DNA from: a virus
Direction: 5' to 3' (one strand)
Length of the DNA stretch: 64,000 bases
Virus record (IMG/VR): IMGVR_UViG_3300042465_007929
Coordinates: 32,001 to 96,000 of that record
Both the position numbers and the translations under genes were made by a program. Every line of letters begins with the position of its first letter. Within the stretch, counting starts at the first letter, position 1. This document shows, one piece after another, positions 1 through 64,000 of this stretch. Below the pieces are notes generated by a model. It searched no databases. It saw only the letters and a program-made list of their open reading frames with translations, and was not told where the DNA came from.

Positions 1-23
1 ATTAAGGATTTTTCCGGTTCCAT
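1..23 (-). CDS. 5' end of a gene running off the window (MEPEKSL...)
   Basis: ATG at 23, open to the window edge, with GTGTAA 11 nt upstream like other gene starts. Confidence 0.45.
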
Positions 24-101
24 GATAATCTTGTTTACACATCTAACAGAAAAAATCTTATATAAATATAATATTATTTCATATTTAATATAAAATTTTA
101 A

Positions 102-299
102 TTACTTTTTTAATTCAAATTTAAATACGGTTTCTGGAGAGACTGGATCTTCTGATATATCGACCTTATCAACTCTCCCATTGACTCTATTAGCGCAATC
201 ACAAGCCCATTTAAAACCCTGCTCATTGATTGAGCTGTACGATTGTGTATAATTATTTTTATAATCATATACGCGATAAATGATATTTTTATTAGTCAT
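102..299 (-). CDS. hypothetical protein
   Basis: 65-aa ORF; TATAAT 9 nt upstream of ATG. Confidence 0.6.
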   Translation of the reverse strand: MTNKNIIYRVYDYKNNYTQSYSSINEQGFKWACDCANRVNGRVDKVDISEDPVSPETVFKFELKK

Positions 300-339
300 A
301 GCCTTTTTATTATAAAATATATTTTTTATTAATCAATAA

Positions 340-585
340 TTATTTATTAGGATAAAACTCTAAAGCAATATTCCCAACAAAATCCGTATCATCACTAATC
401 ATTCCAAAAACTAATAAGAAATTTTCATGGAAATAAGTTTCTTTAATATCCAAAAAGTATTTTTTATCATTCAAATATAAATCATGAATTTTTCCCTTTG
501 TTTCTAAAAGACAATTTTCAAAAAGTATGTTTTGTAGATGTTTTGTCGTCGAATTAGTCCCTACTATCTTAATTGAGCCTTTCAT
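340..585 (-). CDS. hypothetical protein
   Basis: 81-aa ORF overlapping the end of the upstream gene. Confidence 0.55.
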   Translation of the reverse strand: MKGSIKIVGTNSTTKHLQNILFENCLLETKGKIHDLYLNDKKYFLDIKETYFHENFLLVFGMISDDTDFVGNIALEFYPNK

Positions 586-1051
586 ATTTCCAAATGATTT
601 GTGTGTCTTCTATATTATCTAAATCTTCAACTATTTCACATTTTTTATCATATTTTTTTATCCAGTTTAAATATTTTTCTTTTTTATATTTTCTTCTAAT
701 TTCCGATTTTATAGTTTTTTTATTAAATTTATTTAATGCTTTTTTCATTAATTCATAAAAAGCAATCATACGAGAATTAAAAGAAAATTTAGAATTGCCG
801 AAAACAAATACTAAATTTAAACCATCGAACTCTTCTTCAAAAAATATTGACCCAATCCATTCATCATCACAAAAAGCTTCTAAATGATAACAATCATTGA
901 CTATAAATTTACAAAAATCATCAATTTTTGTTTTTCTTAATGAAAAGGATGACAAAGAACAAAAATCATAAGGTTTTGAATTTATACAAAATAAATAAAA
1001 CTTTTCATAAAATAAATCATAATCGTCAATTGTTTCTTTAATTTTAATCAT
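569..1051 (-). CDS. hypothetical protein, possibly GNAT-like fold
   Basis: 160-aa ORF; EAFCDDEWIGSIFF resembles GNAT beta strands (weak); TATAAT 8 nt upstream. Confidence 0.55.
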   Translation of the reverse strand: MIKIKETIDDYDLFYEKFYLFCINSKPYDFCSLSSFSLRKTKIDDFCKFIVNDCYHLEAFCDDEWIGSIFFEEEFDGLNLVFVFGNSKFSFNSRMIAFYELMKKALNKFNKKTIKSEIRRKYKKEKYLNWIKKYDKKCEIVEDLDNIEDTQIIWKYERLN

Positions 1052-1074
1052 TACTGTTTATTATAATCATAAAG

Positions 1075-1080
1075 GTGTAA
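1075..1080 (+). promoter_or_regulatory. GTGTAA putative phage promoter element (tail-tip operon)
   Basis: Hexamer 8 nt upstream of ATG 1089; recurs before many genes. Confidence 0.6.
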
Positions 1081-1088
1081 ATTTAAAT

Positions 1089-4052
1089 ATGGGTGAAGGT
1101 ATAGATAAAATGTCAAGAAGTTTGTTGGATTTGCAGCCAACTGCTGTCTTGGAATTTTATAGATTATACCCTGATACTTTAGAAAAACCAAATACTTTTA
1201 TCCCTATTCATAATGGATCAGCTTCAGAAAAAGATGTTGTATGGCAAGATGTTTTATATATGCCACTCCCTATCGAAGCAGAAGGTTTTGAAATAAATGG
1301 TGGGGGAAGATTATCTAGACCTAAAATTAGATTTGCTAATAAAGATTATTTAATAACTAATTTACTTCAAAATAATAAAGATTTTAAAAATGCTAAAGTA
1401 GTTAGGAAAAGGACATTTTTAAAGTTCATTGATGATATAAATTTTGATGGAGGAAATCCATTTGGAGATGAAGACTTTACCGCCGAAATTAGCAGCGAAG
1501 ATTTTTTAATTAGTCAAAAAACAGCAGAAAATAAATTATTTGTTGAATTTGAATTAACATCTCCTTTAGATTTAGAAAATTTTGAACTTAATCATCGTAA
1601 AATACTAGCTAAGTATTGTTATTGGCAATATAGAGGTCATGGCTGCAACTACATGGGGATGCCAGTAGAAAGAGAAAATGGCTTGGGTTTTGTTAAATCA
1701 GATGGTTTGGCTGTTGCTCCTTATAATTTAGATGCTCAAAATGGATTTAATTCAAACGCTAATTTAGAATGGACGGCAAATAAATCGTATACTATAGGAC
1801 AAATTGCTTATTTAGAAAATCCTAAAATAATCATTAACCCACTGCCAGATTCAAACGAACAACCAATGTTTATGAAAAATTGGTATGTGTGTGTTTTGGG
1901 GTCTACAAATCAACATCCAGAATCAAATTTAACATACTGGCAAAAAGATGGATGCAAGAAAACCATTGATGCTTGTAAAAAAAGATTTAACACACAGAAA
2001 TATGATCAATATATCATTGATAGCGCTTCAAGGAGCGAAGATTATATTGGTTTTCAAGGTAATGGGGCAGGAACATCTTTAGGTAAAATATATACAACAG
2101 ATAAAAATATTTTAAATAAATTAAATGGTAATTTTACAATTAATGGTTGGTTTAACATCAAAGTAAATAAAGATTTCGCCTGTATTTTAAGCACAACTCA
2201 AAAACCTACTACAGAAACTACTTATGCATTGGCTCAAATGCCAATAATAGATTTAAATGCGGATACTCATAAATCAGAAATAAGAGGTTTTCAATGGGGT
2301 GATGGTTTTGAGTCTTTTAATTTATCTACATCTTATGATGGAACTAATCAAAGAAATAATTTAGCATTACTCTATAAAGTAGATGGAGTTGGTTATTATG
2401 ATAGAAAAATGGTAATACTTACTAATACTTATCAAAATAATTCTTTAAATTTCATAAGCATTAATGCACAAAAAAATCTATCTGCCCCTCATAATTATTT
2501 AAGATATTCTGAAGATTTTAGATCGGGTGTCATGGGGACACAATGGGACAATATATTATGTTCAATTTCTACCGATGCTACTGGTCAAAAATTAGTTCCT
2601 TATGCAAATTCATCAAATTCATATTGCGGATTTAATATTTCAGAAAGTAGATTTTATAATGATTTTAATTTTTCAAAAACTTGGGCTGAATATGGACAAG
2701 GTTTAACATTTTCAATTCATGTTAAAAAACCAGCCACAAATAGCTATAGATATTTTTTTATTAAACATAGGGAATTTAGAAGATTAGATACTGTTCAATT
2801 TCAAATTATCCAAGGATCTTATACTTGGGATCAAGCAAATGCAGATGCCATAGCTAAAGGAGGAAGATTGGCCATTTTGGATACCCAAGTAAAAGTGAAC
2901 AGTGTTCCAGCTCATACATTTCCAGTATGGCTTGGAGCTACAGATAAATTTATAGAAGGGGATTGGAGATGGATTGATGGTTCTAAATTAAGTGATGGAT
3001 ATACTGCGCCAAACTGGGGAAATGGAGAACCGAGTAATGGTGGTGGTAATGAACATTATTTACAAAGATTATCAGCAGATAATGGATATATTTGGAATGA
3101 CATACCACTAAATTACAATTTAACTAATGATCCAAATTATAGCCCTAAAGGTTATGTGTTGGAAAAAGGATCAACAACTTTTGATGAATATGTGATATTT
3201 GATTTAGATACAAAAAGCATTGTACCCGGACAGAATTTTTGGGTTAATGGTCCAGAAATTCAAGATGTTGGTAATGGGTGGTTAAGATTAAAAGCGACAA
3301 TAGGTAATGGAAATGAAGTTGGAAGACATCTTGCAGGTCTTAATTTTGGTCCATTACCAAATTCCTCTCCAACTATATTACCATCAAAAACAACAGGTAT
3401 TTCATTTGATATAACTAGCAATTATGGAAATGGAACTAGCGGAATTTATATTTCTGGCGCACAACTTGAGAATGGACAATACGCGACAACATATAACCTT
3501 ACAACATCTAGTGCTTATAAACATAGAGATTTTAATCTAGATGGGGAAGATAAGATTGATGTTTATTTAAATAATGTTAATGTCCATTCTTGGACTTCTC
3601 AAAACCAAAATGAGTTATTAAGTTTTAAACCAGAAGAAATTGGATTCGGAATGTCATCTCATATAAGTAATAAAAACCTTTATTCAATTAGTGGATTTGT
3701 TGCTTCTTGGGCTTTGTGGGATAAAGTTATGTCTGAGTCAGATTTAAATACTTTATATAAAAAAGCTGTTAATACTTATGCTCCAATGAATTATGTGGAT
3801 TTAGATGGTTCATTTATTGGCCCTAACAGTAATTTAATTGCTTGGTGGGATATGCAATTAGATCCACTAAACTCAAATAAAATTTTAAACACACATAATA
3901 CAGGTTTATTTAATTTAACTAGGAGTGGCGTTACTATTGCTGGAGCCACAGGTTATAAAGAAGATGTATTTATAACTGCTGCAAAAAAAGCAGATGTAAG
4001 TAATTTACATTTTGGAGGATTTCCCGGAACAGATGGATTTGCGTATGGATAA
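1089..4052 (+). CDS. lambda gpL-like minor tail protein with nested LamG-like, CBM-like and C-type lectin insertions
   Basis: gpL motifs WQDVLYMPLPIEAEGFE..GRLSRP, VRKRTFLKFID, CYWQYRGHGC, DGCKKTIDACKKRF and C-terminal FGGFPG; about 674 aa inserted between CKKRF and FGGFPG. Confidence 0.9.
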   Translation: MGEGIDKMSRSLLDLQPTAVLEFYRLYPDTLEKPNTFIPIHNGSASEKDVVWQDVLYMPLPIEAEGFEINGGGRLSRPKIRFANKDYLITNLLQNNKDFKNAKVVRKRTFLKFIDDINFDGGNPFGDEDFTAEISSEDFLISQKTAENKLFVEFELTSPLDLENFELNHRKILAKYCYWQYRGHGCNYMGMPVERENGLGFVKSDGLAVAPYNLDAQNGFNSNANLEWTANKSYTIGQIAYLENPKIIINPLPDSNEQPMFMKNWYVCVLGSTNQHPESNLTYWQKDGCKKTIDACKKRFNTQKYDQYIIDSASRSEDYIGFQGNGAGTSLGKIYTTDKNILNKLNGNFTINGWFNIKVNKDFACILSTTQKPTTETTYALAQMPIIDLNADTHKSEIRGFQWGDGFESFNLSTSYDGTNQRNNLALLYKVDGVGYYDRKMVILTNTYQNNSLNFISINAQKNLSAPHNYLRYSEDFRSGVMGTQWDNILCSISTDATGQKLVPYANSSNSYCGFNISESRFYNDFNFSKTWAEYGQGLTFSIHVKKPATNSYRYFFIKHREFRRLDTVQFQIIQGSYTWDQANADAIAKGGRLAILDTQVKVNSVPAHTFPVWLGATDKFIEGDWRWIDGSKLSDGYTAPNWGNGEPSNGGGNEHYLQRLSADNGYIWNDIPLNYNLTNDPNYSPKGYVLEKGSTTFDEYVIFDLDTKSIVPGQNFWVNGPEIQDVGNGWLRLKATIGNGNEVGRHLAGLNFGPLPNSSPTILPSKTTGISFDITSNYGNGTSGIYISGAQLENGQYATTYNLTTSSAYKHRDFNLDGEDKIDVYLNNVNVHSWTSQNQNELLSFKPEEIGFGMSSHISNKNLYSISGFVASWALWDKVMSESDLNTLYKKAVNTYAPMNYVDLDGSFIGPNSNLIAWWDMQLDPLNSNKILNTHNTGLFNLTRSGVTIAGATGYKEDVFITAAKKADVSNLHFGGFPGTDGFAYG

Positions 4053-4452
4053 TATTTATAAATATAGAAGAGTAATAGATTGTTTAAATAAAATAAAACA
4101 ATTTTCAAAAATTTCACCACATATGGAAATTTGTGGATTTTTAGGATTTGATATTAATGAGGGAAAATTTGTGGCAAAATTAGAAAATAATTGTTCCACT
4201 GATCCAGTGAATTTTTTCGCAATAGATGCTTTAAAATATCTTTTATTTAAAGAAGAATATTCAATGGTTTGTGTTTTTCATAGTCATATCATTGGAGATG
4301 AGAATCCTTCTGAATTCGATATAAAAATGTCTGAAAATTGTTGCATACCATTTCTTGTGTATTCATTAAATACAGACAAGTTTAAAATTCATGAGCCAAT
4401 AAGTTCGGAATATAATAAAGAAATGTTAGATAAAATTAAAGATAAATTATGA
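4045..4452 (+). CDS. gpK-like JAB/MPN+ metallopeptidase (no NlpC/P60 domain)
   Basis: EICG...FHSH...PSEFD JAMM motif; lies between gpL and gpI; ATG 4045 preferred over the listed TTG start. Confidence 0.85.
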   Translation: MDNIYKYRRVIDCLNKIKQFSKISPHMEICGFLGFDINEGKFVAKLENNCSTDPVNFFAIDALKYLLFKEEYSMVCVFHSHIIGDENPSEFDIKMSENCCIPFLVYSLNTDKFKIHEPISSEYNKEMLDKIKDKL

Positions 4453-5117
4453 CAAATATAATTTTACATGGAATATTAGCAAAAGAATTTGGCGAAAATT
4501 TTCAAATGAAAATTTATAAAGCAAAGAACGTTTTAAAAGCTATCGATGCTAATAGAATTAATTTTATCAATAGAATAAATGAATTATCTCAAGAAGGATT
4601 TAATTATACAGTTATTGTTGATGGTAAAAAAATTAATCAATTAGAGGAGTTAGACGCTCAAAAAGAACCTCAAAAAATTGATTTAGTTCCTTTGATTATT
4701 GGTGCTGGAGGAGTTGCTTTGGTATCTGTTATTACAGGAATAGCCACTAGCGCTATTACCGCTGGCACTGGAGCATTTTTTGCCGCATCAGTAATAAATG
4801 CGGTATTGCTTACTGTCGTTTCTGTGGGTCTTCAAATGTTATTAGCGCCCAAACCAGACGCTCCAGCAGCTATATCATCCACGACGAAAGCAATGCAGCA
4901 ATCATTTTCATTTTCAAATAAAAATAATGTAGCCTCACAAGGTTCTCCTGTTCCATTTGGTTATGGAAGATTAAAAATAGGAAGCCAAGTAATTCAAACA
5001 ACCTTAAAATCATTCCAGCAAAAATCAGATTCAGTAGAATCAATGAAAAGCAATGCGCTACAATCATTAAATAATATTGCTAGCAATTCTGGAGGCATTT
5101 CGAAAAGAAATATTTAA
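4449..5117 (+). CDS. gpI-like tail assembly protein (ubiquitin-like N-terminus)
   Basis: IILHGILAKEFG start, LVPLIIGAGG, hydrophobic segment, QGSPVPFGYGRLKIGSQVI. Confidence 0.88.
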   Translation: MTNIILHGILAKEFGENFQMKIYKAKNVLKAIDANRINFINRINELSQEGFNYTVIVDGKKINQLEELDAQKEPQKIDLVPLIIGAGGVALVSVITGIATSAITAGTGAFFAASVINAVLLTVVSVGLQMLLAPKPDAPAAISSTTKAMQQSFSFSNKNNVASQGSPVPFGYGRLKIGSQVIQTTLKSFQQKSDSVESMKSNALQSLNNIASNSGGISKRNI

Positions 5118-5118
5118 T

Positions 5119-8100
5119 ATGAATCATTTATTTAAAAAATTATCTTTCGGCGGAGCTGGAGGAGGAAAAAAACCACAGGCAAAACCTGCAACATTAAAAC
5201 CTCCTATTGTTGGATCTTTTCAATTAGCCGCTTCTTATGATTATCTTGAAAGTGTTGAATTATTAAGTGATGGACCGATTGAAGGTTTGGTTAATCAGAA
5301 TGGATTAACATTAAGTGATAGAAGTTTATTACAAGGTGTGTACCTTAATGACACTCCAGTTATTGTAACAAACAACGATACTGTTTCCCCAAGAGAATCT
5401 TTCAGTCGAAATCCAACAAATATTGATTCTGGAAAAACGTTAAATGAAGCTTCAACTGCTGATCTAATTAGTACTTTTTTCTCTTCATTAAAAGCGCAAA
5501 GAAATGAAGCCCCACACCCTTCTCTTGGTGTGAATGTTAATACAGAAAGAGTTATTTCTTGCATCACTAATAATGCGTTTTCATCTAAATATGAAAATTG
5601 GATTTTAGACGGAACTATATTAAATACTTTAATAAATCAAGTAACAACCATTACGAATAAACCTAAAACTATAGCTCAATTATTAAGTAGTTGGCTCAAC
5701 GCTCCAGTTGTAAATAAAATTTTAATAGGAGGTAGATTATATAGTAAAGATTTAGATCCAGCTTCTTTAGGTGAATCTTTTGTAGTTAATTTAAATGATC
5801 CTTCATCTTTATACCTTGAAACATCTCCTTTAACGTATTCTTATAATGATAAAAATAAATCTCAATATACCGAAAATAGTTATAATAAATATGTAAAAGA
5901 TAATGCCCATTTAAGTAAAATTCTTGATATCTATCTTTTAAAAAGATATATAGGATTAAAAAAGATAATTGATATAGCATTAAGAAAATCTTTAACAGAT
6001 ATTAATCAAAAAGATTATTCGAAAGAATACGCTAAAACACTACTTGATGATAGATTAGGTATTAATTGGTCAAATTCTTCTAATTTAATTGATTTATTAA
6101 TGAATAAATTAAATATTGATAAGAATAATGATATGATTTTTATTATACCGTCTCCCCCTAAAGACGTATCGAGAGGAAGTCTTCCCTTAGTTAAGGAATA
6201 TATTGATCCAATTACCGGAATTAAAACTAAACAATTGAGAAAATGCCATGTAAAGATGTTTGATTCGTCAAATCAAGCATTTACAAATAGTGTCGATGGC
6301 ATATTTTTTCATGATTTTTTAGTTCCAACAATTAATGCGAATGGAAATTGGGAAGATTACGAATTAACAGGATTTGTCATATTGCAAATTAAAGGAAAAA
6401 ATGTAGAATCAGTTTCCGAAGTAAAAAAAGGAGAAAAACCAAAACAATTTAGAGGAGCTAATAATTGGGGTGTACCCGGAAAAAAAACTATTCGATATTT
6501 TAATCAAGCATTTTGTATCCCAGAGAAAGCTGCTACAAGATTGTCTCAAGCCTCACAGTTTAAATTAATTCCAGAAGATTACGCATTATCTAGTGCTAAT
6601 TTAGTATCTAACGGAAAAGATAAATTTAATTATACTGACATTTTTGTTGAATATAAAGAAGGAAAAGAGCATCAAGTTCCTTTAGAGTATTTTAGTAATA
6701 TTTGTATAGATCATATGTATGGTTCTCAATTAATAGGACCATTTAGAGTAAATGGTAACATACAAAGAATTAAAGAAGAAAAAAGCGTTTTTGATTTCAC
6801 TCAATATAAATCAAATTTAAATTTAGACATAAGCGCTGAAGGAAGTGAAGACGATAGAGAAGTAGGAAATTTTTCTGATTGGAATTATGCTAATACAAAT
6901 TTCAATGAATCTTTAATCCCTATAACACATATCATTTTAAATCCAAATGTTAGTCAATGTTATATAACATTACAAATTTCTCAATTATCAGATACTATTA
7001 GTAGAGATCTTAATACTAACTCTTATGGTCAAGCTGGCGCAGGAACTAATTATCCGACAACAGTTACTATAGAAGTTGAAGTTGGTCATATTGATGATAA
7101 TGGAACTCAAGTCCCTTTAAGCGTAAATAAAAGATTTGAAATTGTTTCTTTGATTCAGAGTCCTACTTATATAGATATTGGCAATCCAGATAATCAAAAA
7201 AATCAAAAGGACTACTTATTTATAATAAATAAAACACATAATGCAGAAGGAGTTTGGACACCATTTGATCTTCCATTAATAGAAATTAAAACAGCGCTCG
7301 ATAAAGAATTATCTTCTCCTATTTCTACTAATTTATCAGGATCATCAAAAAGATATATAAAAGTTTCAAAAATATCAACAGAAACAAACTCTACTTTAGT
7401 TAGAAAAGATGTTTCTTTAGCTAAAATTACTGAAATAATTAAAGGTAATTTAACATATCCATTTTCAGCTTTAGTTGCGACAAAAATAGACTCAAGAGCT
7501 TTTGGATCTGTGCCAACTAAAATTTATGATTGTAAATTAAAAAAAATAAAAGTTCCAAATAATTATTTTCCTTGTAGTCTAGATACAGGAAAAGATAAAA
7601 GATATTATAAAAATCAAACAGAATTTAATTCTGGAGATCGCCATGTATATCAAGGAGATTGGAATGGAGAATTTCATAATGAATTAGTTTGGACTGATAA
7701 TCCAGCATGGATTATATATGATATATTAACAAGCACTAGATATGGATTGGGTCAATATTTAGATATTGAACAAATTGATATTTGGGAATTATATAAAATC
7801 GGAAGATTTTGTGATGCAGTTGATGATTTTGGATATTTTCAAGGCGTTCCTGATGGATTTGGAGGTTTTGAACCAAGATTTTCTTGCAATGTTTTATTCA
7901 CTGAGGGAGAAAAAGTTTTTGATGTGATTAATATTATTTCTGCTTTATTTAGGGGGCAAACATATTATTATAATTCAGAAATTCATTTTGTAGATGATAG
8001 ACCCAAAACTCCTATCGCTTTATTTACTAATTCAAATATAAAAGATGGATTTTTTAATTACGCAAATTACAGAAGAGATGAACAATTTAATACTATCGAA

Positions 8101-9684
8101 GTAACTTATATTGATAGATTTGAAAACTTTCAAACTAAAATTGAATTCGCAGAAGATGAAGAAGATATAAGAAAAAGAGGTATATTTAAAAAAACAATTA
8201 ATGCTATAGGAGTATCATCTCCAGCTATGGCAAAAAGAATTGCTCAACATTTATTATTTCAAACTATCAAAGAAAATCAATCAGTAACATTTTCTGCTGG
8301 ATTAGAATCTTTATTATGTAGGCCCGGTGATTTAATTATAGTTGAAGATGAATTAAAAAGTTTAAAATCTAATTTTGGACGTATTTTAGATATAGATTCT
8401 AATAATGGATATATAAGAACTAATGATGTATTAAATACTACAGATTATGAAAGTTATATTACTGTTTATACGCCAACTGGACATCAAACTAGAGATGATT
8501 TAAGGGCTATAGTGAATACCAAAAGAAGTAGATTAGATTCATTTGTTTTAACCCAAGGAGGTTGGACTTCTCCGACTTATGATTATTTAACTGGTAATTA
8601 TAGATTTTCTGGTTATACTGCTGGTTTTGATAAACTCAAAACACAATTCCCATCCGTTCTTGAAGAGCAGTATGCTCTATATACAGGAAGAAATAGTAAT
8701 TTTTGTTATTTTTCAACTCAATATACTGGATGGGTTTTAGGGGTGGGAAATCCATACGCTTTAGACTCAAATGGTCGTTTCATATTTGATTCTGAAGATT
8801 TTAATTTTGATGATGTGAATAGAGGTTATGGGTATTTTTATAATACAGCAGTAGCAGATAGGAGAGGAAGTAAATTTGCTACAGCTTTAAATGGGCAACT
8901 TACTGGACCTAATTCTAAATTTAGAAATATAAATGGAACTGAATTGTATTTAACTGGAGGTTTACTTCCGTCGGATATTGAATTGACTAGTCCATCTCAT
9001 ATTAGTAAATTTAAAATTACTGGTTTTGAATCTATGGAATATGGATCATTATTATTAATTGATAAACTTGATAAAAATTTCGCTTTATTACCTCTCGTCC
9101 CAGAAGGATCTGTTTATCGTTTTCAACGAAAAAATGCTGATGATCAAATTTATAAAGTATTAAATATTCAAGAACAAAATCCAAACGAATATTTAGTAAC
9201 TGCTTCGTTATTTAATACTGGTAAATATAATTTTATAGAAAATTATCAATCAATTCAAAATCAAAATTCAACATATAGCCACACAGCTAGCCAAGTCATT
9301 AATAATCAAACATTTGAGACATTAAAATCTCCTATAATAACTAAATTGATCACTGGATATGATGATGCAAAAAATTTATATATAACTGGAAATTGGACTG
9401 GTTATTTCCCAAGCGATAGCAATAAATGTCTAGGCTATAACGTAAGACTAAAACAAGCCAATGGTTATTCAATAGAACAATTTTTCCCAATTGAAACATC
9501 TGGAGCTTCATTTTATGCCCCATCAGTTGGAAATTATGTTTTATCTGTACAAGCTAAAGGTGTAAAAACTAATAGCACTAAATACTTTGATTCAGAATTT
9601 AATTCTTCTGGAATATTTATACTATATAACGATGCAGTTTTAAAAGATAGAGCGTACATCACATCTTTAAGTATCTTATCATGA
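5119..9684 (+). CDS. gpJ-like central tail fibre / host specificity protein
   Basis: ELLSDGPIEGLV, WTDNPAWIIYDILT..RYGLG, EPRFSCN, RPGDLI; ATG 5119 preferred. Confidence 0.92.
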   Translation: MNHLFKKLSFGGAGGGKKPQAKPATLKPPIVGSFQLAASYDYLESVELLSDGPIEGLVNQNGLTLSDRSLLQGVYLNDTPVIVTNNDTVSPRESFSRNPTNIDSGKTLNEASTADLISTFFSSLKAQRNEAPHPSLGVNVNTERVISCITNNAFSSKYENWILDGTILNTLINQVTTITNKPKTIAQLLSSWLNAPVVNKILIGGRLYSKDLDPASLGESFVVNLNDPSSLYLETSPLTYSYNDKNKSQYTENSYNKYVKDNAHLSKILDIYLLKRYIGLKKIIDIALRKSLTDINQKDYSKEYAKTLLDDRLGINWSNSSNLIDLLMNKLNIDKNNDMIFIIPSPPKDVSRGSLPLVKEYIDPITGIKTKQLRKCHVKMFDSSNQAFTNSVDGIFFHDFLVPTINANGNWEDYELTGFVILQIKGKNVESVSEVKKGEKPKQFRGANNWGVPGKKTIRYFNQAFCIPEKAATRLSQASQFKLIPEDYALSSANLVSNGKDKFNYTDIFVEYKEGKEHQVPLEYFSNICIDHMYGSQLIGPFRVNGNIQRIKEEKSVFDFTQYKSNLNLDISAEGSEDDREVGNFSDWNYANTNFNESLIPITHIILNPNVSQCYITLQISQLSDTISRDLNTNSYGQAGAGTNYPTTVTIEVEVGHIDDNGTQVPLSVNKRFEIVSLIQSPTYIDIGNPDNQKNQKDYLFIINKTHNAEGVWTPFDLPLIEIKTALDKELSSPISTNLSGSSKRYIKVSKISTETNSTLVRKDVSLAKITEIIKGNLTYPFSALVATKIDSRAFGSVPTKIYDCKLKKIKVPNNYFPCSLDTGKDKRYYKNQTEFNSGDRHVYQGDWNGEFHNELVWTDNPAWIIYDILTSTRYGLGQYLDIEQIDIWELYKIGRFCDAVDDFGYFQGVPDGFGGFEPRFSCNVLFTEGEKVFDVINIISALFRGQTYYYNSEIHFVDDRPKTPIALFTNSNIKDGFFNYANYRRDEQFNTIEVTYIDRFENFQTKIEFAEDEEDIRKRGIFKKTINAIGVSSPAMAKRIAQHLLFQTIKENQSVTFSAGLESLLCRPGDLIIVEDELKSLKSNFGRILDIDSNNGYIRTNDVLNTTDYESYITVYTPTGHQTRDDLRAIVNTKRSRLDSFVLTQGGWTSPTYDYLTGNYRFSGYTAGFDKLKTQFPSVLEEQYALYTGRNSNFCYFSTQYTGWVLGVGNPYALDSNGRFIFDSEDFNFDDVNRGYGYFYNTAVADRRGSKFATALNGQLTGPNSKFRNINGTELYLTGGLLPSDIELTSPSHISKFKITGFESMEYGSLLLIDKLDKNFALLPLVPEGSVYRFQRKNADDQIYKVLNIQEQNPNEYLVTASLFNTGKYNFIENYQSIQNQNSTYSHTASQVINNQTFETLKSPIITKLITGYDDAKNLYITGNWTGYFPSDSNKCLGYNVRLKQANGYSIEQFFPIETSGASFYAPSVGNYVLSVQAKGVKTNSTKYFDSEFNSSGIFILYNDAVLKDRAYITSLSILS

Positions 9685-11396
9685 GCTATTACAATTACGA
9701 TAATTATTATAATAATACTATTGATGTCATCAATAACTGGGATTATGTGCATGACTATATAGATTATAGTCCATATTCTTTACAACCTGTTTATAGATTT
9801 CCTCCTTCATTTATTGTTGATGAAGAAGATTTGAATTTAGTAGCTAGTGGTATAGCTATTCACAATAATAAAGATGTAACATTCGATTTAAATTTATTTG
9901 ATCAAAATCAAAAACCATTAACATCTTTTAATGATGTTTCAGAAAATCCATTTGTTCAAGGCGTAAATGTATCTATTTTGGATAAATTTGGCAATACTGT
10001 TTCTTATCATTATATTAAAAATTCATTTCAAAAAACTTTTACTTTAACTGAACAAGATAATATAAAAGTTTTTGGATTCTATGAGCCTGATTTTGGTATT
10101 CAATTAGAAGTTCTTGATTTAAATTTAAATAGACATGTATCTCGTTTTCAAGTCTATTCAAATCAATTAGAAATTGAAAGTATATATGTAACAGATAGTA
10201 ATGGATATTGGCTTAATGAAGATCCAATAGGTTTTCAATCGTATATACCATATAAATATAACTATGAAGGTTTTGATGTTCAAGCAGTAACAAATAATGC
10301 ATATTATATTAATAAATATAATGCTTTATTAGATGCGTATGATATAAATGTAAATGCACAAATAACATTTGCCAAATCAGAAAATGAAAATATTTTTGTT
10401 GATTGGGGCGATGGAAATTCTGAATTAATTTTACAAAGATTTGGTGATTCTGTATTTAATGGAAATGTAATCCATGCTTTTACTGATACAGAAGATGAAT
10501 ATTTAATACCATATTATGAAAATATAGATGGTTATTTGTATGAATTTTCTTTATATCATAATTATTTAAATACAGGAAGATATAATGTAAGTTTTTATTA
10601 TAGTGGAAATGGATCTACAGGTCTTGAATCTATTAAATCTATAGATTTTTCAATGCCTTATGAATTGAAAGAAAATGGACTACCACAATTTGGTGATAGC
10701 ATTACTGGCGGAATAAATTTTGATATAAATTTTTTAAATGATCCTAATTATGTTAATTTTGATTATTTTGATATTTATGCAAGTACATCTAGTAATGTTT
10801 TATTAAATGAAGAAAATTTTATTAAAAAAATAGATATTCCAAATTCTTATAAAAGTTACGAGTTTAGTTTAGATCCTTCTAATTTTCAATCAAATTTAGA
10901 TTATTGGTTTGTTATTTTACCTTATAGTAAAATAAAAGCTGGATATCCTTGGAAAATTGGTCCATACCGTAAATATGAAGCGCCTGTTCCTGAAAGTATT
11001 ACATCTGCAAATAAATTAAATATTTCAAATGGTGCTGCTATTGTTCAAACACAAATAATAACTGGAATTATTACTGGATTCGAACCAATGATAATTGATC
11101 AGTCTATTAAAAATGGATCATATTTTGCACATGAATATCTTACAAGATTTGATGATCAATTAAACCATCATGCATCTTCTAAATTATTAGTTGTAGACAA
11201 TAGCTCAGGACAAGACATAATGAGAACTGGATTATCATTTACTGAATATAGTATTAGTGATAATTATTTTATATCCTTTGGAGTTCATGATGATGCTGAA
11301 AATATTTATTTAACAGCTCGTCATGATTATTCTAATTTTGAAAGCTCTCCAACTGATCCAAGTTCTTTCTATAAAATTCAAAAGGTATCTATTTGA
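9681..11396 (+). CDS. putative tail-associated protein with PKD-like domain
   Basis: ATGA-coupled to gpJ; VDWGDG motif followed later by HNY..TGRYNV; acidic and beta-rich. Confidence 0.6.
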   Translation: MSYYNYDNYYNNTIDVINNWDYVHDYIDYSPYSLQPVYRFPPSFIVDEEDLNLVASGIAIHNNKDVTFDLNLFDQNQKPLTSFNDVSENPFVQGVNVSILDKFGNTVSYHYIKNSFQKTFTLTEQDNIKVFGFYEPDFGIQLEVLDLNLNRHVSRFQVYSNQLEIESIYVTDSNGYWLNEDPIGFQSYIPYKYNYEGFDVQAVTNNAYYINKYNALLDAYDINVNAQITFAKSENENIFVDWGDGNSELILQRFGDSVFNGNVIHAFTDTEDEYLIPYYENIDGYLYEFSLYHNYLNTGRYNVSFYYSGNGSTGLESIKSIDFSMPYELKENGLPQFGDSITGGINFDINFLNDPNYVNFDYFDIYASTSSNVLLNEENFIKKIDIPNSYKSYEFSLDPSNFQSNLDYWFVILPYSKIKAGYPWKIGPYRKYEAPVPESITSANKLNISNGAAIVQTQIITGIITGFEPMIIDQSIKNGSYFAHEYLTRFDDQLNHHASSKLLVVDNSSGQDIMRTGLSFTEYSISDNYFISFGVHDDAENIYLTARHDYSNFESSPTDPSSFYKIQKVSI

Positions 11397-11581
11397 TAGA
11401 TATTAAAATCTGGATTATTATCTTTTTTAAAATCATTTTTATAAACAGATAAATTTACTTTTTGAGTAGATCCATCTTTTAATTTTATTTCAATAACTCC
11501 AGAAAGATATTGTCGGTCAGCTTTTGTTTTTTTAATCCAAAAGCCGCCGATCTTTTTATTGCTCCAATTATTTTTCTCCAT
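11378..11581 (-). CDS. small DUF736-like putative ssDNA-binding protein
   Basis: IGGFW.K...YLSG.I...YKN..K...PDFNI pattern. Confidence 0.6.
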   Translation of the reverse strand: MEKNNWSNKKIGGFWIKKTKADRQYLSGVIEIKLKDGSTQKVNLSVYKNDFKKDNNPDFNIYQIDTF

Positions 11582-11735
11582 TAAGAGTCTCTTTGGTCAT
11601 CTCAATAAAGATGGCTCGACTATCCTGTGGAACAAGATTATATTGTTTCTTTAGTCTTCTATAAACTCTGCGAGTAATTGGATTGCTAATATCTCCAACT
11701 ATTTTTCTCAATTTTTTTGCGGTTGTATTTCTCAT
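11568..11735 (-). CDS. small basic hypothetical protein (55 aa, missing from the ORF track)
   Basis: MRNTTAKKLRKIVG...RRVYRRLKKQY...NGEK*; ATGA overlap with the upstream stop; fills the operon gap. Confidence 0.7.
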   Translation of the reverse strand: MRNTTAKKLRKIVGDISNPITRRVYRRLKKQYNLVPQDSRAIFIEMTKETLNGEK

Positions 11736-12187
11736 AATTCTGCTATAAATGTTTCTGTATCTTTTATAAATCCCATTTTCTCATAGAATTTCATTACCCC
11801 ATGAGAATGTGGATGTTTCATCACTCTATTCATCATAATATATTTAAAACCTTTTTGTCGAGCAAATTTTGTAGCTTCTTGAAATAATTTATATCCAACT
11901 TTTGGATTTTTTGAAAGCCAAATATATTCGGAGAAAATTTGCTCATTAAATTTTGCATTTTTGTCATTTAAAAAAATAATAACAGCATCATACGATTGAC
12001 CATTATGGTTTGCCCATACAAAAATATCCCAAGCCAATAAATATTTATTAGCAAATGAAGTTTTGATTGTTTCTTTATTATGCTTTAAAAAGAAATGCCC
12101 TTGATTTTCATTTTCAAATTCATGTAATGAAAAAATATCATCAGCTAATTGTTTAAAATCTTCAGGATTTAAAATTCTTTTAATCAT
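11732..12187 (-). CDS. GNAT family acetyltransferase
   Basis: VGYKLF..ATKFARQKG and KFYEKMGF motifs. Confidence 0.75.
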   Translation of the reverse strand: MIKRILNPEDFKQLADDIFSLHEFENENQGHFFLKHNKETIKTSFANKYLLAWDIFVWANHNGQSYDAVIIFLNDKNAKFNEQIFSEYIWLSKNPKVGYKLFQEATKFARQKGFKYIMMNRVMKHPHSHGVMKFYEKMGFIKDTETFIAEL

Positions 12188-13011
12188 TTTTTATTAATCA
12201 AAGGAAGTAGGATTCTAGCTTCTTTAGCTGGGATATCTTCAAAATTCTTCCAATCTTTAATTCCTTCATAGCGATACTTCTCTGTAGTCCATAATTCTCT
12301 GAGGATCGCTCTGAAGCCTTCGAAATCTGTGATGCCAGACTTCTCGCGGAGAGTCTTCTCAAGGATGCCTGTTGGTGTTACAGGGACAATAGAGCTTTCA
12401 TATCCAGAAGATTCAATTGATGGGCTGAATGAATTCTTTGATTTATCAATTTCATCTGCTCCAACGATATGAATATTAAGAAAATTGCGAACACAACGAA
12501 CAAATGCTCGATTACAAGCAATGGTTTCGAGAAACTTCGCGCAGAAATCATCCGTATTAGCAAGTGTTGCATTGGCAACATCTTCATATGAAACAAAATG
12601 CTTAGAACCTGTCTCATAATTATGAATCCAATCAATTCGGCACTTGGCTACTACATAATTTTCATTAACATGATTGACTTCATAGGAAACAGAAGAAAAC
12701 CCACGAAGTTTCGCAATTTCTTTAATGCCACCAAGCATAATAAGAAGTTGGTTGTCTTTAAGACCATCAACAGAGGATGGCATCTCTTTCTTGCGGATAT
12801 CAAACCATCCTTTATTTGGGTAAAGGAATTCATCCTTAATCATCTTGCGCCAATTAACTGAGCCATCATCATTAAAATGATAATTAGTATTCTCAATCAA
12901 TCCCCATTCATTCCTCTTATAGAGTTGATGAAAAGATGGAGGCGGTGAAGAGTTGGTTTCTTCTGATTGTTCTGTAATTTGCGGATCTTCTGTTTTTTTA
13001 ATCTTGCTCAT
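12184..13011 (-). CDS. putative single-strand annealing protein (Rad52/Sak-like)
   Basis: GIKEIA...VVAKCRI...EDVANA...IACNRAFVRCVRNFLNI pattern; start taken at MSKIKK. Confidence 0.5.
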   Translation of the reverse strand: MSKIKKTEDPQITEQSEETNSSPPPSFHQLYKRNEWGLIENTNYHFNDDGSVNWRKMIKDEFLYPNKGWFDIRKKEMPSSVDGLKDNQLLIMLGGIKEIAKLRGFSSVSYEVNHVNENYVVAKCRIDWIHNYETGSKHFVSYEDVANATLANTDDFCAKFLETIACNRAFVRCVRNFLNIHIVGADEIDKSKNSFSPSIESSGYESSIVPVTPTGILEKTLREKSGITDFEGFRAILRELWTTEKYRYEGIKDWKNFEDIPAKEARILLPLINKK

Positions 13012-14152
13012 AAAAATAAAAATGTTCTTGGTCTTTCCAATATTCATTAGTATCTAATATTTTCATTTTATTGTCAACCATATTTTTATTTAAATCTAAA
13101 TGAGCTTTGCTCGCGTATTGTTTTCCATCTTTAAAAATTCTTTTATTAGAAAAGAAAAGTGTTTTTGTCGAAATGTTTTTAGGTTTTTCTGAATTAAATT
13201 CGTATAAATTAACATTTTGATCAAAATATTTATTTTTTACAAAGCCTAAATCATTCTCTTCTTTTATTAAAATTTGAAAAGCAATTCCCCATATTTTTAG
13301 TATTTCAAAATATTTTTCAGGAATAGTATCAGAATTTTTATTAAGAAATATTGATATTTTTTTAACATTATTTCTAATTTTTTCCAATGTAGATAATTGT
13401 ATTAATTGCTCAGTAACAATAGAAACTTTATATTTATTGCAATATTGCAAGAAGCTTATTTCATCAAATCCATAATCAATTCTTAAATAAATAATATCAT
13501 CATTTTGAACTTGAATATCATGGAAACTGGTTGGGACCACCTCGTAAATTTTATTTAAAAATAAATTACCAATTTCGATTGTTTTGAAATTAATTTTATT
13601 CTTAATATTAAGAAGATCTAAAAAAGCTTGAGCTATTTGTTCAGGTTTAATTAAATTAATTTCTGATTTTGGATCGTATAAATTTAAACATGGTTTTCCC
13701 GACCATGGTGCTGGTATATCTATTTTTTGTTTTTTATCTGACCAATATCCATTGGATATAGATGGGTAGATATTACCAAATAAATTAATAATAGGTATTT
13801 TTTTGCTACTTGCATAGTGCGAATACACACTATCAGAACCAATATATGCAATTGATTTTGATATGATATATGCGTATTGTTTGAATGATAAATTAGAAAT
13901 ACCTTTGTTTATTCCTGTAATTGTATTATTTTTAACATCAATTTGAATAACTTGAATATTTTGAGAATTTAAAATTGGACGCAAAAGATCTAATACTATA
14001 TTATAGTATTTATAATGTTTTGATTGGATATTTTCTTCAGAATAAATAACAATATATTTATTTTCTTTTATTGGGAAATAATGTTCAGAAATAATTGGTT
14101 CCGAAATTAAAACTCCTAAATTTTTAGCATACTCTTCTAAGATATGTGACAT
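12998..14152 (-). CDS. GT9 (heptosyltransferase)-like glycosyltransferase
   Basis: QYAYIISKSIAYIGSDSVYSHYA...PIINLFG...INLIKPEQI. Confidence 0.75.
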   Translation of the reverse strand: MSHILEEYAKNLGVLISEPIISEHYFPIKENKYIVIYSEENIQSKHYKYYNIVLDLLRPILNSQNIQVIQIDVKNNTITGINKGISNLSFKQYAYIISKSIAYIGSDSVYSHYASSKKIPIINLFGNIYPSISNGYWSDKKQKIDIPAPWSGKPCLNLYDPKSEINLIKPEQIAQAFLDLLNIKNKINFKTIEIGNLFLNKIYEVVPTSFHDIQVQNDDIIYLRIDYGFDEISFLQYCNKYKVSIVTEQLIQLSTLEKIRNNVKKISIFLNKNSDTIPEKYFEILKIWGIAFQILIKEENDLGFVKNKYFDQNVNLYEFNSEKPKNISTKTLFFSNKRIFKDGKQYASKAHLDLNKNMVDNKMKILDTNEYWKDQEHFYFYEQD

Positions 14153-14153
14153 A

Positions 14154-16055
14154 TTATTCTAATAATGAAAATTGATTTTTATTTTTGCCATTGTGAACGT
14201 AACAAATACTTTTCTGTGTTGTGGTATGAGGATAAAAAGCCATTTCAAAAAAACCTTTATGATCTCCGCATCCTTCTAAGAAAATTGTATTTTCTAATAT
14301 TTCTGAATATTGAAAACATTTATATATATAAGGGTTGTCTTCTATATATGGAAAATACTCTTCTTTGGTGAAAATATAAATATTATGATCAGAATATTGT
14401 TTTTTTAAATTCTTCATTAAAGAATTAATCAATAAAACATCTGTCTCTGATTGGGGGATGATTACGGCAATTTTTTTATTATCATCTCCATGAAATAAAG
14501 ATTCAAATTCTATTTTTTTATTTTGTTGATTAGTTTGTTTTGCGACACTCACGAAATGATTCAGCAATCCATTCGCATCTATTTCTTTATTCAATAATTT
14601 GGAATCCCAGTATTTAAAGCCATTAGAATTTTTATCAATATCTTCTTTTAAAATATTTTTATATAGATCAATAATAAATTCATCTTTCGATAGATTATCT
14701 TTTGGTTTGTAATTTTCATCCAATAAAACATCATCATCATTAAAAGAAAAATCAATATCTGGCATATTATCAATAATGTCTTCGATTTTTTTACCAATAA
14801 TTTCAATGGAAAAATTATCGATAGCCCACTGCCTTGACATTTTTTCAATTTTTTGCTTTTGGATTTTATCCATTTTAAAAATATTTTCAATTTCTAAAGC
14901 GATACTATTTGCATCGGTAGATGCCTTAATAAACTGGGTTCCCGGCTCTCTATATTCATGCCACTTCAAAGAAACACCTCCACTGTCAATAGTACAATTA
15001 TCTTCTCCACATGAATAATTAGTAACAAGAGTAATTAATTCTGTTAATTTAGCCTCTTGAATTGGAATTTCCTGACCACCACTTGTGAATGGGTGGCAAT
15101 AAACATCCATCAAATTATAAACTTCATTTAATTGTTTCTCAGAAACTCCATGACTAATATTTGTTGTATTTAATGATTTCTCTGAACCGCACGATCTACA
15201 GTTTTGTTCTTGACCTGTAAATTGTCTTATTTCGTAAGAGTTACATTTGTTACAAAAATAAGTAGTTAAAATATCATTTGGATTAATTTCCTTTTCTTTC
15301 AAAAGATCGGGTATATTCCAACCTTCACTCCAATGAGTATGTAATAATAATTTAGCTTTAGAATTTGGATTAGAAATTTTAAATTTTTTGAATCCTTCTA
15401 AAATATTAGGCACAGATTTTCTTAATTGATTTCTAAAAACAAAACCAATAATAAAAGAATCTTGATCAATATTAAATTTTTGGCGAAGATTACTTCTTTC
15501 TTCATCTTTTAATCTGAAAAAGTTTTGGGTATCTACTGAACCTCTAAGGGTTTTTACATGATCATAACCCATTTTATTAAATGCTTTTTCGGCAAAAGAT
15601 GCCCATACATAATAATTTTTTATTTTAGGAGCAGATTCAATTGCTTGTGGTAATATCGGGAGACTATCTAATGTCGTCCATATCATACAATTAATTTTAT
15701 TCCACCAAGCTTTTTTATGAAAATCATTAAAAGCCCATATATCTTCAATGCCTATATAAACATCTGGTTTTACTTTTTTTATTATTTCATCAATTACTTC
15801 CCCACCATACCCAGCAGATCTTTGTTGGTCTGGAGCCATTGATTGAAGTTTTGACATAGGAGGTAAAGTGCCATAACACTCCCAAGGTACAGATTTTATT
15901 TGAGGATCATTTAATTGATGACCATTTGCTGCTTCTACAATATTATATTTACCTGTAGAATAAAGATATCTTAAAATATTTTTTTTATTTTTACCAAAAC
16001 CAGTGAAAGCTTTGCAAAAATTAGAATGAATTAAAATTGTTTTTTTATTTTGCAT
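14154..16055 (-). CDS. GT4-like glycosyltransferase with zinc-finger insert and C-terminal extensions
   Basis: TGFG N-terminal motif, RNQLRK, VYNLMDVYCHP..SGGQEIPIQEA; CNKC..CRSC insert; start taken at MQNKK. Confidence 0.8.
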   Translation of the reverse strand: MQNKKTILIHSNFCKAFTGFGKNKKNILRYLYSTGKYNIVEAANGHQLNDPQIKSVPWECYGTLPPMSKLQSMAPDQQRSAGYGGEVIDEIIKKVKPDVYIGIEDIWAFNDFHKKAWWNKINCMIWTTLDSLPILPQAIESAPKIKNYYVWASFAEKAFNKMGYDHVKTLRGSVDTQNFFRLKDEERSNLRQKFNIDQDSFIIGFVFRNQLRKSVPNILEGFKKFKISNPNSKAKLLLHTHWSEGWNIPDLLKEKEINPNDILTTYFCNKCNSYEIRQFTGQEQNCRSCGSEKSLNTTNISHGVSEKQLNEVYNLMDVYCHPFTSGGQEIPIQEAKLTELITLVTNYSCGEDNCTIDSGGVSLKWHEYREPGTQFIKASTDANSIALEIENIFKMDKIQKQKIEKMSRQWAIDNFSIEIIGKKIEDIIDNMPDIDFSFNDDDVLLDENYKPKDNLSKDEFIIDLYKNILKEDIDKNSNGFKYWDSKLLNKEIDANGLLNHFVSVAKQTNQQNKKIEFESLFHGDDNKKIAVIIPQSETDVLLINSLMKNLKKQYSDHNIYIFTKEEYFPYIEDNPYIYKCFQYSEILENTIFLEGCGDHKGFFEMAFYPHTTTQKSICYVHNGKNKNQFSLLE

Positions 16056-16509
16056 TTGCTTGTTGTCTAAAATAATAGATTTCATTTAAAGCGAATTTGA
16101 AAAATTGGCAAAGAGCATAAGCTTCTGACATCTCTACTCCCATGCCAAATTTATTTGCAGAGTTTCTAATTATAGAAAATGAAAAAGCTTTTTGTCCATT
16201 CTTTTTTGTATAAGGCTTGAATGAAATAGCAGTTTTATTTTCTTCGTAAGTATGAAAGGCTGAGAATTCAGCATATTGTTCGATAGCATAAATAAATCCT
16301 CCCAATTCGTTTTCATTTAATTTTAATGAAATTGATTTTTCAGGATTTTTAGAGTTTTCCGAAAAAGAACCGTTTTTTGTTTTATCATTCCAAGAAAATT
16401 GTTGAATTGCTGTAATATAAACATTAGGCTCTTTGGCTTTACTTCCGAGTCCAATTTGAAATCCAAATGCTGATCCAGTATTACTTGAGTTTGGTTTGTA
16501 TAAATGCAT
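16045..16509 (-). CDS. hypothetical protein (possible PC4/Whirly-like nucleic acid binder)
   Basis: 154-aa ORF with TATAAT 11 nt upstream; the fold guess is weak. Confidence 0.6.
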   Translation of the reverse strand: MHLYKPNSSNTGSAFGFQIGLGSKAKEPNVYITAIQQFSWNDKTKNGSFSENSKNPEKSISLKLNENELGGFIYAIEQYAEFSAFHTYEENKTAISFKPYTKKNGQKAFSFSIIRNSANKFGMGVEMSEAYALCQFFKFALNEIYYFRQQANAK

Positions 16510-16544
16510 ATTATGAAAGATTATAAATTTATAAACAATTTATT

Positions 16545-17621
16545 CTATAAAGTTTCGTCTTTTAATATAGGTTCAATTATTGTTTTAGTTAAAAAATCAC
16601 GATTTTTTTGAAAAGCTGAAATATCATAAAATCTTTCGTAACATAAAATAAATTTTTGACATAAATTAAAAATTTCTTTTTTTCTAAAGGATTCATAAAC
16701 ATATGTATCTTCCAGATATTGCACAATGAATTCCAAGATTTTTTTTCTTATTGTAGTTTGATAACAAACTTTATAAATTAAAGATGATTCTGCGTCTATT
16801 TTAATATTTAAATATTTACAAAATTTTTCAAATAAAAATTTTTCTGTTTCTCTATCTGCACCAATCTCTATAATCAATTCACAAAAATCAATAAAGCAAT
16901 GACCTTGAAAACTATTTTCGAAATTAATAAATTTAAAAGTATTGTCTCTGTAAATAATATTTTTTAAATTTAAATTACCGTGGCATATATGATTATATTT
17001 TATATTTTTAATGGAAACGACCCTAAGTAAGTCTGTTTTTATTTCTAATAAACATTTTAAAATATTATTTAAATCTGTATGGCTTTTTATATCACTCAAA
17101 ACTTCTTTATCGAATCTTTTTTCTATATCAATATATAAATAAAAATCATCCATAACGTCTTTGTGGGTTTTAATTAAAGACATTGATTTTTGCATTATTG
17201 AATATGAATAACAAAAATTATCAAAATTTTCTACCAAAATACCCTTACCAATTTCATTTATTGATTCTGCATCTTCATACGATGTGATGATATATCTAAT
17301 ATTATCTCCAATTTTTATCTTTCCATCATGAAGATATTTTGGCCTAATAAGTGGATTTATGTAATTTAAATATTTACTTTCGTATTCTATTTTTTTACAG
17401 TCTTCATCTAGTGATAATTTTAAAGTATATAATTGATTATTAGATGTGATTTTATAAGTATCGAATTCATTATCAATAGAAATTAATTCTGATTTTATAA
17501 CATTTATTGGATTCTTTAAAGATGAAAAAATTTTTTCTATAATTTTAATTTCATCATCACTGCATTCACTAATACCATTAGATAGATATGCATTTTGTTC
17601 AAAAATACTAGATAAGTTCAC
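16545..17621 (-). CDS. APH/choline kinase-fold protein with degenerate catalytic motifs
   Basis: YTLK, ICHGNLNLKNII, FINFE (canonical HGD...N and IDF); GTG start. Confidence 0.7.
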   Translation of the reverse strand: MNLSSIFEQNAYLSNGISECSDDEIKIIEKIFSSLKNPINVIKSELISIDNEFDTYKITSNNQLYTLKLSLDEDCKKIEYESKYLNYINPLIRPKYLHDGKIKIGDNIRYIITSYEDAESINEIGKGILVENFDNFCYSYSIMQKSMSLIKTHKDVMDDFYLYIDIEKRFDKEVLSDIKSHTDLNNILKCLLEIKTDLLRVVSIKNIKYNHICHGNLNLKNIIYRDNTFKFINFENSFQGHCFIDFCELIIEIGADRETEKFLFEKFCKYLNIKIDAESSLIYKVCYQTTIRKKILEFIVQYLEDTYVYESFRKKEIFNLCQKFILCYERFYDISAFQKNRDFLTKTIIEPILKDETL

Positions 17622-17637
17622 TATTTATTATTACAAA

Positions 17638-17663
17638 TAAGCCCCATTTTTCAATGGGGCTTA
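17638..17663 (-). terminator. hairpin, probable intrinsic terminator
   Basis: TAAGCCCCATT-GAAA-AATGGGGCTTA perfect stem; short U tract. Confidence 0.7.
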
Positions 17664-17693
17664 CTTATACGGTTGATGTTTATTAAATAATTA

Positions 17694-17927
17694 TTAGATG
17701 ATCTGACCAATTGTCTGTCCAGAGATCTTAATACCCATTAGACTGGTCTTAGCTAGGCGACGATGAGCCTTCTTGTTGCGGTCATAAATAACCATGTACG
17801 ATGGACTCTCGCTAGAGAGTTGAGCATTAATGGATTCTCCTTGCTTGGTATAAATACCGAAGAAACGACCCTTGCTCTCACGAATTGCATTTAGCACCTT
17901 ACTGTTTGTTGTATTTGTATTACTCAT
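17694..17927 (-). CDS. small hypothetical protein
   Basis: 77-aa ORF with TTGACA-17-TAATAT directly upstream. Confidence 0.7.
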   Translation of the reverse strand: MSNTNTTNSKVLNAIRESKGRFFGIYTKQGESINAQLSSESPSYMVIYDRNKKAHRRLAKTSLMGIKISGQTIGQII

Positions 17928-17938
17928 ATAGATAGATA

Positions 17939-20368
17939 TTAGCTGATCTTCAGTTTATTGTCAATGATTTTTACTGAAATTTTTTGATTTTTTGAATTTT
18001 TAATTATAAATTTAGAAATTGGAACTTGAAACTCAGAACGGACAAGATCCTTAATATTGCGAGCATGAAGTTTGTCGATTTTAATTTTATTTAAAATGGA
18101 TTCTTTTGTTGATGGGTGAAAATTAATTTTGATATTCTTTTCTTTTAATTTTTCTTGAATATTTTTAATTTCAATAGAAACAATAGATTCAAGCTCTTTG
18201 CTGGATAGTTCATTAAATACTAAAATATTATTAATTCTAGCAACAAATTCTGGCTTTAAATATTTTTTTACAGCGTCTTGATAAATAGTCTCTGGTTCTT
18301 CTGTATCATTAATAAAGCCCATTGATTTTTTTTCTTTTTTATCATGACCAATATTACTAGTAAGAATCACGATAGAATTTGTAAATGAAATTTTATTATT
18401 AAGATTATCATTAACATAGCCTTCATCAAGAAGATGAAGCAGCAAATTTAGAATTTCTGGATCGCATTTTTCAACTTCATCAAAAAGAACCACACAATTA
18501 GGATTGCTTCTTACGAACTCAGTAAGAAGTCCTCCTTGCTCGAAACCAACATAACCAGCATTAGCCCCAATCAATTTACTTATGCCTGTTTTCTCTTGAT
18601 ACTCGCTCATGTTGATTTGAATAAAAGCTTTCTCATTACCATAAAAATGTTTTGCAATTTTCTTTGCAGTATATGTTTTACCAACACTCGTAGGTCCGAC
18701 AAAAAACAAACTACATAATGGTTTATTTGGATCATTAAGTCCTACTTTAGCACATGATAAAATATCGGTAATTTGCTCAATATTCTTAGATTGGCCAAAA
18801 ACTTCTTTTTCAATATTCTCTTGGAATGTGGAGAAATCATTGATATTGATCGAGATAGAATTCTTAGAAAGTCCACTTTTTTCAGAAATGACTTCAATCA
18901 CATCAGACAATTTAATTGTGAATTTTTTCTTAAATAAGTCTTCATTAAATATTTTGATTTTTTCAACATAAGAAATTAAAGCATTTTCACATGTGAATTC
19001 ATCTTCTTCATCATTGAATGGTTCATCACGCAATAATTTCTTCATAAGATAATTTTGTAAATCTTGAACTTCATCAGGAAGTTTAATGTTTTTAATTTTT
19101 ACCCTAGCACCAACCAAATCAACAATATCAAATGCTTTATCTGGAAAATTTTTATGAGGAATATAACTATCACAAAGATCAATAATAGCATCAATCACTT
19201 TTGATGGATACTGAACATGATGAAATAATTCATAATCCTCAATACAATTAGAGATGATTTCTTTAGTTTGTTTTTTAGATGGAGCTTCTATAGAGATAGC
19301 GTCAAATCTTCTTTTCATTGCGCCATCCTTTTCGAAATATTTTTTATATTCATTGCTTGTTGTTGCCCCAATACATTTAAAGTTCCCCCTAGCTAGGGCT
19401 GGCTTTAACATATTTGAAGCATCTAACGAACCCTCTGAGCTTCCTGCTCCTACGATGTTATGAATTTCATCAAAAAATAAAATAATATTCTTATGTTCTG
19501 ATGCAGCTTCAATAAGTTCTTTAAATCTTTCTTCAAATTCTCCTCTATATCTAGTACCAGAAATCATTGATGCAAGATCAACACTGTATATTTCTGCATT
19601 TAAAAGATTAGCTGGTACGTTATTATTAATAACTCTTTGCGCTAAACCTTCAATAATTGCTGTTTTTCCTACCCCACCTTCTCCAATAAGAATAGCATTA
19701 CTTTTGACTTTCTTAGAAAGAATTTCAATGAGTTCGTTGATTTCTTTATCCCTGCCAGAAATATTATTAAACACTCCAGAAAGAGCCTTAACATTTAAAA
19801 AAGTACAGTATTTTTCAAATGGTTTTGCTTTTTTCTTTGGTTCTTGATTTTTTAATTTTGATACTTCTTTTGGTTCTATATTTTTTTCTTGTGGTAATTT
19901 TTCCACTTCACAAAAAGATTCAATATGAGATTTAATGATTTTTTTAAATTCATTAGTATCAATATTCTCTTTTGACAGGAAAGCGCAAAACTCATCTGAG
20001 TTTTCTAAAATAGAATAAAAAATATGTTCTATCCCAATATAATCATGTTCATAAACTTCAGAAAGTTTTTGAGCATAAGAAATTACTGTTTCTGTTTCTT
20101 TATGCCAAGAACTTTTAAAAATTTCATCATAAAATTCATCTGGATTGTTTTTAGCATATTTTATAATTAAAGATTTGAAATCTATGTCTTCAATAATTAT
20201 TTCATTGATCTCTAACATCATAGTTAGATCTTCAGATAAATTTAATAAACACCCATAAAATAAATGTGAATTGTTGATGCGGCCATGCGAATATTCTACT
20301 GCAAATTCCTTGGCTGATTTATAAGCTTTTTTAGCTCTTGGTGTTAAATTGAAATTATTTATTCCCAT
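17939..20368 (-). CDS. clpC: ClpC/ClpA-type AAA+ unfoldase
   Basis: Two Clp-N repeats, [32 protein letters not shown] ClpP-docking loop. Confidence 0.9.
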
Positions 20369-20382
20369 CATATTTTTTACAC

Positions 20383-22944
20383 TTATTTAAGTTGTGAAAG
20401 TTTCATATAGATTTTGTCTTCAAGAGTTGTGATTTTATCAATAAAAATAATATCGTCCCCCTTAGTCCCTGTGATAATGACAATATTATCTTTGACTGGT
20501 AATTTTTTACCAGAGTTTACATACTCAGTCAATCTTTCTTTATTAGCGCTATCCATAAATAATCCACAAACAGAACCTACATCGTCCTGAAGATCCATTC
20601 TAGCGTATTTGTTTCCATTGGAACTTGTTCTCTTCATGATGTCGGTAATCACGCCCACGAACTGGATATTGCCTCTAGGCTCAACACCTTTGATCTGTTG
20701 AGAAGAAAGTAAATCAGTATGGTTATACCCACTAAAAATTTGTCTGATATTATAAGAGTAACTATAACCTAAAAGCTCTGATTCAAAAAACCAATTAGCA
20801 AACTTAATGTGGCTCCTATTCATTTCATAGATGCTTTTATAAGGCTCATATTTTTTCTTGAATGTCTCAAATCTCTTGGCAGTAAATAGTGGTTTATTAT
20901 CATCAGCAGGAAGAGAATCTTTTTGATATTCATGAATACAGCGAAGAATGTCATAATCGTATTTAGCGCCAAGCTCCACAATATTTCTCTTTTCTCTATC
21001 ACTAAGAATATTAAACGTTTGAGCCTCTAACACGAGTTTACATCGATCTTTAGTCACGAATGAGTCAAGCAGTCCAGCTTGAATAAGAGCTGAGAAGCAA
21101 CCAATATTTAAACTAGATTGTTTTGCCGCCATGAACGCTTCATACTTATTAGAAAACGAACCTTCTCTGAACTCCAGTAGAGCTTCTAGCGACTTATCCG
21201 ATACTCCTTTAATGCAATTTAATCCATAACGGATGTTCTTGCATTCTATCTTGAAATCAATATCTGATTTATTGAGATCAGGAGGAAGTAGTTTGATATC
21301 AAAAAACGATAGTTCTTGTGATATTTTACGAATCTCGTCAAGAGAATCTGGTTCAAATCTTGCAAATTTTAAAAGAGCAAGAAAGAATTCCTGCGGATAG
21401 TTGAATTTGAGATAAACTGTGATTGCGGCGAGATTAGCATAAGAAATACTGTGGCTCTTGTTGAATGAATAGTTAGCAGAATCTTCAGCAACTTTCCAGA
21501 GAACTTCTGCAATTTCAGAATCAAGATTATGTTCTTCGATTTTTTTAGAAATCTTCTCTTTCCACTCTCCCATTTGATCCACTTTCTTCTTGCCAACGAT
21601 GCGTCGAAGTTGTTCTGATTCATCAAGAGAGAATCCGACTTTTACCGCCATCTTCATCAACTGCTCCTGATAAAGTGGAATGCCGCCTGTATAACTAAGG
21701 ACATCATCAAAGAATGGATGAACAGATTGAAAGTCTCCAGTCCTTACATAATCAGCATACCTATCCTTAAAGTCTAATGCTCCGGGTCGAGCGATAGCTA
21801 CAACAGCAGAAAGCTCCTCTAGGCTCCGTGGAGCGATTAGCTTACATACTTTGAAGTTGGTATCTGCTTCAATCTGGAAGAGTCCCTGTGGCTGCTCTAG
21901 GCAAGCTAAAGCTGCGTAGATAGATGGGTGTTGAACGTCAATATCATCTACATTGATTCCGATGTTTTTACAAACAGAATGCACTACAGATAATGTACGA
22001 AGACCAAGAATATCAAATTTCACGCTAAGGCTTGCGACATCATTCATATCATAACCAGAAACCAAAGAATCGTCATTGGTTTTTTGCAATGGCATAATAT
22101 CTTCAACATCATAAAAACTAATACAAATGCCAGAAGGATGAACGCCTGTATTCTTATTTAGACCCTCAAGTTTTTTAGCAATATTATATGACTTAGGATA
22201 TTCATCAGCATACTTCTTGAACGTTTCACTCTCTTCGTATGCCACATCAAGCTTTGCGACCTTGCCAAACTTCTTTGGAATTGAATCACTAATTTCATTA
22301 ACTTGAGTTTCTGAAAGTTCATCTACGATCTTGCCGCATTCTTTAATACAGAGTTTACCACTTAGGGTATTCAACGTAAGAATCTTGCAGGTTCGACCTT
22401 TGTACTTGCGATTGATATAATCAATAACTTCTGCGCGACGATCATATGAAATATCATTGTCTACGTCAGCAAGAAGTCCGCCATCAAGATAGATTTCTCC
22501 GTTATGTTCAATCTTTCTAGCGCGACTTTTAGAGACAAATCTCTCGAAGAAAAGGTCATATTGAATAGGATCAATATTAGTTACTCCAATAACATAAAGA
22601 ACTAGAGATCCTGCGGCAGATCCACGACCCGCACCAGTAGGAATTCCATTTTCCTTACAGTAATTAAGTATATCCCAATTCAGAAGAATATAATCAATGA
22701 ACCCAAGATCATCGAGAACAGAAAGCTCTTCTTTTAAACGATCATAATATTTTTGAACATTATCTTTCTTATCGATTCCTCTGCCTAGAAGACCTTTATA
22801 GCAGAGTCTACGAAGAAAGTTAAAATTAGATTGATCCTCGGAACATCCGACATAATCATAATATTTCTTTTCAATTTTAATTTGAGGCAGTTTGACTCCA
22901 ACTGGAAATGGAGTATCATATTTTTTATAGTCAGAAAAATTCAT
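20383..22944 (-). CDS. dnaE: DNA polymerase III alpha catalytic core (lacks PHP domain)
   Basis: GRGSAAGSLV, LFFERF, DVDND, KFDILGL, YQEQ, YSFNKSH, C-terminal OB fold. Confidence 0.95.
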   Translation of the reverse strand: MNFSDYKKYDTPFPVGVKLPQIKIEKKYYDYVGCSEDQSNFNFLRRLCYKGLLGRGIDKKDNVQKYYDRLKEELSVLDDLGFIDYILLNWDILNYCKENGIPTGAGRGSAAGSLVLYVIGVTNIDPIQYDLFFERFVSKSRARKIEHNGEIYLDGGLLADVDNDISYDRRAEVIDYINRKYKGRTCKILTLNTLSGKLCIKECGKIVDELSETQVNEISDSIPKKFGKVAKLDVAYEESETFKKYADEYPKSYNIAKKLEGLNKNTGVHPSGICISFYDVEDIMPLQKTNDDSLVSGYDMNDVASLSVKFDILGLRTLSVVHSVCKNIGINVDDIDVQHPSIYAALACLEQPQGLFQIEADTNFKVCKLIAPRSLEELSAVVAIARPGALDFKDRYADYVRTGDFQSVHPFFDDVLSYTGGIPLYQEQLMKMAVKVGFSLDESEQLRRIVGKKKVDQMGEWKEKISKKIEEHNLDSEIAEVLWKVAEDSANYSFNKSHSISYANLAAITVYLKFNYPQEFFLALLKFARFEPDSLDEIRKISQELSFFDIKLLPPDLNKSDIDFKIECKNIRYGLNCIKGVSDKSLEALLEFREGSFSNKYEAFMAAKQSSLNIGCFSALIQAGLLDSFVTKDRCKLVLEAQTFNILSDREKRNIVELGAKYDYDILRCIHEYQKDSLPADDNKPLFTAKRFETFKKKYEPYKSIYEMNRSHIKFANWFFESELLGYSYSYNIRQIFSGYNHTDLLSSQQIKGVEPRGNIQFVGVITDIMKRTSSNGNKYARMDLQDDVGSVCGLFMDSANKERLTEYVNSGKKLPVKDNIVIITGTKGDDIIFIDKITTLEDKIYMKLSQLK

Positions 22945-23573
22945 AATTCGATTTCAAAGAGTTGTTTTTTAAAGATTTTATAAGTCATTTCTACGTCGTA
23001 GAGCGCATCATGAAGTTTGCGTTCATCAAATGCAATTTCATATTTTTTCAAGAGAGCTAACTGCGAAGCTTTAACTGTTCTATCTCGATGATTAAGCAGT
23101 TTATATTGCCAGCTAATTAAATTATCTTTTTGCACTGGAATTTGTTTAGCGATAGCCATAGCAAGGCAACGAGTGTCAATAATACGATCAATAAAAGAAT
23201 AGTCGGGCTTTAAACCTATTAGCTTACGCCAAATATTAATCATATAAACATCAAAGCCAAGAACATTTTGTCCAATAAGCTTATATTGTGGATCGTAAAG
23301 ATATTTAGAAAATTTATTAAATGCTTCTGTAGCATCTATAGCTTTTCTTTCATAATATTCTTGAGAAAATCCAGTGACTTTCGCTGCGCCTTCAGAAACT
23401 TTAAGATCATCCCACTTGATATAAATATCAAACTTTTCAAGAATCTTATCTCCTTGGGCGACAATCCAAGCCATTTGCCAAGGCTTAGAATGAACTAAGT
23501 TTAAACCTTCAGTCTCACTATCAAAAATAATATATTTTTGCTGTTTATCGAATCTAAGTAGATCAGTTTGCAT
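22941..23573 (-). CDS. DnaQ-like DEDDh 3'-5' exonuclease
   Basis: FDSETEG, QNVLGFD, IDT, HDALYD. Confidence 0.9.
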   Translation of the reverse strand: MQTDLLRFDKQQKYIIFDSETEGLNLVHSKPWQMAWIVAQGDKILEKFDIYIKWDDLKVSEGAAKVTGFSQEYYERKAIDATEAFNKFSKYLYDPQYKLIGQNVLGFDVYMINIWRKLIGLKPDYSFIDRIIDTRCLAMAIAKQIPVQKDNLISWQYKLLNHRDRTVKASQLALLKKYEIAFDERKLHDALYDVEMTYKIFKKQLFEIEL

Positions 23574-24324
23574 TTTGTTCTAGGTAACTTTCAAAGCTGA
23601 ATTCATCGCTTCCAAAGTGATTGAGATTGGGGCTTGATAAAGATGCCGCTTTTCCAAAGCTACGATTGCAAAGAATCTTATAGGTTTGAAGTGCTGCATA
23701 GTCTTTTTTGTCTTTATAATAAATAGACTTAACACGCTTTCTTTTGTAATCATATCCACTAGAAGCAAAGTGGTCAATATGATTTTCGATAATAGCATCA
23801 AAAGGAAGGCTATTGTTTTCCAAAAAGAATGAAGGCTTAATACTTGAGAAATCAGGAACGCAGTTCGCTAGATACATCTGATTATTAAAAATAAATGAAT
23901 CATAAAACGGAATCACCAAATCAACATCATCTTTTTCCCAAATTGAATTTAAATATTTAAAGTCAATTCTATTATTGCAGTTCATTGCAGAATGAGATGA
24001 AATCTTATTCAATAACTTGCATCCATTATCATTCTTAGAAAAGATAATAATCTTATGATTTGATGTTGCTGATTCATCAGAAACATCATTGCAGCATGTT
24101 AATCTTAGACCAAAGATTAATTGAATATCATTTTCTTTGCAAACGTTGTGAGCTTTAATAAAGCCTGTCATACGATCCTCTACCAATACAAGGGTTTTAA
24201 TATTGTGATCGTTGCAAATAGTGATGATGCTATCTGGACCTTCGGACTCTTCCGAAGTGTCTAAAGTCAAAATAGACTTCCCGATAGAATAAGTGCTTTT
24301 CCATATTGGAATAATAGGGGTCAT
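23563..24324 (-). CDS. stand-alone PHP domain of DNA polymerase III alpha
   Basis: KSTYSIGKSIL, LVED.MTGF, LIFGLR, KNDNGCKLLNKISS, RIDF; metal-binding His residues missing. Confidence 0.85.
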   Translation of the reverse strand: MTPIIPIWKSTYSIGKSILTLDTSEESEGPDSIITICNDHNIKTLVLVEDRMTGFIKAHNVCKENDIQLIFGLRLTCCNDVSDESATSNHKIIIFSKNDNGCKLLNKISSHSAMNCNNRIDFKYLNSIWEKDDVDLVIPFYDSFIFNNQMYLANCVPDFSSIKPSFFLENNSLPFDAIIENHIDHFASSGYDYKRKRVKSIYYKDKKDYAALQTYKILCNRSFGKAASLSSPNLNHFGSDEFSFESYLEQNAN

Positions 24325-24330
24325 ACGTTC

Positions 24331-24358
24331 AGTATAACCCCTATCGAAATTTGGACAA
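24331..24358 (-). promoter_or_regulatory. sigma70-like promoter, near-leaderless
   Basis: TTGTCC-16-TATACT ending 6 nt before ATG 24324. Confidence 0.5.
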
Positions 24359-24371
24359 GTAAAATTTTAAC

Positions 24372-25388
24372 TTATTTTTGAAATTTAGGACAACCTCCGT
24401 AGTATTTCATTTCAAAATTTCCACCTTCTGGAACTAGTTTCTCAGAAAATTCTTCTTCTCTAATAGAAGTTACAAATTCTTTGTTTTTATTAAAAATATG
24501 ATAATAAAAGAATGGGAATTTTGATGAACAATGCCACATTAATGATCCATCTTTTTTAAGATGCCCCTCATAATCAGCCCTGCCACAAACTAGTTTACCA
24601 GCGAATCCCTCATCCTTTGCAGGATAACCTTTATCATAAGCAAAATTAGATTTGCCAGTTTTTTCAGTAAACTTATTAAGCGTTTCTTGTATTCCTGTTA
24701 AGAAATATTCAAAACCTTCAAGTTCGTCATCTGAAAGTTGATCCATTTTTAAATGACCCTTACCTCTGCAATCAAACTTAATAAATAAGAACTCTGAGTT
24801 TCTTTTAATATACTCTGGATACAAATATTTGACTGCAAGACTGTACATTAAATCCTGCATATTATCTGAGGCTTCTTTACCTTCAAAAACTCCTTTGGAA
24901 GTTTTAAAATCTCTAATAAGAATTCGACTTTGTTTTTTAAATAGGAATAGTTTATCGATAAAACCTAAGATTCTATAATTTTTGCCATCCTCATTAATAT
25001 TTAAATCAAATTTTTCTTCGCTAAGAGCTTGAGACAATTCTTTATCCTCTTCACCGAAGAAATCAAAGTTTAACCCCTCAACTGTCATTGAATTAATAAG
25101 ATCAACATTTTCTTGGTCAGCAATGTTGTATTTTTTTACATAAGCCATCACCATTCTTTCTATAGGCTTTGACGCAAAGATATCTTGAGCTTTTACAATC
25201 GAATCATAATGATGCTTATGTTTTGGATTGCCAAGATTTTCAAAAATAGCATGGCATATACTGCCCCTTAAATTACCATGATTATTTTTATTGGGTAATT
25301 TAAGTTTATAATTTGTCCAGTAAAGCCAACTACATGTTTGCAGTGTTTTGATTCTGGATGCTGATAGTGGGGTATTAGGCTCGGTCAT
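24372..25388 (-). CDS. PD-(D/E)XK RecB/Cas4-like nuclease
   Basis: LSASRIKTLQTC, GSICH, GFIDKL, IRDFKTSK. Confidence 0.85.
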   Translation of the reverse strand: MTEPNTPLSASRIKTLQTCSWLYWTNYKLKLPNKNNHGNLRGSICHAIFENLGNPKHKHHYDSIVKAQDIFASKPIERMVMAYVKKYNIADQENVDLINSMTVEGLNFDFFGEEDKELSQALSEEKFDLNINEDGKNYRILGFIDKLFLFKKQSRILIRDFKTSKGVFEGKEASDNMQDLMYSLAVKYLYPEYIKRNSEFLFIKFDCRGKGHLKMDQLSDDELEGFEYFLTGIQETLNKFTEKTGKSNFAYDKGYPAKDEGFAGKLVCGRADYEGHLKKDGSLMWHCSSKFPFFYYHIFNKNKEFVTSIREEEFSEKLVPEGGNFEMKYYGGCPKFQK

Positions 25389-26451
25389 TACAAAGTTTTG
25401 AAAATTTAGTTACATCTTTAGCATTGAAAAGCATGGGATTTTTTTCAACAAAACTTAGAATAGCTTTTATTTGCTTATCTTTGTCAATCTCCTGTGAGAG
25501 CCAGTCTTTAAGATTATATCCGCTTTCATGAGCAATTCCAAAGTCATTATGAGGCTTTGGCGGCAGCTTGATAACTAATTGATTAAGGTCGAAAAACTTA
25601 CTAAGATTCATGAAAATCTTAATGGATGAAATAAGTCCATGATTCTTTTCTGATTCTGAATCGTTATTATTGGAAATAATAATTCGATCAATCTCTTTGC
25701 CACTAAGGTATGAAATGATTTTTGGATTAATACCAAGACCGAAAGTAACTAGAGAATTCTTAATGCCTTGATCGAATAATGCCATACTATCACCAATGCT
25801 CTCTACAAGAATAACTTCTTTAGCTTGATCAATATATTCATCTACTATTGTAGGGGCTGGAACATATGCTGGATAAACCCAATTCTTTCTCTTGCCAAGA
25901 TGCTTCCATTTAGCGAAATCATTTTCATTGTCTACTTTTCGCCCAGAGAATCCAATAATTTGTTTATTCTCATCATAGATTGGAAAAACCATCCTGCGAT
26001 ACATTTGTCCCACACCAGCAAGACCAACTTTAAAAAACTTTTGAGTAGTTTCTGAAATTGATTTATTTTTATAAAAATTGTAATTAGGAAACAATCTTTC
26101 TAGCGCGGATTCTGGATAAATTTTTTCCATTTCAATTAATTCTTTGTTTTCTGTATAGGTATAAGTTTCGCCTTTTTGAATACTGCTGAGTATGGTCTTT
26201 AATTTACACTTATCATCTTTTAATGTAAGTTGAATCAAAGCCTCTAAGGGTTTAGATCCCTTATTCTCAATATAATCATTCCATACTCCAGTATTCTTGT
26301 AAATCTGAACTGCTGTTTTGTTATCGCCATTTCTATAAATAGCACTAGTTCTCCAATGATTGCCACAATCAATAAGTTTGTACCCTATCGATTCTAACAC
26401 TTCTTTAATGCTATTAGAATCTATCGAAGTTGGGGAGGTCGTCATTGTCAT
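25375..26451 (-). CDS. dnaG: DNA primase (TOPRIM)
   Basis: RMVFPIYD..IIGFSGR, ILVESIGD, TFG; zinc-finger cysteines degenerate. Confidence 0.85.
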   Translation of the reverse strand: MTMTTSPTSIDSNSIKEVLESIGYKLIDCGNHWRTSAIYRNGDNKTAVQIYKNTGVWNDYIENKGSKPLEALIQLTLKDDKCKLKTILSSIQKGETYTYTENKELIEMEKIYPESALERLFPNYNFYKNKSISETTQKFFKVGLAGVGQMYRRMVFPIYDENKQIIGFSGRKVDNENDFAKWKHLGKRKNWVYPAYVPAPTIVDEYIDQAKEVILVESIGDSMALFDQGIKNSLVTFGLGINPKIISYLSGKEIDRIIISNNNDSESEKNHGLISSIKIFMNLSKFFDLNQLVIKLPPKPHNDFGIAHESGYNLKDWLSQEIDKDKQIKAILSFVEKNPMLFNAKDVTKFSKLCNDRA

Positions 26452-27931
26452 CTGAATCTTCTAGTTCTTGATCTCCTTCTAGAGCTTTAGCAATATCTCT
26501 CAAATCACCACATTCTGCAATATTAAAATTAGCAAATTCTAAATTAACAAAATTCTTGCGAAGTGCATCTCCAATACGAACTGGCTCAACAGCGCCAGCA
26601 ATATCTTTTCCCAAATGTCGAGCTTTAACATTAATAAGCTTATGAGTACCAAATCGAACTCCTTCTGTTTGGATCTCATCAGCGGTTTTATTTCTAAGAA
26701 TAAACATATGAGAACAGAACTGAGTAATACGGTCAGAAAGAGATACAACGCTTTCATCATCAATAACATTAGCCGCCATTCGATTATTAGTAATACCACT
26801 TCGGTTAGATTGAACAGAAGTAATCATTGGGATAACTGGATTACCATCCTCAAGAATCTCTTTCTGAATGCATTTCTTAAACTTATCAACCATCTCACCA
26901 ACAGTTTGCCATTCGCTTTTTCCAGCTCCAGATTCTGAAGTAGTCTTAATATAATCGAATGAGAAAATCATTTGATTGCCACGGCCAACTTTGGAATAAT
27001 AGAAGCGCTTGAGGGTATCAATCATTGAGTCTACATCCATACCACCAACATTATAATAATAGAATTGAAGATCTTTAATTTTAGACCAAACACTGCGAAC
27101 CTTATCTACAACTTCTTGCCCAGCCCTACGCCAGTTACCACTTTCAATCAGATGCATTGGTACTCCTGATAGAGCAGCGCATTGACGCATTACAAGCTCT
27201 TCCTTGCTCATCTCTCCATTGTCAAAGTGAAGAACTGGAACATTGTATTTAGCGCTAACCTTAGTGGCGTAGTGCATACAAAACTGAGTCTTACCCACTC
27301 CAGAACGAGCTACAATAACTGTAATATTTCCCGGACGAAGAAGCGATCCATAAATCTCATTAACCTTTGGGTGTGGACCCATCATTCCAAATTCAGTAAT
27401 AGGATTATTACCCCGTTCTTCAATGATGTCTTCCATATCAGCATAGATATTCTCAGGGACATCCTTTCCGATCTCATAGAGATTAATCTTGGAATTATAA
27501 ATACCATCTGCACACTCAACAATTTGCTGATATGAAGATTCTGGCGACATAGACTTCATTGCCTTTGCCATTTCCTGAGATGAATTAAAAATCTCTCTAC
27601 GGATAGAGAATTTCTTCAACTCTTTAGCTGTCTTAACTAAATTACCTGCTGGAACTTTTCTTAAAGCCAAAGACTTGATATAGTCAGATGGGTTTAGATT
27701 ATCTTCAAAGGATAAACCAATAGAATTGATTCTTTGAGCAATAATAATCTCATCAATCTCATCACCAGCATCAATAGCTTGTTTAATAATTGTAAAAATA
27801 GCACTATGAAGATTACTCTGCTCAGAGTAAAAATCAGATGCATCAATAAAATTAGAAATCTGTGAAAAATGCTGTGACTCTTTAATAAGCCCAGCGAGGA
27901 GTTGTTTTTCTATTTCGAAGTTATAAATCAT
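26414..27931 (-). CDS. dnaB: replicative DNA helicase
   Basis: N-terminal EKQLLAGL, ARSGVGKT, EM, FDYIK, QSNR, KARH. Confidence 0.93.
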   Translation of the reverse strand: MIYNFEIEKQLLAGLIKESQHFSQISNFIDASDFYSEQSNLHSAIFTIIKQAIDAGDEIDEIIIAQRINSIGLSFEDNLNPSDYIKSLALRKVPAGNLVKTAKELKKFSIRREIFNSSQEMAKAMKSMSPESSYQQIVECADGIYNSKINLYEIGKDVPENIYADMEDIIEERGNNPITEFGMMGPHPKVNEIYGSLLRPGNITVIVARSGVGKTQFCMHYATKVSAKYNVPVLHFDNGEMSKEELVMRQCAALSGVPMHLIESGNWRRAGQEVVDKVRSVWSKIKDLQFYYYNVGGMDVDSMIDTLKRFYYSKVGRGNQMIFSFDYIKTTSESGAGKSEWQTVGEMVDKFKKCIQKEILEDGNPVIPMITSVQSNRSGITNNRMAANVIDDESVVSLSDRITQFCSHMFILRNKTADEIQTEGVRFGTHKLINVKARHLGKDIAGAVEPVRIGDALRKNFVNLEFANFNIAECGDLRDIAKALEGDQELEDSDDNDDLPNFDRF

Positions 27932-27971
27932 CTCGTAGTTATTCTATCGTTCTATCTAAGGTATGCAAGCT

Positions 27972-28217
27972 TTATTCGTCAATCATTTCACTATCGCTAT
28001 CTGTCCTAATTAAATAATCAGACATTGCTTTTTTTAGACCAAGTTCAGTGATAACTGAATCGAATCTTGAATAAATCATTGGGCATCCCTTTTCAGTGAC
28101 ACACGCGATAATTAATCCTTTATATTTATCTGAATCACCACTCAATTCATAAAGTTTATTAACTAAGCTATCTGGGATGCTAAATTCTGGTTGTTCGTCT
28201 GGTTCAAATTCTTCCAT
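27972..28217 (-). CDS. hypothetical protein
   Basis: Operon-packed ORF; start taken at MEEF. Confidence 0.65.
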   Translation of the reverse strand: MEEFEPDEQPEFSIPDSLVNKLYELSGDSDKYKGLIIACVTEKGCPMIYSRFDSVITELGLKKAMSDYLIRTDSDSEMIDE

Positions 28218-28218
28218 A

Positions 28219-28626
28219 TTATAAATAAATTCCTTGGCTTTCAAAAAACTCTAAACAAACATGATCGTTTGGATAGATCTCTAGTAATTTTAAATTGTTG
28301 GTTTGACAAAATTCATATTTTTTATCATCCCTTTTTAATTGTTGTAAATATTTAAGGCGATTCCCATGAAAAAATTTTATAAATTTAGTATGTTGTGCGC
28401 CCTGCACTTCTATCATGATCTTTTTATTAGCATTATAAAAGTCGAAACTTAATCGTGTTCCAACTAATCTAAATTCTTCAAAAACAATGTCATGTTGCCA
28501 ATATGGTTGAAGAAATTGTTTTACCTCAAATTGAAATTTGCTCCTGCTTTTTAAATTCCAATCTATTAGATATTTTTTAGCATTTTTAAGATTTAATTCT
28601 CGACCATTAATGCCTATAAATCTCAT
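28219..28626 (-). CDS. DUF559/Vsr-like endonuclease
   Basis: FDFY...IEVQG.QH...RD..K...C....KLLEI. Confidence 0.8.
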   Translation of the reverse strand: MRFIGINGRELNLKNAKKYLIDWNLKSRSKFQFEVKQFLQPYWQHDIVFEEFRLVGTRLSFDFYNANKKIMIEVQGAQHTKFIKFFHGNRLKYLQQLKRDDKKYEFCQTNNLKLLEIYPNDHVCLEFFESQGIYL

Positions 28627-29771
28627 GCGTTTAGATTATTAATTGATGCTTTAAAGTAATTAACTAAAAATTCACAGAGCTTATTATCATCTTCAATAAT
28701 TTTGAAGAGATTATTATCTCCTTGGATAGTTTCTGGAAACTCAAAGCCATTCTCTACAAGAAGTTCTTTAAACTCCTCAACAGGTTTGATCCACGCACCC
28801 CTTTTTTCGATAAACTCCCAAGCATAAAGAAGATCAACAATTTCTTTTTGCACCCAAATTGAAGTACCATTTTTACGACCATATCGAATGGGGTAAGTAA
28901 TAGTCATATTGGTTTTTTCATTAGGTGACTTTTTAATAGTTGCTTTAGCAAAATGTCCAATAATTGGATTCTTTTTAATATCAATAGTTTTATTAGCTGA
29001 ATCCTGAAGAATAAGATCGCCCTTATAACGAGGTTCAAACTCTACAATATAATTTGCAAAGTGAAGAAGAGCATTTCCTCCAGTAGCACTAGTCTGACGA
29101 ATTGGGGCTTTCGAATATGGATCTAGTTTAATATCAGCACGAACTTGACTGATAAAAATTGCCATGTGACCACGCTTAGTCAAAGCAATAGAAAGTCGCT
29201 TCATAAAATTGGCAGCAATAACCGCGCCACCAGCAACCTTGTTGCTATCTTCAAATGATTTATCAAGATCACCTTTTGTGATGAGTCCATCAACAGAATC
29301 AAGCAGGAAGCAATATTTTGTTTTCTCGTCATTCTTAGCAACAAGCTCTCTCATTACATCTACAACAGTTTCATAGATATTGCTTTCAAAAACAAAACAA
29401 GTGCCAGCCACCCATTCTTCTGCCGAAAAGACAAATCTAACTCCAGATCGTTCTCTCATTTCTGGGGATAGCCTTCCTTCTGCTTTAATATAAAAGCCTT
29501 TGGCATTTGGAAGATTATTGCAAAAGTTCTTCATAACCTCCAATGACTCAGAAGTCTTTCCGCCTTCATTCATACCAACAAAACGATGCAGTCCGGGTCC
29601 AAATCCACCTCCCAGTTGCAGATCAAATTGAAGAGATCCGCTAGAGACTTTGTAGTCAATTTCATCTTCAAAATTATAATGATCTTCTTTATTAGTTTTC
29701 AAAAAAGAACCAAGAACACTTTGCGAACTTGGAATTTCTTTGCTGACTTTTTCTTCTTTAATTTTACTCAT
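28623..29771 (-). CDS. recA: RecA/UvsX recombinase
   Basis: SSGSLQFDLQLGGG, GMNEGGKT, LLDSV, FISQVR, TGGNALLHFA. Confidence 0.9.
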   Translation of the reverse strand: MSKIKEEKVSKEIPSSQSVLGSFLKTNKEDHYNFEDEIDYKVSSGSLQFDLQLGGGFGPGLHRFVGMNEGGKTSESLEVMKNFCNNLPNAKGFYIKAEGRLSPEMRERSGVRFVFSAEEWVAGTCFVFESNIYETVVDVMRELVAKNDEKTKYCFLLDSVDGLITKGDLDKSFEDSNKVAGGAVIAANFMKRLSIALTKRGHMAIFISQVRADIKLDPYSKAPIRQTSATGGNALLHFANYIVEFEPRYKGDLILQDSANKTIDIKKNPIIGHFAKATIKKSPNEKTNMTITYPIRYGRKNGTSIWVQKEIVDLLYAWEFIEKRGAWIKPVEEFKELLVENGFEFPETIQGDNNLFKIIEDDNKLCEFLVNYFKASINNLNA

Positions 29772-30120
29772 TTAAAAATTGTTTTGTTGTTTTTTTTCTT
29801 TGTTTTACCTCTATGTCTTCACCTATCTTGTCTCCAATAGAATAACTCTCATACTTGCTAGAGTCAACCCTAAAGTTAAATGCTGTAAATTTTAAATCCA
29901 TCTTCATCTTTAATTTATCACATACAATATAAGCGAGAGATTCAAATTTCTGGTCGAAAGAAACAATATTCATAAATTCTTCAGAATATCTTTCACAAAG
30001 ATCATTTAAAATCTTCATTTCTCGCATATAAAAAAGACGCTTATCCTTCGTGGGAACAAGCGTCAGTCTAGAAAGAATATCTTTCTTGTTGATTTTTTTC
30101 TTTGCTTTCTTTTTAGCCAC
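29764..30120 (-). CDS. hypothetical basic protein
   Basis: 118-aa ORF overlapping both neighbours; GTG start. Confidence 0.65.
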   Translation of the reverse strand: MAKKKAKKKINKKDILSRLTLVPTKDKRLFYMREMKILNDLCERYSEEFMNIVSFDQKFESLAYIVCDKLKMKMDLKFTAFNFRVDSSKYESYSIGDKIGEDIEVKQRKKTTKQFLNE

Positions 30121-31159
30121 GCCCTATTTTAAGCTCTTCAATGTCATTGTCAATCATTTTTTTCACAAGACCTTTAAAGTCTGTTTTGGGTTCCCAATCA
30201 ATAAACGCTCTAGCGTTAGTTGAATCTCCCCATAAAAGCTCTACTTCTGCTGGTCTGTAAAATTTTGGATTAATTTTTACTACGGTTTTACTATTGACGA
30301 TAAACTCTTCATCTTCTGGGTGTCCGGTAGTATTTCTCCATGATCCATTCAAACCTGCATACCAAAAAGCTAACTCTACAAATTCTCTAATAGAATGAGT
30401 TTCATTGGATGATAGAACATATTCTTTTGGGGAATCTTGATTCAACATCAACCAAACTCCATTAATAAAATCTTCAGCATCGCTCCAATCTCTTTTCGCA
30501 TCTAAGTTGCCAAGCTCAAGAGAATTATAGTCTTGTCCATTATCAATTGCATTTTTAATACGAGCAACTGATTTTGTGATTTTACGAGTAACAAACTCTT
30601 CTCCCCTACGAGTGCCTTCGTGATTAAACAGCCAACCTTGGATTGCAAAAAGATTATAAGACTCCCTGTAAACCTTGACAAGGTGTCTTGCTGACGCTTT
30701 GGATGCTCCATAAGGGCTTCTTGGGCGAAGAGGATGAGCTTCATCCTGCGGTACATAAGCGACATCTCCAAACTCTTCAGAAGATCCTGCGTTATAATAA
30801 CGGCAATTCGGAGCAAACTTTCTGATAGCTTCTAATTGGTATAGAACTGCCATACAATTTGTATTCATATGATTAACTGGCATAGTCCAACTATTACCGA
30901 CAAATGAATTAGCAGCAAAATTAATAAAATAATCTGGTTGTTCGATACGAATAACTTCCTCTACGTTTTGTGAATCTGTAATGTCTAAATCAATTAATTT
31001 AAATCTTGGATTATTTTTAAGATGGTCTATATTTTTATGATTAACAACGCTTAATCTTCTAACTCCAGCAATAACTGTATGCTCGGTATTTTCAAGAAGA
31101 AAATCAGCCATAAAACTTCCGTCTTGCCCTGTAACTCCTGTAATAATTATTTTTTTCAT
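30113..31159 (-). CDS. gmd: GDP-mannose 4,6-dehydratase
   Basis: TGVTGQDGS, SSEEFG, PRSPYGASK, FNHE, FVTRKI, LGNLDAKRDW, YRPAEV. Confidence 0.95.
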   Translation of the reverse strand: MKKIIITGVTGQDGSFMADFLLENTEHTVIAGVRRLSVVNHKNIDHLKNNPRFKLIDLDITDSQNVEEVIRIEQPDYFINFAANSFVGNSWTMPVNHMNTNCMAVLYQLEAIRKFAPNCRYYNAGSSEEFGDVAYVPQDEAHPLRPRSPYGASKASARHLVKVYRESYNLFAIQGWLFNHEGTRRGEEFVTRKITKSVARIKNAIDNGQDYNSLELGNLDAKRDWSDAEDFINGVWLMLNQDSPKEYVLSSNETHSIREFVELAFWYAGLNGSWRNTTGHPEDEEFIVNSKTVVKINPKFYRPAEVELLWGDSTNARAFIDWEPKTDFKGLVKKMIDNDIEELKIGRG

Positions 31160-31259
31160 TATTTATTATACAGTATAATCATTTTATCTATTTGATTTTC
31201 TATATATTTTCTTAAATTTATAATCATCGCCATCCTCCTTGAAGGATAGATGTATTCGA

Positions 31260-32084
31260 TTAATAAGTATTTATAATTTCTGTGTTATGATAAATATTTC
31301 CGTGTTGATATATTATATCTTTGAAAAATAAAAACTTGTCCTTATTTTCTAGTGAATTTAAAGCTATATATCTTATTATATGATCTCCCCAACGATATTT
31401 ATAAATACCTGCTGTTTCATCTAAATATTTATAAAATAATTGATATTCACTCGAATTAAACCATTCTAAATTAAAAATTTCAAAATTAGTATAAAAAACT
31501 CTTCTATAATGAAATTCTTTTTCATTATTAAAAATTTTATCCTTATTAATTTTTTTGAAATATTTTTCTGAAATTTCCCATAAGTCTTTTATTACTGCTG
31601 GATGATCATGTTGTATATTAATGTATCCATAAATAGAATTATTTTTATTCATATCTAAAAATACATCTGATTTTATTTTATCTAAAATAAATGAATCAGT
31701 ATCTAATCTCCAAATATACTTATAGTCTTTAAGTATATCTTGTTTAAAAATTTCTCCAGTAAAAAAACGACACATATGTCTATATCCCATAGAAAATCCT
31801 ATATGATTTGAATCTTGTGGGTGAGGAAAGTATTCTGGTATTTCCGCTAAAATATCAGCATTATAATTTGGAATTTCAAAAGATATTTCTTGAAATATTA
31901 AATTAATTTTAAAAGTTTTAATTAAATTAGCTATTTCATATTTACAAAAGTCTTTTTCATGAAAACATATTACATCACATGGATAATCATCTAGATAAAA
32001 ATTAATTAAATTATTTAAACTAATTTTAAAATGATTTTTATCTTCTTCTGAATTATTTAATAAATAAACTATTGCGTTTTTCAT
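31260..32084 (-). CDS. GT15 (Kre2/Mnt1-like) alpha-1,2-mannosyltransferase
   Basis: GYRHMCRFF, YIWRLDTD, FYTNFEI, LD..GIYKYRWGD. Confidence 0.8.
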   Translation of the reverse strand: MKNAIVYLLNNSEEDKNHFKISLNNLINFYLDDYPCDVICFHEKDFCKYEIANLIKTFKINLIFQEISFEIPNYNADILAEIPEYFPHPQDSNHIGFSMGYRHMCRFFTGEIFKQDILKDYKYIWRLDTDSFILDKIKSDVFLDMNKNNSIYGYINIQHDHPAVIKDLWEISEKYFKKINKDKIFNNEKEFHYRRVFYTNFEIFNLEWFNSSEYQLFYKYLDETAGIYKYRWGDHIIRYIALNSLENKDKFLFFKDIIYQHGNIYHNTEIINTY

Positions 32085-32701
32085 AAAATCCATCCAATTT
32101 GATATCCTTCGAAATATTTTTTAGCTCCAATGTCTTCCATAAATTTATTTACATATTGAGATTTGCCTATCTTTCCATCTGTAAAAAATGCATCATGATC
32201 ATCAATAACTATAAGGGTTCCTTTATTTAATTTATTTATTAATGCACAAAGCTCTTTTAAATGATGCAGTTGCGATGGTATTGGATCATGTATTTCAACA
32301 TCAAAAGAGTCTAAATAAACAAAATCTATATTTTCTTTTATATTTAAATTCCACAAAAATTTAACTGAGTCGCTAACGGTTATTTCCGTTTTTTTAGAAA
32401 CCATTTTTTCAGCGTGTTCACAATTATCTTTAGATATATCTACGGATAGCACTTGACCATTATAATGATTAATAAATTCATCAAATAGATATGTGCTGCA
32501 TCCATCATCACCAAAACATAAATTTCCAAAAGACGCTCTCATGCATCCGGTTTCAATTATTGTATAAAAATTTTTATTTTTTAATTCAAGAAATTCAAAA
32601 ATTTTTAAGAATGAATCAGCTCTATTTCTTACTGGATTTCCATTGTTAGGTGTTAATAATTTATTGTAATACTTTTCTTTAAATATTTGAGAAAATTTCA
32701 T
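32081..32701 (-). CDS. class I SAM-dependent methyltransferase (probably glycan O-methylation)
   Basis: IIETG, SVDI, DSVKFL, IDFVYLDS, IVIDD. Confidence 0.8.
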   Translation of the reverse strand: MKFSQIFKEKYYNKLLTPNNGNPVRNRADSFLKIFEFLELKNKNFYTIIETGCMRASFGNLCFGDDGCSTYLFDEFINHYNGQVLSVDISKDNCEHAEKMVSKKTEITVSDSVKFLWNLNIKENIDFVYLDSFDVEIHDPIPSQLHHLKELCALINKLNKGTLIVIDDHDAFFTDGKIGKSQYVNKFMEDIGAKKYFEGYQIGWIL

Positions 32702-33564
32702 ATGATATTGGAGTTTAAAAAAAATGGTTGAGTTGGAAAGCTAAAATTATAATTTGTATTTTTTAGCATGTATTTATCTGGCTGGTATATTATAAATTTA
32801 TTATAAGCTGATGCCGAAGAACAGAATGATGAATTTGATGATATTATATTTTTACTAAAAAAAAGACATAACCAGTCTATATGAAATTCATTATTGATAT
32901 ATGAGAAATTTAATTTTGGAAATTTTTGTTTTAAAAAATTTAAATTTTTAATAAAAGATCCATCTTCTGTAAATATATTTACATTTTTAATCCAAGGATA
33001 ATTTATTATCATATTTTCCAAGCATTCAATGTAATATGTCAGATCTAGTCTAATATCTCCAAATAATTTAGAGTAATAATATTGAAAATCCGTCCCTCTA
33101 TAATGCATAGAAATAGAATCATTTTCAAATAAATTGCTATATTTATGGTAGATATAATTTTTTACTTCTTCTTTGATAATTAATTTATTAAATATTTTTT
33201 TTGTTGGATAAAGTGGGCAATTATAAAACCAACCATTTAAAATGGAATTTGTTGGAAAATCTATTGATTTATTATATAGCAAATTAATAGAATTTATTAA
33301 ATTAGATTCATCTTGAGCTTTATAAGTATTTAAATCATCATCAAATAACTCAGAAAAAATATTTACGACATTGTTTGGCATCGATTCTTTATACTCTTCT
33401 AAATAAAATATTTTATCAAGATTTGAATCAACTGGTATTTTTAGATTTAAATTTTGTTTTTCACTCAAATTTAAACAAAACATTAAATGTAATATATGAT
33501 TTCCAAATGAGGCGTTTGGCCCATTTTGTAATAAATAATTAGGATTAAGAAATATATTTTTCAT
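32698..33564 (-). CDS. GT11-like alpha-1,2-fucosyltransferase
   Basis: FGN, SMHYRGTDF, YY, IFTED, IISSNSSF. Confidence 0.75.
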   Translation of the reverse strand: MKNIFLNPNYLLQNGPNASFGNHILHLMFCLNLSEKQNLNLKIPVDSNLDKIFYLEEYKESMPNNVVNIFSELFDDDLNTYKAQDESNLINSINLLYNKSIDFPTNSILNGWFYNCPLYPTKKIFNKLIIKEEVKNYIYHKYSNLFENDSISMHYRGTDFQYYYSKLFGDIRLDLTYYIECLENMIINYPWIKNVNIFTEDGSFIKNLNFLKQKFPKLNFSYINNEFHIDWLCLFFSKNIISSNSSFCSSASAYNKFIIYQPDKYMLKNTNYNFSFPTQPFFLNSNII

Positions 33565-35033
33565 AATATATTTAAAATTTTATTACATACTGAATTTATA
33601 GTAAAATATTTTTTATATATATATTTGCCATTTTCAAGCATTTTATTATATTGTTCATCAGAAATATTATTTAATATAATTTCTAAATTATCTATGTCAT
33701 TTTCTTTTATTAAAATACAAAAATCATTCCAGTCAATTTCATCATCAAATGGAGTAAAAAATTGATCTGATACATAAACTGGAATTGATCCTAATTGAAG
33801 TATTTCATAAAACCTAAATGAAGATCTTATATTGCCTCTAGGAGCTAATGAGAATTTTGATTTTTTTGTAATTTCTATAAAATTCTTAAATTCGTTTTCA
33901 GATATTAATGGGTTCCAACTTTTAATAGAAAAAAGAAAATTATTATTATTTTTAAATAAATTATAAATTTTATGTCTAATTGGATGAGTCATTGATCCAA
34001 CGAAAGAACATAAAATATCTTTATTTTGATATTTATTTTCAATATTCAATTCAGTTGTTATTAACGGGATTGGAATAATTTTACCGTTTCCATTTTCAGT
34101 ACATGAAAATACTAATGTATCTGGCGGCAAATTATATTTTACTCCATCATCGTGTTGAATGACTGTAAAATATTTTTTATCCTTTGGTAAAGAATCTAAA
34201 ATAAATTGAATATCAATTTTATGATTATCATTATATAATGTAGTCCAAAAAGCTGGTATATATTCTCTTTCTTTTAGATTGAAATTTTTAATATTTGTAT
34301 GATAAAAATCAAAAAACGAATGTTCTATATAATCTTTTACATTGCTATATGGAGGATATGTTGCATATTTAGGTGGATATGGAATTAGTAAATTCTCTTT
34401 TTCTTCTAAGAAATTAAATACAGAGTTCATTAAATCCGTTTTGTCTTTTAAATTTAATGTAAAATTTGCATGAAATATTTTCATATTAGAAGGGATATTA
34501 AAAGATTCTTTTTGTGAATACATTTTATTTTCCATTCCAATTGTATAAGTTCGTAAATCAAATAATTTCCATTTTAACGAAGAAAACTCTATACTATTTA
34601 ATAATGAATTTGCACAATGTTGATCGTCAATATGAAAACAGAGATTAGATAGTAGCTTATTAAAAAAATCAATTGTTATATCATTTTTAACACATGCAAA
34701 AAAACCCATGCATACTCCAGTAGAGTCCCATTGAAATGATATATCATTATTATCTAATGATTCTTTAATATAGTTATCTATATCAGAACATATTAAAATA
34801 TCACAATCTGAATGTATCATGATTTCACCATCATTACATTGATTTAAGCTATCAATAATATATTGTATTTTATTGATCATTGATTCTTGCCATCCATTAG
34901 AATGGTAATCTCCAGAACATTTTTGCTCTATTTTTCTAACAATTAAATCTAAATTGCAATTTTTAAAAAAAGATTTTAAAAAAAGATCTAATAAATGCTT
35001 ATGAGAATCGCTATAAAATGTAAAAAATTTCAT
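33561..35033 (-). CDS. fused GT77-like (nucleotide-diphospho-sugar transferase) and GT47 exostosin-like glycosyltransferase
   Basis: N-half: K..YI, SDCDI, CMGFF, DDQ, FHANF; C-half: SFVG, SKFSLAPRG, SFRFYE..LGSIPVYVSD, PF...IDW. Confidence 0.8.
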   Translation of the reverse strand: MKFFTFYSDSHKHLLDLFLKSFFKNCNLDLIVRKIEQKCSGDYHSNGWQESMINKIQYIIDSLNQCNDGEIMIHSDCDILICSDIDNYIKESLDNNDISFQWDSTGVCMGFFACVKNDITIDFFNKLLSNLCFHIDDQHCANSLLNSIEFSSLKWKLFDLRTYTIGMENKMYSQKESFNIPSNMKIFHANFTLNLKDKTDLMNSVFNFLEEKENLLIPYPPKYATYPPYSNVKDYIEHSFFDFYHTNIKNFNLKEREYIPAFWTTLYNDNHKIDIQFILDSLPKDKKYFTVIQHDDGVKYNLPPDTLVFSCTENGNGKIIPIPLITTELNIENKYQNKDILCSFVGSMTHPIRHKIYNLFKNNNNFLFSIKSWNPLISENEFKNFIEITKKSKFSLAPRGNIRSSFRFYEILQLGSIPVYVSDQFFTPFDDEIDWNDFCILIKENDIDNLEIILNNISDEQYNKMLENGKYIYKKYFTINSVCNKILNIL

Positions 35034-35734
35034 TGATATTTATTTCTAATTAATAGTACCTCATTTATTGCTTTTTGTAAAGTATTTTGATTGCTAGAAA
35101 CTCCTAATGGATTTCTATAGTACAAACCAGATGTAATATCCATTTTACTTAATATACCACCCCCCTTTAATACTCTAAACCACATATCGTAATCTGCACC
35201 AGAAAAATATGATGTATTAAATATACCAAATCTATCATGAATAGATTTTCTCCATACAGGAAGACAGTGTGGAGAGTTGTGGATTAATTGATTTTCCAAA
35301 GTCCCATCTAATGCTTGATAAACCTCTTTAGATTGGCAGAATTCAAAAAATTCATTTTCTTTATAACTTATTATTGTCTGTCCATAACAAACATCTGATT
35401 CTAAATTTGATTCTAAAAACTCTACCTGCTTTTGAAGAGAATTATAAGATCTTCTATCATCAGTATTCCAATTCGTTAATAAATCTGAATTAGATAATTC
35501 TATGCCTTTATTCCAAGCTTCATAAACAGAACAATTCCCAATATTAATATATTTAATATTGGGATAAGATAGATAAGGCTCTATTGATAAATATTCGTTA
35601 TCTGGAGATCCAGCATCTAATAGCAAAAATTCACATTCATGAAATATAGACTGTCTTCTTATATCTTGTAAGAAATGATCAATAAATTGATTAGATTTAA
35701 AGATTGATACTATTACTGATACTCTATAGTTCAT
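35030..35734 (-). CDS. GT2 family glycosyltransferase
   Basis: VSVIVS, LLDAGSPD, AWNKGI, NTDD, ADYDMW. Confidence 0.88.
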   Translation of the reverse strand: MNYRVSVIVSIFKSNQFIDHFLQDIRRQSIFHECEFLLLDAGSPDNEYLSIEPYLSYPNIKYINIGNCSVYEAWNKGIELSNSDLLTNWNTDDRRSYNSLQKQVEFLESNLESDVCYGQTIISYKENEFFEFCQSKEVYQALDGTLENQLIHNSPHCLPVWRKSIHDRFGIFNTSYFSGADYDMWFRVLKGGGILSKMDITSGLYYRNPLGVSSNQNTLQKAINEVLLIRNKYQ

Positions 35735-35753
35735 GCTAATGCATGATTATAAA

Positions 35754-36731
35754 TTAAATATTTTCTTCTTCAATAAATATTTTGACTTCTTGTAAGTCTG
35801 GATTTTCAACAAAAAGATCTTCTTGAGAGACAAATGTGGATTCATCCCAATTCCACTCTAATCCATCATCATCGCTTAAAAGAAACTCTTCGACAGAAGC
35901 TAAAGAAGATACTGGTTTTGAACTCCAGAATTTGCATGACCAGTAATTTGCTTTCCATTTTGGACCAACATTAGTATCACACTGATGTCTAGCTCTATAA
36001 TTCCTACGTCTTGCTGGATCATCACGTTTGATTTCCATATTTGGATCACCAAATTTAACAACTACAACATTACCTTTGTCATTTTTAACATAAACACCAA
36101 ATTTCTTATTAGATCCACTAGGAAGTCTAAAGGGTTTATTGAGTGTCTTTTTTTCTGCATCAGAAAATTCTAAATCTTCAGCTTCTTGATCTTGATTCCA
36201 AACTTCTATTCCAGCATAGATCAAATCTAATTTAGCCAAATCAAATTCAATATCTTGAAACTCCCAAAAAGATTCACCATCTCTTTCTATATAGTATAAA
36301 TCATGACCTTCCGCAACATCTTGGTCTGCTTTCTTATAAGAATCTTTAACTGATCCACCGCGAACCATTTTTAAAAACATATTGACTCTGGCCATCGCCC
36401 ATTGACCTCTGGTTTTTCCGGGTCTATGGCTAGATGAAAAAGCTCCAGAACCTCTACGATAAATTTTCTTTAATTGTGATAAAGTAACTTTTTTATCATA
36501 TTTTTCATTATGTTCTTTTACTTTGTTTTTTAAAGCTACAGTAATTTGTTCTGAAAAAGTAATAGAAGATGATTCTCCTGAAGACGCTGAATCTTTTTTA
36601 TTTTTTGATGATCCTCCTTTTCTTTCTTCTGGTTTAGCTGGTGTTTGAGCGTCACTTTTTGGACCCGAACGAGCAGCTTCAGAAGAATTAGAAAAAAACT
36701 CTTTTATTTTATCAGAAAAATCAAATTCCAT
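35754..36731 (-). CDS. two-domain viral protein (DUF5824-like plus KFG/RARH-C/YWS domain)
   Basis: LKKIYRRG.GAF..SHRPG...QWAMARV and VKFGDP...RRRNYRARHQC...ANYWSC. Confidence 0.6.
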   Translation of the reverse strand: MEFDFSDKIKEFFSNSSEAARSGPKSDAQTPAKPEERKGGSSKNKKDSASSGESSSITFSEQITVALKNKVKEHNEKYDKKVTLSQLKKIYRRGSGAFSSSHRPGKTRGQWAMARVNMFLKMVRGGSVKDSYKKADQDVAEGHDLYYIERDGESFWEFQDIEFDLAKLDLIYAGIEVWNQDQEAEDLEFSDAEKKTLNKPFRLPSGSNKKFGVYVKNDKGNVVVVKFGDPNMEIKRDDPARRRNYRARHQCDTNVGPKWKANYWSCKFWSSKPVSSLASVEEFLLSDDDGLEWNWDESTFVSQEDLFVENPDLQEVKIFIEEENI

Positions 36732-36755
36732 TATATTGTGCTTACACTTTTTTTA

Positions 36756-38405
36756 TTAAGCTTCACATGTAGAACATGTATTAATTGATCTTGCTAATTC
36801 TTGCGAAGGATTGCTTGATCGCTGATAATAAAGACTTTTGATTCCTTGCTCCCAAGCAAAAATCATTAATTCATTGATATCTTTAGGTTTTGTGCTTGCG
36901 GGAACCATGATATTGAGGCTTTGTCCTTGATCAATATATTTTTGACGTTGAGCCGCTTGAATAACAATTTCTTTTTGGGAAATTTCTCCAAAAGTTTTAA
37001 ATACATCTTTTTCATCTTGAGTAAGGAATGAGAGGTGTTGAACTGAACCTCCATGAGAAAGAATATCTTTCCACACCTCTATTGTGTTCATATTCTTCTC
37101 TTTAAGAAGATTAGAAAGGTATGGATTCTTGTATGTAAACTTTCCTTTAGCAAGATCTTTTGTAAAGTAATTGCTATTAAGAGGCTCAATTGACGGAGAG
37201 ACTTGACCAAGAATAAATGAACTTGAAGTGGTTGGAGCTATAGCGAGCGTTGTAGAGTTTCTACGATTATAACCCTTGAGGAGTTCTGGTTCGCCAAAAA
37301 TACTAGCTAGTTCTTGAGTCGCTTTATCACTATTCTCACGAATAGTCTTCCAAATTTCAATATTTAGAAGTTTAGCTTCCATTGATTCAAAGCCAATGAG
37401 CTTTGATTGGAGCAAGGAGTGCCACCCAAGGACTCCAACGCCTAACGCTCTTTGGTTCATGGCAAATTTTCTTGGAGCCTCCATGAAGGCTACCCCTTCT
37501 GTCTTTTCGATAAATTCAGACATAACTGCATCCAAAAAATAAACAAGAGTTTCGATAGCGTCTGTGCCGATCATAGTGTCCCATCTTTCCAAGTTCAAAG
37601 AAGAAAGATTACAAACAAATGATTCATCTTCTTGATTAGAGAGGAAGATTTCTGAGCAAAGATTTGAATTATTAATTTTTAAACCTTTGTCTTTATAAAC
37701 TTGTGGAGCTTGGTTGTTAGCGTTATCAGAAAAGAAGATATATGGATATCCTGTTTCAAATCTCTTCTTGATCACTAAGCCCCAAATCTTTCTAAGATCT
37801 TTGTCTCCATCAATCATTTTTTGCATCCATTCATTAGACACACACACTCCAATTGACATTTCTTGAATTTCGTGTCCATCCCCACGGATTTTTAGGAATT
37901 CTTCAATATCTGGATGATCAATAGGAAGATATGCAGCAAATGATCCGCGACGAACGTTGCCTTGCGAAACTACATTCATGAGCTTATCATAAAGTTCCAT
38001 AAAATGAACTGAACCTGTAGATTCTCCGCCAGAATTAATTGAAGTGCCTCTTCCGCGAAGCTCTCCAAAATAAGCGGATGTTCCACCACCCATCTTTGTC
38101 ATTATGCCAACTTCAGAAAGTTTACCAAGGATTCCTGACATAGTATCTGGAATATATGATCCAAAACAAGAAATAGGAAGACCTCTTTTGCGTCCAAAAT
38201 TACTCCAGATTGGAGAAGAGAGAGAATAAAAGCCTTTAGCCATATAACTTTCAAATTTTTTAGCAAAACCATCAATGCCTAAATATTTTTCAGCAGTATT
38301 TGCAATATCAATAATTCTTTGTTCTGGAGTTTCTTCCTCGATAAGATATCCTCTTTCCAGAAACTTTCTGGAATCTTTGTTTAGCCAATAGTATTCGTTA
38401 GTCAT
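36756..38405 (-). CDS. nrdA: ribonucleotide reductase alpha subunit (no ATP cone)
   Basis: ISCF, NLCSE, CNLSS, IAPT, IDQGQS, LYY, C-terminal CSTCEA. Confidence 0.95.
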   Translation of the reverse strand: MTNEYYWLNKDSRKFLERGYLIEEETPEQRIIDIANTAEKYLGIDGFAKKFESYMAKGFYSLSSPIWSNFGRKRGLPISCFGSYIPDTMSGILGKLSEVGIMTKMGGGTSAYFGELRGRGTSINSGGESTGSVHFMELYDKLMNVVSQGNVRRGSFAAYLPIDHPDIEEFLKIRGDGHEIQEMSIGVCVSNEWMQKMIDGDKDLRKIWGLVIKKRFETGYPYIFFSDNANNQAPQVYKDKGLKINNSNLCSEIFLSNQEDESFVCNLSSLNLERWDTMIGTDAIETLVYFLDAVMSEFIEKTEGVAFMEAPRKFAMNQRALGVGVLGWHSLLQSKLIGFESMEAKLLNIEIWKTIRENSDKATQELASIFGEPELLKGYNRRNSTTLAIAPTTSSSFILGQVSPSIEPLNSNYFTKDLAKGKFTYKNPYLSNLLKEKNMNTIEVWKDILSHGGSVQHLSFLTQDEKDVFKTFGEISQKEIVIQAAQRQKYIDQGQSLNIMVPASTKPKDINELMIFAWEQGIKSLYYQRSSNPSQELARSINTCSTCEA

Positions 38406-38407
38406 AA

Positions 38408-39379
38408 TTAAAATAGATCGTCTTCTCCAAATGATTGATTTTTCTTAGAGTATTCAGTTGGGCGGCTATGAAAAAAATCAGTCATATTATTGCCCAAAAG
38501 CTCTTCATCGAACCATGTAGTAGATGATAGCAGATCTTGGTTAATTTCAAAGACTTTTTTGAATCCAATTTGAATTAATGATTCATTGATTCTATTTTTA
38601 ATAAATTCTTTAAGAATTGGGGCTGATAATGATTTCTCATCAATACCATTAATCATCCAATCAACAATTTTACTTTCAGATTCAAATGCTTGTTCTGCTT
38701 CATGAGCAATTCTTTCTTCAAGCTCAGAATCAAATAAATCTGGATATTCCTCACGAATAGTGTTGATAATTTTAATTCCAACTAAAGCGTGAATATTCTC
38801 TTCATTACGAGTATATTTAACTTGTTGGTCAGTATCTTTCATGACGTTTTTAAAACGAGCAAAATGATTAATAATGTAAAACTGAGAAAATAAAGAAACA
38901 TTCTCTACAAACAAAGTAAAAAGAATCAAAGCATAAAGATATTGCTTTTTAGAATCTTTATAAAATTTATGGGTGTATTTTCTAAGATATTTTACGCGAC
39001 CCTGAATCCACTCTAGCTTCAAGTTTTCTTCAAATATATCCTCAATGTCTAACACACTAAGAAGGCGTTCGTAAGCGTTATTATGAATAACTTCCACATT
39101 AGCCATAACATACCCAAGATCTTGAAGAGCTGGATGAGGAAGATTATCTCCAAGTTTTGCCCAAAATGTTTTTACAGCGACTTCAATTTGTCCAACGGCA
39201 GAAAGTGTTCTGACAATAATTTCTCTTTCCTGATCAGAAAGATTCACTTTAAATTGCTGAACATCACTTTTAAAATTGAATTCTTTATCAGTCCAAAAAC
39301 CATTATGCATGGCTTCAATAAATTGTTCTGTCCAAGGGTATTTATTTGGTTTTCTTGAGATTTGTTCTTCGAATATCAT
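38408..39379 (-). CDS. nrdB: ribonucleotide reductase beta subunit, class Id-like
   Basis: QIEVAVKTFW, EVIHNNAY, ENVSLFSQF, EENIH, DFF..RPTEY. Confidence 0.93.
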   Translation of the reverse strand: MIFEEQISRKPNKYPWTEQFIEAMHNGFWTDKEFNFKSDVQQFKVNLSDQEREIIVRTLSAVGQIEVAVKTFWAKLGDNLPHPALQDLGYVMANVEVIHNNAYERLLSVLDIEDIFEENLKLEWIQGRVKYLRKYTHKFYKDSKKQYLYALILFTLFVENVSLFSQFYIINHFARFKNVMKDTDQQVKYTRNEENIHALVGIKIINTIREEYPDLFDSELEERIAHEAEQAFESESKIVDWMINGIDEKSLSAPILKEFIKNRINESLIQIGFKKVFEINQDLLSSTTWFDEELLGNNMTDFFHSRPTEYSKKNQSFGEDDLF

Positions 39380-39447
39380 AGCGTTATAGTTACACTATAA
39401 GGTGGAATCAAAAGATTGGCAAGTTGAAAATTTAAAAACTTTTTATC

Positions 39448-39476
39448 TTGACATTAAAAATAAAAGTGTGTATAAT
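39448..39476 (+). promoter_or_regulatory. consensus sigma70 promoter
   Basis: TTGACA-17 bp-TATAAT exact. Confidence 0.85.
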
Positions 39477-39490
39477 TGAAGATTCTTACA

Positions 39491-39650
39491 GATTACGTTA
39501 TTCTTTTTTCGATAACGATTCACAAATAAAATTAATAAAATATCTTATTTAATTCTTATACGATTACTCTTTAAATAAGATAAACGATTACGAATAAAGA
39601 TAACGATTTACGAATATAAATTAATATTATATTAATAACCGATTCTCGGT
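39491..39650 (+). repeat. clustered CGA(T/A)T direct repeats with a 20-bp imperfect tandem pair and palindromes
   Basis: CGATT at 39516, 39561, 39585, 39604, 39640; AAGATAAACGATTACGAATA (39577-39596) next to AAGATAACGATTTACGAATA (39597-39616). Confidence 0.75.
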
Positions 39651-39676
39651 GCTTCGCGTTATATTTTATTTTTTAA

Positions 39677-39705
39677 TTGACATAATTATATATATTTAAT
39701 ATATT
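39677..39705 (+). promoter_or_regulatory. sigma70-like promoter for the dNMP kinase-sigma-ssb operon
   Basis: TTGACA-17-TATATT, 15 nt before ATG 39721. Confidence 0.7.
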
Positions 39706-39720
39706 AATTTTTAATCACTT

Positions 39721-40317
39721 ATGGACATTAATAAAAATATTATTGCAATCGGAGGAAATGCTCGATCAGGAAAAGATACATTAGGCAAAAATCTTGTATA
39801 TATTCTTAAAGAATATGGAATTAATGCAAAAACTTACTCTTTTGCTAGCCAATTAAAACAAGAAACAGATGAATTCCTGAAAAAAACATTAGGAATATCT
39901 GCTTTTACTGAAAACGATAATGAAAAAAATATTATTAGACCTTTCCTTGTTTTTTGGGGTACTGAAGTTCGACGAAAAAATGATGATCTTGTTTGGGTGA
40001 AGCAATTAGAAGATTCATTAACTTCTAATGAAGTCGCTATTATTACTGACCTTAGATTCCCTAATGAATTAAAATGGGTTAGAGATAATGAAGGACAGGT
40101 GATCTTCTTGTCAAGAATTCTTGAAGATGGCTCATTGGTTGAGCCAGCTAATGATTATGAATTAAAAAATAATATTAAAATCTCTGAAGAAGCAGATAAT
40201 AATTTCACTTGGTTCTCATCAAATAATGATGATTTGCTTAAATCATTAGCTAATGAAGTATTAGACAGTATATTAACAGAAGAAAGATTTGAATCATGGA
40301 AAGCGACTTGTCTTTAA
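39721..40317 (+). CDS. deoxynucleoside monophosphate kinase (T4 gp1-like)
   Basis: GNARSGKDT, SFA..LK, R..L..WGTE.RR, IITDLRFPNE. Confidence 0.85.
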   Translation: MDINKNIIAIGGNARSGKDTLGKNLVYILKEYGINAKTYSFASQLKQETDEFLKKTLGISAFTENDNEKNIIRPFLVFWGTEVRRKNDDLVWVKQLEDSLTSNEVAIITDLRFPNELKWVRDNEGQVIFLSRILEDGSLVEPANDYELKNNIKISEEADNNFTWFSSNNDDLLKSLANEVLDSILTEERFESWKATCL

Positions 40318-40868
40318 TTTGTAAAATTCAACAGGAAAATGATGAACAAAGTTTAATAGAACTTATAAATCGTCATTCTGGGATTTATACTACTATGGTT
40401 GGAAGATTCGCTTCTGGAAAAACAACTATTTTAGATAAAGATTTAATAATGGAAGATAAAAACTTTACAATTTATTCATCTGCTTTGAAATTTGATGCTT
40501 CGAGAGAAACAAAATTTTCTACCTATTTAGCGAATGAAACAAAATGGAAATGTTTAAATACTATTAATAAATTAAAAAAAAGAAAAGAATCATATATCGA
40601 TGATGATTTAAATTTTATTGAACCATATTGCGAAGATTTTATAGGAGAAATAGACAAAGAGGAAGCTCTAGAAGGTTTCAGAAAGCTTTTAGAAGAAGAA
40701 ACCGACGAAAGAGTGAAAAAAATCATTGACATGCGCTATAATAGCGATAATAATAAACTCATTGCATGGAAAATCATTGCTGAAGAAATGAAAATGAGTA
40801 TTCAGGGATGCATTAACATTCACAATAAATTTATCAATAAACACAAAAAAGAAATAAATTATGTATAA
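40296..40868 (+). CDS. phage sigma-70 family sigma factor (regions 2 and 4)
   Basis: L..LI.RH.GI, KFD..RETKFSTYL...W, IIDMRY...IAEEMKMS HTH. Confidence 0.8.
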   Translation: MESDLSLICKIQQENDEQSLIELINRHSGIYTTMVGRFASGKTTILDKDLIMEDKNFTIYSSALKFDASRETKFSTYLANETKWKCLNTINKLKKRKESYIDDDLNFIEPYCEDFIGEIDKEEALEGFRKLLEEETDERVKKIIDMRYNSDNNKLIAWKIIAEEMKMSIQGCINIHNKFINKHKKEINYV

Positions 40869-41256
40869 CACAATAGTAACAGTATGCCATCTTGTATCTG
40901 ATCCAGAACTCAAGACAATTGGAAGTGACAAAAAGGTTTGCAAGATGCGTGTTTGCGTTTCTGGGCAAAATGCTAAAACCAAAAACTTCATTGATGTTGA
41001 AGCTTGGGATAGACAAGCAGAAGTTTGCTCACAGTACCTCAAGAAGGGGCGAGAAGTCCTTATTCAAGGAGAACTATGCATGGATACATGGGAAAAGGAC
41101 GGAAAGAAGGCTAGCAAGCATTTTATTCGTGCAAATACCATCCAATTCTTAGGCGGCAATGGAGGAGAAAAGAAGGATGGTCAACCTCAAGGAGATTCAA
41201 AACAACAAACAAACTCCAAGTCATCTTTTTCTAGCGAGGAAGATGTGCCATTTTAA
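40861..41256 (+). CDS. ssb: single-stranded DNA-binding protein
   Basis: LVSDPELK, FIDVEAW..QAE..YLKKG..V.I.G.L, acidic tail EEDVPF. Confidence 0.93.
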   Translation: MYNTIVTVCHLVSDPELKTIGSDKKVCKMRVCVSGQNAKTKNFIDVEAWDRQAEVCSQYLKKGREVLIQGELCMDTWEKDGKKASKHFIRANTIQFLGGNGGEKKDGQPQGDSKQQTNSKSSFSSEEDVPF

Positions 41257-41259
41257 TTT

Positions 41260-42342
41260 ATGAAATTATTAGTAGAAGCTCCACTTAACTCTTTAAGTCT
41301 TGGGAATGTTGCCGTAAATATTCTTAAAGAATTAAAGAATAAAAACGTTGAAGTGGGTCTATTTCCAGTTGGAAATGTAGATATCCAAGCTTATGATTTA
41401 AGTAAAGATTTTACTGATTTCCTTCAACAATCTATCGATAATAGATATAAATTTCTTAAAAAAGAAATTCCATCTTTTAGGCTTTGGCATCTCAATGGTT
41501 CTGAAAATAGAAAAACATCTCAACAGCATTTGTTTACATTTTATGAATGTAACCAGCCTACTGATACTGAATTAGCGCTGGCAAAATTACAAGATACTGT
41601 ATTTTTTAGTTCAAGATACTCTCAAGAACAATTTACTACAAAGGGTTGTGATAATTGTTATTATGTTCCTCTAGGTTTTGATAAAACGTTTTTTAATACC
41701 CAAAAGAAATATCTAAATGATGTTATCCATTTTGGATTAATGGGTAAATTTGAAAAACGCAAACATACTGGAAGAATTATTCAAGCGTGGGCGAAAAAAT
41801 ATGGAAACAACAATAAGTATCAACTTACTTGTTGTGTGACAAATCCATTCTTTAAACCTGAAGATATGCAAGCAGTAATTCAAGGAGTGCTTGAAGGGAA
41901 AAGATATACTAATATTAATTTTCTTCCATATCTACAGAAAAACTCAGAAGTTAATGAACTGCTTAATGCTATCGATATTGATCTTACAGGATTAAGCGGA
42001 GGTGAAGGATGGAATCTTCCTGCATTTAATGCTACCTGTCTTGGTAAATGGAGCGTAGTTCTTAATGCTACTTCACATAAAGATTGGGCTACTGCTGAAA
42101 ATAGTATTTTAATTGAACCAGAAGGAGAGTTCGAATGTTATGATCAAGTTTTCTTCCAAAAAGGAGCTGAGTTTAATCAGGGAACATTTTATGGTTGGTC
42201 AGAAGAATCAGCGATTGCAGCAATGGAATTAGCTGAAACTAAAGTAGGACAAATTAACACACTAGGACAAAAATTGGGCGACAATATGTCTTATTCCAAT
42301 ACTGTAGACGCTATTTTAGCTAGTATTTATAAGGGAAATTGA
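41260..42342 (+). CDS. GT4-like (GT-B) glycosyltransferase
   Basis: VPLGFD, GKFEKRK, SGGEGWNLPAF. Confidence 0.8.
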   Translation: MKLLVEAPLNSLSLGNVAVNILKELKNKNVEVGLFPVGNVDIQAYDLSKDFTDFLQQSIDNRYKFLKKEIPSFRLWHLNGSENRKTSQQHLFTFYECNQPTDTELALAKLQDTVFFSSRYSQEQFTTKGCDNCYYVPLGFDKTFFNTQKKYLNDVIHFGLMGKFEKRKHTGRIIQAWAKKYGNNNKYQLTCCVTNPFFKPEDMQAVIQGVLEGKRYTNINFLPYLQKNSEVNELLNAIDIDLTGLSGGEGWNLPAFNATCLGKWSVVLNATSHKDWATAENSILIEPEGEFECYDQVFFQKGAEFNQGTFYGWSEESAIAAMELAETKVGQINTLGQKLGDNMSYSNTVDAILASIYKGN

Positions 42343-42373
42343 TTTGCACGATAATTGCTAATATATAAAATAC

Positions 42374-42709
42374 ATGAGTACATTACTTGAACAACTAGTC
42401 GGATCAGCCTCTTATGGTTGTACTACAAAAATTAATCAACAAAATATCTCTATTAAAAATACCGAACAAGGATTTACTGCTGAAGTTATTCTTCCCGGAT
42501 TTTCAAAAAAAGATGTTTCCATTTTTGCTGATGATAAAATTTTAGAAATCAATGCAAAAAATAATGAAAGAGGAGATGATCAATTTAGAATTAAACTTAA
42601 TGGATTGGTTTCTATTAAAGATATTTCTTCTAAACTTGAAAATGGAATCTTAACGTTATCTCTACCGAAGATATCATCTAAAGACAAAGTATCTATTAGT
42701 GTTGGTTGA
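42374..42709 (+). CDS. Hsp20 small heat shock protein
   Basis: LPGFSKKDVSI and LENGILTLSLPK. Confidence 0.9.
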   Translation: MSTLLEQLVGSASYGCTTKINQQNISIKNTEQGFTAEVILPGFSKKDVSIFADDKILEINAKNNERGDDQFRIKLNGLVSIKDISSKLENGILTLSLPKISSKDKVSISVG

Positions 42710-42713
42710 TTTT

Positions 42714-42744
42714 AAAAGGGAGGTTGAAAAACCTCCCTTTTTTT
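42714..42744 (+). terminator. intrinsic terminator
   Basis: AAAAGGGAGGTT-GAAA-AACCTCCC followed by T7. Confidence 0.85.
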
Positions 42745-42756
42745 ATATAAAATATT

Positions 42757-43155
42757 ATGCCTCTATATACTTATTTCAGAGAATCTACAGAAGAGTTTAT
42801 TGATATCATGCAAGGAATGAATGATATTCATTTATACTCTGGAGAGTGTGGAACACAAGAAGATTGGAAAAGGGTGTTTTACTCTCCACAGATGGCTATG
42901 GATACTCAGATAGATCCATTCAGCTCAAAGCAGTTCAATGACCGCACAAGAGATAAGAAAGGCACTGTTGGGCATCTCTTAGACTATAGCGCTGAAATGA
43001 GCGATAAAAGAGCATCGCAAGCTGGAGGTATTGATCCAGTTAAACAAAAGTATTTTGAAAATTATTCAAAAGAGCGTATGGGAGCAAAACACCAGCTTGA
43101 AAAACAATCTTTTGAGGGCAAAAATTTTAAAGTAAATTATAATCAAAAAAATTAA
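42757..43155 (+). CDS. FmdB-like protein lacking zinc-ribbon cysteines
   Basis: MPLYTY start and KRVFYSP; no CxxC pairs. Confidence 0.55.
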   Translation: MPLYTYFRESTEEFIDIMQGMNDIHLYSGECGTQEDWKRVFYSPQMAMDTQIDPFSSKQFNDRTRDKKGTVGHLLDYSAEMSDKRASQAGGIDPVKQKYFENYSKERMGAKHQLEKQSFEGKNFKVNYNQKN

Positions 43156-45731
43156 AAAGAAGATAAGAATATTCTACCCCATCCAGATCCATTTATTCCA
43201 GTGCAAATATAAAGACCGCTTCCACTTACGGCTAATTGACCATAAGATCCAGATTGATTAGATAATCCGCTAAATCTTGGTAAAGTTACATATACGCCGC
43301 TAATATAATCTAATGATAAGGTATTTGAACCTTTTGAATTATGATCTCTATCTTGATAATCTGCAAATACAGCAGCTCCTGAATGACCAGATTCAATATT
43401 CACTCTACTTCCAATTCCAAAAGAATAAGATGAATTTATATTTCCAGAGATTCCATTAATTAATATAGAATAATCTCCAGAAATTATATTATTATTTCCT
43501 CCTATTATTTTTGATCTTGTTCCAGTAATTGAATTATTGGTTCCATTAAGGATTGTATTATAAGATCCAGAAATATTATTATTTAGCCCATTACCAATGA
43601 AAGAGCATAATCCAGAAGCTTTATTAGCGTTCCCATTGATTATGGTTGAATAACTTGAAATTGACTGATTACTTGAACCATTACTAATGAAAGAATATAT
43701 TCCAGAAGCCTTATTCAAGTTTCCATTAACTACTGTTGAATAACTACCAGTAGTTGAATTAGAATTGCCTTCTCCAATAAAATTATATTGACCATAACAT
43801 ACGTTATTTTGCCCTCCCCCAACAAAACTTAAACTTGCATTTTGCCAAATGTAATTGGTAGCTCCTCCTGCTATTGTTGAATTAGTTGCTTTATATATTT
43901 GGCTATTAGAACCGCCAATAATTGATGAATAATTAGTGGAATCTAATATTTTATTATTAAATCCTCCACCAATAAATGCAGAATCACCACCAGATATTTG
44001 ATTAGATTTTCCACCAACAATTGTTATATGGTCTCCAGAAAACCCAGAATTAGAAAACCCACCACCTATAGTTGCGAAAGATATTGTAGTACTATTTCCA
44101 GTTGGAGCTAAAATTCCATTAGAAGAGCCTCCCCCAATCGAACAACATGATGCATTGGTTTCTAAACTTCCAAAAATAGAATTATTTAATCCTGCAACTA
44201 TGTTCGACTTTGTTGCTCTAACTGTATTAGTGTCTCCCCCTAAAATACTTGAATATGATCCTTGTATTTTGTTTAAATACCCAGCACCTATTGTTGAATA
44301 AGCACCACTAGTAGAATTAGTGCTTCCACCTAGTATTGCTGAATAAATAATATTTTGAGAAGCTCCAGTTATTGAATTGCTAAATCCACCCGCGATAACA
44401 GCATCATCTCCAAATAATTTATTTCTATGTCCAGCCCCGATAAAAGATCTTTGCGCCCCTGAAATACTATTTTCAGCTCCTCCTATTATTGTAGAATAAG
44501 TTGATACTCCGCTATATTTATTCAAAGAGCCTACATAAATTTTTCCAGAAATTTGACAATCACCATTTATATTAACGCCTGTTAAATATGTTTTTATTCC
44601 TGAAATATTTTGGTTTCCAGTATTGAAAACACACATTCCAGATAAATCTAGTAACAAAGATCCAGTTGATAATAAATTATTATTTAAAGCTAGTCCAGAA
44701 CCACTAATAGTTGGTATGAATTCAAAACTTTTTAATCCAGATATTAATTGAGTTCCTGTTGTGTATACAACTGTAGACGGTAATTGGTTTGATGATAAGC
44801 TAAGAGAGTCTCCACTAATTAAAAATCCCGTTCCATTAAGAGTGGGTCTAGAATAGAAATTTTTAATTCCTGAAATATTTTGATCTCCAGTATTTATTAT
44901 AAAATTTGCATTTCCTAATTTTGGATTTTTTTCAAATGTTGTCGCTCCACTAATAAATGTTCCATTAAGATAATTAATAGTTAAAGTGTTTGATCCATTA
45001 GAATATTTATAATTGGCACTAGTACCATCTCCAAATACTGCTGCTCCTAAATCGCCAGAATATATTACGCATCTCTGACCTAACGCCACTGATCCATCAG
45101 AACGAGCTTGGTTTTGATAACCAGCCCCTACGAAAGAGCATACTCCAGAAGCTACATTCTCATCTCCTCCAGCAATAAATGATCTTGTTCCTAATGCTTT
45201 ATTATTTAAACCACCAACAATTGATGATTGATAACCAGTTACTTGATTATTTTGACCACCCCCAATAAAAGAATAATCCGAATTTAATGATATTTTATTA
45301 TTATCTCCACCTACAATCGATACTCCAAATCCAGATCCAGTATTATATTGTCCTCCCCCAATAAATGATGAATTATTTGTTAATCTATTCGCAAGACCAC
45401 CACCAATAGCGGAAAATGAATTTGTATAATTTGAAGAACCTCCACCAATAAATGAATTACCACCTCTTGTCGAATTTAAATATCCACCTACAATTATTGA
45501 ATTTTGTCCGCTTAAAGAATTATTTTGACCACCACCAACAAAAGAATTGTCGCCAGTTATTGAATTATTTAAACCTCCCCCAATAAAAGATAAATTAGAA
45601 GAGGCATTATTACTTACAGCTCCAAAAGAAATAGCATTTACATCGTTTCCATTTCCAAGAGTAACATGACTACCAGAAAGATTTAAAAGATATTGATAGG
45701 TTAAATTAACTGTATTTGGTCCTAAATTCAT
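43152..45731 (-). CDS. tail fibre/adhesin with Gly-rich beta-roll repeats
   Basis: Dozens of S-[FT]-I-G-G-G-x-x-N units; three TG.Q.ISG.K shaft repeats. Confidence 0.8.
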   Translation of the reverse strand: MNLGPNTVNLTYQYLLNLSGSHVTLGNGNDVNAISFGAVSNNASSNLSFIGGGLNNSITGDNSFVGGGQNNSLSGQNSIIVGGYLNSTRGGNSFIGGGSSNYTNSFSAIGGGLANRLTNNSSFIGGGQYNTGSGFGVSIVGGDNNKISLNSDYSFIGGGQNNQVTGYQSSIVGGLNNKALGTRSFIAGGDENVASGVCSFVGAGYQNQARSDGSVALGQRCVIYSGDLGAAVFGDGTSANYKYSNGSNTLTINYLNGTFISGATTFEKNPKLGNANFIINTGDQNISGIKNFYSRPTLNGTGFLISGDSLSLSSNQLPSTVVYTTGTQLISGLKSFEFIPTISGSGLALNNNLLSTGSLLLDLSGMCVFNTGNQNISGIKTYLTGVNINGDCQISGKIYVGSLNKYSGVSTYSTIIGGAENSISGAQRSFIGAGHRNKLFGDDAVIAGGFSNSITGASQNIIYSAILGGSTNSTSGAYSTIGAGYLNKIQGSYSSILGGDTNTVRATKSNIVAGLNNSIFGSLETNASCCSIGGGSSNGILAPTGNSTTISFATIGGGFSNSGFSGDHITIVGGKSNQISGGDSAFIGGGFNNKILDSTNYSSIIGGSNSQIYKATNSTIAGGATNYIWQNASLSFVGGGQNNVCYGQYNFIGEGNSNSTTGSYSTVVNGNLNKASGIYSFISNGSSNQSISSYSTIINGNANKASGLCSFIGNGLNNNISGSYNTILNGTNNSITGTRSKIIGGNNNIISGDYSILINGISGNINSSYSFGIGSRVNIESGHSGAAVFADYQDRDHNSKGSNTLSLDYISGVYVTLPRFSGLSNQSGSYGQLAVSGSGLYICTGINGSGWGRIFLSSF

Positions 45732-45743
45732 AATCTATAATTT

Positions 45744-47405
45744 TTACACTAAATTCCAAGCTATATTTAAGTTATTCCATAAATCATAAATATCATTCCA
45801 TTTATCAGCGTAAATAGTTTTTCTATTGATATAAAAACCTTTTTTATCTGTAATTTCCACATTAAACGATGCTTGAAATTTCATAATATTATTTATCGTT
45901 AATGAGTAATTAAAATTTTCTAATTTAGCATTTTCAAATTTATATTTTGATGTAGTATATTTTTGTTGATCAGAGCATGATACAATAAAATTGTATCCAG
46001 ATTCATTTGTAAATAATTTATTTATTTCTCCAGCATTAAATCCAGATACTAAAGATTCTATTGTTACGTTTGCATTAATTGGATATTGGAGTTTTCTATT
46101 AAAAATATAATTACTTCCTAATCCATATAAATCAACTCGATCAAAATTTATTGATAACCCAAATGATTGAAGAATAGGTTGAGATCCAGAAGATAATGCG
46201 ACTCCACCAACTTGTAAATCTTCCAAAGTAAATATACTATTATTAGATAAAGATACAGGCGGATTAAACTCTGTTCTATTATTTAAATCTCCACTTATAT
46301 ATCCAGAAACTAAACCAGAGTAATAAGAAGGCAAATCAAAAAATCCAGAAGTATTTATCGATCCATTTTGATTTATTGACGGTGTTGATACATCTAAATT
46401 ATTATTCAAATTATCAAATTTCATATTTGAACATGAATATTTAACAGAAACAATAGGTATTGCATTATTTGAAAAATTTAATGAATAATTCTTTAAATAA
46501 GAATCTCCAAATGATAAAACATCAAAACCAGAAAAACTACTTGGTAAAGATCCTTGTTTTTTTACTAAATCAAGTCCATCTCTACCGTCTTTATTATCTA
46601 TTACTAAATAAAAATTATTTTTTATTTTTTTTAAATCTGCAAAAGCATTTTCTTCTAAAGTGTTTTCGCCTTTAAACCCCATTAATAGTTCATTATTTAA
46701 ATAAGGACTTAAATAATAATCAAAAGAAAGATCTACATTAGGGGCTTTTATTAAATTATTAATACAATAATCTTGAGATCCTATTTGTCGTAATTTTTGT
46801 CTATCATTTTCAATTGAAAAATTACAATTTTGCACTAAAGAAAATAATCTTGGTTTTTCAAGATACTCAGAAACGGTTAAAGATGAATTTGTTGTTTTAA
46901 TATATCTCGTTGGCGATGTACCAGATTCAACTTGAGCGCCCCATGCATAAAAACTAAAAGGGCTTGCACCCGCTATTCCTCTTTGTATTTGAGGATAAAT
47001 ACTACCAATAGGTCTGTTGGCCCATACTTTAAAAAATCTTTTCCACTCTGTTGTAACATCACATCTTTGTTCCGCACTATTAAATCCTATATATATAATT
47101 TGTGGAGAGTCAGCTCTTAACCAAATAGAAAAAACATAATTCCCAGCGGTTGAAATAGATCTTCCTTGTTGTTCAACTCTACTATTAGCACTAACTCCAA
47201 AAGTTATTTTTTCGGCAGTTTGTGTATTAAATGGGCCATTAACATTTGTCTCTGTAATAGTAGGCCGATTATCTCCTAATAGAGTCCAATTATTGAATGA
47301 TTCACTATCAAAAAGAATGTTTGTCCTCTGTCTAGTTGTTGATCTATCTAGAGGATTAGTAATGCAAACAAATGCTGAATCGCTTTTAATTATTTGTCTT
47401 TTCAT
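45744..47405 (-). CDS. tail tube protein paralogue with CBM-like insert
   Basis: Motifs match 61388-62584 (VQ..N...RQ...Q.G; YL.NYS..F...AIP.VS; R..L..LGS...P); insert 46890-47321. Confidence 0.7.
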   Translation of the reverse strand: MKRQIIKSDSAFVCITNPLDRSTTRQRTNILFDSESFNNWTLLGDNRPTITETNVNGPFNTQTAEKITFGVSANSRVEQQGRSISTAGNYVFSIWLRADSPQIIYIGFNSAEQRCDVTTEWKRFFKVWANRPIGSIYPQIQRGIAGASPFSFYAWGAQVESGTSPTRYIKTTNSSLTVSEYLEKPRLFSLVQNCNFSIENDRQKLRQIGSQDYCINNLIKAPNVDLSFDYYLSPYLNNELLMGFKGENTLEENAFADLKKIKNNFYLVIDNKDGRDGLDLVKKQGSLPSSFSGFDVLSFGDSYLKNYSLNFSNNAIPIVSVKYSCSNMKFDNLNNNLDVSTPSINQNGSINTSGFFDLPSYYSGLVSGYISGDLNNRTEFNPPVSLSNNSIFTLEDLQVGGVALSSGSQPILQSFGLSINFDRVDLYGLGSNYIFNRKLQYPINANVTIESLVSGFNAGEINKLFTNESGYNFIVSCSDQQKYTTSKYKFENAKLENFNYSLTINNIMKFQASFNVEITDKKGFYINRKTIYADKWNDIYDLWNNLNIAWNLV

Positions 47406-48721
47406 TATGTATTTCTTGGTATAACTCCCATTGTATCTTCGATTAAAGAGACTTCTAAATCGTTACTATTATGATATTTCCAAGTGTGCGTCCACTGTGG
47501 ACATGTAAAAAGCTTTGGTCTATTATATACAGATGGTATTTGATGCCTGAATCTTCTATAACCAGCTTTATTTTCTAAAAAATGAAGCATACACGTTAAT
47601 TGTTTGTTGCTTATATTCGAAAATTTATAGTTTAAATCTATCGGAGCGATATTATTTTTAGTTTTAATTCTAAGAGGGAATGAATTTTTAAATTCGAGTT
47701 TTTTTACATTTAATTTTACATCATTCTGTAATCCAACATCTGGTTGAAAAAAGAACTCTTGACTCCATTCTGGACCTTCAATCATCTCTAATATATAACC
47801 ACCAATAGAAGCATGGCTTTCTGGAAGATCATTCCATTTATTTGCCGCCGGACCCATATTTTGAACATAAATTGATGCATAGTCTTCACCATTAGAATCA
47901 TTTGGTTCTCCATTATTCCAATTTGAATACGAATCAAATACTCTTGATCCATCTATCCACCTCCAATCTCCTTCAAAATCTTTATCTGTAGCTCCAATCC
48001 ATAAACAATTAAAAGCATTTCCAGTGTATTGTGGGGCTTTATTATTTTTTTCTTCAGTATTTAAAACAGCCAATCTCCCACCTCTTCTTTCGGCATCATC
48101 TCTAGCTTGAGTCCAACTAAAATTTCCAGTTATTATTTGAAAAACATTTTCACTAGAATTTAAAACATTTAAATTATCTTTCTTGCAATACCAAAAATTA
48201 TTTAATTTATTTTTATTTCCATCTATATAAACTATATCATATTTTTTATATTGAACGCCTAATTCATAATTTTGAAAATTATAATTTAAAAAATTCATAT
48301 TAGACCAATTTAGTATAGTTGGCGATTGATCAATAGCTATATTTACAGCGAACTCATATCTATCATCATTAATATGATTAATTGCGTAATTATCAGAAAA
48401 TCCTAATAAATTTCTATAAACATTAAAATTATCTGGGACAAACTCAAATGAAATAATAGCACTTCTCGCTTCAAAGAAATTAACTAATCTTTGTGCATCG
48501 ATTTCATTAACATCATATTTTATATCAAATGAAGCTCTTAAATTATTAATAGAAGATGGTATAGTATTAAAATAAGAATCATCCGTCTCGTATGAAATGT
48601 TATTAGAAGAAAATTGAACTTTAGATCCATAAGAAGGAGTTAAATTAAATTCCGAAAGATTTTGCGGAGATATAAATCCAGATAAATTAACATCTCTATT
48701 ATAAAAAAGATCTTCACTCAT
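47405..48721 (-). CDS. gpM/distal-tail-like protein with C-type lectin insert
   Basis: Two gpM-like halves (PSYG..V...FFEAR...F.F; HFLENKAG...F...C..W); CTL at 47786-48142. Confidence 0.7.
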   Translation of the reverse strand: MSEDLFYNRDVNLSGFISPQNLSEFNLTPSYGSKVQFSSNNISYETDDSYFNTIPSSINNLRASFDIKYDVNEIDAQRLVNFFEARSAIISFEFVPDNFNVYRNLLGFSDNYAINHINDDRYEFAVNIAIDQSPTILNWSNMNFLNYNFQNYELGVQYKKYDIVYIDGNKNKLNNFWYCKKDNLNVLNSSENVFQIITGNFSWTQARDDAERRGGRLAVLNTEEKNNKAPQYTGNAFNCLWIGATDKDFEGDWRWIDGSRVFDSYSNWNNGEPNDSNGEDYASIYVQNMGPAANKWNDLPESHASIGGYILEMIEGPEWSQEFFFQPDVGLQNDVKLNVKKLEFKNSFPLRIKTKNNIAPIDLNYKFSNISNKQLTCMLHFLENKAGYRRFRHQIPSVYNRPKLFTCPQWTHTWKYHNSNDLEVSLIEDTMGVIPRNT

Positions 48722-49905
48722 AAATGTCCGTTATAGTTAAGTGTTAATTTTAAAACTCCATCAGCAGAACTTGATAATTCTTGACTAATTAGACTTGCTT
48801 TTGGTATATTGATTGATTGTAGTATGTTACCAGTTCTTCCCGCTATTGATATATTAATATTTTTGTCTTCTTTAGAATAAATAAAATTAGAAGAACTAGA
48901 GATTAAATCTTCATCAAGTTCTATTTGAACTGAAGCCGAATACTCTATTGGAGGCAGTGTTTCTACGCGAATTGGCCCTAATTTTCTTTTTGCATTTAAA
49001 TCATAAAAATATCCAATCCCATAAATTGGTTTTCTATTGATTTTTAAAGAATAATCAAATCCAACAACTCTATTTGTTGAACTATAATCACAATTTATAG
49101 TTATAGATCCTTGATTTGGTACAAAAATTGGAGGAGGAGTACTCGATGGATACTCTATAATATAACCAGATGTAGTTTTCTGCCATAAATCACTTGCATC
49201 ATCCCATTTTCCATTACTATACCTTTGTAAATAATTTTGATCTCCAAATGTATTACTTGGTTCCGCATCATCCCAATTTGAATAGTTTCCATTGTAATTA
49301 GATCCACCACTAAAAAAAATAGTTTCATCTATCCACTTCCAAACTCCTTCTTCACTAACATCTGAGCCTCCAATCCACATACTTTGGCTATAAGGTGGAA
49401 CATTATCATTTTTTTCTTCAGTATTTAAAACAGCCAATCTCCCTCCTCTTTTTTGGGCATCTATTACCGCCTCATCCCAAGTATAAGAACCATAAATTAA
49501 TTGAAATCCAGAATTTAATAATAAATCTTCACTATTTATATCTCCAAATACTGAAAAATTACAAGTTACTTTAGGAACAGACCCAACAGCACAATTCACC
49601 ATGTATTCAGTAAGATATGCATTTTCAAATGTATAGTACTTATCATTATTTTCACCATACATTATGCTCCCATAAATTTTTGAAACTCCAGTATAATTAA
49701 GTATAGGATCTCTATATATCAGATTTCTAGAAATAGATACTGTTTTTTTAGTGTCTCCTTCTTGGGATGTTATTCCTTTTGAATAGCCAAGAGGCTTTAA
49801 TATTTTTAATTCTTGGTTATATGAAATATTGATAGAATCAATACCCAATATTTCTTGATTATTGATTAAAACTTTGGAATTATAATTTAAATTAGCATCA
49901 AACAT
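48718..49905 (-). CDS. tail tube-fold protein with C-type lectin insert
   Basis: YLTEYMVNCAVGSVPKV and RKPIYGIG...P match the tube protein; CTL at 49153-49506; lies right after the TMP. Confidence 0.65.
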   Translation of the reverse strand: MFDANLNYNSKVLINNQEILGIDSINISYNQELKILKPLGYSKGITSQEGDTKKTVSISRNLIYRDPILNYTGVSKIYGSIMYGENNDKYYTFENAYLTEYMVNCAVGSVPKVTCNFSVFGDINSEDLLLNSGFQLIYGSYTWDEAVIDAQKRGGRLAVLNTEEKNDNVPPYSQSMWIGGSDVSEEGVWKWIDETIFFSGGSNYNGNYSNWDDAEPSNTFGDQNYLQRYSNGKWDDASDLWQKTTSGYIIEYPSSTPPPIFVPNQGSITINCDYSSTNRVVGFDYSLKINRKPIYGIGYFYDLNAKRKLGPIRVETLPPIEYSASVQIELDEDLISSSSNFIYSKEDKNINISIAGRTGNILQSINIPKASLISQELSSSADGVLKLTLNYNGHL

Positions 49906-49906
49906 T

Positions 49907-52900
49907 TTAACTTCTTCTTAATACGCCTCCAAGTCTTTTTTCTTCTTGAATCACTTTAATAACAGCTTCTTTTATTTTTCTTGAAAGATTTTTATCCTGT
50001 TCTGATGATCCTTCAGATTTTGTTTCTTCTTTACCATTAGAAGCTACATTTACAGTTACACCTTTTCCTGATTCTTTAGAGGCTGCAATTAATTCGTCAA
50101 GTTTTGATATTAATTTATCATTAAGCTCTTTTGAGTCTTTGCCAGTATCAGATGTCCCAGAATTCATAGCATTTAAATTAGCCGGGCCAATTCTCTGCGC
50201 TGCTCCAGCATTCATGATGAATTCTCCACCTGAAAGCATCGTTGGAACAGTATCTATGCCTGATCTTTGCGGGATAGATCCTCCTGTAGCTTTCTTCGGC
50301 AATACTGAATAATTATAATCAGTATCACCTTCTGGGAGAGGTAATCCTTGTGTTGGCATATTATCTGGACCTAATATATTATTTTGTCCTAATGTATTAT
50401 TTAGACCTAATGTATTATTTGGCCCCAATCTATTAATGTCCAAACTTCCACTTGGTCCAGATATGTTCTTATAATCTGATGAGCCTAAAATTTGTTGTGC
50501 TATTTTTGGGTTATTAGATAGATAATTTTGATAATCTTTAAGACTTCCAACTTGAGATAATCCTATATTTCCAGTGAATAAATTCTTTAGACCACCTGCT
50601 TGAATTCCTCCGCCGATATTCCCACCACTAAATATTCCTTTTAATCCAGCACCTACCTGACCCATTCCTGTAGCTCCATCAGCTTTTGCGGCGGCAGAGG
50701 CAGCATTATATCCACTACTAGCAGCACTCCCAACAACGCTCACACCTGCCATAACAACAGCACTTATTAATGCTGTTTTTAAAGCTTTTTGTCTTTCTTT
50801 TATTGCATCTTTTCTAGCTTTTTCAATTGCCGCTTCCTGTTCCATCTGTTGTACATATAGATCAAGTGATTGACCTTTTGATTCGGCAATGGCTTGAGCC
50901 ATTGGTCCTTGCGTTCTTCCGAAATTAGTTAAAGCTACGCTTTCTCCTTCTAAACTTATTCCTGCGAAATTTGTTCCGCTTGTTATTACGTCTTTAGCTC
51001 CAGATGTATAAGCTTGAGATGCATAAGAAAGCAAATTGTTTTTACCGGAAATAGTCCCCTCTCCATAATATCCGGGCATATAAAAACCGCCTTGACCAGT
51101 TTGCATTGGAGATGATGAAGTTGTTTGAGATGGGCTTCCTAATCCACCAGAAGATATTTTATATTTATCTAAATCTCCTACTGCCCCTCCAGAGGCAAAA
51201 TGAGAGAGCGTACCATTATTTAATTTCTCCATGAATTTATTGCCATATTTTTGTACGGCTTTTTTATTCATAACAAATTCTCCACCCATAAGCATTGATG
51301 GAACATCATCCTTGGTTCCAGAACCGCCAGTAATTCTTCCGCCAGAAGCATAACCTTTGAAAAGAGAAGACCCAGCCTGTTGAAACATTGAAGTTGTGGA
51401 GTTAGCTAATTGACTAATACTAGCTTTAGTCATTTCATTCAAGAAGCTAGTAGCAGCGCTTCGAAGTGTGTCTTTTAAATCGCCACCCTTCATAATGATT
51501 GCTTCCATGGCTGTAGCCATGTTATCAGCAAACATCTGAGGTATTCTTTCACCTATGTTTCCAGCGAAATCTTCTACCTGCTTATTAAGGTTCGTCATTC
51601 CCTGTCCAAATCCTTCGCCAAATGTTCTTGGTCTAGACTCTAATGATCTTAAAGCTTTAGCTTCTTCTTCCGTAAGACCTCTTTCTTTATTTTTCGCTGT
51701 AGCCGCTTCAATCTGATTGGCTACACTCATAATTTGATTAACAGTAGAATCAATAGCTTCCTCTGTTTTTGCTCCTAATTTTATAGCCGCCGCCCTTGCT
51801 TCTGCATTTTTCTTCTCTGGTGAAATATTCAAACCTGCTATTGTTGATCCAGAAGACAAAATATCTGTTCCATATTTATCTCCAGTAGTAAATACGGATT
51901 TAACATTTTCCATTGGATTTCCTCCAAATTGATTTTTATAAATAGAAGAAACGCTTGGAATCCAATCTTTATTTGTATTTCTTGGATCATTTTTAGCGCC
52001 AACCGGAGAATAAATAGGGCCAATTTGAGCTATTGTTGATGCGTTTTTGTATGGACCCGATAAAGAAGTTAATGTTTTAGCTATTTTATCGATAGAATCT
52101 TCAACGGTAGATTGTTTTTTAACGCCATATTGATCTGAAATTCCCATGGCATTATTCCCTAATCTAAACGCCTGTGAAGTTCCACGCCCAGTTTCAAATT
52201 CAGATGCTGCCGCTAAAAATTTAGGATTTACTCCATATTTTTCTCCAGAAGATTGAAATGAAGCAGCATATTTTTTCAGCGGTTCTGAAAGATTTTTTTC
52301 TAAATCCGTTTTATTTCCAGCCGTAGAAGTTGCTGTAGTTGGTAATGACGTATTCTGTTTTAATTGCTCAGTTAAAGCTTTTGTTGCATCTACATTATCT
52401 TTTACAGCAGTTTCATTTTGCCCTAATGCTAATATATTTTTTTCAGTAAATGCATTTTTCCTTGCTTCAATAGCTATTTGATTTAATTCTCTATCGAGAT
52501 CATTTTTTTGTTTTAAATCAAAATATTTCTTTTCTATCTGTTCTCTTTTTGCTAAAATAGAAGCTGAGTCATACATACCAGCAAATGTTGCTGGTTGTTT
52601 TAATTCTATTTGTTTTTTAATGTCAATTCTTTGGGACTCACCCTCTAATACTATATTCTGTAAAGACTTTTTAGCTAAAATAGAATCAGATAACGTTTTC
52701 GCTTTTTCAAAAAGATTATTCTGTTCTCTTTGCAAATCATTTACATCTCTCTGGATTTTTTGACCAGCCATTTTCGCGGCATTTTCTTGATCTATTTTTA
52801 TTTTTCCTTTATCTAATAAAGTTACATATTCTAAAATAGCAGCATTCGCAGCTTCAGCTTGTTGCTTTGGTAAATTTAAAGATGCGCCAATTCTATCAAC

Positions 52901-55900
52901 AATTTCTTCTATTTTTGCAGTATCGACATTTTCAAATGCTATTTTTAATTCTTCTTGAGCGTTAGCTGCTCCATCTGTTATTTTTTGAAAAATAGTATTA
53001 AATTGTTTAGGATCAATAACAGCACTTTTCATAGATTCTTTTAAAGAACCACCTAATCCTTCTACCGCAGATGATTGATTTTTAATTATAGATATAGCTT
53101 TTTCATTTTCATTATTAGCATTTTCAATAGCTCTCTGTCTATCCGTATCAGTCAATGTTAAGTCTTTAGCAATACTTAATAAATCAGCTTGTTTGTTGAG
53201 AGCTTCATCCTCTAAATCATCTATCATAGTTCTATATAATGATTGAGCTTTTAAAGTAGTTAATAACTCTTTATATTTAATATTTAAATTATCTACGCCT
53301 TGTGATAGTTCAGATTGCGTTTGTTTTGATCTTGAAGAAAGTTCTGCCCATAATTGTTTTAATACATCAAATTGAGCTTTAGGATCTGTTTTTCCTCCTT
53401 TGGCCATTTCATCTCTTAGTGGTTTAAATGACTCATCATCTATATTTTTAGCTTTTTGAGTAAACTGCTCTCTAGTTAGACCCCCAATAGATTTGCCTAA
53501 ATCTGTGGATGGAGAAGTCATTCTTTTTATTGCTAAATCACCTGCTGAAAGATTATCTATTAATCCTGCAAATTGTAAAGATAGAGCTTCGATTTCTTCT
53601 TTAGTCAATTTTGTATCACCTGAAAAAGCACGAATTCTGTTTTGCAATTCACTTGTTGAAACTCCTGCGGCATTTGCTTCTGTGGTTATATCTTTTAATG
53701 ATTGTTTTAATTTTCCACTAATATCATCTACGATAGTAGCAGATACCGTAGATGCTACTACTGCTGGTCCAGATCTCATTCCTACTGATCCGCCTTTTCC
53801 ACCTTGCGCCGCTAGGAGATTAACCATTTTAGTGGTTTCGGTTTTCATTCCTTCAGAAATAATAGATTCGGCTGTTTTTTTAACTTCTTCTTGCCTATCT
53901 TTAGATAAACCAGATAAATTAATAGAAGCTTTAGACGCTGCATCCCCAACAGTTGCTAAAGATTTTGCAACTGATTTATTTATTCCATTGACTTCATTAT
54001 AAATTCCAGTTCCAATTTGCCAAGCAGCAGCTAAACCACCGATAGCAATTCCAGCAGGACCAAGAAATCCAGCGAATTTTGGTATAGCAGCAGCTAATCC
54101 TTGTAGCGCAAATACAGCAGTAGTTCCACTGGATAATCCATCTGAAACAATATTAGTGTATTTTGCGATTTCCGAACTAGAACCTGCTGTCGCAGCGCTT
54201 AATCCAGACATAGCAAGCTGAACAGCAAAAATAGTACCTAAATTATCTTTTTGTCCTTTATTTGTTTGGTCTGCTGAATCAGCAACCTTATCTAATGATG
54301 CAGCAGCTTTGTCAGCAGCAGAACTAATTGGTTCTGTTGACGATCCATCATTATTAGATGAATTTGTTGATGGTCTATATTTTGGATTTTGACCTTTAAA
54401 ACCAGCAAAATTAGGAATAAATCCTCCAGCAGCTCCATAAGCAGTTATATCAGCTCCTTCTTTTCTAGCTCTATTTATACCCTGCCAGCCTCCTGCTGGC
54501 TCATCACGACGATTAGCCACCATAAGACCCATGGGATTACCTGAGTTCTTTAAAGAGCTATTCTGATCAATGTAGACCTGACTAGGATCTAGTCCAGTGC
54601 CAATTTCTCTTGAGATGGCTTCTTTTAATGGATCAACAAAATTAGGGATATAACCAGAAGCTGATCTCCCAAAAGCTGGTTGAGGTTTTTTATCTCCATA
54701 TCCATTAATTTTTAATATTTTTCCAGCAGTAGAAGAAATAAGATCTGGACCAGCATTAGCTTTTGCTTCTAATCCTTTTCCAGCTTGTCCTCCTGTCACA
54801 CCAAACAATTCTCTTAATTGTGGATTAGTTCTAAAATCAATAAGTGAATTCCTATCTTGAGCTTTAAAATCTTTAAAATCATCATCTTTTAAAATACCAG
54901 CAATTCCCGCTTCAAAAATAGCTCCAGCAGTAGCAGTCAAAGATCCCTTATTAAGTAACGATTGGATTAATTCAATATTTGCTGGTTCTGGTAATACATT
55001 GCCAGATAAATCTTTTGCCATTTTTAAAGCAGCAGATGCTGAAACTTTCGACAATTGAGAAGTTAGTTTATCTGTAGATTTAAATTTTAAATTTTTATCA
55101 TTAACCCTAAAAATAGGAACATCAATTAAATATTTACTACTATTTGTTCGAGTTTCTGTTATTCTGCCTTCATTATCAGCATATCTAGATTCAGAAGTCC
55201 CAACTCCTCTTTCTCCAACAATCATTCCAAAATCTTTGCCGCCAGCATTAAGTCTCGCTAAACTCTCAAAAGATTTTTCTTTATTGAGTGCTTTTTCAGC
55301 ATTTTTTTCTGCTGTAGTTTTATATCCAGCATTACGAGCATCTTCTCTGCTAATATACTTAGGATCACTTGGATCTAAATTAATACGGCTACCTATTTGT
55401 TGTGCGCTTAATTTTTTTATATCAACAAAATTAGGAATAAATCCTCCAGCAGAATTAATTTTTTGTGCGCCAGATGGTAAACCAATTTTAGAAACCATAT
55501 CTTTGTTAAATATGGCAGACCCACCACTTCCACCATAATTATTAACAACGTATTCGCTGTCATTAGCTACCATTGTTCCAACTTTTCCACCACCAAAAGC
55601 GAAATTAGGAATAACAACAGGCTTATTGGATGAGTTTGCTCCACCAACACCACGTTTAATATCAAAACTTTCTTGAGCTACTGCTGGCATGTAACCTTCA
55701 GCAGAAGTTTTAACAGGGCTTCCGCCTCCAGCTTTGAATACAGCAGCCGCACCCGGAGCTAGCCTCTTGCCCATTTCGACAAATCTTTGCATTTCTGCAT
55801 TATTTTGTTTGAGAATATTGCCCAAAAGAGTCGCTTGTGCAACATGATTTCCTTCCAAACTTAAAACAGCTTTATGAATATTTTGATTCGTCATTAACGT

Positions 55901-57322
55901 ATTAGTTAATGATGATGCTAATGCATTAATTTCTTTTTGAGCTTGACCAATTCCAAAAAAGGCTTTTAAGCTTTCAGCTCCAAACGCAACTAACCCATAA
56001 GTTAATTTTGCAATAATTGCTCCAAAAATTACAAATCCGGGACCAGTGATAATGCCTGAAAGCCCTTTTATGATTCCGTTTGCAAGATCAGAACCTATTC
56101 CTTCGCCCTGTAATAAATCTTTTATATTAGTTGTTAAACTACTAAAAAATGATAAAATGTTTTTTAAACTATCTGTAACTCCAATTTCACCAAGAGTATT
56201 AGCTAATTCTTGTAAATTTACAGTTGCCTCGTTGATTGATGCTGCAAGAGTCTTATTGAGAGCTGTATTTCTTGCGTAAGCTTCATTACCAGCACTTGCC
56301 ATTGCTTGGGTAGCCCCCATGTATGTCGAAGTCTTACCAGTTAAGTCATCTAAAGCAGCAAGCAACGGTCCAATTTGGAAACCACCACCAATTTTTTCTG
56401 TGATATTTGCTTTTTGAATATCACTTAGACTATTCATCTTTTGAGCAAGATTTTCAATAAGTTTTGTAGCAGGAAGAATTCCGCCTTGCATATCAGTTAC
56501 GGCAGCGCCGACTTCTTGTAAAGCAGCTAAACTATCAGGTCTTTGAATTCTTGTAAAAATTGTTTTGAAAGCATTACCAATAACAGCTCCACCACGGGCT
56601 GTTTTTTCTTGAACAGCAGTGATAATGCCGCCAAGTTCATCAAGACTGACTCCAGCTTGTTGAGCGACGGACGCAGATCTCTTAAAGCCTTCTATAAGAT
56701 CTTTTTCTGAAACAGAGTATGCAGCAGCGGTCTTAGCTATTTTATTTAAAACTTCAGTAGTAGTGATTCCAGATTTTGAGAAAGAGTTTACAGCAGCAGT
56801 CAAGCCTTCAACCGCATTAGCCGCATCCATTCCAGAAAGTCTAGAAAGAACCATTGAGTCTTTTAGCCTCCTAAGAACTTCGTCAGATTTTAAACCCTGA
56901 CGACTTAATTCCAGCGCGGCTTCAGAAACAGTTTGAAATGAATTGCCAGTTTCTTTTGCGATACTAAATATATCATTTTTAAATTTATTAAGTTGAGCTG
57001 AACTAGCTCCCATAACAGAATTAATATTTGCTAAACTTTTCTCAACTTGAATTGTTACTGAGATCATCTCTTGGAAACCTCTAGTAATTGTTCCAAGGAT
57101 ACCAACAGAGGCTCCGAAAGCTAAAACGCGAGCATTAGCAGCTTCCATCGATTTTCCGAACTGATCAGCTTGACCAGTAATCCTACCTAATGGCTGAGAT
57201 ATTGAATCAATAGCCTTAGAGCTTGTACCCAAATCTATCTTAGCATTCTTTCCAGCTATATTCATAGCTCTTTGAATGCTTGCTTCTAAACCGACTACTA
57301 CTGCTTCTAGTTCTAATGGCAT
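49907..57322 (-). CDS. tail tape measure protein with internal GH73-like glucosaminidase domain
   Basis: TP901-type core (ARGGAVIGNAFKTIF.RI); YGVNPKFLAA.S.FETG.GTS...NNAMGI at about 51940-52295; gpH-like A.GG...D.VP.ML.GEF motifs. Confidence 0.9.
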   Translation of the reverse strand: MPLELEAVVVGLEASIQRAMNIAGKNAKIDLGTSSKAIDSISQPLGRITGQADQFGKSMEAANARVLAFGASVGILGTITRGFQEMISVTIQVEKSLANINSVMGASSAQLNKFKNDIFSIAKETGNSFQTVSEAALELSRQGLKSDEVLRRLKDSMVLSRLSGMDAANAVEGLTAAVNSFSKSGITTTEVLNKIAKTAAAYSVSEKDLIEGFKRSASVAQQAGVSLDELGGIITAVQEKTARGGAVIGNAFKTIFTRIQRPDSLAALQEVGAAVTDMQGGILPATKLIENLAQKMNSLSDIQKANITEKIGGGFQIGPLLAALDDLTGKTSTYMGATQAMASAGNEAYARNTALNKTLAASINEATVNLQELANTLGEIGVTDSLKNILSFFSSLTTNIKDLLQGEGIGSDLANGIIKGLSGIITGPGFVIFGAIIAKLTYGLVAFGAESLKAFFGIGQAQKEINALASSLTNTLMTNQNIHKAVLSLEGNHVAQATLLGNILKQNNAEMQRFVEMGKRLAPGAAAVFKAGGGSPVKTSAEGYMPAVAQESFDIKRGVGGANSSNKPVVIPNFAFGGGKVGTMVANDSEYVVNNYGGSGGSAIFNKDMVSKIGLPSGAQKINSAGGFIPNFVDIKKLSAQQIGSRINLDPSDPKYISREDARNAGYKTTAEKNAEKALNKEKSFESLARLNAGGKDFGMIVGERGVGTSESRYADNEGRITETRTNSSKYLIDVPIFRVNDKNLKFKSTDKLTSQLSKVSASAALKMAKDLSGNVLPEPANIELIQSLLNKGSLTATAGAIFEAGIAGILKDDDFKDFKAQDRNSLIDFRTNPQLRELFGVTGGQAGKGLEAKANAGPDLISSTAGKILKINGYGDKKPQPAFGRSASGYIPNFVDPLKEAISREIGTGLDPSQVYIDQNSSLKNSGNPMGLMVANRRDEPAGGWQGINRARKEGADITAYGAAGGFIPNFAGFKGQNPKYRPSTNSSNNDGSSTEPISSAADKAAASLDKVADSADQTNKGQKDNLGTIFAVQLAMSGLSAATAGSSSEIAKYTNIVSDGLSSGTTAVFALQGLAAAIPKFAGFLGPAGIAIGGLAAAWQIGTGIYNEVNGINKSVAKSLATVGDAASKASINLSGLSKDRQEEVKKTAESIISEGMKTETTKMVNLLAAQGGKGGSVGMRSGPAVVASTVSATIVDDISGKLKQSLKDITTEANAAGVSTSELQNRIRAFSGDTKLTKEEIEALSLQFAGLIDNLSAGDLAIKRMTSPSTDLGKSIGGLTREQFTQKAKNIDDESFKPLRDEMAKGGKTDPKAQFDVLKQLWAELSSRSKQTQSELSQGVDNLNIKYKELLTTLKAQSLYRTMIDDLEDEALNKQADLLSIAKDLTLTDTDRQRAIENANNENEKAISIIKNQSSAVEGLGGSLKESMKSAVIDPKQFNTIFQKITDGAANAQEELKIAFENVDTAKIEEIVDRIGASLNLPKQQAEAANAAILEYVTLLDKGKIKIDQENAAKMAGQKIQRDVNDLQREQNNLFEKAKTLSDSILAKKSLQNIVLEGESQRIDIKKQIELKQPATFAGMYDSASILAKREQIEKKYFDLKQKNDLDRELNQIAIEARKNAFTEKNILALGQNETAVKDNVDATKALTEQLKQNTSLPTTATSTAGNKTDLEKNLSEPLKKYAASFQSSGEKYGVNPKFLAAASEFETGRGTSQAFRLGNNAMGISDQYGVKKQSTVEDSIDKIAKTLTSLSGPYKNASTIAQIGPIYSPVGAKNDPRNTNKDWIPSVSSIYKNQFGGNPMENVKSVFTTGDKYGTDILSSGSTIAGLNISPEKKNAEARAAAIKLGAKTEEAIDSTVNQIMSVANQIEAATAKNKERGLTEEEAKALRSLESRPRTFGEGFGQGMTNLNKQVEDFAGNIGERIPQMFADNMATAMEAIIMKGGDLKDTLRSAATSFLNEMTKASISQLANSTTSMFQQAGSSLFKGYASGGRITGGSGTKDDVPSMLMGGEFVMNKKAVQKYGNKFMEKLNNGTLSHFASGGAVGDLDKYKISSGGLGSPSQTTSSSPMQTGQGGFYMPGYYGEGTISGKNNLLSYASQAYTSGAKDVITSGTNFAGISLEGESVALTNFGRTQGPMAQAIAESKGQSLDLYVQQMEQEAAIEKARKDAIKERQKALKTALISAVVMAGVSVVGSAASSGYNAASAAAKADGATGMGQVGAGLKGIFSGGNIGGGIQAGGLKNLFTGNIGLSQVGSLKDYQNYLSNNPKIAQQILGSSDYKNISGPSGSLDINRLGPNNTLGLNNTLGQNNILGPDNMPTQGLPLPEGDTDYNYSVLPKKATGGSIPQRSGIDTVPTMLSGGEFIMNAGAAQRIGPANLNAMNSGTSDTGKDSKELNDKLISKLDELIAASKESGKGVTVNVASNGKEETKSEGSSEQDKNLSRKIKEAVIKVIQEEKRLGGVLRRS

Positions 57323-57360
57323 ATCCTTAAACCTCTGTGATATTTACACAGAAGTCTAAG

Positions 57361-58341
57361 TTAATAACCTGCCAATTTCATCATTTGTTCCATATCTAAT
57401 GAGCCGCCATTTTTAGCCAACTCATCACTTAAAATTATAGTTTTAGAATCCTTATTGCCCAAGGCAATCATGTCTTCTTTTGTTGCTCCAAAAATACTAG
57501 AAGCATCTGCATTATCATCAATCATATTTTTACCAGATGATTTATTTTTTTGCATATCTGAAAACATTAATAATTTTTCTGGATCATCTTTAATGTCATC
57601 AGGTATATCTTCAACATATTGGAAAATATTAAAAAACATTCTACCAAAAAGAGCCGTCTTTAACTGATAAACAGATAATTTTACTACAGCAATTCCATAA
57701 AAATCTCTTATATTTTCACATAAAGAAAGATACATGCTAAAGAATGGTCTTAATACAGCTTTTTGTAGATTAAGTTCGGAAAGCCTTTCTGATATTTCAT
57801 TCTGTTTTCTTGAAAAAAATAATATATCAACATCATCTAGTTCTGAAAATTCATCTTCGCTAAATAAATTAATTGTTAATTCTTTATCTTTGAAAATAAA
57901 ATAACGAAGCATCTCTTCAGATGATCTAGTAGAAGCGTAATCTTCGGCAGTCTTGCCAATAATTTCTTTCTTTTTATATTTAAGGCTAAAGACTTCAGAT
58001 TTTCTTTGCTCTATATCTTCAGCCATTGATAATTTCTGAGATGGTAGAAAGATGCTCTTTTGGGTCTGTATAAGATTTTTAATTTCGTCCTCAAGGATAG
58101 ATATTTTTAAATCATCATCTTCAGACCAAATATTATCAGCTTTAGTAGCAATGAGTCTTTCCTGCTCATTCTCTAAACCTTTTTTTTCAGCAATTTTTTT
58201 ATACTTTTCGTAGTACTTTTGTATATATCGCTGATCCCTAATATTAAAATGCTTAATATATACGGGGTCGCCATTATAGACGACCTCCGTATATCCATCA
58301 AACACTTCGCCTATTATTGAAATGTATAGCTCGTCATTCAA
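57361..58341 (-). CDS. putative tail assembly chaperone (gpT position)
   Basis: Immediately upstream of the TMP; TTG start overlapping the upstream TGA with AGGAG SD; helical and charged. Confidence 0.55.
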   Translation of the reverse strand: MNDELYISIIGEVFDGYTEVVYNGDPVYIKHFNIRDQRYIQKYYEKYKKIAEKKGLENEQERLIATKADNIWSEDDDLKISILEDEIKNLIQTQKSIFLPSQKLSMAEDIEQRKSEVFSLKYKKKEIIGKTAEDYASTRSSEEMLRYFIFKDKELTINLFSEDEFSELDDVDILFFSRKQNEISERLSELNLQKAVLRPFFSMYLSLCENIRDFYGIAVVKLSVYQLKTALFGRMFFNIFQYVEDIPDDIKDDPEKLLMFSDMQKNKSSGKNMIDDNADASSIFGATKEDMIALGNKDSKTIILSDELAKNGGSLDMEQMMKLAGY

Positions 58342-59093
58342 AGCTCTCCTTTTTCAAGTTTATCAATCAAAGCGTCAAAATCCTTTGGATCAGAAGCTTG
58401 GTTAAAGAACCAGAACGCAAGAATAGTTGAAGCTTTCTTAATTGCTGAAAAATAGAAAGAATCACCAGACTCTTCTTTTTGATAATAATCTTCCAACTTA
58501 TCTTCAAATGACTCTCCTTCAAAATAAGGAACAAAATCTTCCAACTTATCATCCATGATATATGTCAAATTAATAACATACCATAGAAGAAGTCTATTTT
58601 GAGCTTTGACATCCGCAGTATGATCAAAGAATGACTGAAAGTTTGACTCAATATCAATAATCTTTCTTTTTACAGAAGCTAAATTATTTTTTACAACTTC
58701 AAATCTTTTTGTTTGTTTCGGATCTTTTTTATCTGCCGATTCCAAACGAATATATTCATTTTGAAGATCTAAGATTTGCTTATAAAGATCTGTATAATTC
58801 TTTGCTTCGTCTTCACTAAAAATTCCTCCTGTATCGCTATACTTTTTTGCAAGCATAGCTTTAGTTAAAATGCCCTTCTTGACACATCTACTCATTTCAA
58901 CAGAATATTCTAATTCTGCCTCTTCAAGTTCGCGCCTAGATGGTCTTTTAATTTGAAACTCAATAGGGAAAGGTTCCTTTACTGTTTTCTTAATAGTGAC
59001 CTCTTCGCCTGTTTTACGATCCTTTTTGGATGTTTCTACCACTTTTTCGATTTCTTTATCAATCGAAAATTTATATAATGTTTTAATTTTCAT
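58338..59093 (-). CDS. putative tail assembly chaperone (gpG position)
   Basis: Position; AAGGA SD; coiled-coil-like composition. Confidence 0.55.
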   Translation of the reverse strand: MKIKTLYKFSIDKEIEKVVETSKKDRKTGEEVTIKKTVKEPFPIEFQIKRPSRRELEEAELEYSVEMSRCVKKGILTKAMLAKKYSDTGGIFSEDEAKNYTDLYKQILDLQNEYIRLESADKKDPKQTKRFEVVKNNLASVKRKIIDIESNFQSFFDHTADVKAQNRLLLWYVINLTYIMDDKLEDFVPYFEGESFEDKLEDYYQKEESGDSFYFSAIKKASTILAFWFFNQASDPKDFDALIDKLEKGEL

Positions 59094-59109
59094 TCCTTTT
59101 TCCTTAATA

Positions 59110-59397
59110 TTATTTAAAAATAAATCCTACACTGTAATTATCTATCTCAGATTGTAAATTTCTAATAGATTCGTTACCATAATCTAAAATTCTTTTTCTA
59201 ATCCAAGCTATCTTTTCTTCTGTAAAATGATTAGCAGTATTAATTACTGGGTGATATTCTTCTGGAATGTTTTCGTAAAGTTTTTGGTAATGAAAATTAT
59301 GATCTTGTTTCATATCTTCAACCATAAGTAACATCATCTTAAATAAAGAAGAAACCTCTTCATTCGAACTTCTTGCCAAGCTTTTTTTCGCATTCAT
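59110..59397 (-). CDS. hypothetical protein
   Basis: 95-aa ORF downstream of a GTGTATAAT element. Confidence 0.65.
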   Translation of the reverse strand: MNAKKSLARSSNEEVSSLFKMMLLMVEDMKQDHNFHYQKLYENIPEEYHPVINTANHFTEEKIAWIRKRILDYGNESIRNLQSEIDNYSVGFIFK

Positions 59398-59414
59398 ACC
59401 TTTGCCCTTATCTA

Positions 59415-59435
59415 ATTATACACAAACAAGTGTAA
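59415..59435. promoter_or_regulatory. back-to-back divergent promoter elements
   Basis: GTGTATAAT on the minus strand (59423-59415) and GTGTAA on the plus strand (59430-59435). Confidence 0.6.
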
Positions 59436-59445
59436 AAATCTATAT

Positions 59446-59913
59446 ATGGCTGGATATTTAAATCAAAATGCATTAGATACTATTGTAAATTCTTTATTTA
59501 AAATGCACGACACTTTTGCAAGAAGTATTTTTGTTTTTAAAAATGGGAAAAAAACAGTTATAGCCACAAATAGTAATTATAATGCTATCTATGGGAAAAC
59601 CAATACAGGTTCTAGAGAAAATATAAAATATGATACAATATCAAAGGAATTCAAGGCTAGAATTTACTATACCCAAGAAGATCAAGAGTTTTTAGCTAGT
59701 GAAGGATCAGATCAATCAGGAACTCAAAACAAAATCATTTTGCCAAAAGGCTCTTTGAGAATTGTTGTAACTCTTGAAGCTTATTTATTTTTAAAAGAAG
59801 CACGAAGGGTTGATGTTGATGGTAAGGTTTTTGCCATTAAAAGCGGAGGTCATAGTTCTGGATTCCCATCTAATGAATTTTACCATTTCTACTTAACTCC
59901 AATAGATGAATAA
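59446..59913 (+). CDS. putative head-closure (stopper) protein
   Basis: First gene of the neck/tube block; beta-rich; RVDVDGKVFAI. Confidence 0.5.
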   Translation: MAGYLNQNALDTIVNSLFKMHDTFARSIFVFKNGKKTVIATNSNYNAIYGKTNTGSRENIKYDTISKEFKARIYYTQEDQEFLASEGSDQSGTQNKIILPKGSLRIVVTLEAYLFLKEARRVDVDGKVFAIKSGGHSSGFPSNEFYHFYLTPIDE

Positions 59914-60491
59914 TGGCTACTCTACCTTTAGATGTTAGATATTCTTTAAATAAGCAAGTAACTAAGTTACTGAAAAAAGAATTTGAAAAAGAAGCTTATA
60001 AAGAATTTAAAAAAATTAAAGAAGAATTAATTATTGAGTTTTTAAATCATCCAGTAACTCAAGAAATTAAAGCTGGGCCATCTGCAACAAATATAAGTGG
60101 CACTTTAAATGGAGTATCAAATCTTTTTGCATTTATAGGTTTTGAAGAATCTGATGATCCAATCAGCCCAATACTCGACTTATTAAATAATATACAAATG
60201 AATTATGCTGGTGAAATAAACATGGGTAATAAATTTAATGTAACAATCCCAGAACCTGCAAATATATTTTCTGTAACTCCAATGCCTTGGGCTTCAGGAA
60301 GAAGCTGGGCGGAAGGTATAGAAACTGGAATATCTGGATTAGGTTATCTCCTTAAAAGTGGTTTAAAATCTAGCAGATCAGGCGCTGCCATACAATCTAG
60401 TGTAAAAGTTAGAAGTGGCGGATTTAGAAACGTACAATATATTTCCGCTTTAATTAATAAATATAAAAAAAAGTTTGAAAAACTCAAATGA
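59913..60491 (+). CDS. putative neck / tail-completion protein
   Basis: Basic protein between the stopper and terminator positions. Confidence 0.5.
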   Translation: MATLPLDVRYSLNKQVTKLLKKEFEKEAYKEFKKIKEELIIEFLNHPVTQEIKAGPSATNISGTLNGVSNLFAFIGFEESDDPISPILDLLNNIQMNYAGEINMGNKFNVTIPEPANIFSVTPMPWASGRSWAEGIETGISGLGYLLKSGLKSSRSGAAIQSSVKVRSGGFRNVQYISALINKYKKKFEKLK

Positions 60492-61336
60492 TTGAACAAT
60501 TTCAGCACAGACTAACTAATTCATTTTTCTTATGGTTTGATAATTATCTTCTTACCAAAGGACAAGCATATACCAATACAACTGGAACCTTTTTCAATTA
60601 TGAAGATGAAAGATTAGATTCGACATATCGTGTATTTGGAAGCGCTTATAAACAATGGGTTAATGATAGTTCAATTTTGGGGGCAGAAATACCTTCTGGC
60701 GTTTATGCCAATAATTCTTATATTCCAAGAAGTTCAAATTTAATTTTAGATTTTGAAAATGGAAGAGTTTTATCTACAGGCTTATCCACAAATGCAAATA
60801 TTACAGGATCTTTTGCGATAAAGGATTTTAATGTTTATTTTTCTAATGAAACAGAAGAGGATTTAATTGTAGAAAATAAATACGATATTAATTCAAGAGT
60901 AATATTAAATGATGAAACATATATAATTCCATATGATTATGTCATTCCAGCGATTTTTCTTTCTGTCGAAAGTATGAATAACAAAAGTTTCGCATTAGGA
61001 GGTTTGGAGGAAACAAATATTAGAGCAAAAGCAGTTATTATTTCTGAAAATAATTATCAATTAGATGGTGCTTTATCTATTTTTGCAGATTCCAAAAATG
61101 AAGTTTTCGCTGGTATACCTATGGCAGATCATCCTTATAATGAATATAATGATTTAAAAACTGGGTTTTACTCTTACACAGATTTAAAAAATAAATACGA
61201 TAATGAAACTAAATTTTATATTAATAGTGTAAATACTTCGAAACTTACAGATAAATCTAGAAAATCATTAACTAGTGACATATATGTAGGATTCATAGAT
61301 TTCGACATACAACAACATCGCTATCGTCATCAATAA
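60488..61336 (+). CDS. putative tail terminator protein
   Basis: Directly upstream of the tube gene; IPAIFL motif. Confidence 0.5.
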   Translation: MIEQFQHRLTNSFFLWFDNYLLTKGQAYTNTTGTFFNYEDERLDSTYRVFGSAYKQWVNDSSILGAEIPSGVYANNSYIPRSSNLILDFENGRVLSTGLSTNANITGSFAIKDFNVYFSNETEEDLIVENKYDINSRVILNDETYIIPYDYVIPAIFLSVESMNNKSFALGGLEETNIRAKAVIISENNYQLDGALSIFADSKNEVFAGIPMADHPYNEYNDLKTGFYSYTDLKNKYDNETKFYINSVNTSKLTDKSRKSLTSDIYVGFIDFDIQQHRYRHQ

Positions 61337-61387
61337 TCTTCACAAATCAATCAATCAACTGTAACAAATAACAAATAATCAACCATT

Positions 61388-62584
61388 ATGGCAAGAAATA
61401 GAGTAATTTATCAATCGGACGCACTTTATATTAGTGAAAACCCCGGATCAACAGCATCTGGAAAACACGCTCAATTAAGAAGAGTTCAAAGTGCAAACTA
61501 TAACTACACAATCAACCGTCAAGACGTTAATCAATTTGGGCAATTAGCTCGTATTGATTCTATTGTTATCGATGAACCTACAGTTGGTGTGGATCTCACT
61601 TATTACTTGGGTGACGGCTTCAATGAAAAAGCTTTAGAGCTTCAAGCTACTGGTAATCTAAGTACACAATTTGGTGGTGTTCATATGTCAGCCGCGCATA
61701 GTGGCCAAAATATTTATATTTTAACTACTGACGAAGGAGTTGATGCAAATACTCAAGATGCAGCATCAAGAGTGCTTGCTTCTGGAGCCACAGGATCAAG
61801 TATTATCGGCATTGGTAACGCTTACTTGACTAACTACAGTGTTGACTTTGCAGTTGGAGCAATTCCAACTGTTTCTGCGACATTTGAAGGTTTAAATATC
61901 ATGTCACAAGTTGGTATTGGCAGAACGACAGGTGCAGTTGGGAATATCGGCTACACAGGATTGTCAACTGCTGGAGTTAATGCAACTGCTGGTACAAAAT
62001 TAACAGATAAGGTCTCATTATTCTATGCTCAACCGGGTATCGTTTCTGGTACTATAGCTGGAGCTAGCGCTCCTACGGCTCTTCGTCCGGGAGATGTTAC
62101 AATAACCTTGAATACTGCTGGTTCTGGAATTTCAGATCATGGAAGTGCTTCATTCCCAGTCCAAAGTGCAACGATTACTCATCCATTTGCTAGAGAATCA
62201 ATCAATAAATTAGGATCAAGATTCGCTACAGCAAAAGTAGTGACGTTCCCAATTGTAGCTACTGTAGCTATCAAAGCAACATTAACTGATATTGTTGCAA
62301 GAAACCTTGCTGATATGTTAGATTCTAATGCAACTCAAGATATTACTATCGCTATAAAGAAGCCCGGAACTACTACTAATATTATACAATACAAGATAAC
62401 TTCTTGTAAGTTAGATTCCGAATCATTCTCTTCAAGCATTGGTTCTAATAAATCCGTTGATTTATCATTCTCTACTCAAATCGGTGGATCTAATGATACA
62501 GTAAATGGTATTTATGTAAGTGGTGTTTGCGATATTGATCCATTCAATGCTTCGGTTATCCCAGTTACTGGTGTTGCTCCTTAA
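61388..62584 (+). CDS. major tail tube protein
   Basis: Ala/Gly/Thr/Ser-rich, higher GC, internally duplicated tube-like halves, followed by a strong terminator. Confidence 0.7.
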   Translation: MARNRVIYQSDALYISENPGSTASGKHAQLRRVQSANYNYTINRQDVNQFGQLARIDSIVIDEPTVGVDLTYYLGDGFNEKALELQATGNLSTQFGGVHMSAAHSGQNIYILTTDEGVDANTQDAASRVLASGATGSSIIGIGNAYLTNYSVDFAVGAIPTVSATFEGLNIMSQVGIGRTTGAVGNIGYTGLSTAGVNATAGTKLTDKVSLFYAQPGIVSGTIAGASAPTALRPGDVTITLNTAGSGISDHGSASFPVQSATITHPFARESINKLGSRFATAKVVTFPIVATVAIKATLTDIVARNLADMLDSNATQDITIAIKKPGTTTNIIQYKITSCKLDSESFSSSIGSNKSVDLSFSTQIGGSNDTVNGIYVSGVCDIDPFNASVIPVTGVAP

Positions 62585-62608
62585 TAGTCTACCTCAAATA
62601 GATAAACG

Positions 62609-62638
62609 AAAAACCCCACTGAAAAGTGGGGTTTTTTT
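62609..62638. terminator. bidirectional intrinsic terminator
   Basis: A5-CCCCACT-GAAA-AGTGGGG-T7 between convergent genes. Confidence 0.88.
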
Positions 62639-62662
62639 ATATACATATACTATAAATAAAAA

Positions 62663-63166
62663 TCAAATATACACAGAAGGAACATATGTATTAGATGTAT
62701 AAAATCCAGTCCACATTTCTCCTTCAATACCACCAAGTTGTCTTGGTTCTGCTCCATAAATATTATATTGGGCAACCAACTTATCAATATTAAGTTTAGC
62801 GTCTGTAGCCATACCCTTATAAACTTTTGATACTTCATTTTTATTAACAAAAGTAACTTGACTATCTGCGTCTTTAATCGATAAGATATTAGAACCATCA
62901 CTAGATTGTGATGAGCTTATAATCCCCCTCAAAGCGTTCCTAGCTTGTTTTGAATAATAATTATATAGATATAGTTCTTTGTGAATAGATTGAGCTTCTA
63001 TAGGCAGATTAGATCCATCTCCACTAAAATCTGAATAAAGCATAGTGTTTAATTTGCCTAAGTTGCTTTGAAGCCAACCACTAATTGCTGAAACAGTAGT
63101 TACTGTAGAGTCGCCATCAAATTCAAAAGAATATATATCAGAAGCTATAGCCCCAAAAGTGTTCAT
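62663..63166 (-). CDS. putative head-tail adaptor protein
   Basis: Two genes after the capsid gene; helical with an ILSIKDADSQVTF hairpin typical of adaptors; GTGTAA 8 nt upstream. Confidence 0.55.
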   Translation of the reverse strand: MNTFGAIASDIYSFEFDGDSTVTTVSAISGWLQSNLGKLNTMLYSDFSGDGSNLPIEAQSIHKELYLYNYYSKQARNALRGIISSSQSSDGSNILSIKDADSQVTFVNKNEVSKVYKGMATDAKLNIDKLVAQYNIYGAEPRQLGGIEGEMWTGFYTSNTYVPSVYI

Positions 63167-63186
63167 GCTATATTTTACACTAAAAA

Positions 63187-63624
63187 TTAGAACTCGCCTA
63201 AGATTTTCAATGCTGCTGCTTGAACAGGATCATTAGGATCTAGGATAATGCTATTCACTTGATTAGGCATAATATTTCTATGATTATTTCTATTCACAGC
63301 GCGAAATTCTTTGATCAAAATATTTTTTAATGTTGATCTATCGTAATTTGAATTAATACCAACTCTTTGTGCTAATTTTTTCATATCAGCGTAATTCATT
63401 TCACGAAGATTTTCCTGAAAAAGATCTAATTCGTTAGTTCCAAATGGATTGATAGTATCAACGCCAAGCATGATCTCTAATTCTCTAGCTTTTTCTCTAA
63501 ATTCTTGAGTATTAGTTTCTCCAGAAGCTTTTAATTGTTCAATTCTTTCTAGAATGCCAACCTTTGGAGATTCTTCAATTTTGCCTGTAGAGATTTCAAT
63601 ATTTTTTGCTTTTATTTTAGCCAT
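63187..63624 (-). CDS. hypothetical protein with Rho-N/HeH-like motif
   Basis: LREMNYADMKKLAQRVGI...L...LI; position just after the capsid gene. Confidence 0.55.
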   Translation of the reverse strand: MAKIKAKNIEISTGKIEESPKVGILERIEQLKASGETNTQEFREKARELEIMLGVDTINPFGTNELDLFQENLREMNYADMKKLAQRVGINSNYDRSTLKNILIKEFRAVNRNNHRNIMPNQVNSIILDPNDPVQAAALKILGEF

Positions 63625-63659
63625 ATTATATTATATATAAAAACAATAATATTTACAAT

Positions 63660-63690
63660 AAAAAAGGGCTACCCCCGAAGGAGTAGCCCT
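63660..63690 (-). terminator. intrinsic terminator with UUCG tetraloop
   Basis: AGGGCTACTCC-TTCG-GGGGTAGCCC-T6 on the minus strand. Confidence 0.9.
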
Positions 63691-63705
63691 AATTTAAACG
63701 ACATA

Positions 63706-64000
63706 TTAAGCAGAGATGCCAGAAGCAATCACGCCAACAAGTGCGCGATTGTCAAGAACCATACGGCCTTCTTCAAGAGAGCCGAAATAGCCGATCTTGT
63801 TTTGGCGAATGCTGTATTGGTCATCAGCGGTAAGATTGAACTCACTGCCATTTTCTGAATCAGTAGCAACTGCACGAACAAGTGATTCGCGGCTACGATC
63901 AAGACCAATGATGATTTCTTGTGAAGCACCAGCGAATGACGAGTACTTAGCATCAGAAACGCTATCAAAGATAGTGTTGAACTTTTGACCAGCACCGAGT
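63706..64000 (-). CDS. 3' end of probable major capsid protein (partial, missing from the ORF track)
   Basis: Open frame LGAGQKFNTIFD...QNKIGYFGSLEEGRMVLDNRALVGVIASGISA*; HK97-like C-terminal pattern; high-expression codons; strong terminator follows. Confidence 0.7.
   Translation of the reverse strand, partial: LGAGQKFNTIFDSVSDAKYSSFAGASQEIIIGLDRSRESLVRAVATDSENGSEFNLTADDQYSIRQNKIGYFGSLEEGRMVLDNRALVGVIASGISA

What the first reader, a model, noticed from the sequence alone, without database searches (positions are those of the whole stretch)
1974..4028. Nested domain insertions inside gpL: gpL[LamG[CBM[C-type lectin]]]
Seen: the gpL motifs CKKRF (1974-1988) and FGGFPG (4011-4028) are about 674 aa apart. 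The insert opens and closes with LamG/concanavalin-like halves (FTINGWF...; VYLNN...WALWDKVMS...LIAWW). That domain is interrupted by a jelly-roll cassette (NYLRYSEDF...GAQLENG..ATTY..TT, 2493-3506), which is in turn interrupted by a C-type lectin domain (2799-3164). Known: in lambdoid gpL these two motifs are close together. Inference: three successive in-frame insertions turned a structural hub protein into a multivalent glycan-binding platform.
Basis: partly seen in the sequence, partly recalled or inferred. Interest (0 to 1): 0.8.

Follow-up and report, generated by a model that had tools for sequence, protein, structure and literature searches.

The report
Three nested sugar-binding domains in gpL
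The tail-tip protein gpL of this uncultured 140-kb phage carries a 674-residue side arm made of three lectin-type domains encoded one inside another, and related phages hold versions with none, one or two of these layers, so this shows step by step how a phage structural protein can be turned into a probable host-grabbing device.

Summary
ORF 1089-4052 (+) is a 987-aa gpL homologue, followed by K, I and J.

- **Insertion site.** CKKRF holds the fourth cysteine of the iron-sulfur site. FGGFPG starts the conserved C-terminal tail. They are 674 aa apart here, 5 aa apart in lambda, and 5-58 aa apart in 120 relatives.
- **Outer layer.** Residues 301-464 plus 811-974 form one concanavalin-A/LamG/pentraxin-like sandwich (VIA Z 21).
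- **Middle layer.** Residues 465-563 plus 698-810 are one copy of a roughly 180-aa phage tail-protein module (phrog_5939). Elsewhere this module is contiguous and tandem.
- **Inner layer.** Residues 564-697 are a cysteine-free C-type lectin domain with an EPS...NE...WND calcium/sugar motif. It replaces a 6-11-aa hairpin loop.

Relatives supply the empty, one-layer and two-layer alleles. The lectin also sits at other sites in gpL and in two more tail proteins of this window. Against a 92%-identical relative the lectin evolves fastest, and EPS becomes QPD.

My best reading is an 'evolved gpL': three outward arms for calcium-dependent binding of host surface glycans. Binding itself, the order of the insertions and the CBM label of the middle layer remain inferred.

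This is a new variant of a known kind (evolved Dit/Tal). Unchecked notes of this scan report nested lectin-like domains in tail proteins on other DNA.

The parts
1089..4052 (+). gpL homologue, 987 aa (P0002), stop codon included
   Evidence: ORF list. Pfam Phage_tail_L, E 1e-37, and phrog_18. Lambda gpL 8iyk_L, E 1.2e-20.
1089..1583 (+). HDI beta-sandwich hub domain (aa 1-165)
   Evidence: VIA-align to lambda gpL 8iyk_L: Z 18.1, 158 residues aligned, model 1..165. Foldseek E 1.3e-12.
1584..1988 (+). Iron-sulfur-type C-terminal domain (aa 166-300). It holds C177, C186, C289 and C296, and a conserved insert of about 100 aa (aa 187-288) between the two Cys pairs.
   Evidence: The four Cys are invariant in 77 homologues. 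They align with lambda C173/C182 and with the KDKC..C motif. The lambda ligands and the outer-surface position come from PMC10721106.
1989..2480 (+). Outer layer, N-terminal half of the ConA/LamG/pentraxin-like domain (aa 301-464)
   Evidence: VIA-align matches span 316..957. The HMM of one-layer alleles matches q312-459.
2481..2777 (+). Middle layer, N-terminal half of the phrog_5939-type beta-sandwich module (aa 465-563). It starts with the PHNYLRYSEDF motif.
   Evidence: Cassette HMM positions 1-93. The same motif opens the tandem modules of other tail proteins.
2778..3179 (+). Inner layer, cysteine-free C-type lectin domain (aa 564-697) with the EPS...NE...WND motif
   Evidence: Pfam Lectin_C: 24.3 bits against a cut-off of 22.6. 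Langerin CRD E 1.4e-10, with alignment. Five relatives have 6-11 aa in this place.
3180..3518 (+). Middle layer, C-terminal half (aa 698-810). It ends with GAQLENG..ATTYNLTT.
   Evidence: Cassette HMM positions 96-213. phrog_5939, E 8.6e-11, at aa 690-809.
3519..4010 (+). Outer layer, C-terminal half of the ConA/LamG-like domain (aa 811-974)
   Evidence: The HMM of one-layer alleles matches q819-957. VIA ranges end at about 957.
4011..4049 (+). Conserved gpL C-terminal tail, FGGFPGTDGFAYG (aa 975-987)
   Evidence: Nearly invariant in 77 homologues, with or without the insert.
4012..9684 (+). gpK-like (JAB), gpI-like and gpJ-like genes that complete the L-K-I-J tip module
   Evidence: Pfam Prok-JAB and Phage-tail_3; phrog_32 and phrog_31. 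The same order is found in relatives.
47405..49905 (-). Two further tail proteins that carry paralogues of the same lectin module, directly downstream of the tape measure gene. One is gpM-like (438 aa, 45% identity). The other has 395 aa (39% identity).
   Evidence: tblastn. Pfam Phage_min_tail plus Lectin_C, and Lectin_C alone.

Best explanation
This is an 'evolved gpL'. The protein keeps everything that builds the lambda-type tail tip: the HDI hub domain, the four-cysteine iron-sulfur domain and the conserved C-terminal tail.

Right after the fourth cysteine ligand the chain leaves the iron-sulfur domain, which lies on the outer face of the tip in lambda. It builds a 674-residue arm and returns just before the C-terminal tail.

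The arm is a Russian doll:
- a ConA/LamG-like sandwich,
- with a loop that holds a phage tail-fibre-type beta-sandwich module,
- with a hairpin in that module that holds a C-type lectin domain.

Such nesting works if each inserted domain has its two ends side by side and so fits into a loop without disturbing its carrier. This is established for C-type lectin and LamG domains and inferred for the middle module.

gpL is a trimer in lambda, so the virion would display three such arms at the tip. The lectin copies on the gpM-like ring protein and on one more tail protein would add to them.

The likely job is calcium-dependent, multivalent and reversible binding of host surface polysaccharide. That would hold the tip at the cell surface before gpJ engages its receptor. 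Swapping or mutating layers would retune host range.

- **Shown:** the architecture, the allelic series, the mobility of the modules, and the fast evolution of the lectin.
- **Inferred:** sugar binding, calcium dependence, the outward position of the arm, and its role in adsorption.
For: - **gpL identity and tip module:**
- **Insertion site:** it lies after C296, and the four Cys are invariant. [quoted passage not shown]
- **Outer domain is discontinuous.** PAPP-A LamG-like domain: Z 21.0, 208 residues aligned. BACOVA_03559: Z 19.2. Pentraxins: Z 16-17.5, with 192-202 of about 205 residues aligned. Neurexin and laminin LG domains: Z 13-14. All matches span model 316..957. The one-layer HMM matches as two colinear pieces.
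- **Middle module.** Its HMM is split at positions 93/96 around the lectin and is contiguous in six relatives. It forms tandem units of about 180 aa in phrog_5939 tail proteins. In the model of the lectin-less allele the insertion point is a beta-hairpin, E100-109/E115-124, inside the better-predicted core.
- **Lectin.** Pfam hit above the cut-off. Langerin E 1.4e-10, with GEPSN/GEPNN, NEH and WND aligned.
- **Allelic series in syntenic phages.** Of 269 anchored homologues, 120 are empty, 121 have the outer layer only, about 10 have two layers and 2 have three.
- **Lectin mobility.** The lectin sits in the other gpL loop in P0005/P0006, elsewhere in P0011/P0013/P0014, and in two more tail proteins of this window.
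- **Evolution against the 92%-identical relative.** HDI has 1 change in 205 aa. The lectin has 26 changes in 134 aa, with the highest dN/dS (0.42) and EPS changed to QPD in the specificity motif.
- **Precedent.** CBM insertions in Dit and Tal aid adsorption (PMC7291167 and PMC10688798).
Against: - No binding data exist, and no cultured relative carries the insert.
- AlphaFold did not fold the lectin (pLDDT under 50 at aa 592-696). Its fold therefore rests on sequence alone.
- The lectin lacks all the cysteines that stabilise animal C-type lectin domains, and it has EPS rather than EPN or QPD.
- The model of the middle module is poor (mean pLDDT 55), and its CBM matches lie in the range that chance gives (Z 6.8-7.8).
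- No coordinates were available to me. The contacts between the halves are therefore deduced from aligned ranges and HMM colinearity, not measured.
- LamG-like domains also mediate protein-protein contacts.
Confidence: 0.7

Rival explanations
1. The arm is a docking platform, not a direct adhesin. The LamG-like and sandwich layers would hold other tail fibres or receptor-binding proteins, such as the 571-aa protein after J or the fibre-like proteins at 43-47 kb. The arm would act as a baseplate-like adaptor.
For: - LamG and pentraxin folds often bind proteins; the top matches include PAPP-A, neurexin and laminin LG domains.
- The best structural match of the middle module is a domain of a Pa193 baseplate chain, probably wedge protein gp46, which carries the tail-fibre attachment loop.
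- The phage encodes several other fibre-like proteins.
Against: - The innermost, most exposed layer is a C-type lectin domain with the sugar/calcium motif kept, and it evolves fastest. This fits a surface that meets the host rather than a conserved partner protein.
- Relatives with an empty gpL keep the same downstream genes.
Confidence: 0.15
2. The nesting is real but did not arise by three successive insertions into gpL. Either a ready-made nested block was acquired at once by recombination with another tail gene, or the shorter alleles are deletion products of a full-length ancestor.
For: - Modules move. The lectin sits at different sites in different gpL proteins and in other tail proteins.
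- Neighbouring genes are only 40-87% identical between the phages compared, so the alleles are old.
- The lectin tree is poorly resolved.
- No tree-based count of gains and losses was made.
Against: - Among the proteins retrieved, no protein outside gpL has the lectin inside the cassette or the cassette inside a LamG domain. There the modules occur singly or in tandem.
- Frequencies fall with depth (120, 121, about 10, 2), as stepwise gain would give. The sampling is biased towards similarity to the query.
Confidence: 0.25
3. The domains are arranged in a row rather than nested. The apparent split halves would be separate, smaller domains that merely resemble parts of a larger fold.
For: - Only first and last aligned residues are reported by the aligner.
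- Both AlphaFold models have low mean confidence (66 and 55).
Against: - 192-208 residues of roughly 205-224-residue LamG/pentraxin domains align in order. Neither flank alone is long enough, at about 150 ordered residues each.
- Profiles of contiguous one-layer and two-layer alleles match the query colinearly, with a single break at each insertion point.
- The lectin replaces a 6-11-aa loop between two strands that are conserved on both sides.
Confidence: 0.04

Closest known systems
Lambda gpL (tail tip protein L; PDB 8iyk chain L; Pfam PF05100)
   Same: - The HDI domain matches (Z 18.1).
- The four cysteines align with the lambda [4Fe-4S] ligands C173, C182, C205 and C212.
- The FGGF tail is kept.
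- The gene order L-K-I-J is the same.
   Different: - Lambda gpL has 232 aa, with 5 residues where this protein has 674.
- This family also has an insert of about 100 aa between the two Cys pairs.
- The M and tape-measure genes are not upstream. They lie about 43 kb away on the other strand.
'Evolved' Dit and Tal proteins of siphophages of lactic acid bacteria: CBM insertions in loops of tail-tip structural proteins (PMC7291167, PMC6669499, PMC10688798)
   Same: - Sugar-binding-type modules are inserted into loops of a conserved tail-tip structural protein.
- Empty ('classical') and filled ('evolved') alleles occur among related phages.
- The presumed role is auxiliary adsorption to host polysaccharide.
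   Different: - The carrier is gpL, at the iron-sulfur domain, not the Dit galectin domain or the Tal extension.
- The insertions are nested three deep rather than one or two side by side.
- The modules are LamG-like, a phrog_5939 sandwich and a C-type lectin, not BppA-type CBMs.
- The host is probably aquatic and unknown.
Nested insertions in lambda gpJ: an Ig-like domain inside the HDII-insertion domain, and a beta-sandwich inside HDIV (PMC10721106)
   Same: Domains are inserted within domains in a protein of the same tail-tip complex.
   Different: - The protein and the folds differ.
- Those insertions are fixed features of gpJ, not a variable allelic series.
- No lectin layer is involved.
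Animal C-type lectin carbohydrate-recognition domains (langerin, mincle, DC-SIGN; Pfam PF00059)
   Same: The sequences are homologous over about 100 residues (E 1e-10). The WIGxTD, EGxWxW, EPx-N, NE and WND positions of the calcium/sugar site are kept.
   Different: - There are no cysteines at all, so no disulfides.
- The motif is EPS, not EPN or QPD; the closest relative has QPD.
- The domain is embedded in a hairpin of another domain of a phage protein.
Hypervariable C-terminal region of gpL-type hub proteins (phages LSH1, Jersey and lambda; PMC13243795)
   Same: That paper notes that the gpL C-terminal region is a focus of structural variation and probably lies close to the cell wall.
   Different: The variation described there is truncation or a different small fold, not a 674-aa multi-domain arm.

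Membership tests
gpL / Phage_tail_L (PF05100) | N-terminal HDI hub domain that matches the family profile and fold | tested here: met
   Pfam E 1e-37 at aa 45-196. 8iyk_L Z 18.1, rmsd 3.0, 158 residues aligned.
gpL / Phage_tail_L (PF05100) | Four conserved cysteines of the [4Fe-4S] site in the C-terminal domain | tested here: met
   C177, C186, C289 and C296 are invariant in 77 homologues and align with the lambda motifs. Only the residues were tested.
gpL / Phage_tail_L (PF05100) | Actual binding of an iron-sulfur cluster | not testable with these tools
   This needs purified protein and spectroscopy.
gpL / Phage_tail_L (PF05100) | Lambda-type gene neighbourhood (H-M-L-K-I-J) | tested here: inconclusive
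   L-K-I-J is present. The tape measure and the gpM-like gene lie at 47-57 kb on the minus strand.
C-type lectin domain (PF00059) | Profile match above the curated threshold | tested here: met
   24.3 bits against a cut-off of 22.6. PDB langerin E 1.4e-10 for the segment alone.
C-type lectin domain (PF00059) | Calcium site 2 / sugar motif (EPN or QPD ... E/N ... WND) | tested here: inconclusive
   EPS-N, NE and WND align with langerin EPN-N, NE and WND. The third residue is Ser. The 92% relative has QPD.
C-type lectin domain (PF00059) | Conserved disulfide-forming cysteines | tested here: not met
   There is no cysteine in aa 564-697.
C-type lectin domain (PF00059) | C-type lectin fold | tested here: inconclusive
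   AlphaFold left aa 592-696 below pLDDT 50, with an alignment only 2-3 sequences deep there.
Concanavalin A-like / LamG / pentraxin fold | Two-sheet jelly-roll that superposes on solved LamG/pentraxin domains over most of their length | tested here: met
   Z 21.0 (8hgh_A, 208 aligned), 19.2 (4dqa_A), 16-17.5 (pentraxins, 192-202 of about 205), 13-14 (neurexin and laminin LG).
Pfam Laminin_G_3 (PF13385) | Sequence profile match | tested here: not met
   No hit at E up to 5 in the query or in seven relatives. I therefore file this layer as a fold relative, not as a member of that Pfam family.
phrog_5939 tail-protein module (the middle cassette) | Profile match, and the NxLxxSExF ... GAQLE.G...Y..T motifs at the two ends | tested here: met
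   phrog_5939 E 8.6e-11 (query C-terminal half) and 2.6e-10 in one contiguous stretch (lectin-less allele). Motifs and tandem copies in P0374-P0386.
Carbohydrate-binding module (CAZy CBM, beta-jelly-roll type) | Fold match to a defined CBM family | tested here: inconclusive
   CBM22, CBM16 and CBM61 at Z 6.8-7.8, from a model with mean pLDDT 55. The best match instead is a Pa193 baseplate chain, Z 10.5.
Evolved Dit/Tal-type adhesion decoration | Sugar-binding-type module inserted in a loop of a tail-tip structural protein, with empty alleles in relatives | tested here: met
Evolved Dit/Tal-type adhesion decoration | Demonstrated binding to the host cell surface | not testable with these tools
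   No host and no protein are available.
Diversity-generating retroelement target (C-type-lectin-fold variable protein) | Near-identical template repeat for the variable region | tested here: not met
   blastn of the insert against the window finds only the paralogous lectins, at 68-74% identity. The rest of the genome was not searched.

The most novel reading that the evidence does not exclude
The loop after the last iron-sulfur ligand of gpL may be a general plug-in socket of lambda-type tail tips in aquatic phages. Whole lectin arms would be built there layer by layer and exchanged with other tail proteins. The innermost lectin's EPS/QPD-type motif would act as a host-range switch. If so, the natural series of 0, 1, 2 and 3 layers is a readable record of how nested multidomain proteins evolve, and a scaffold on which binding heads can be swapped.
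Probability: 0.4. Interest if true: 0.65.

Novelty: new variant of a known kind. Interest (0 to 1): 0.55.

Why it matters
Decoration of tail-tip proteins with sugar-binding modules is well documented for Dit and Tal of phages of Gram-positive dairy bacteria. I found no description of it for gpL in the papers searched.

This case puts a large exchangeable arm on the outward-facing iron-sulfur domain, whose own role is still unknown. It comes with natural intermediates in syntenic phages, so each insertion step can be compared directly.

It also shows canonical (Pfam Lectin_C) but disulfide-free C-type lectin domains on up to three proteins of one phage tail tip. A switch in the specificity motif between near-identical phages gives a concrete and testable handle on host recognition in an uncultured aquatic phage lineage.

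More generally, it is a clean example of three-deep domain nesting built from three unrelated folds.

Tried and rejected
- **Pfam at E up to 5** gave no LamG or CBM family for the outer or middle layers, in the query or in seven relatives. The fold had to come from structure.
- **The full-length AlphaFold model** (mean pLDDT 66) left the lectin unfolded.
- **Adding lectin-only proteins to the alignment** failed because MAFFT misplaced them. Tandem-lectin proteins and whole lectin-less cassettes were also misaligned around the insertion. I therefore spent the second fold on a natural lectin-less cassette with a clean 12-row alignment. It still gave only pLDDT 55.
- **Foldseek on the whole model** found only gpL-type hubs with significance.
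- **A scan of viral contigs with the cassette** found nothing.
- **tblastn against 50,697 GenBank phage records** found only the N-terminal gpL domain, at most 23% coverage and about 35% identity.
- **Global pairwise alignment of one-layer inserts to the query insert** was uninformative at this divergence.
- **The lectin tree** was too weakly supported to name donors.
- **DGR-type diversification of the lectin** was considered and rejected for this window, because there is no template repeat.
- **Intein or mobile-element readings** were not pursued. All three layers match binding-type domains, and the frame is conserved in relatives.
- **Tam et al. 2013 on gpL** could not be read because it is not held.
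- **A PDB sequence search with the gpM-like protein** returned only lectins. It did not show whether its gpM fold is also interrupted.
Full report
**The gene and its setting.** Window 1089-4052 (+) is one open frame of 987 aa. Its first 200 residues match Pfam Phage_tail_L (E 1e-37), phrog_18 and lambda gpL (PDB 8iyk_L, E 1.2e-20). The genes that follow are a JAB-type gpK, a gpI (phrog_32) and a 1535-aa gpJ (Phage-tail_3, phrog_31). The window has 31% G+C.

**The observation.**
- The translation of 1974-4028 begins with CKKRF and ends with FGGFPG, with 674 residues between them.
- In lambda the corresponding stretch reads CKFRNNVGNFGG.
- C177, C186, C289 and C296 are invariant in an alignment of 77 homologues.
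- They align with the lambda motifs that hold C173, C182, C205 and C212, the ligands of the [4Fe-4S] cluster. The lambda cryo-EM paper places this iron-binding domain on the outer surface of the tail tip (PMC10721106).
- The insert therefore begins four residues after the last cluster ligand and ends at the conserved C-terminal tail, FGGFPGTDGFxYG. That tail is nearly invariant whether or not an insert is present.

**Empty and partly filled alleles.** Three database searches gave 372 related proteins. In 269 of them both anchors could be located.
- The gap is 5-58 aa in 120 proteins and 250 aa or more in 149. No protein has a gap between 75 and 250 aa. This is what whole-domain insertion predicts.
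- The empty forms are 296-345 aa long and 55-65% identical to the query over residues 1-300. They read, for example, CKKRFVNKPLPFGGFPGTDGF.
- Contigs that carry an empty allele (L003, L004), a one-layer allele (L005, L006), two-layer alleles (L001, L008-L010) and the three-layer allele (L007) share the gene order around gpL. Small minus-strand genes lie upstream and K-I-J downstream.
- Where the locus extends far enough (L002-L006), a minus-strand 151-aa gene follows, and in L002-L004 also genes of about 275 and 384 aa.
- Neighbouring proteins are 40-87% identical to those of the window.

**Outer layer.**
- Pfam does not name the outer layer.
- An AlphaFold2 model of the whole protein has mean pLDDT 66. 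It is well predicted at aa 301-370, 410-465 and 820-965.
- VIA-align compared it with 48,161 PDB representatives. The matches were the LamG-like domain of PAPP-A (Z 21.0, rmsd 2.7, 208 aligned), a Bacteroides carbohydrate-binding protein, 4dqa (Z 19.2), pentraxins (Z 16-17.5, 192-202 of about 205 residues), and neurexin, laminin and agrin LG domains (Z 13-14).
- Every one of these matches spans model residues 316 to about 957.
- About 200 residues aligned in order across a 640-residue span cannot come from one flank alone. Each flank has only about 150 ordered residues.
- Independently, an HMM built from the roughly 375-aa inserts of one-layer relatives hits the query as two colinear pieces: HMM 24-144 with q312-459, and HMM 198-353 with q819-957.
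- I had no access to coordinates, so the shared sheet is deduced, not measured.

**Middle layer.**
- Residues 465-810 minus the lectin carry the motifs PHNYLRYSEDF at the start and GAQLENG..ATTYNLTT at the end.
- An HMM built from lectin-less relatives matches those relatives as one piece (positions 1-213 in P0004, P0007, P0009, P0010, P0012 and P0243). It matches the query as positions 1-93 (q465-563) and 96-213 (q692-810).
- The same module forms two to five contiguous tandem copies of about 180 aa in other proteins (P0374-P0386). These are phage tail proteins of phrog_5939 (E down to 1e-116), and some have a C-terminal Laminin_G_3 domain.
- The lectin-less cassette of P0004 hits phrog_5939 in one stretch.
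- A model of that cassette is weak (mean pLDDT 55, pTM 0.61). Its better-predicted core (aa 84-175, block means mostly 65-86) contains the hairpin E100-109/E115-124, whose turn is the lectin site.
- Its best structural match is a domain of a Pseudomonas phage Pa193 baseplate chain (9b45_v: Z 10.5, 160 aligned, 19% identity). By its length this chain is probably wedge protein gp46.
- CBM22, CBM16 and CBM61 follow at Z 6.8-7.8, which the tool's own note puts in the chance range.
- I therefore call this layer a tail-fibre-type beta-sandwich module. 'CBM' is a plausible but untested label.

**Inner layer.**
- Residues 564-697 match Pfam Lectin_C above its threshold. They match langerin, mincle and DC-SIGN recognition domains at E 1e-10 to 1e-6.
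- The alignment to langerin keeps WIG.T, EGDW.W.D, GEP(S/N)N, NEH and WND.
- The domain has no cysteine. This would suit folding in the cytoplasm (my inference).
- In five relatives the 134 residues are replaced by 6-11 residues between two conserved strands...YFYIR... and ...FIVFDL....

**Mobility of the modules.**
- The lectin lies in the other loop of the iron-sulfur domain, between the two Cys pairs, in P0005 and P0006.
- It lies ahead of the cassette in P0011, P0013 and P0014, and occurs twice in P0259.
- Two more proteins of this window carry paralogues. They are a gpM-like protein (47405-48721, 45% identity) and a 395-aa protein (48718-49905, 39% identity). Both lie directly downstream of the tape measure gene.
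- The same lectin type forms arrays of up to 27 copies in giant proteins of unknown origin.
- A quick tree of 60 lectin domains is too weakly supported to name donors.

**Evolutionary rate.** I compared the query with the 92%-identical P0003, which has the same length and no gaps.
- The HDI region has 1 change in 205 residues (dN/dS 0.01).
- The lectin has 26 changes in 134 residues, the highest dN/dS (0.42).
- The changes include EPS to QPD at the position that sets mannose-type or galactose-type specificity in animal C-type lectins. That rule is established knowledge of the family and was not tested here.
- No template-type repeat for a diversity-generating retroelement is present in the window.

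**Mechanism.**
- Shown: a conserved gpL core carries a three-deep nested arm at a site that is surface-exposed in lambda. The arm exists in graded forms in related phages, and its tip evolves fastest.
- Inferred: three arms per virion bind host surface glycans with the help of calcium, together with the other lectin-bearing tip proteins. Layer gain, loss and exchange would retune host range.
- The closest described parallel is the evolved Dit and Tal proteins of siphophages of lactic acid bacteria. Their inserted CBMs bind the host and aid adsorption (PMC7291167 and PMC10688798).
- A 2026 paper already calls the gpL C-terminal region hypervariable and probably close to the cell wall (PMC13243795).
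- I found no paper describing a lectin or LamG insertion in gpL. No GenBank phage record carries it.

**Earlier notes of this scan.** Unchecked notes report nested LamG or lectin-like domains in tail proteins of other uncultured viruses. The general phenomenon has therefore been seen before on other DNA. This case adds a different carrier protein, three unrelated folds, and a complete allelic series.

**Verdict.**
- The reading is supported for the architecture and plausible for the function.
- It is a new variant of a known kind, of moderate interest.

Noticed in passing
window 47405-49905 (-): Two tail proteins just downstream of the tape measure gene each carry a paralogue of the gpL lectin module. 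The 438-aa protein has Pfam Phage_min_tail (gpM-like) in two stretches plus Lectin_C at aa 202-299, so its gpM fold may itself be interrupted. The 395-aa protein has Lectin_C at aa 140-242.
   Followed up: partly
window 1089-9684 (+) versus 47405-57322 (-): The lambda-type tail-tip module is split. The tape measure gene, the 395-aa protein and the gpM-like gene lie on the minus strand at 47-57 kb. L-K-I-J lie on the plus strand at 1-9.7 kb, about 38 kb away.
   Followed up: no
window 45744-47405 (-): This 553-aa protein next to the gpM-like gene carries a diverged copy of the same phrog_5939 sandwich module (aa 26-177, E 1e-9) that forms the middle layer of the gpL arm.
   Followed up: no
window 43152-45731 (-): This 859-aa protein has a BppL_N (lower baseplate protein) motif and three stretches of an ice-binding-type beta-roll (LbR_Ice_bind). 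It is a likely receptor-binding fibre.
   Followed up: no
window 49907-57322 (-): The tape measure protein has 2471 aa and a weak, below-threshold glucosaminidase-type match (27.6 bits against a cut-off of 30.2) at aa 1687-1760.
   Followed up: no
L007:5207-5608 (P0003) versus window 2778-3179: The closest relative is 92% identical overall but has QPD where this phage has EPS in the lectin's sugar-specificity motif. Most of the other changes cluster in the same loop region.
   Followed up: partly
L002:2912-3271 (P0005; also P0006): In these 1092/1097-aa gpL proteins the lectin is inserted in the other loop of the iron-sulfur domain, between the two cysteine pairs. Their second site holds a lectin-less cassette that has extra inserts of its own.
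   Followed up: partly
L001, L002, L008 (record coordinates start at 1): Three independently assembled contigs of related phages all begin 1.9-2.5 kb upstream of gpL. This may mark a fixed genome end in this lineage.
   Followed up: no
window 1647-1952 (+), aa 187-288: This phage lineage has a conserved domain of about 100 aa between the two cysteine pairs of the iron-sulfur site, against about 22 aa in lambda. It is predicted with pLDDT 80-92, and relatives give weak Phage_BR0599 hits.
   Followed up: no
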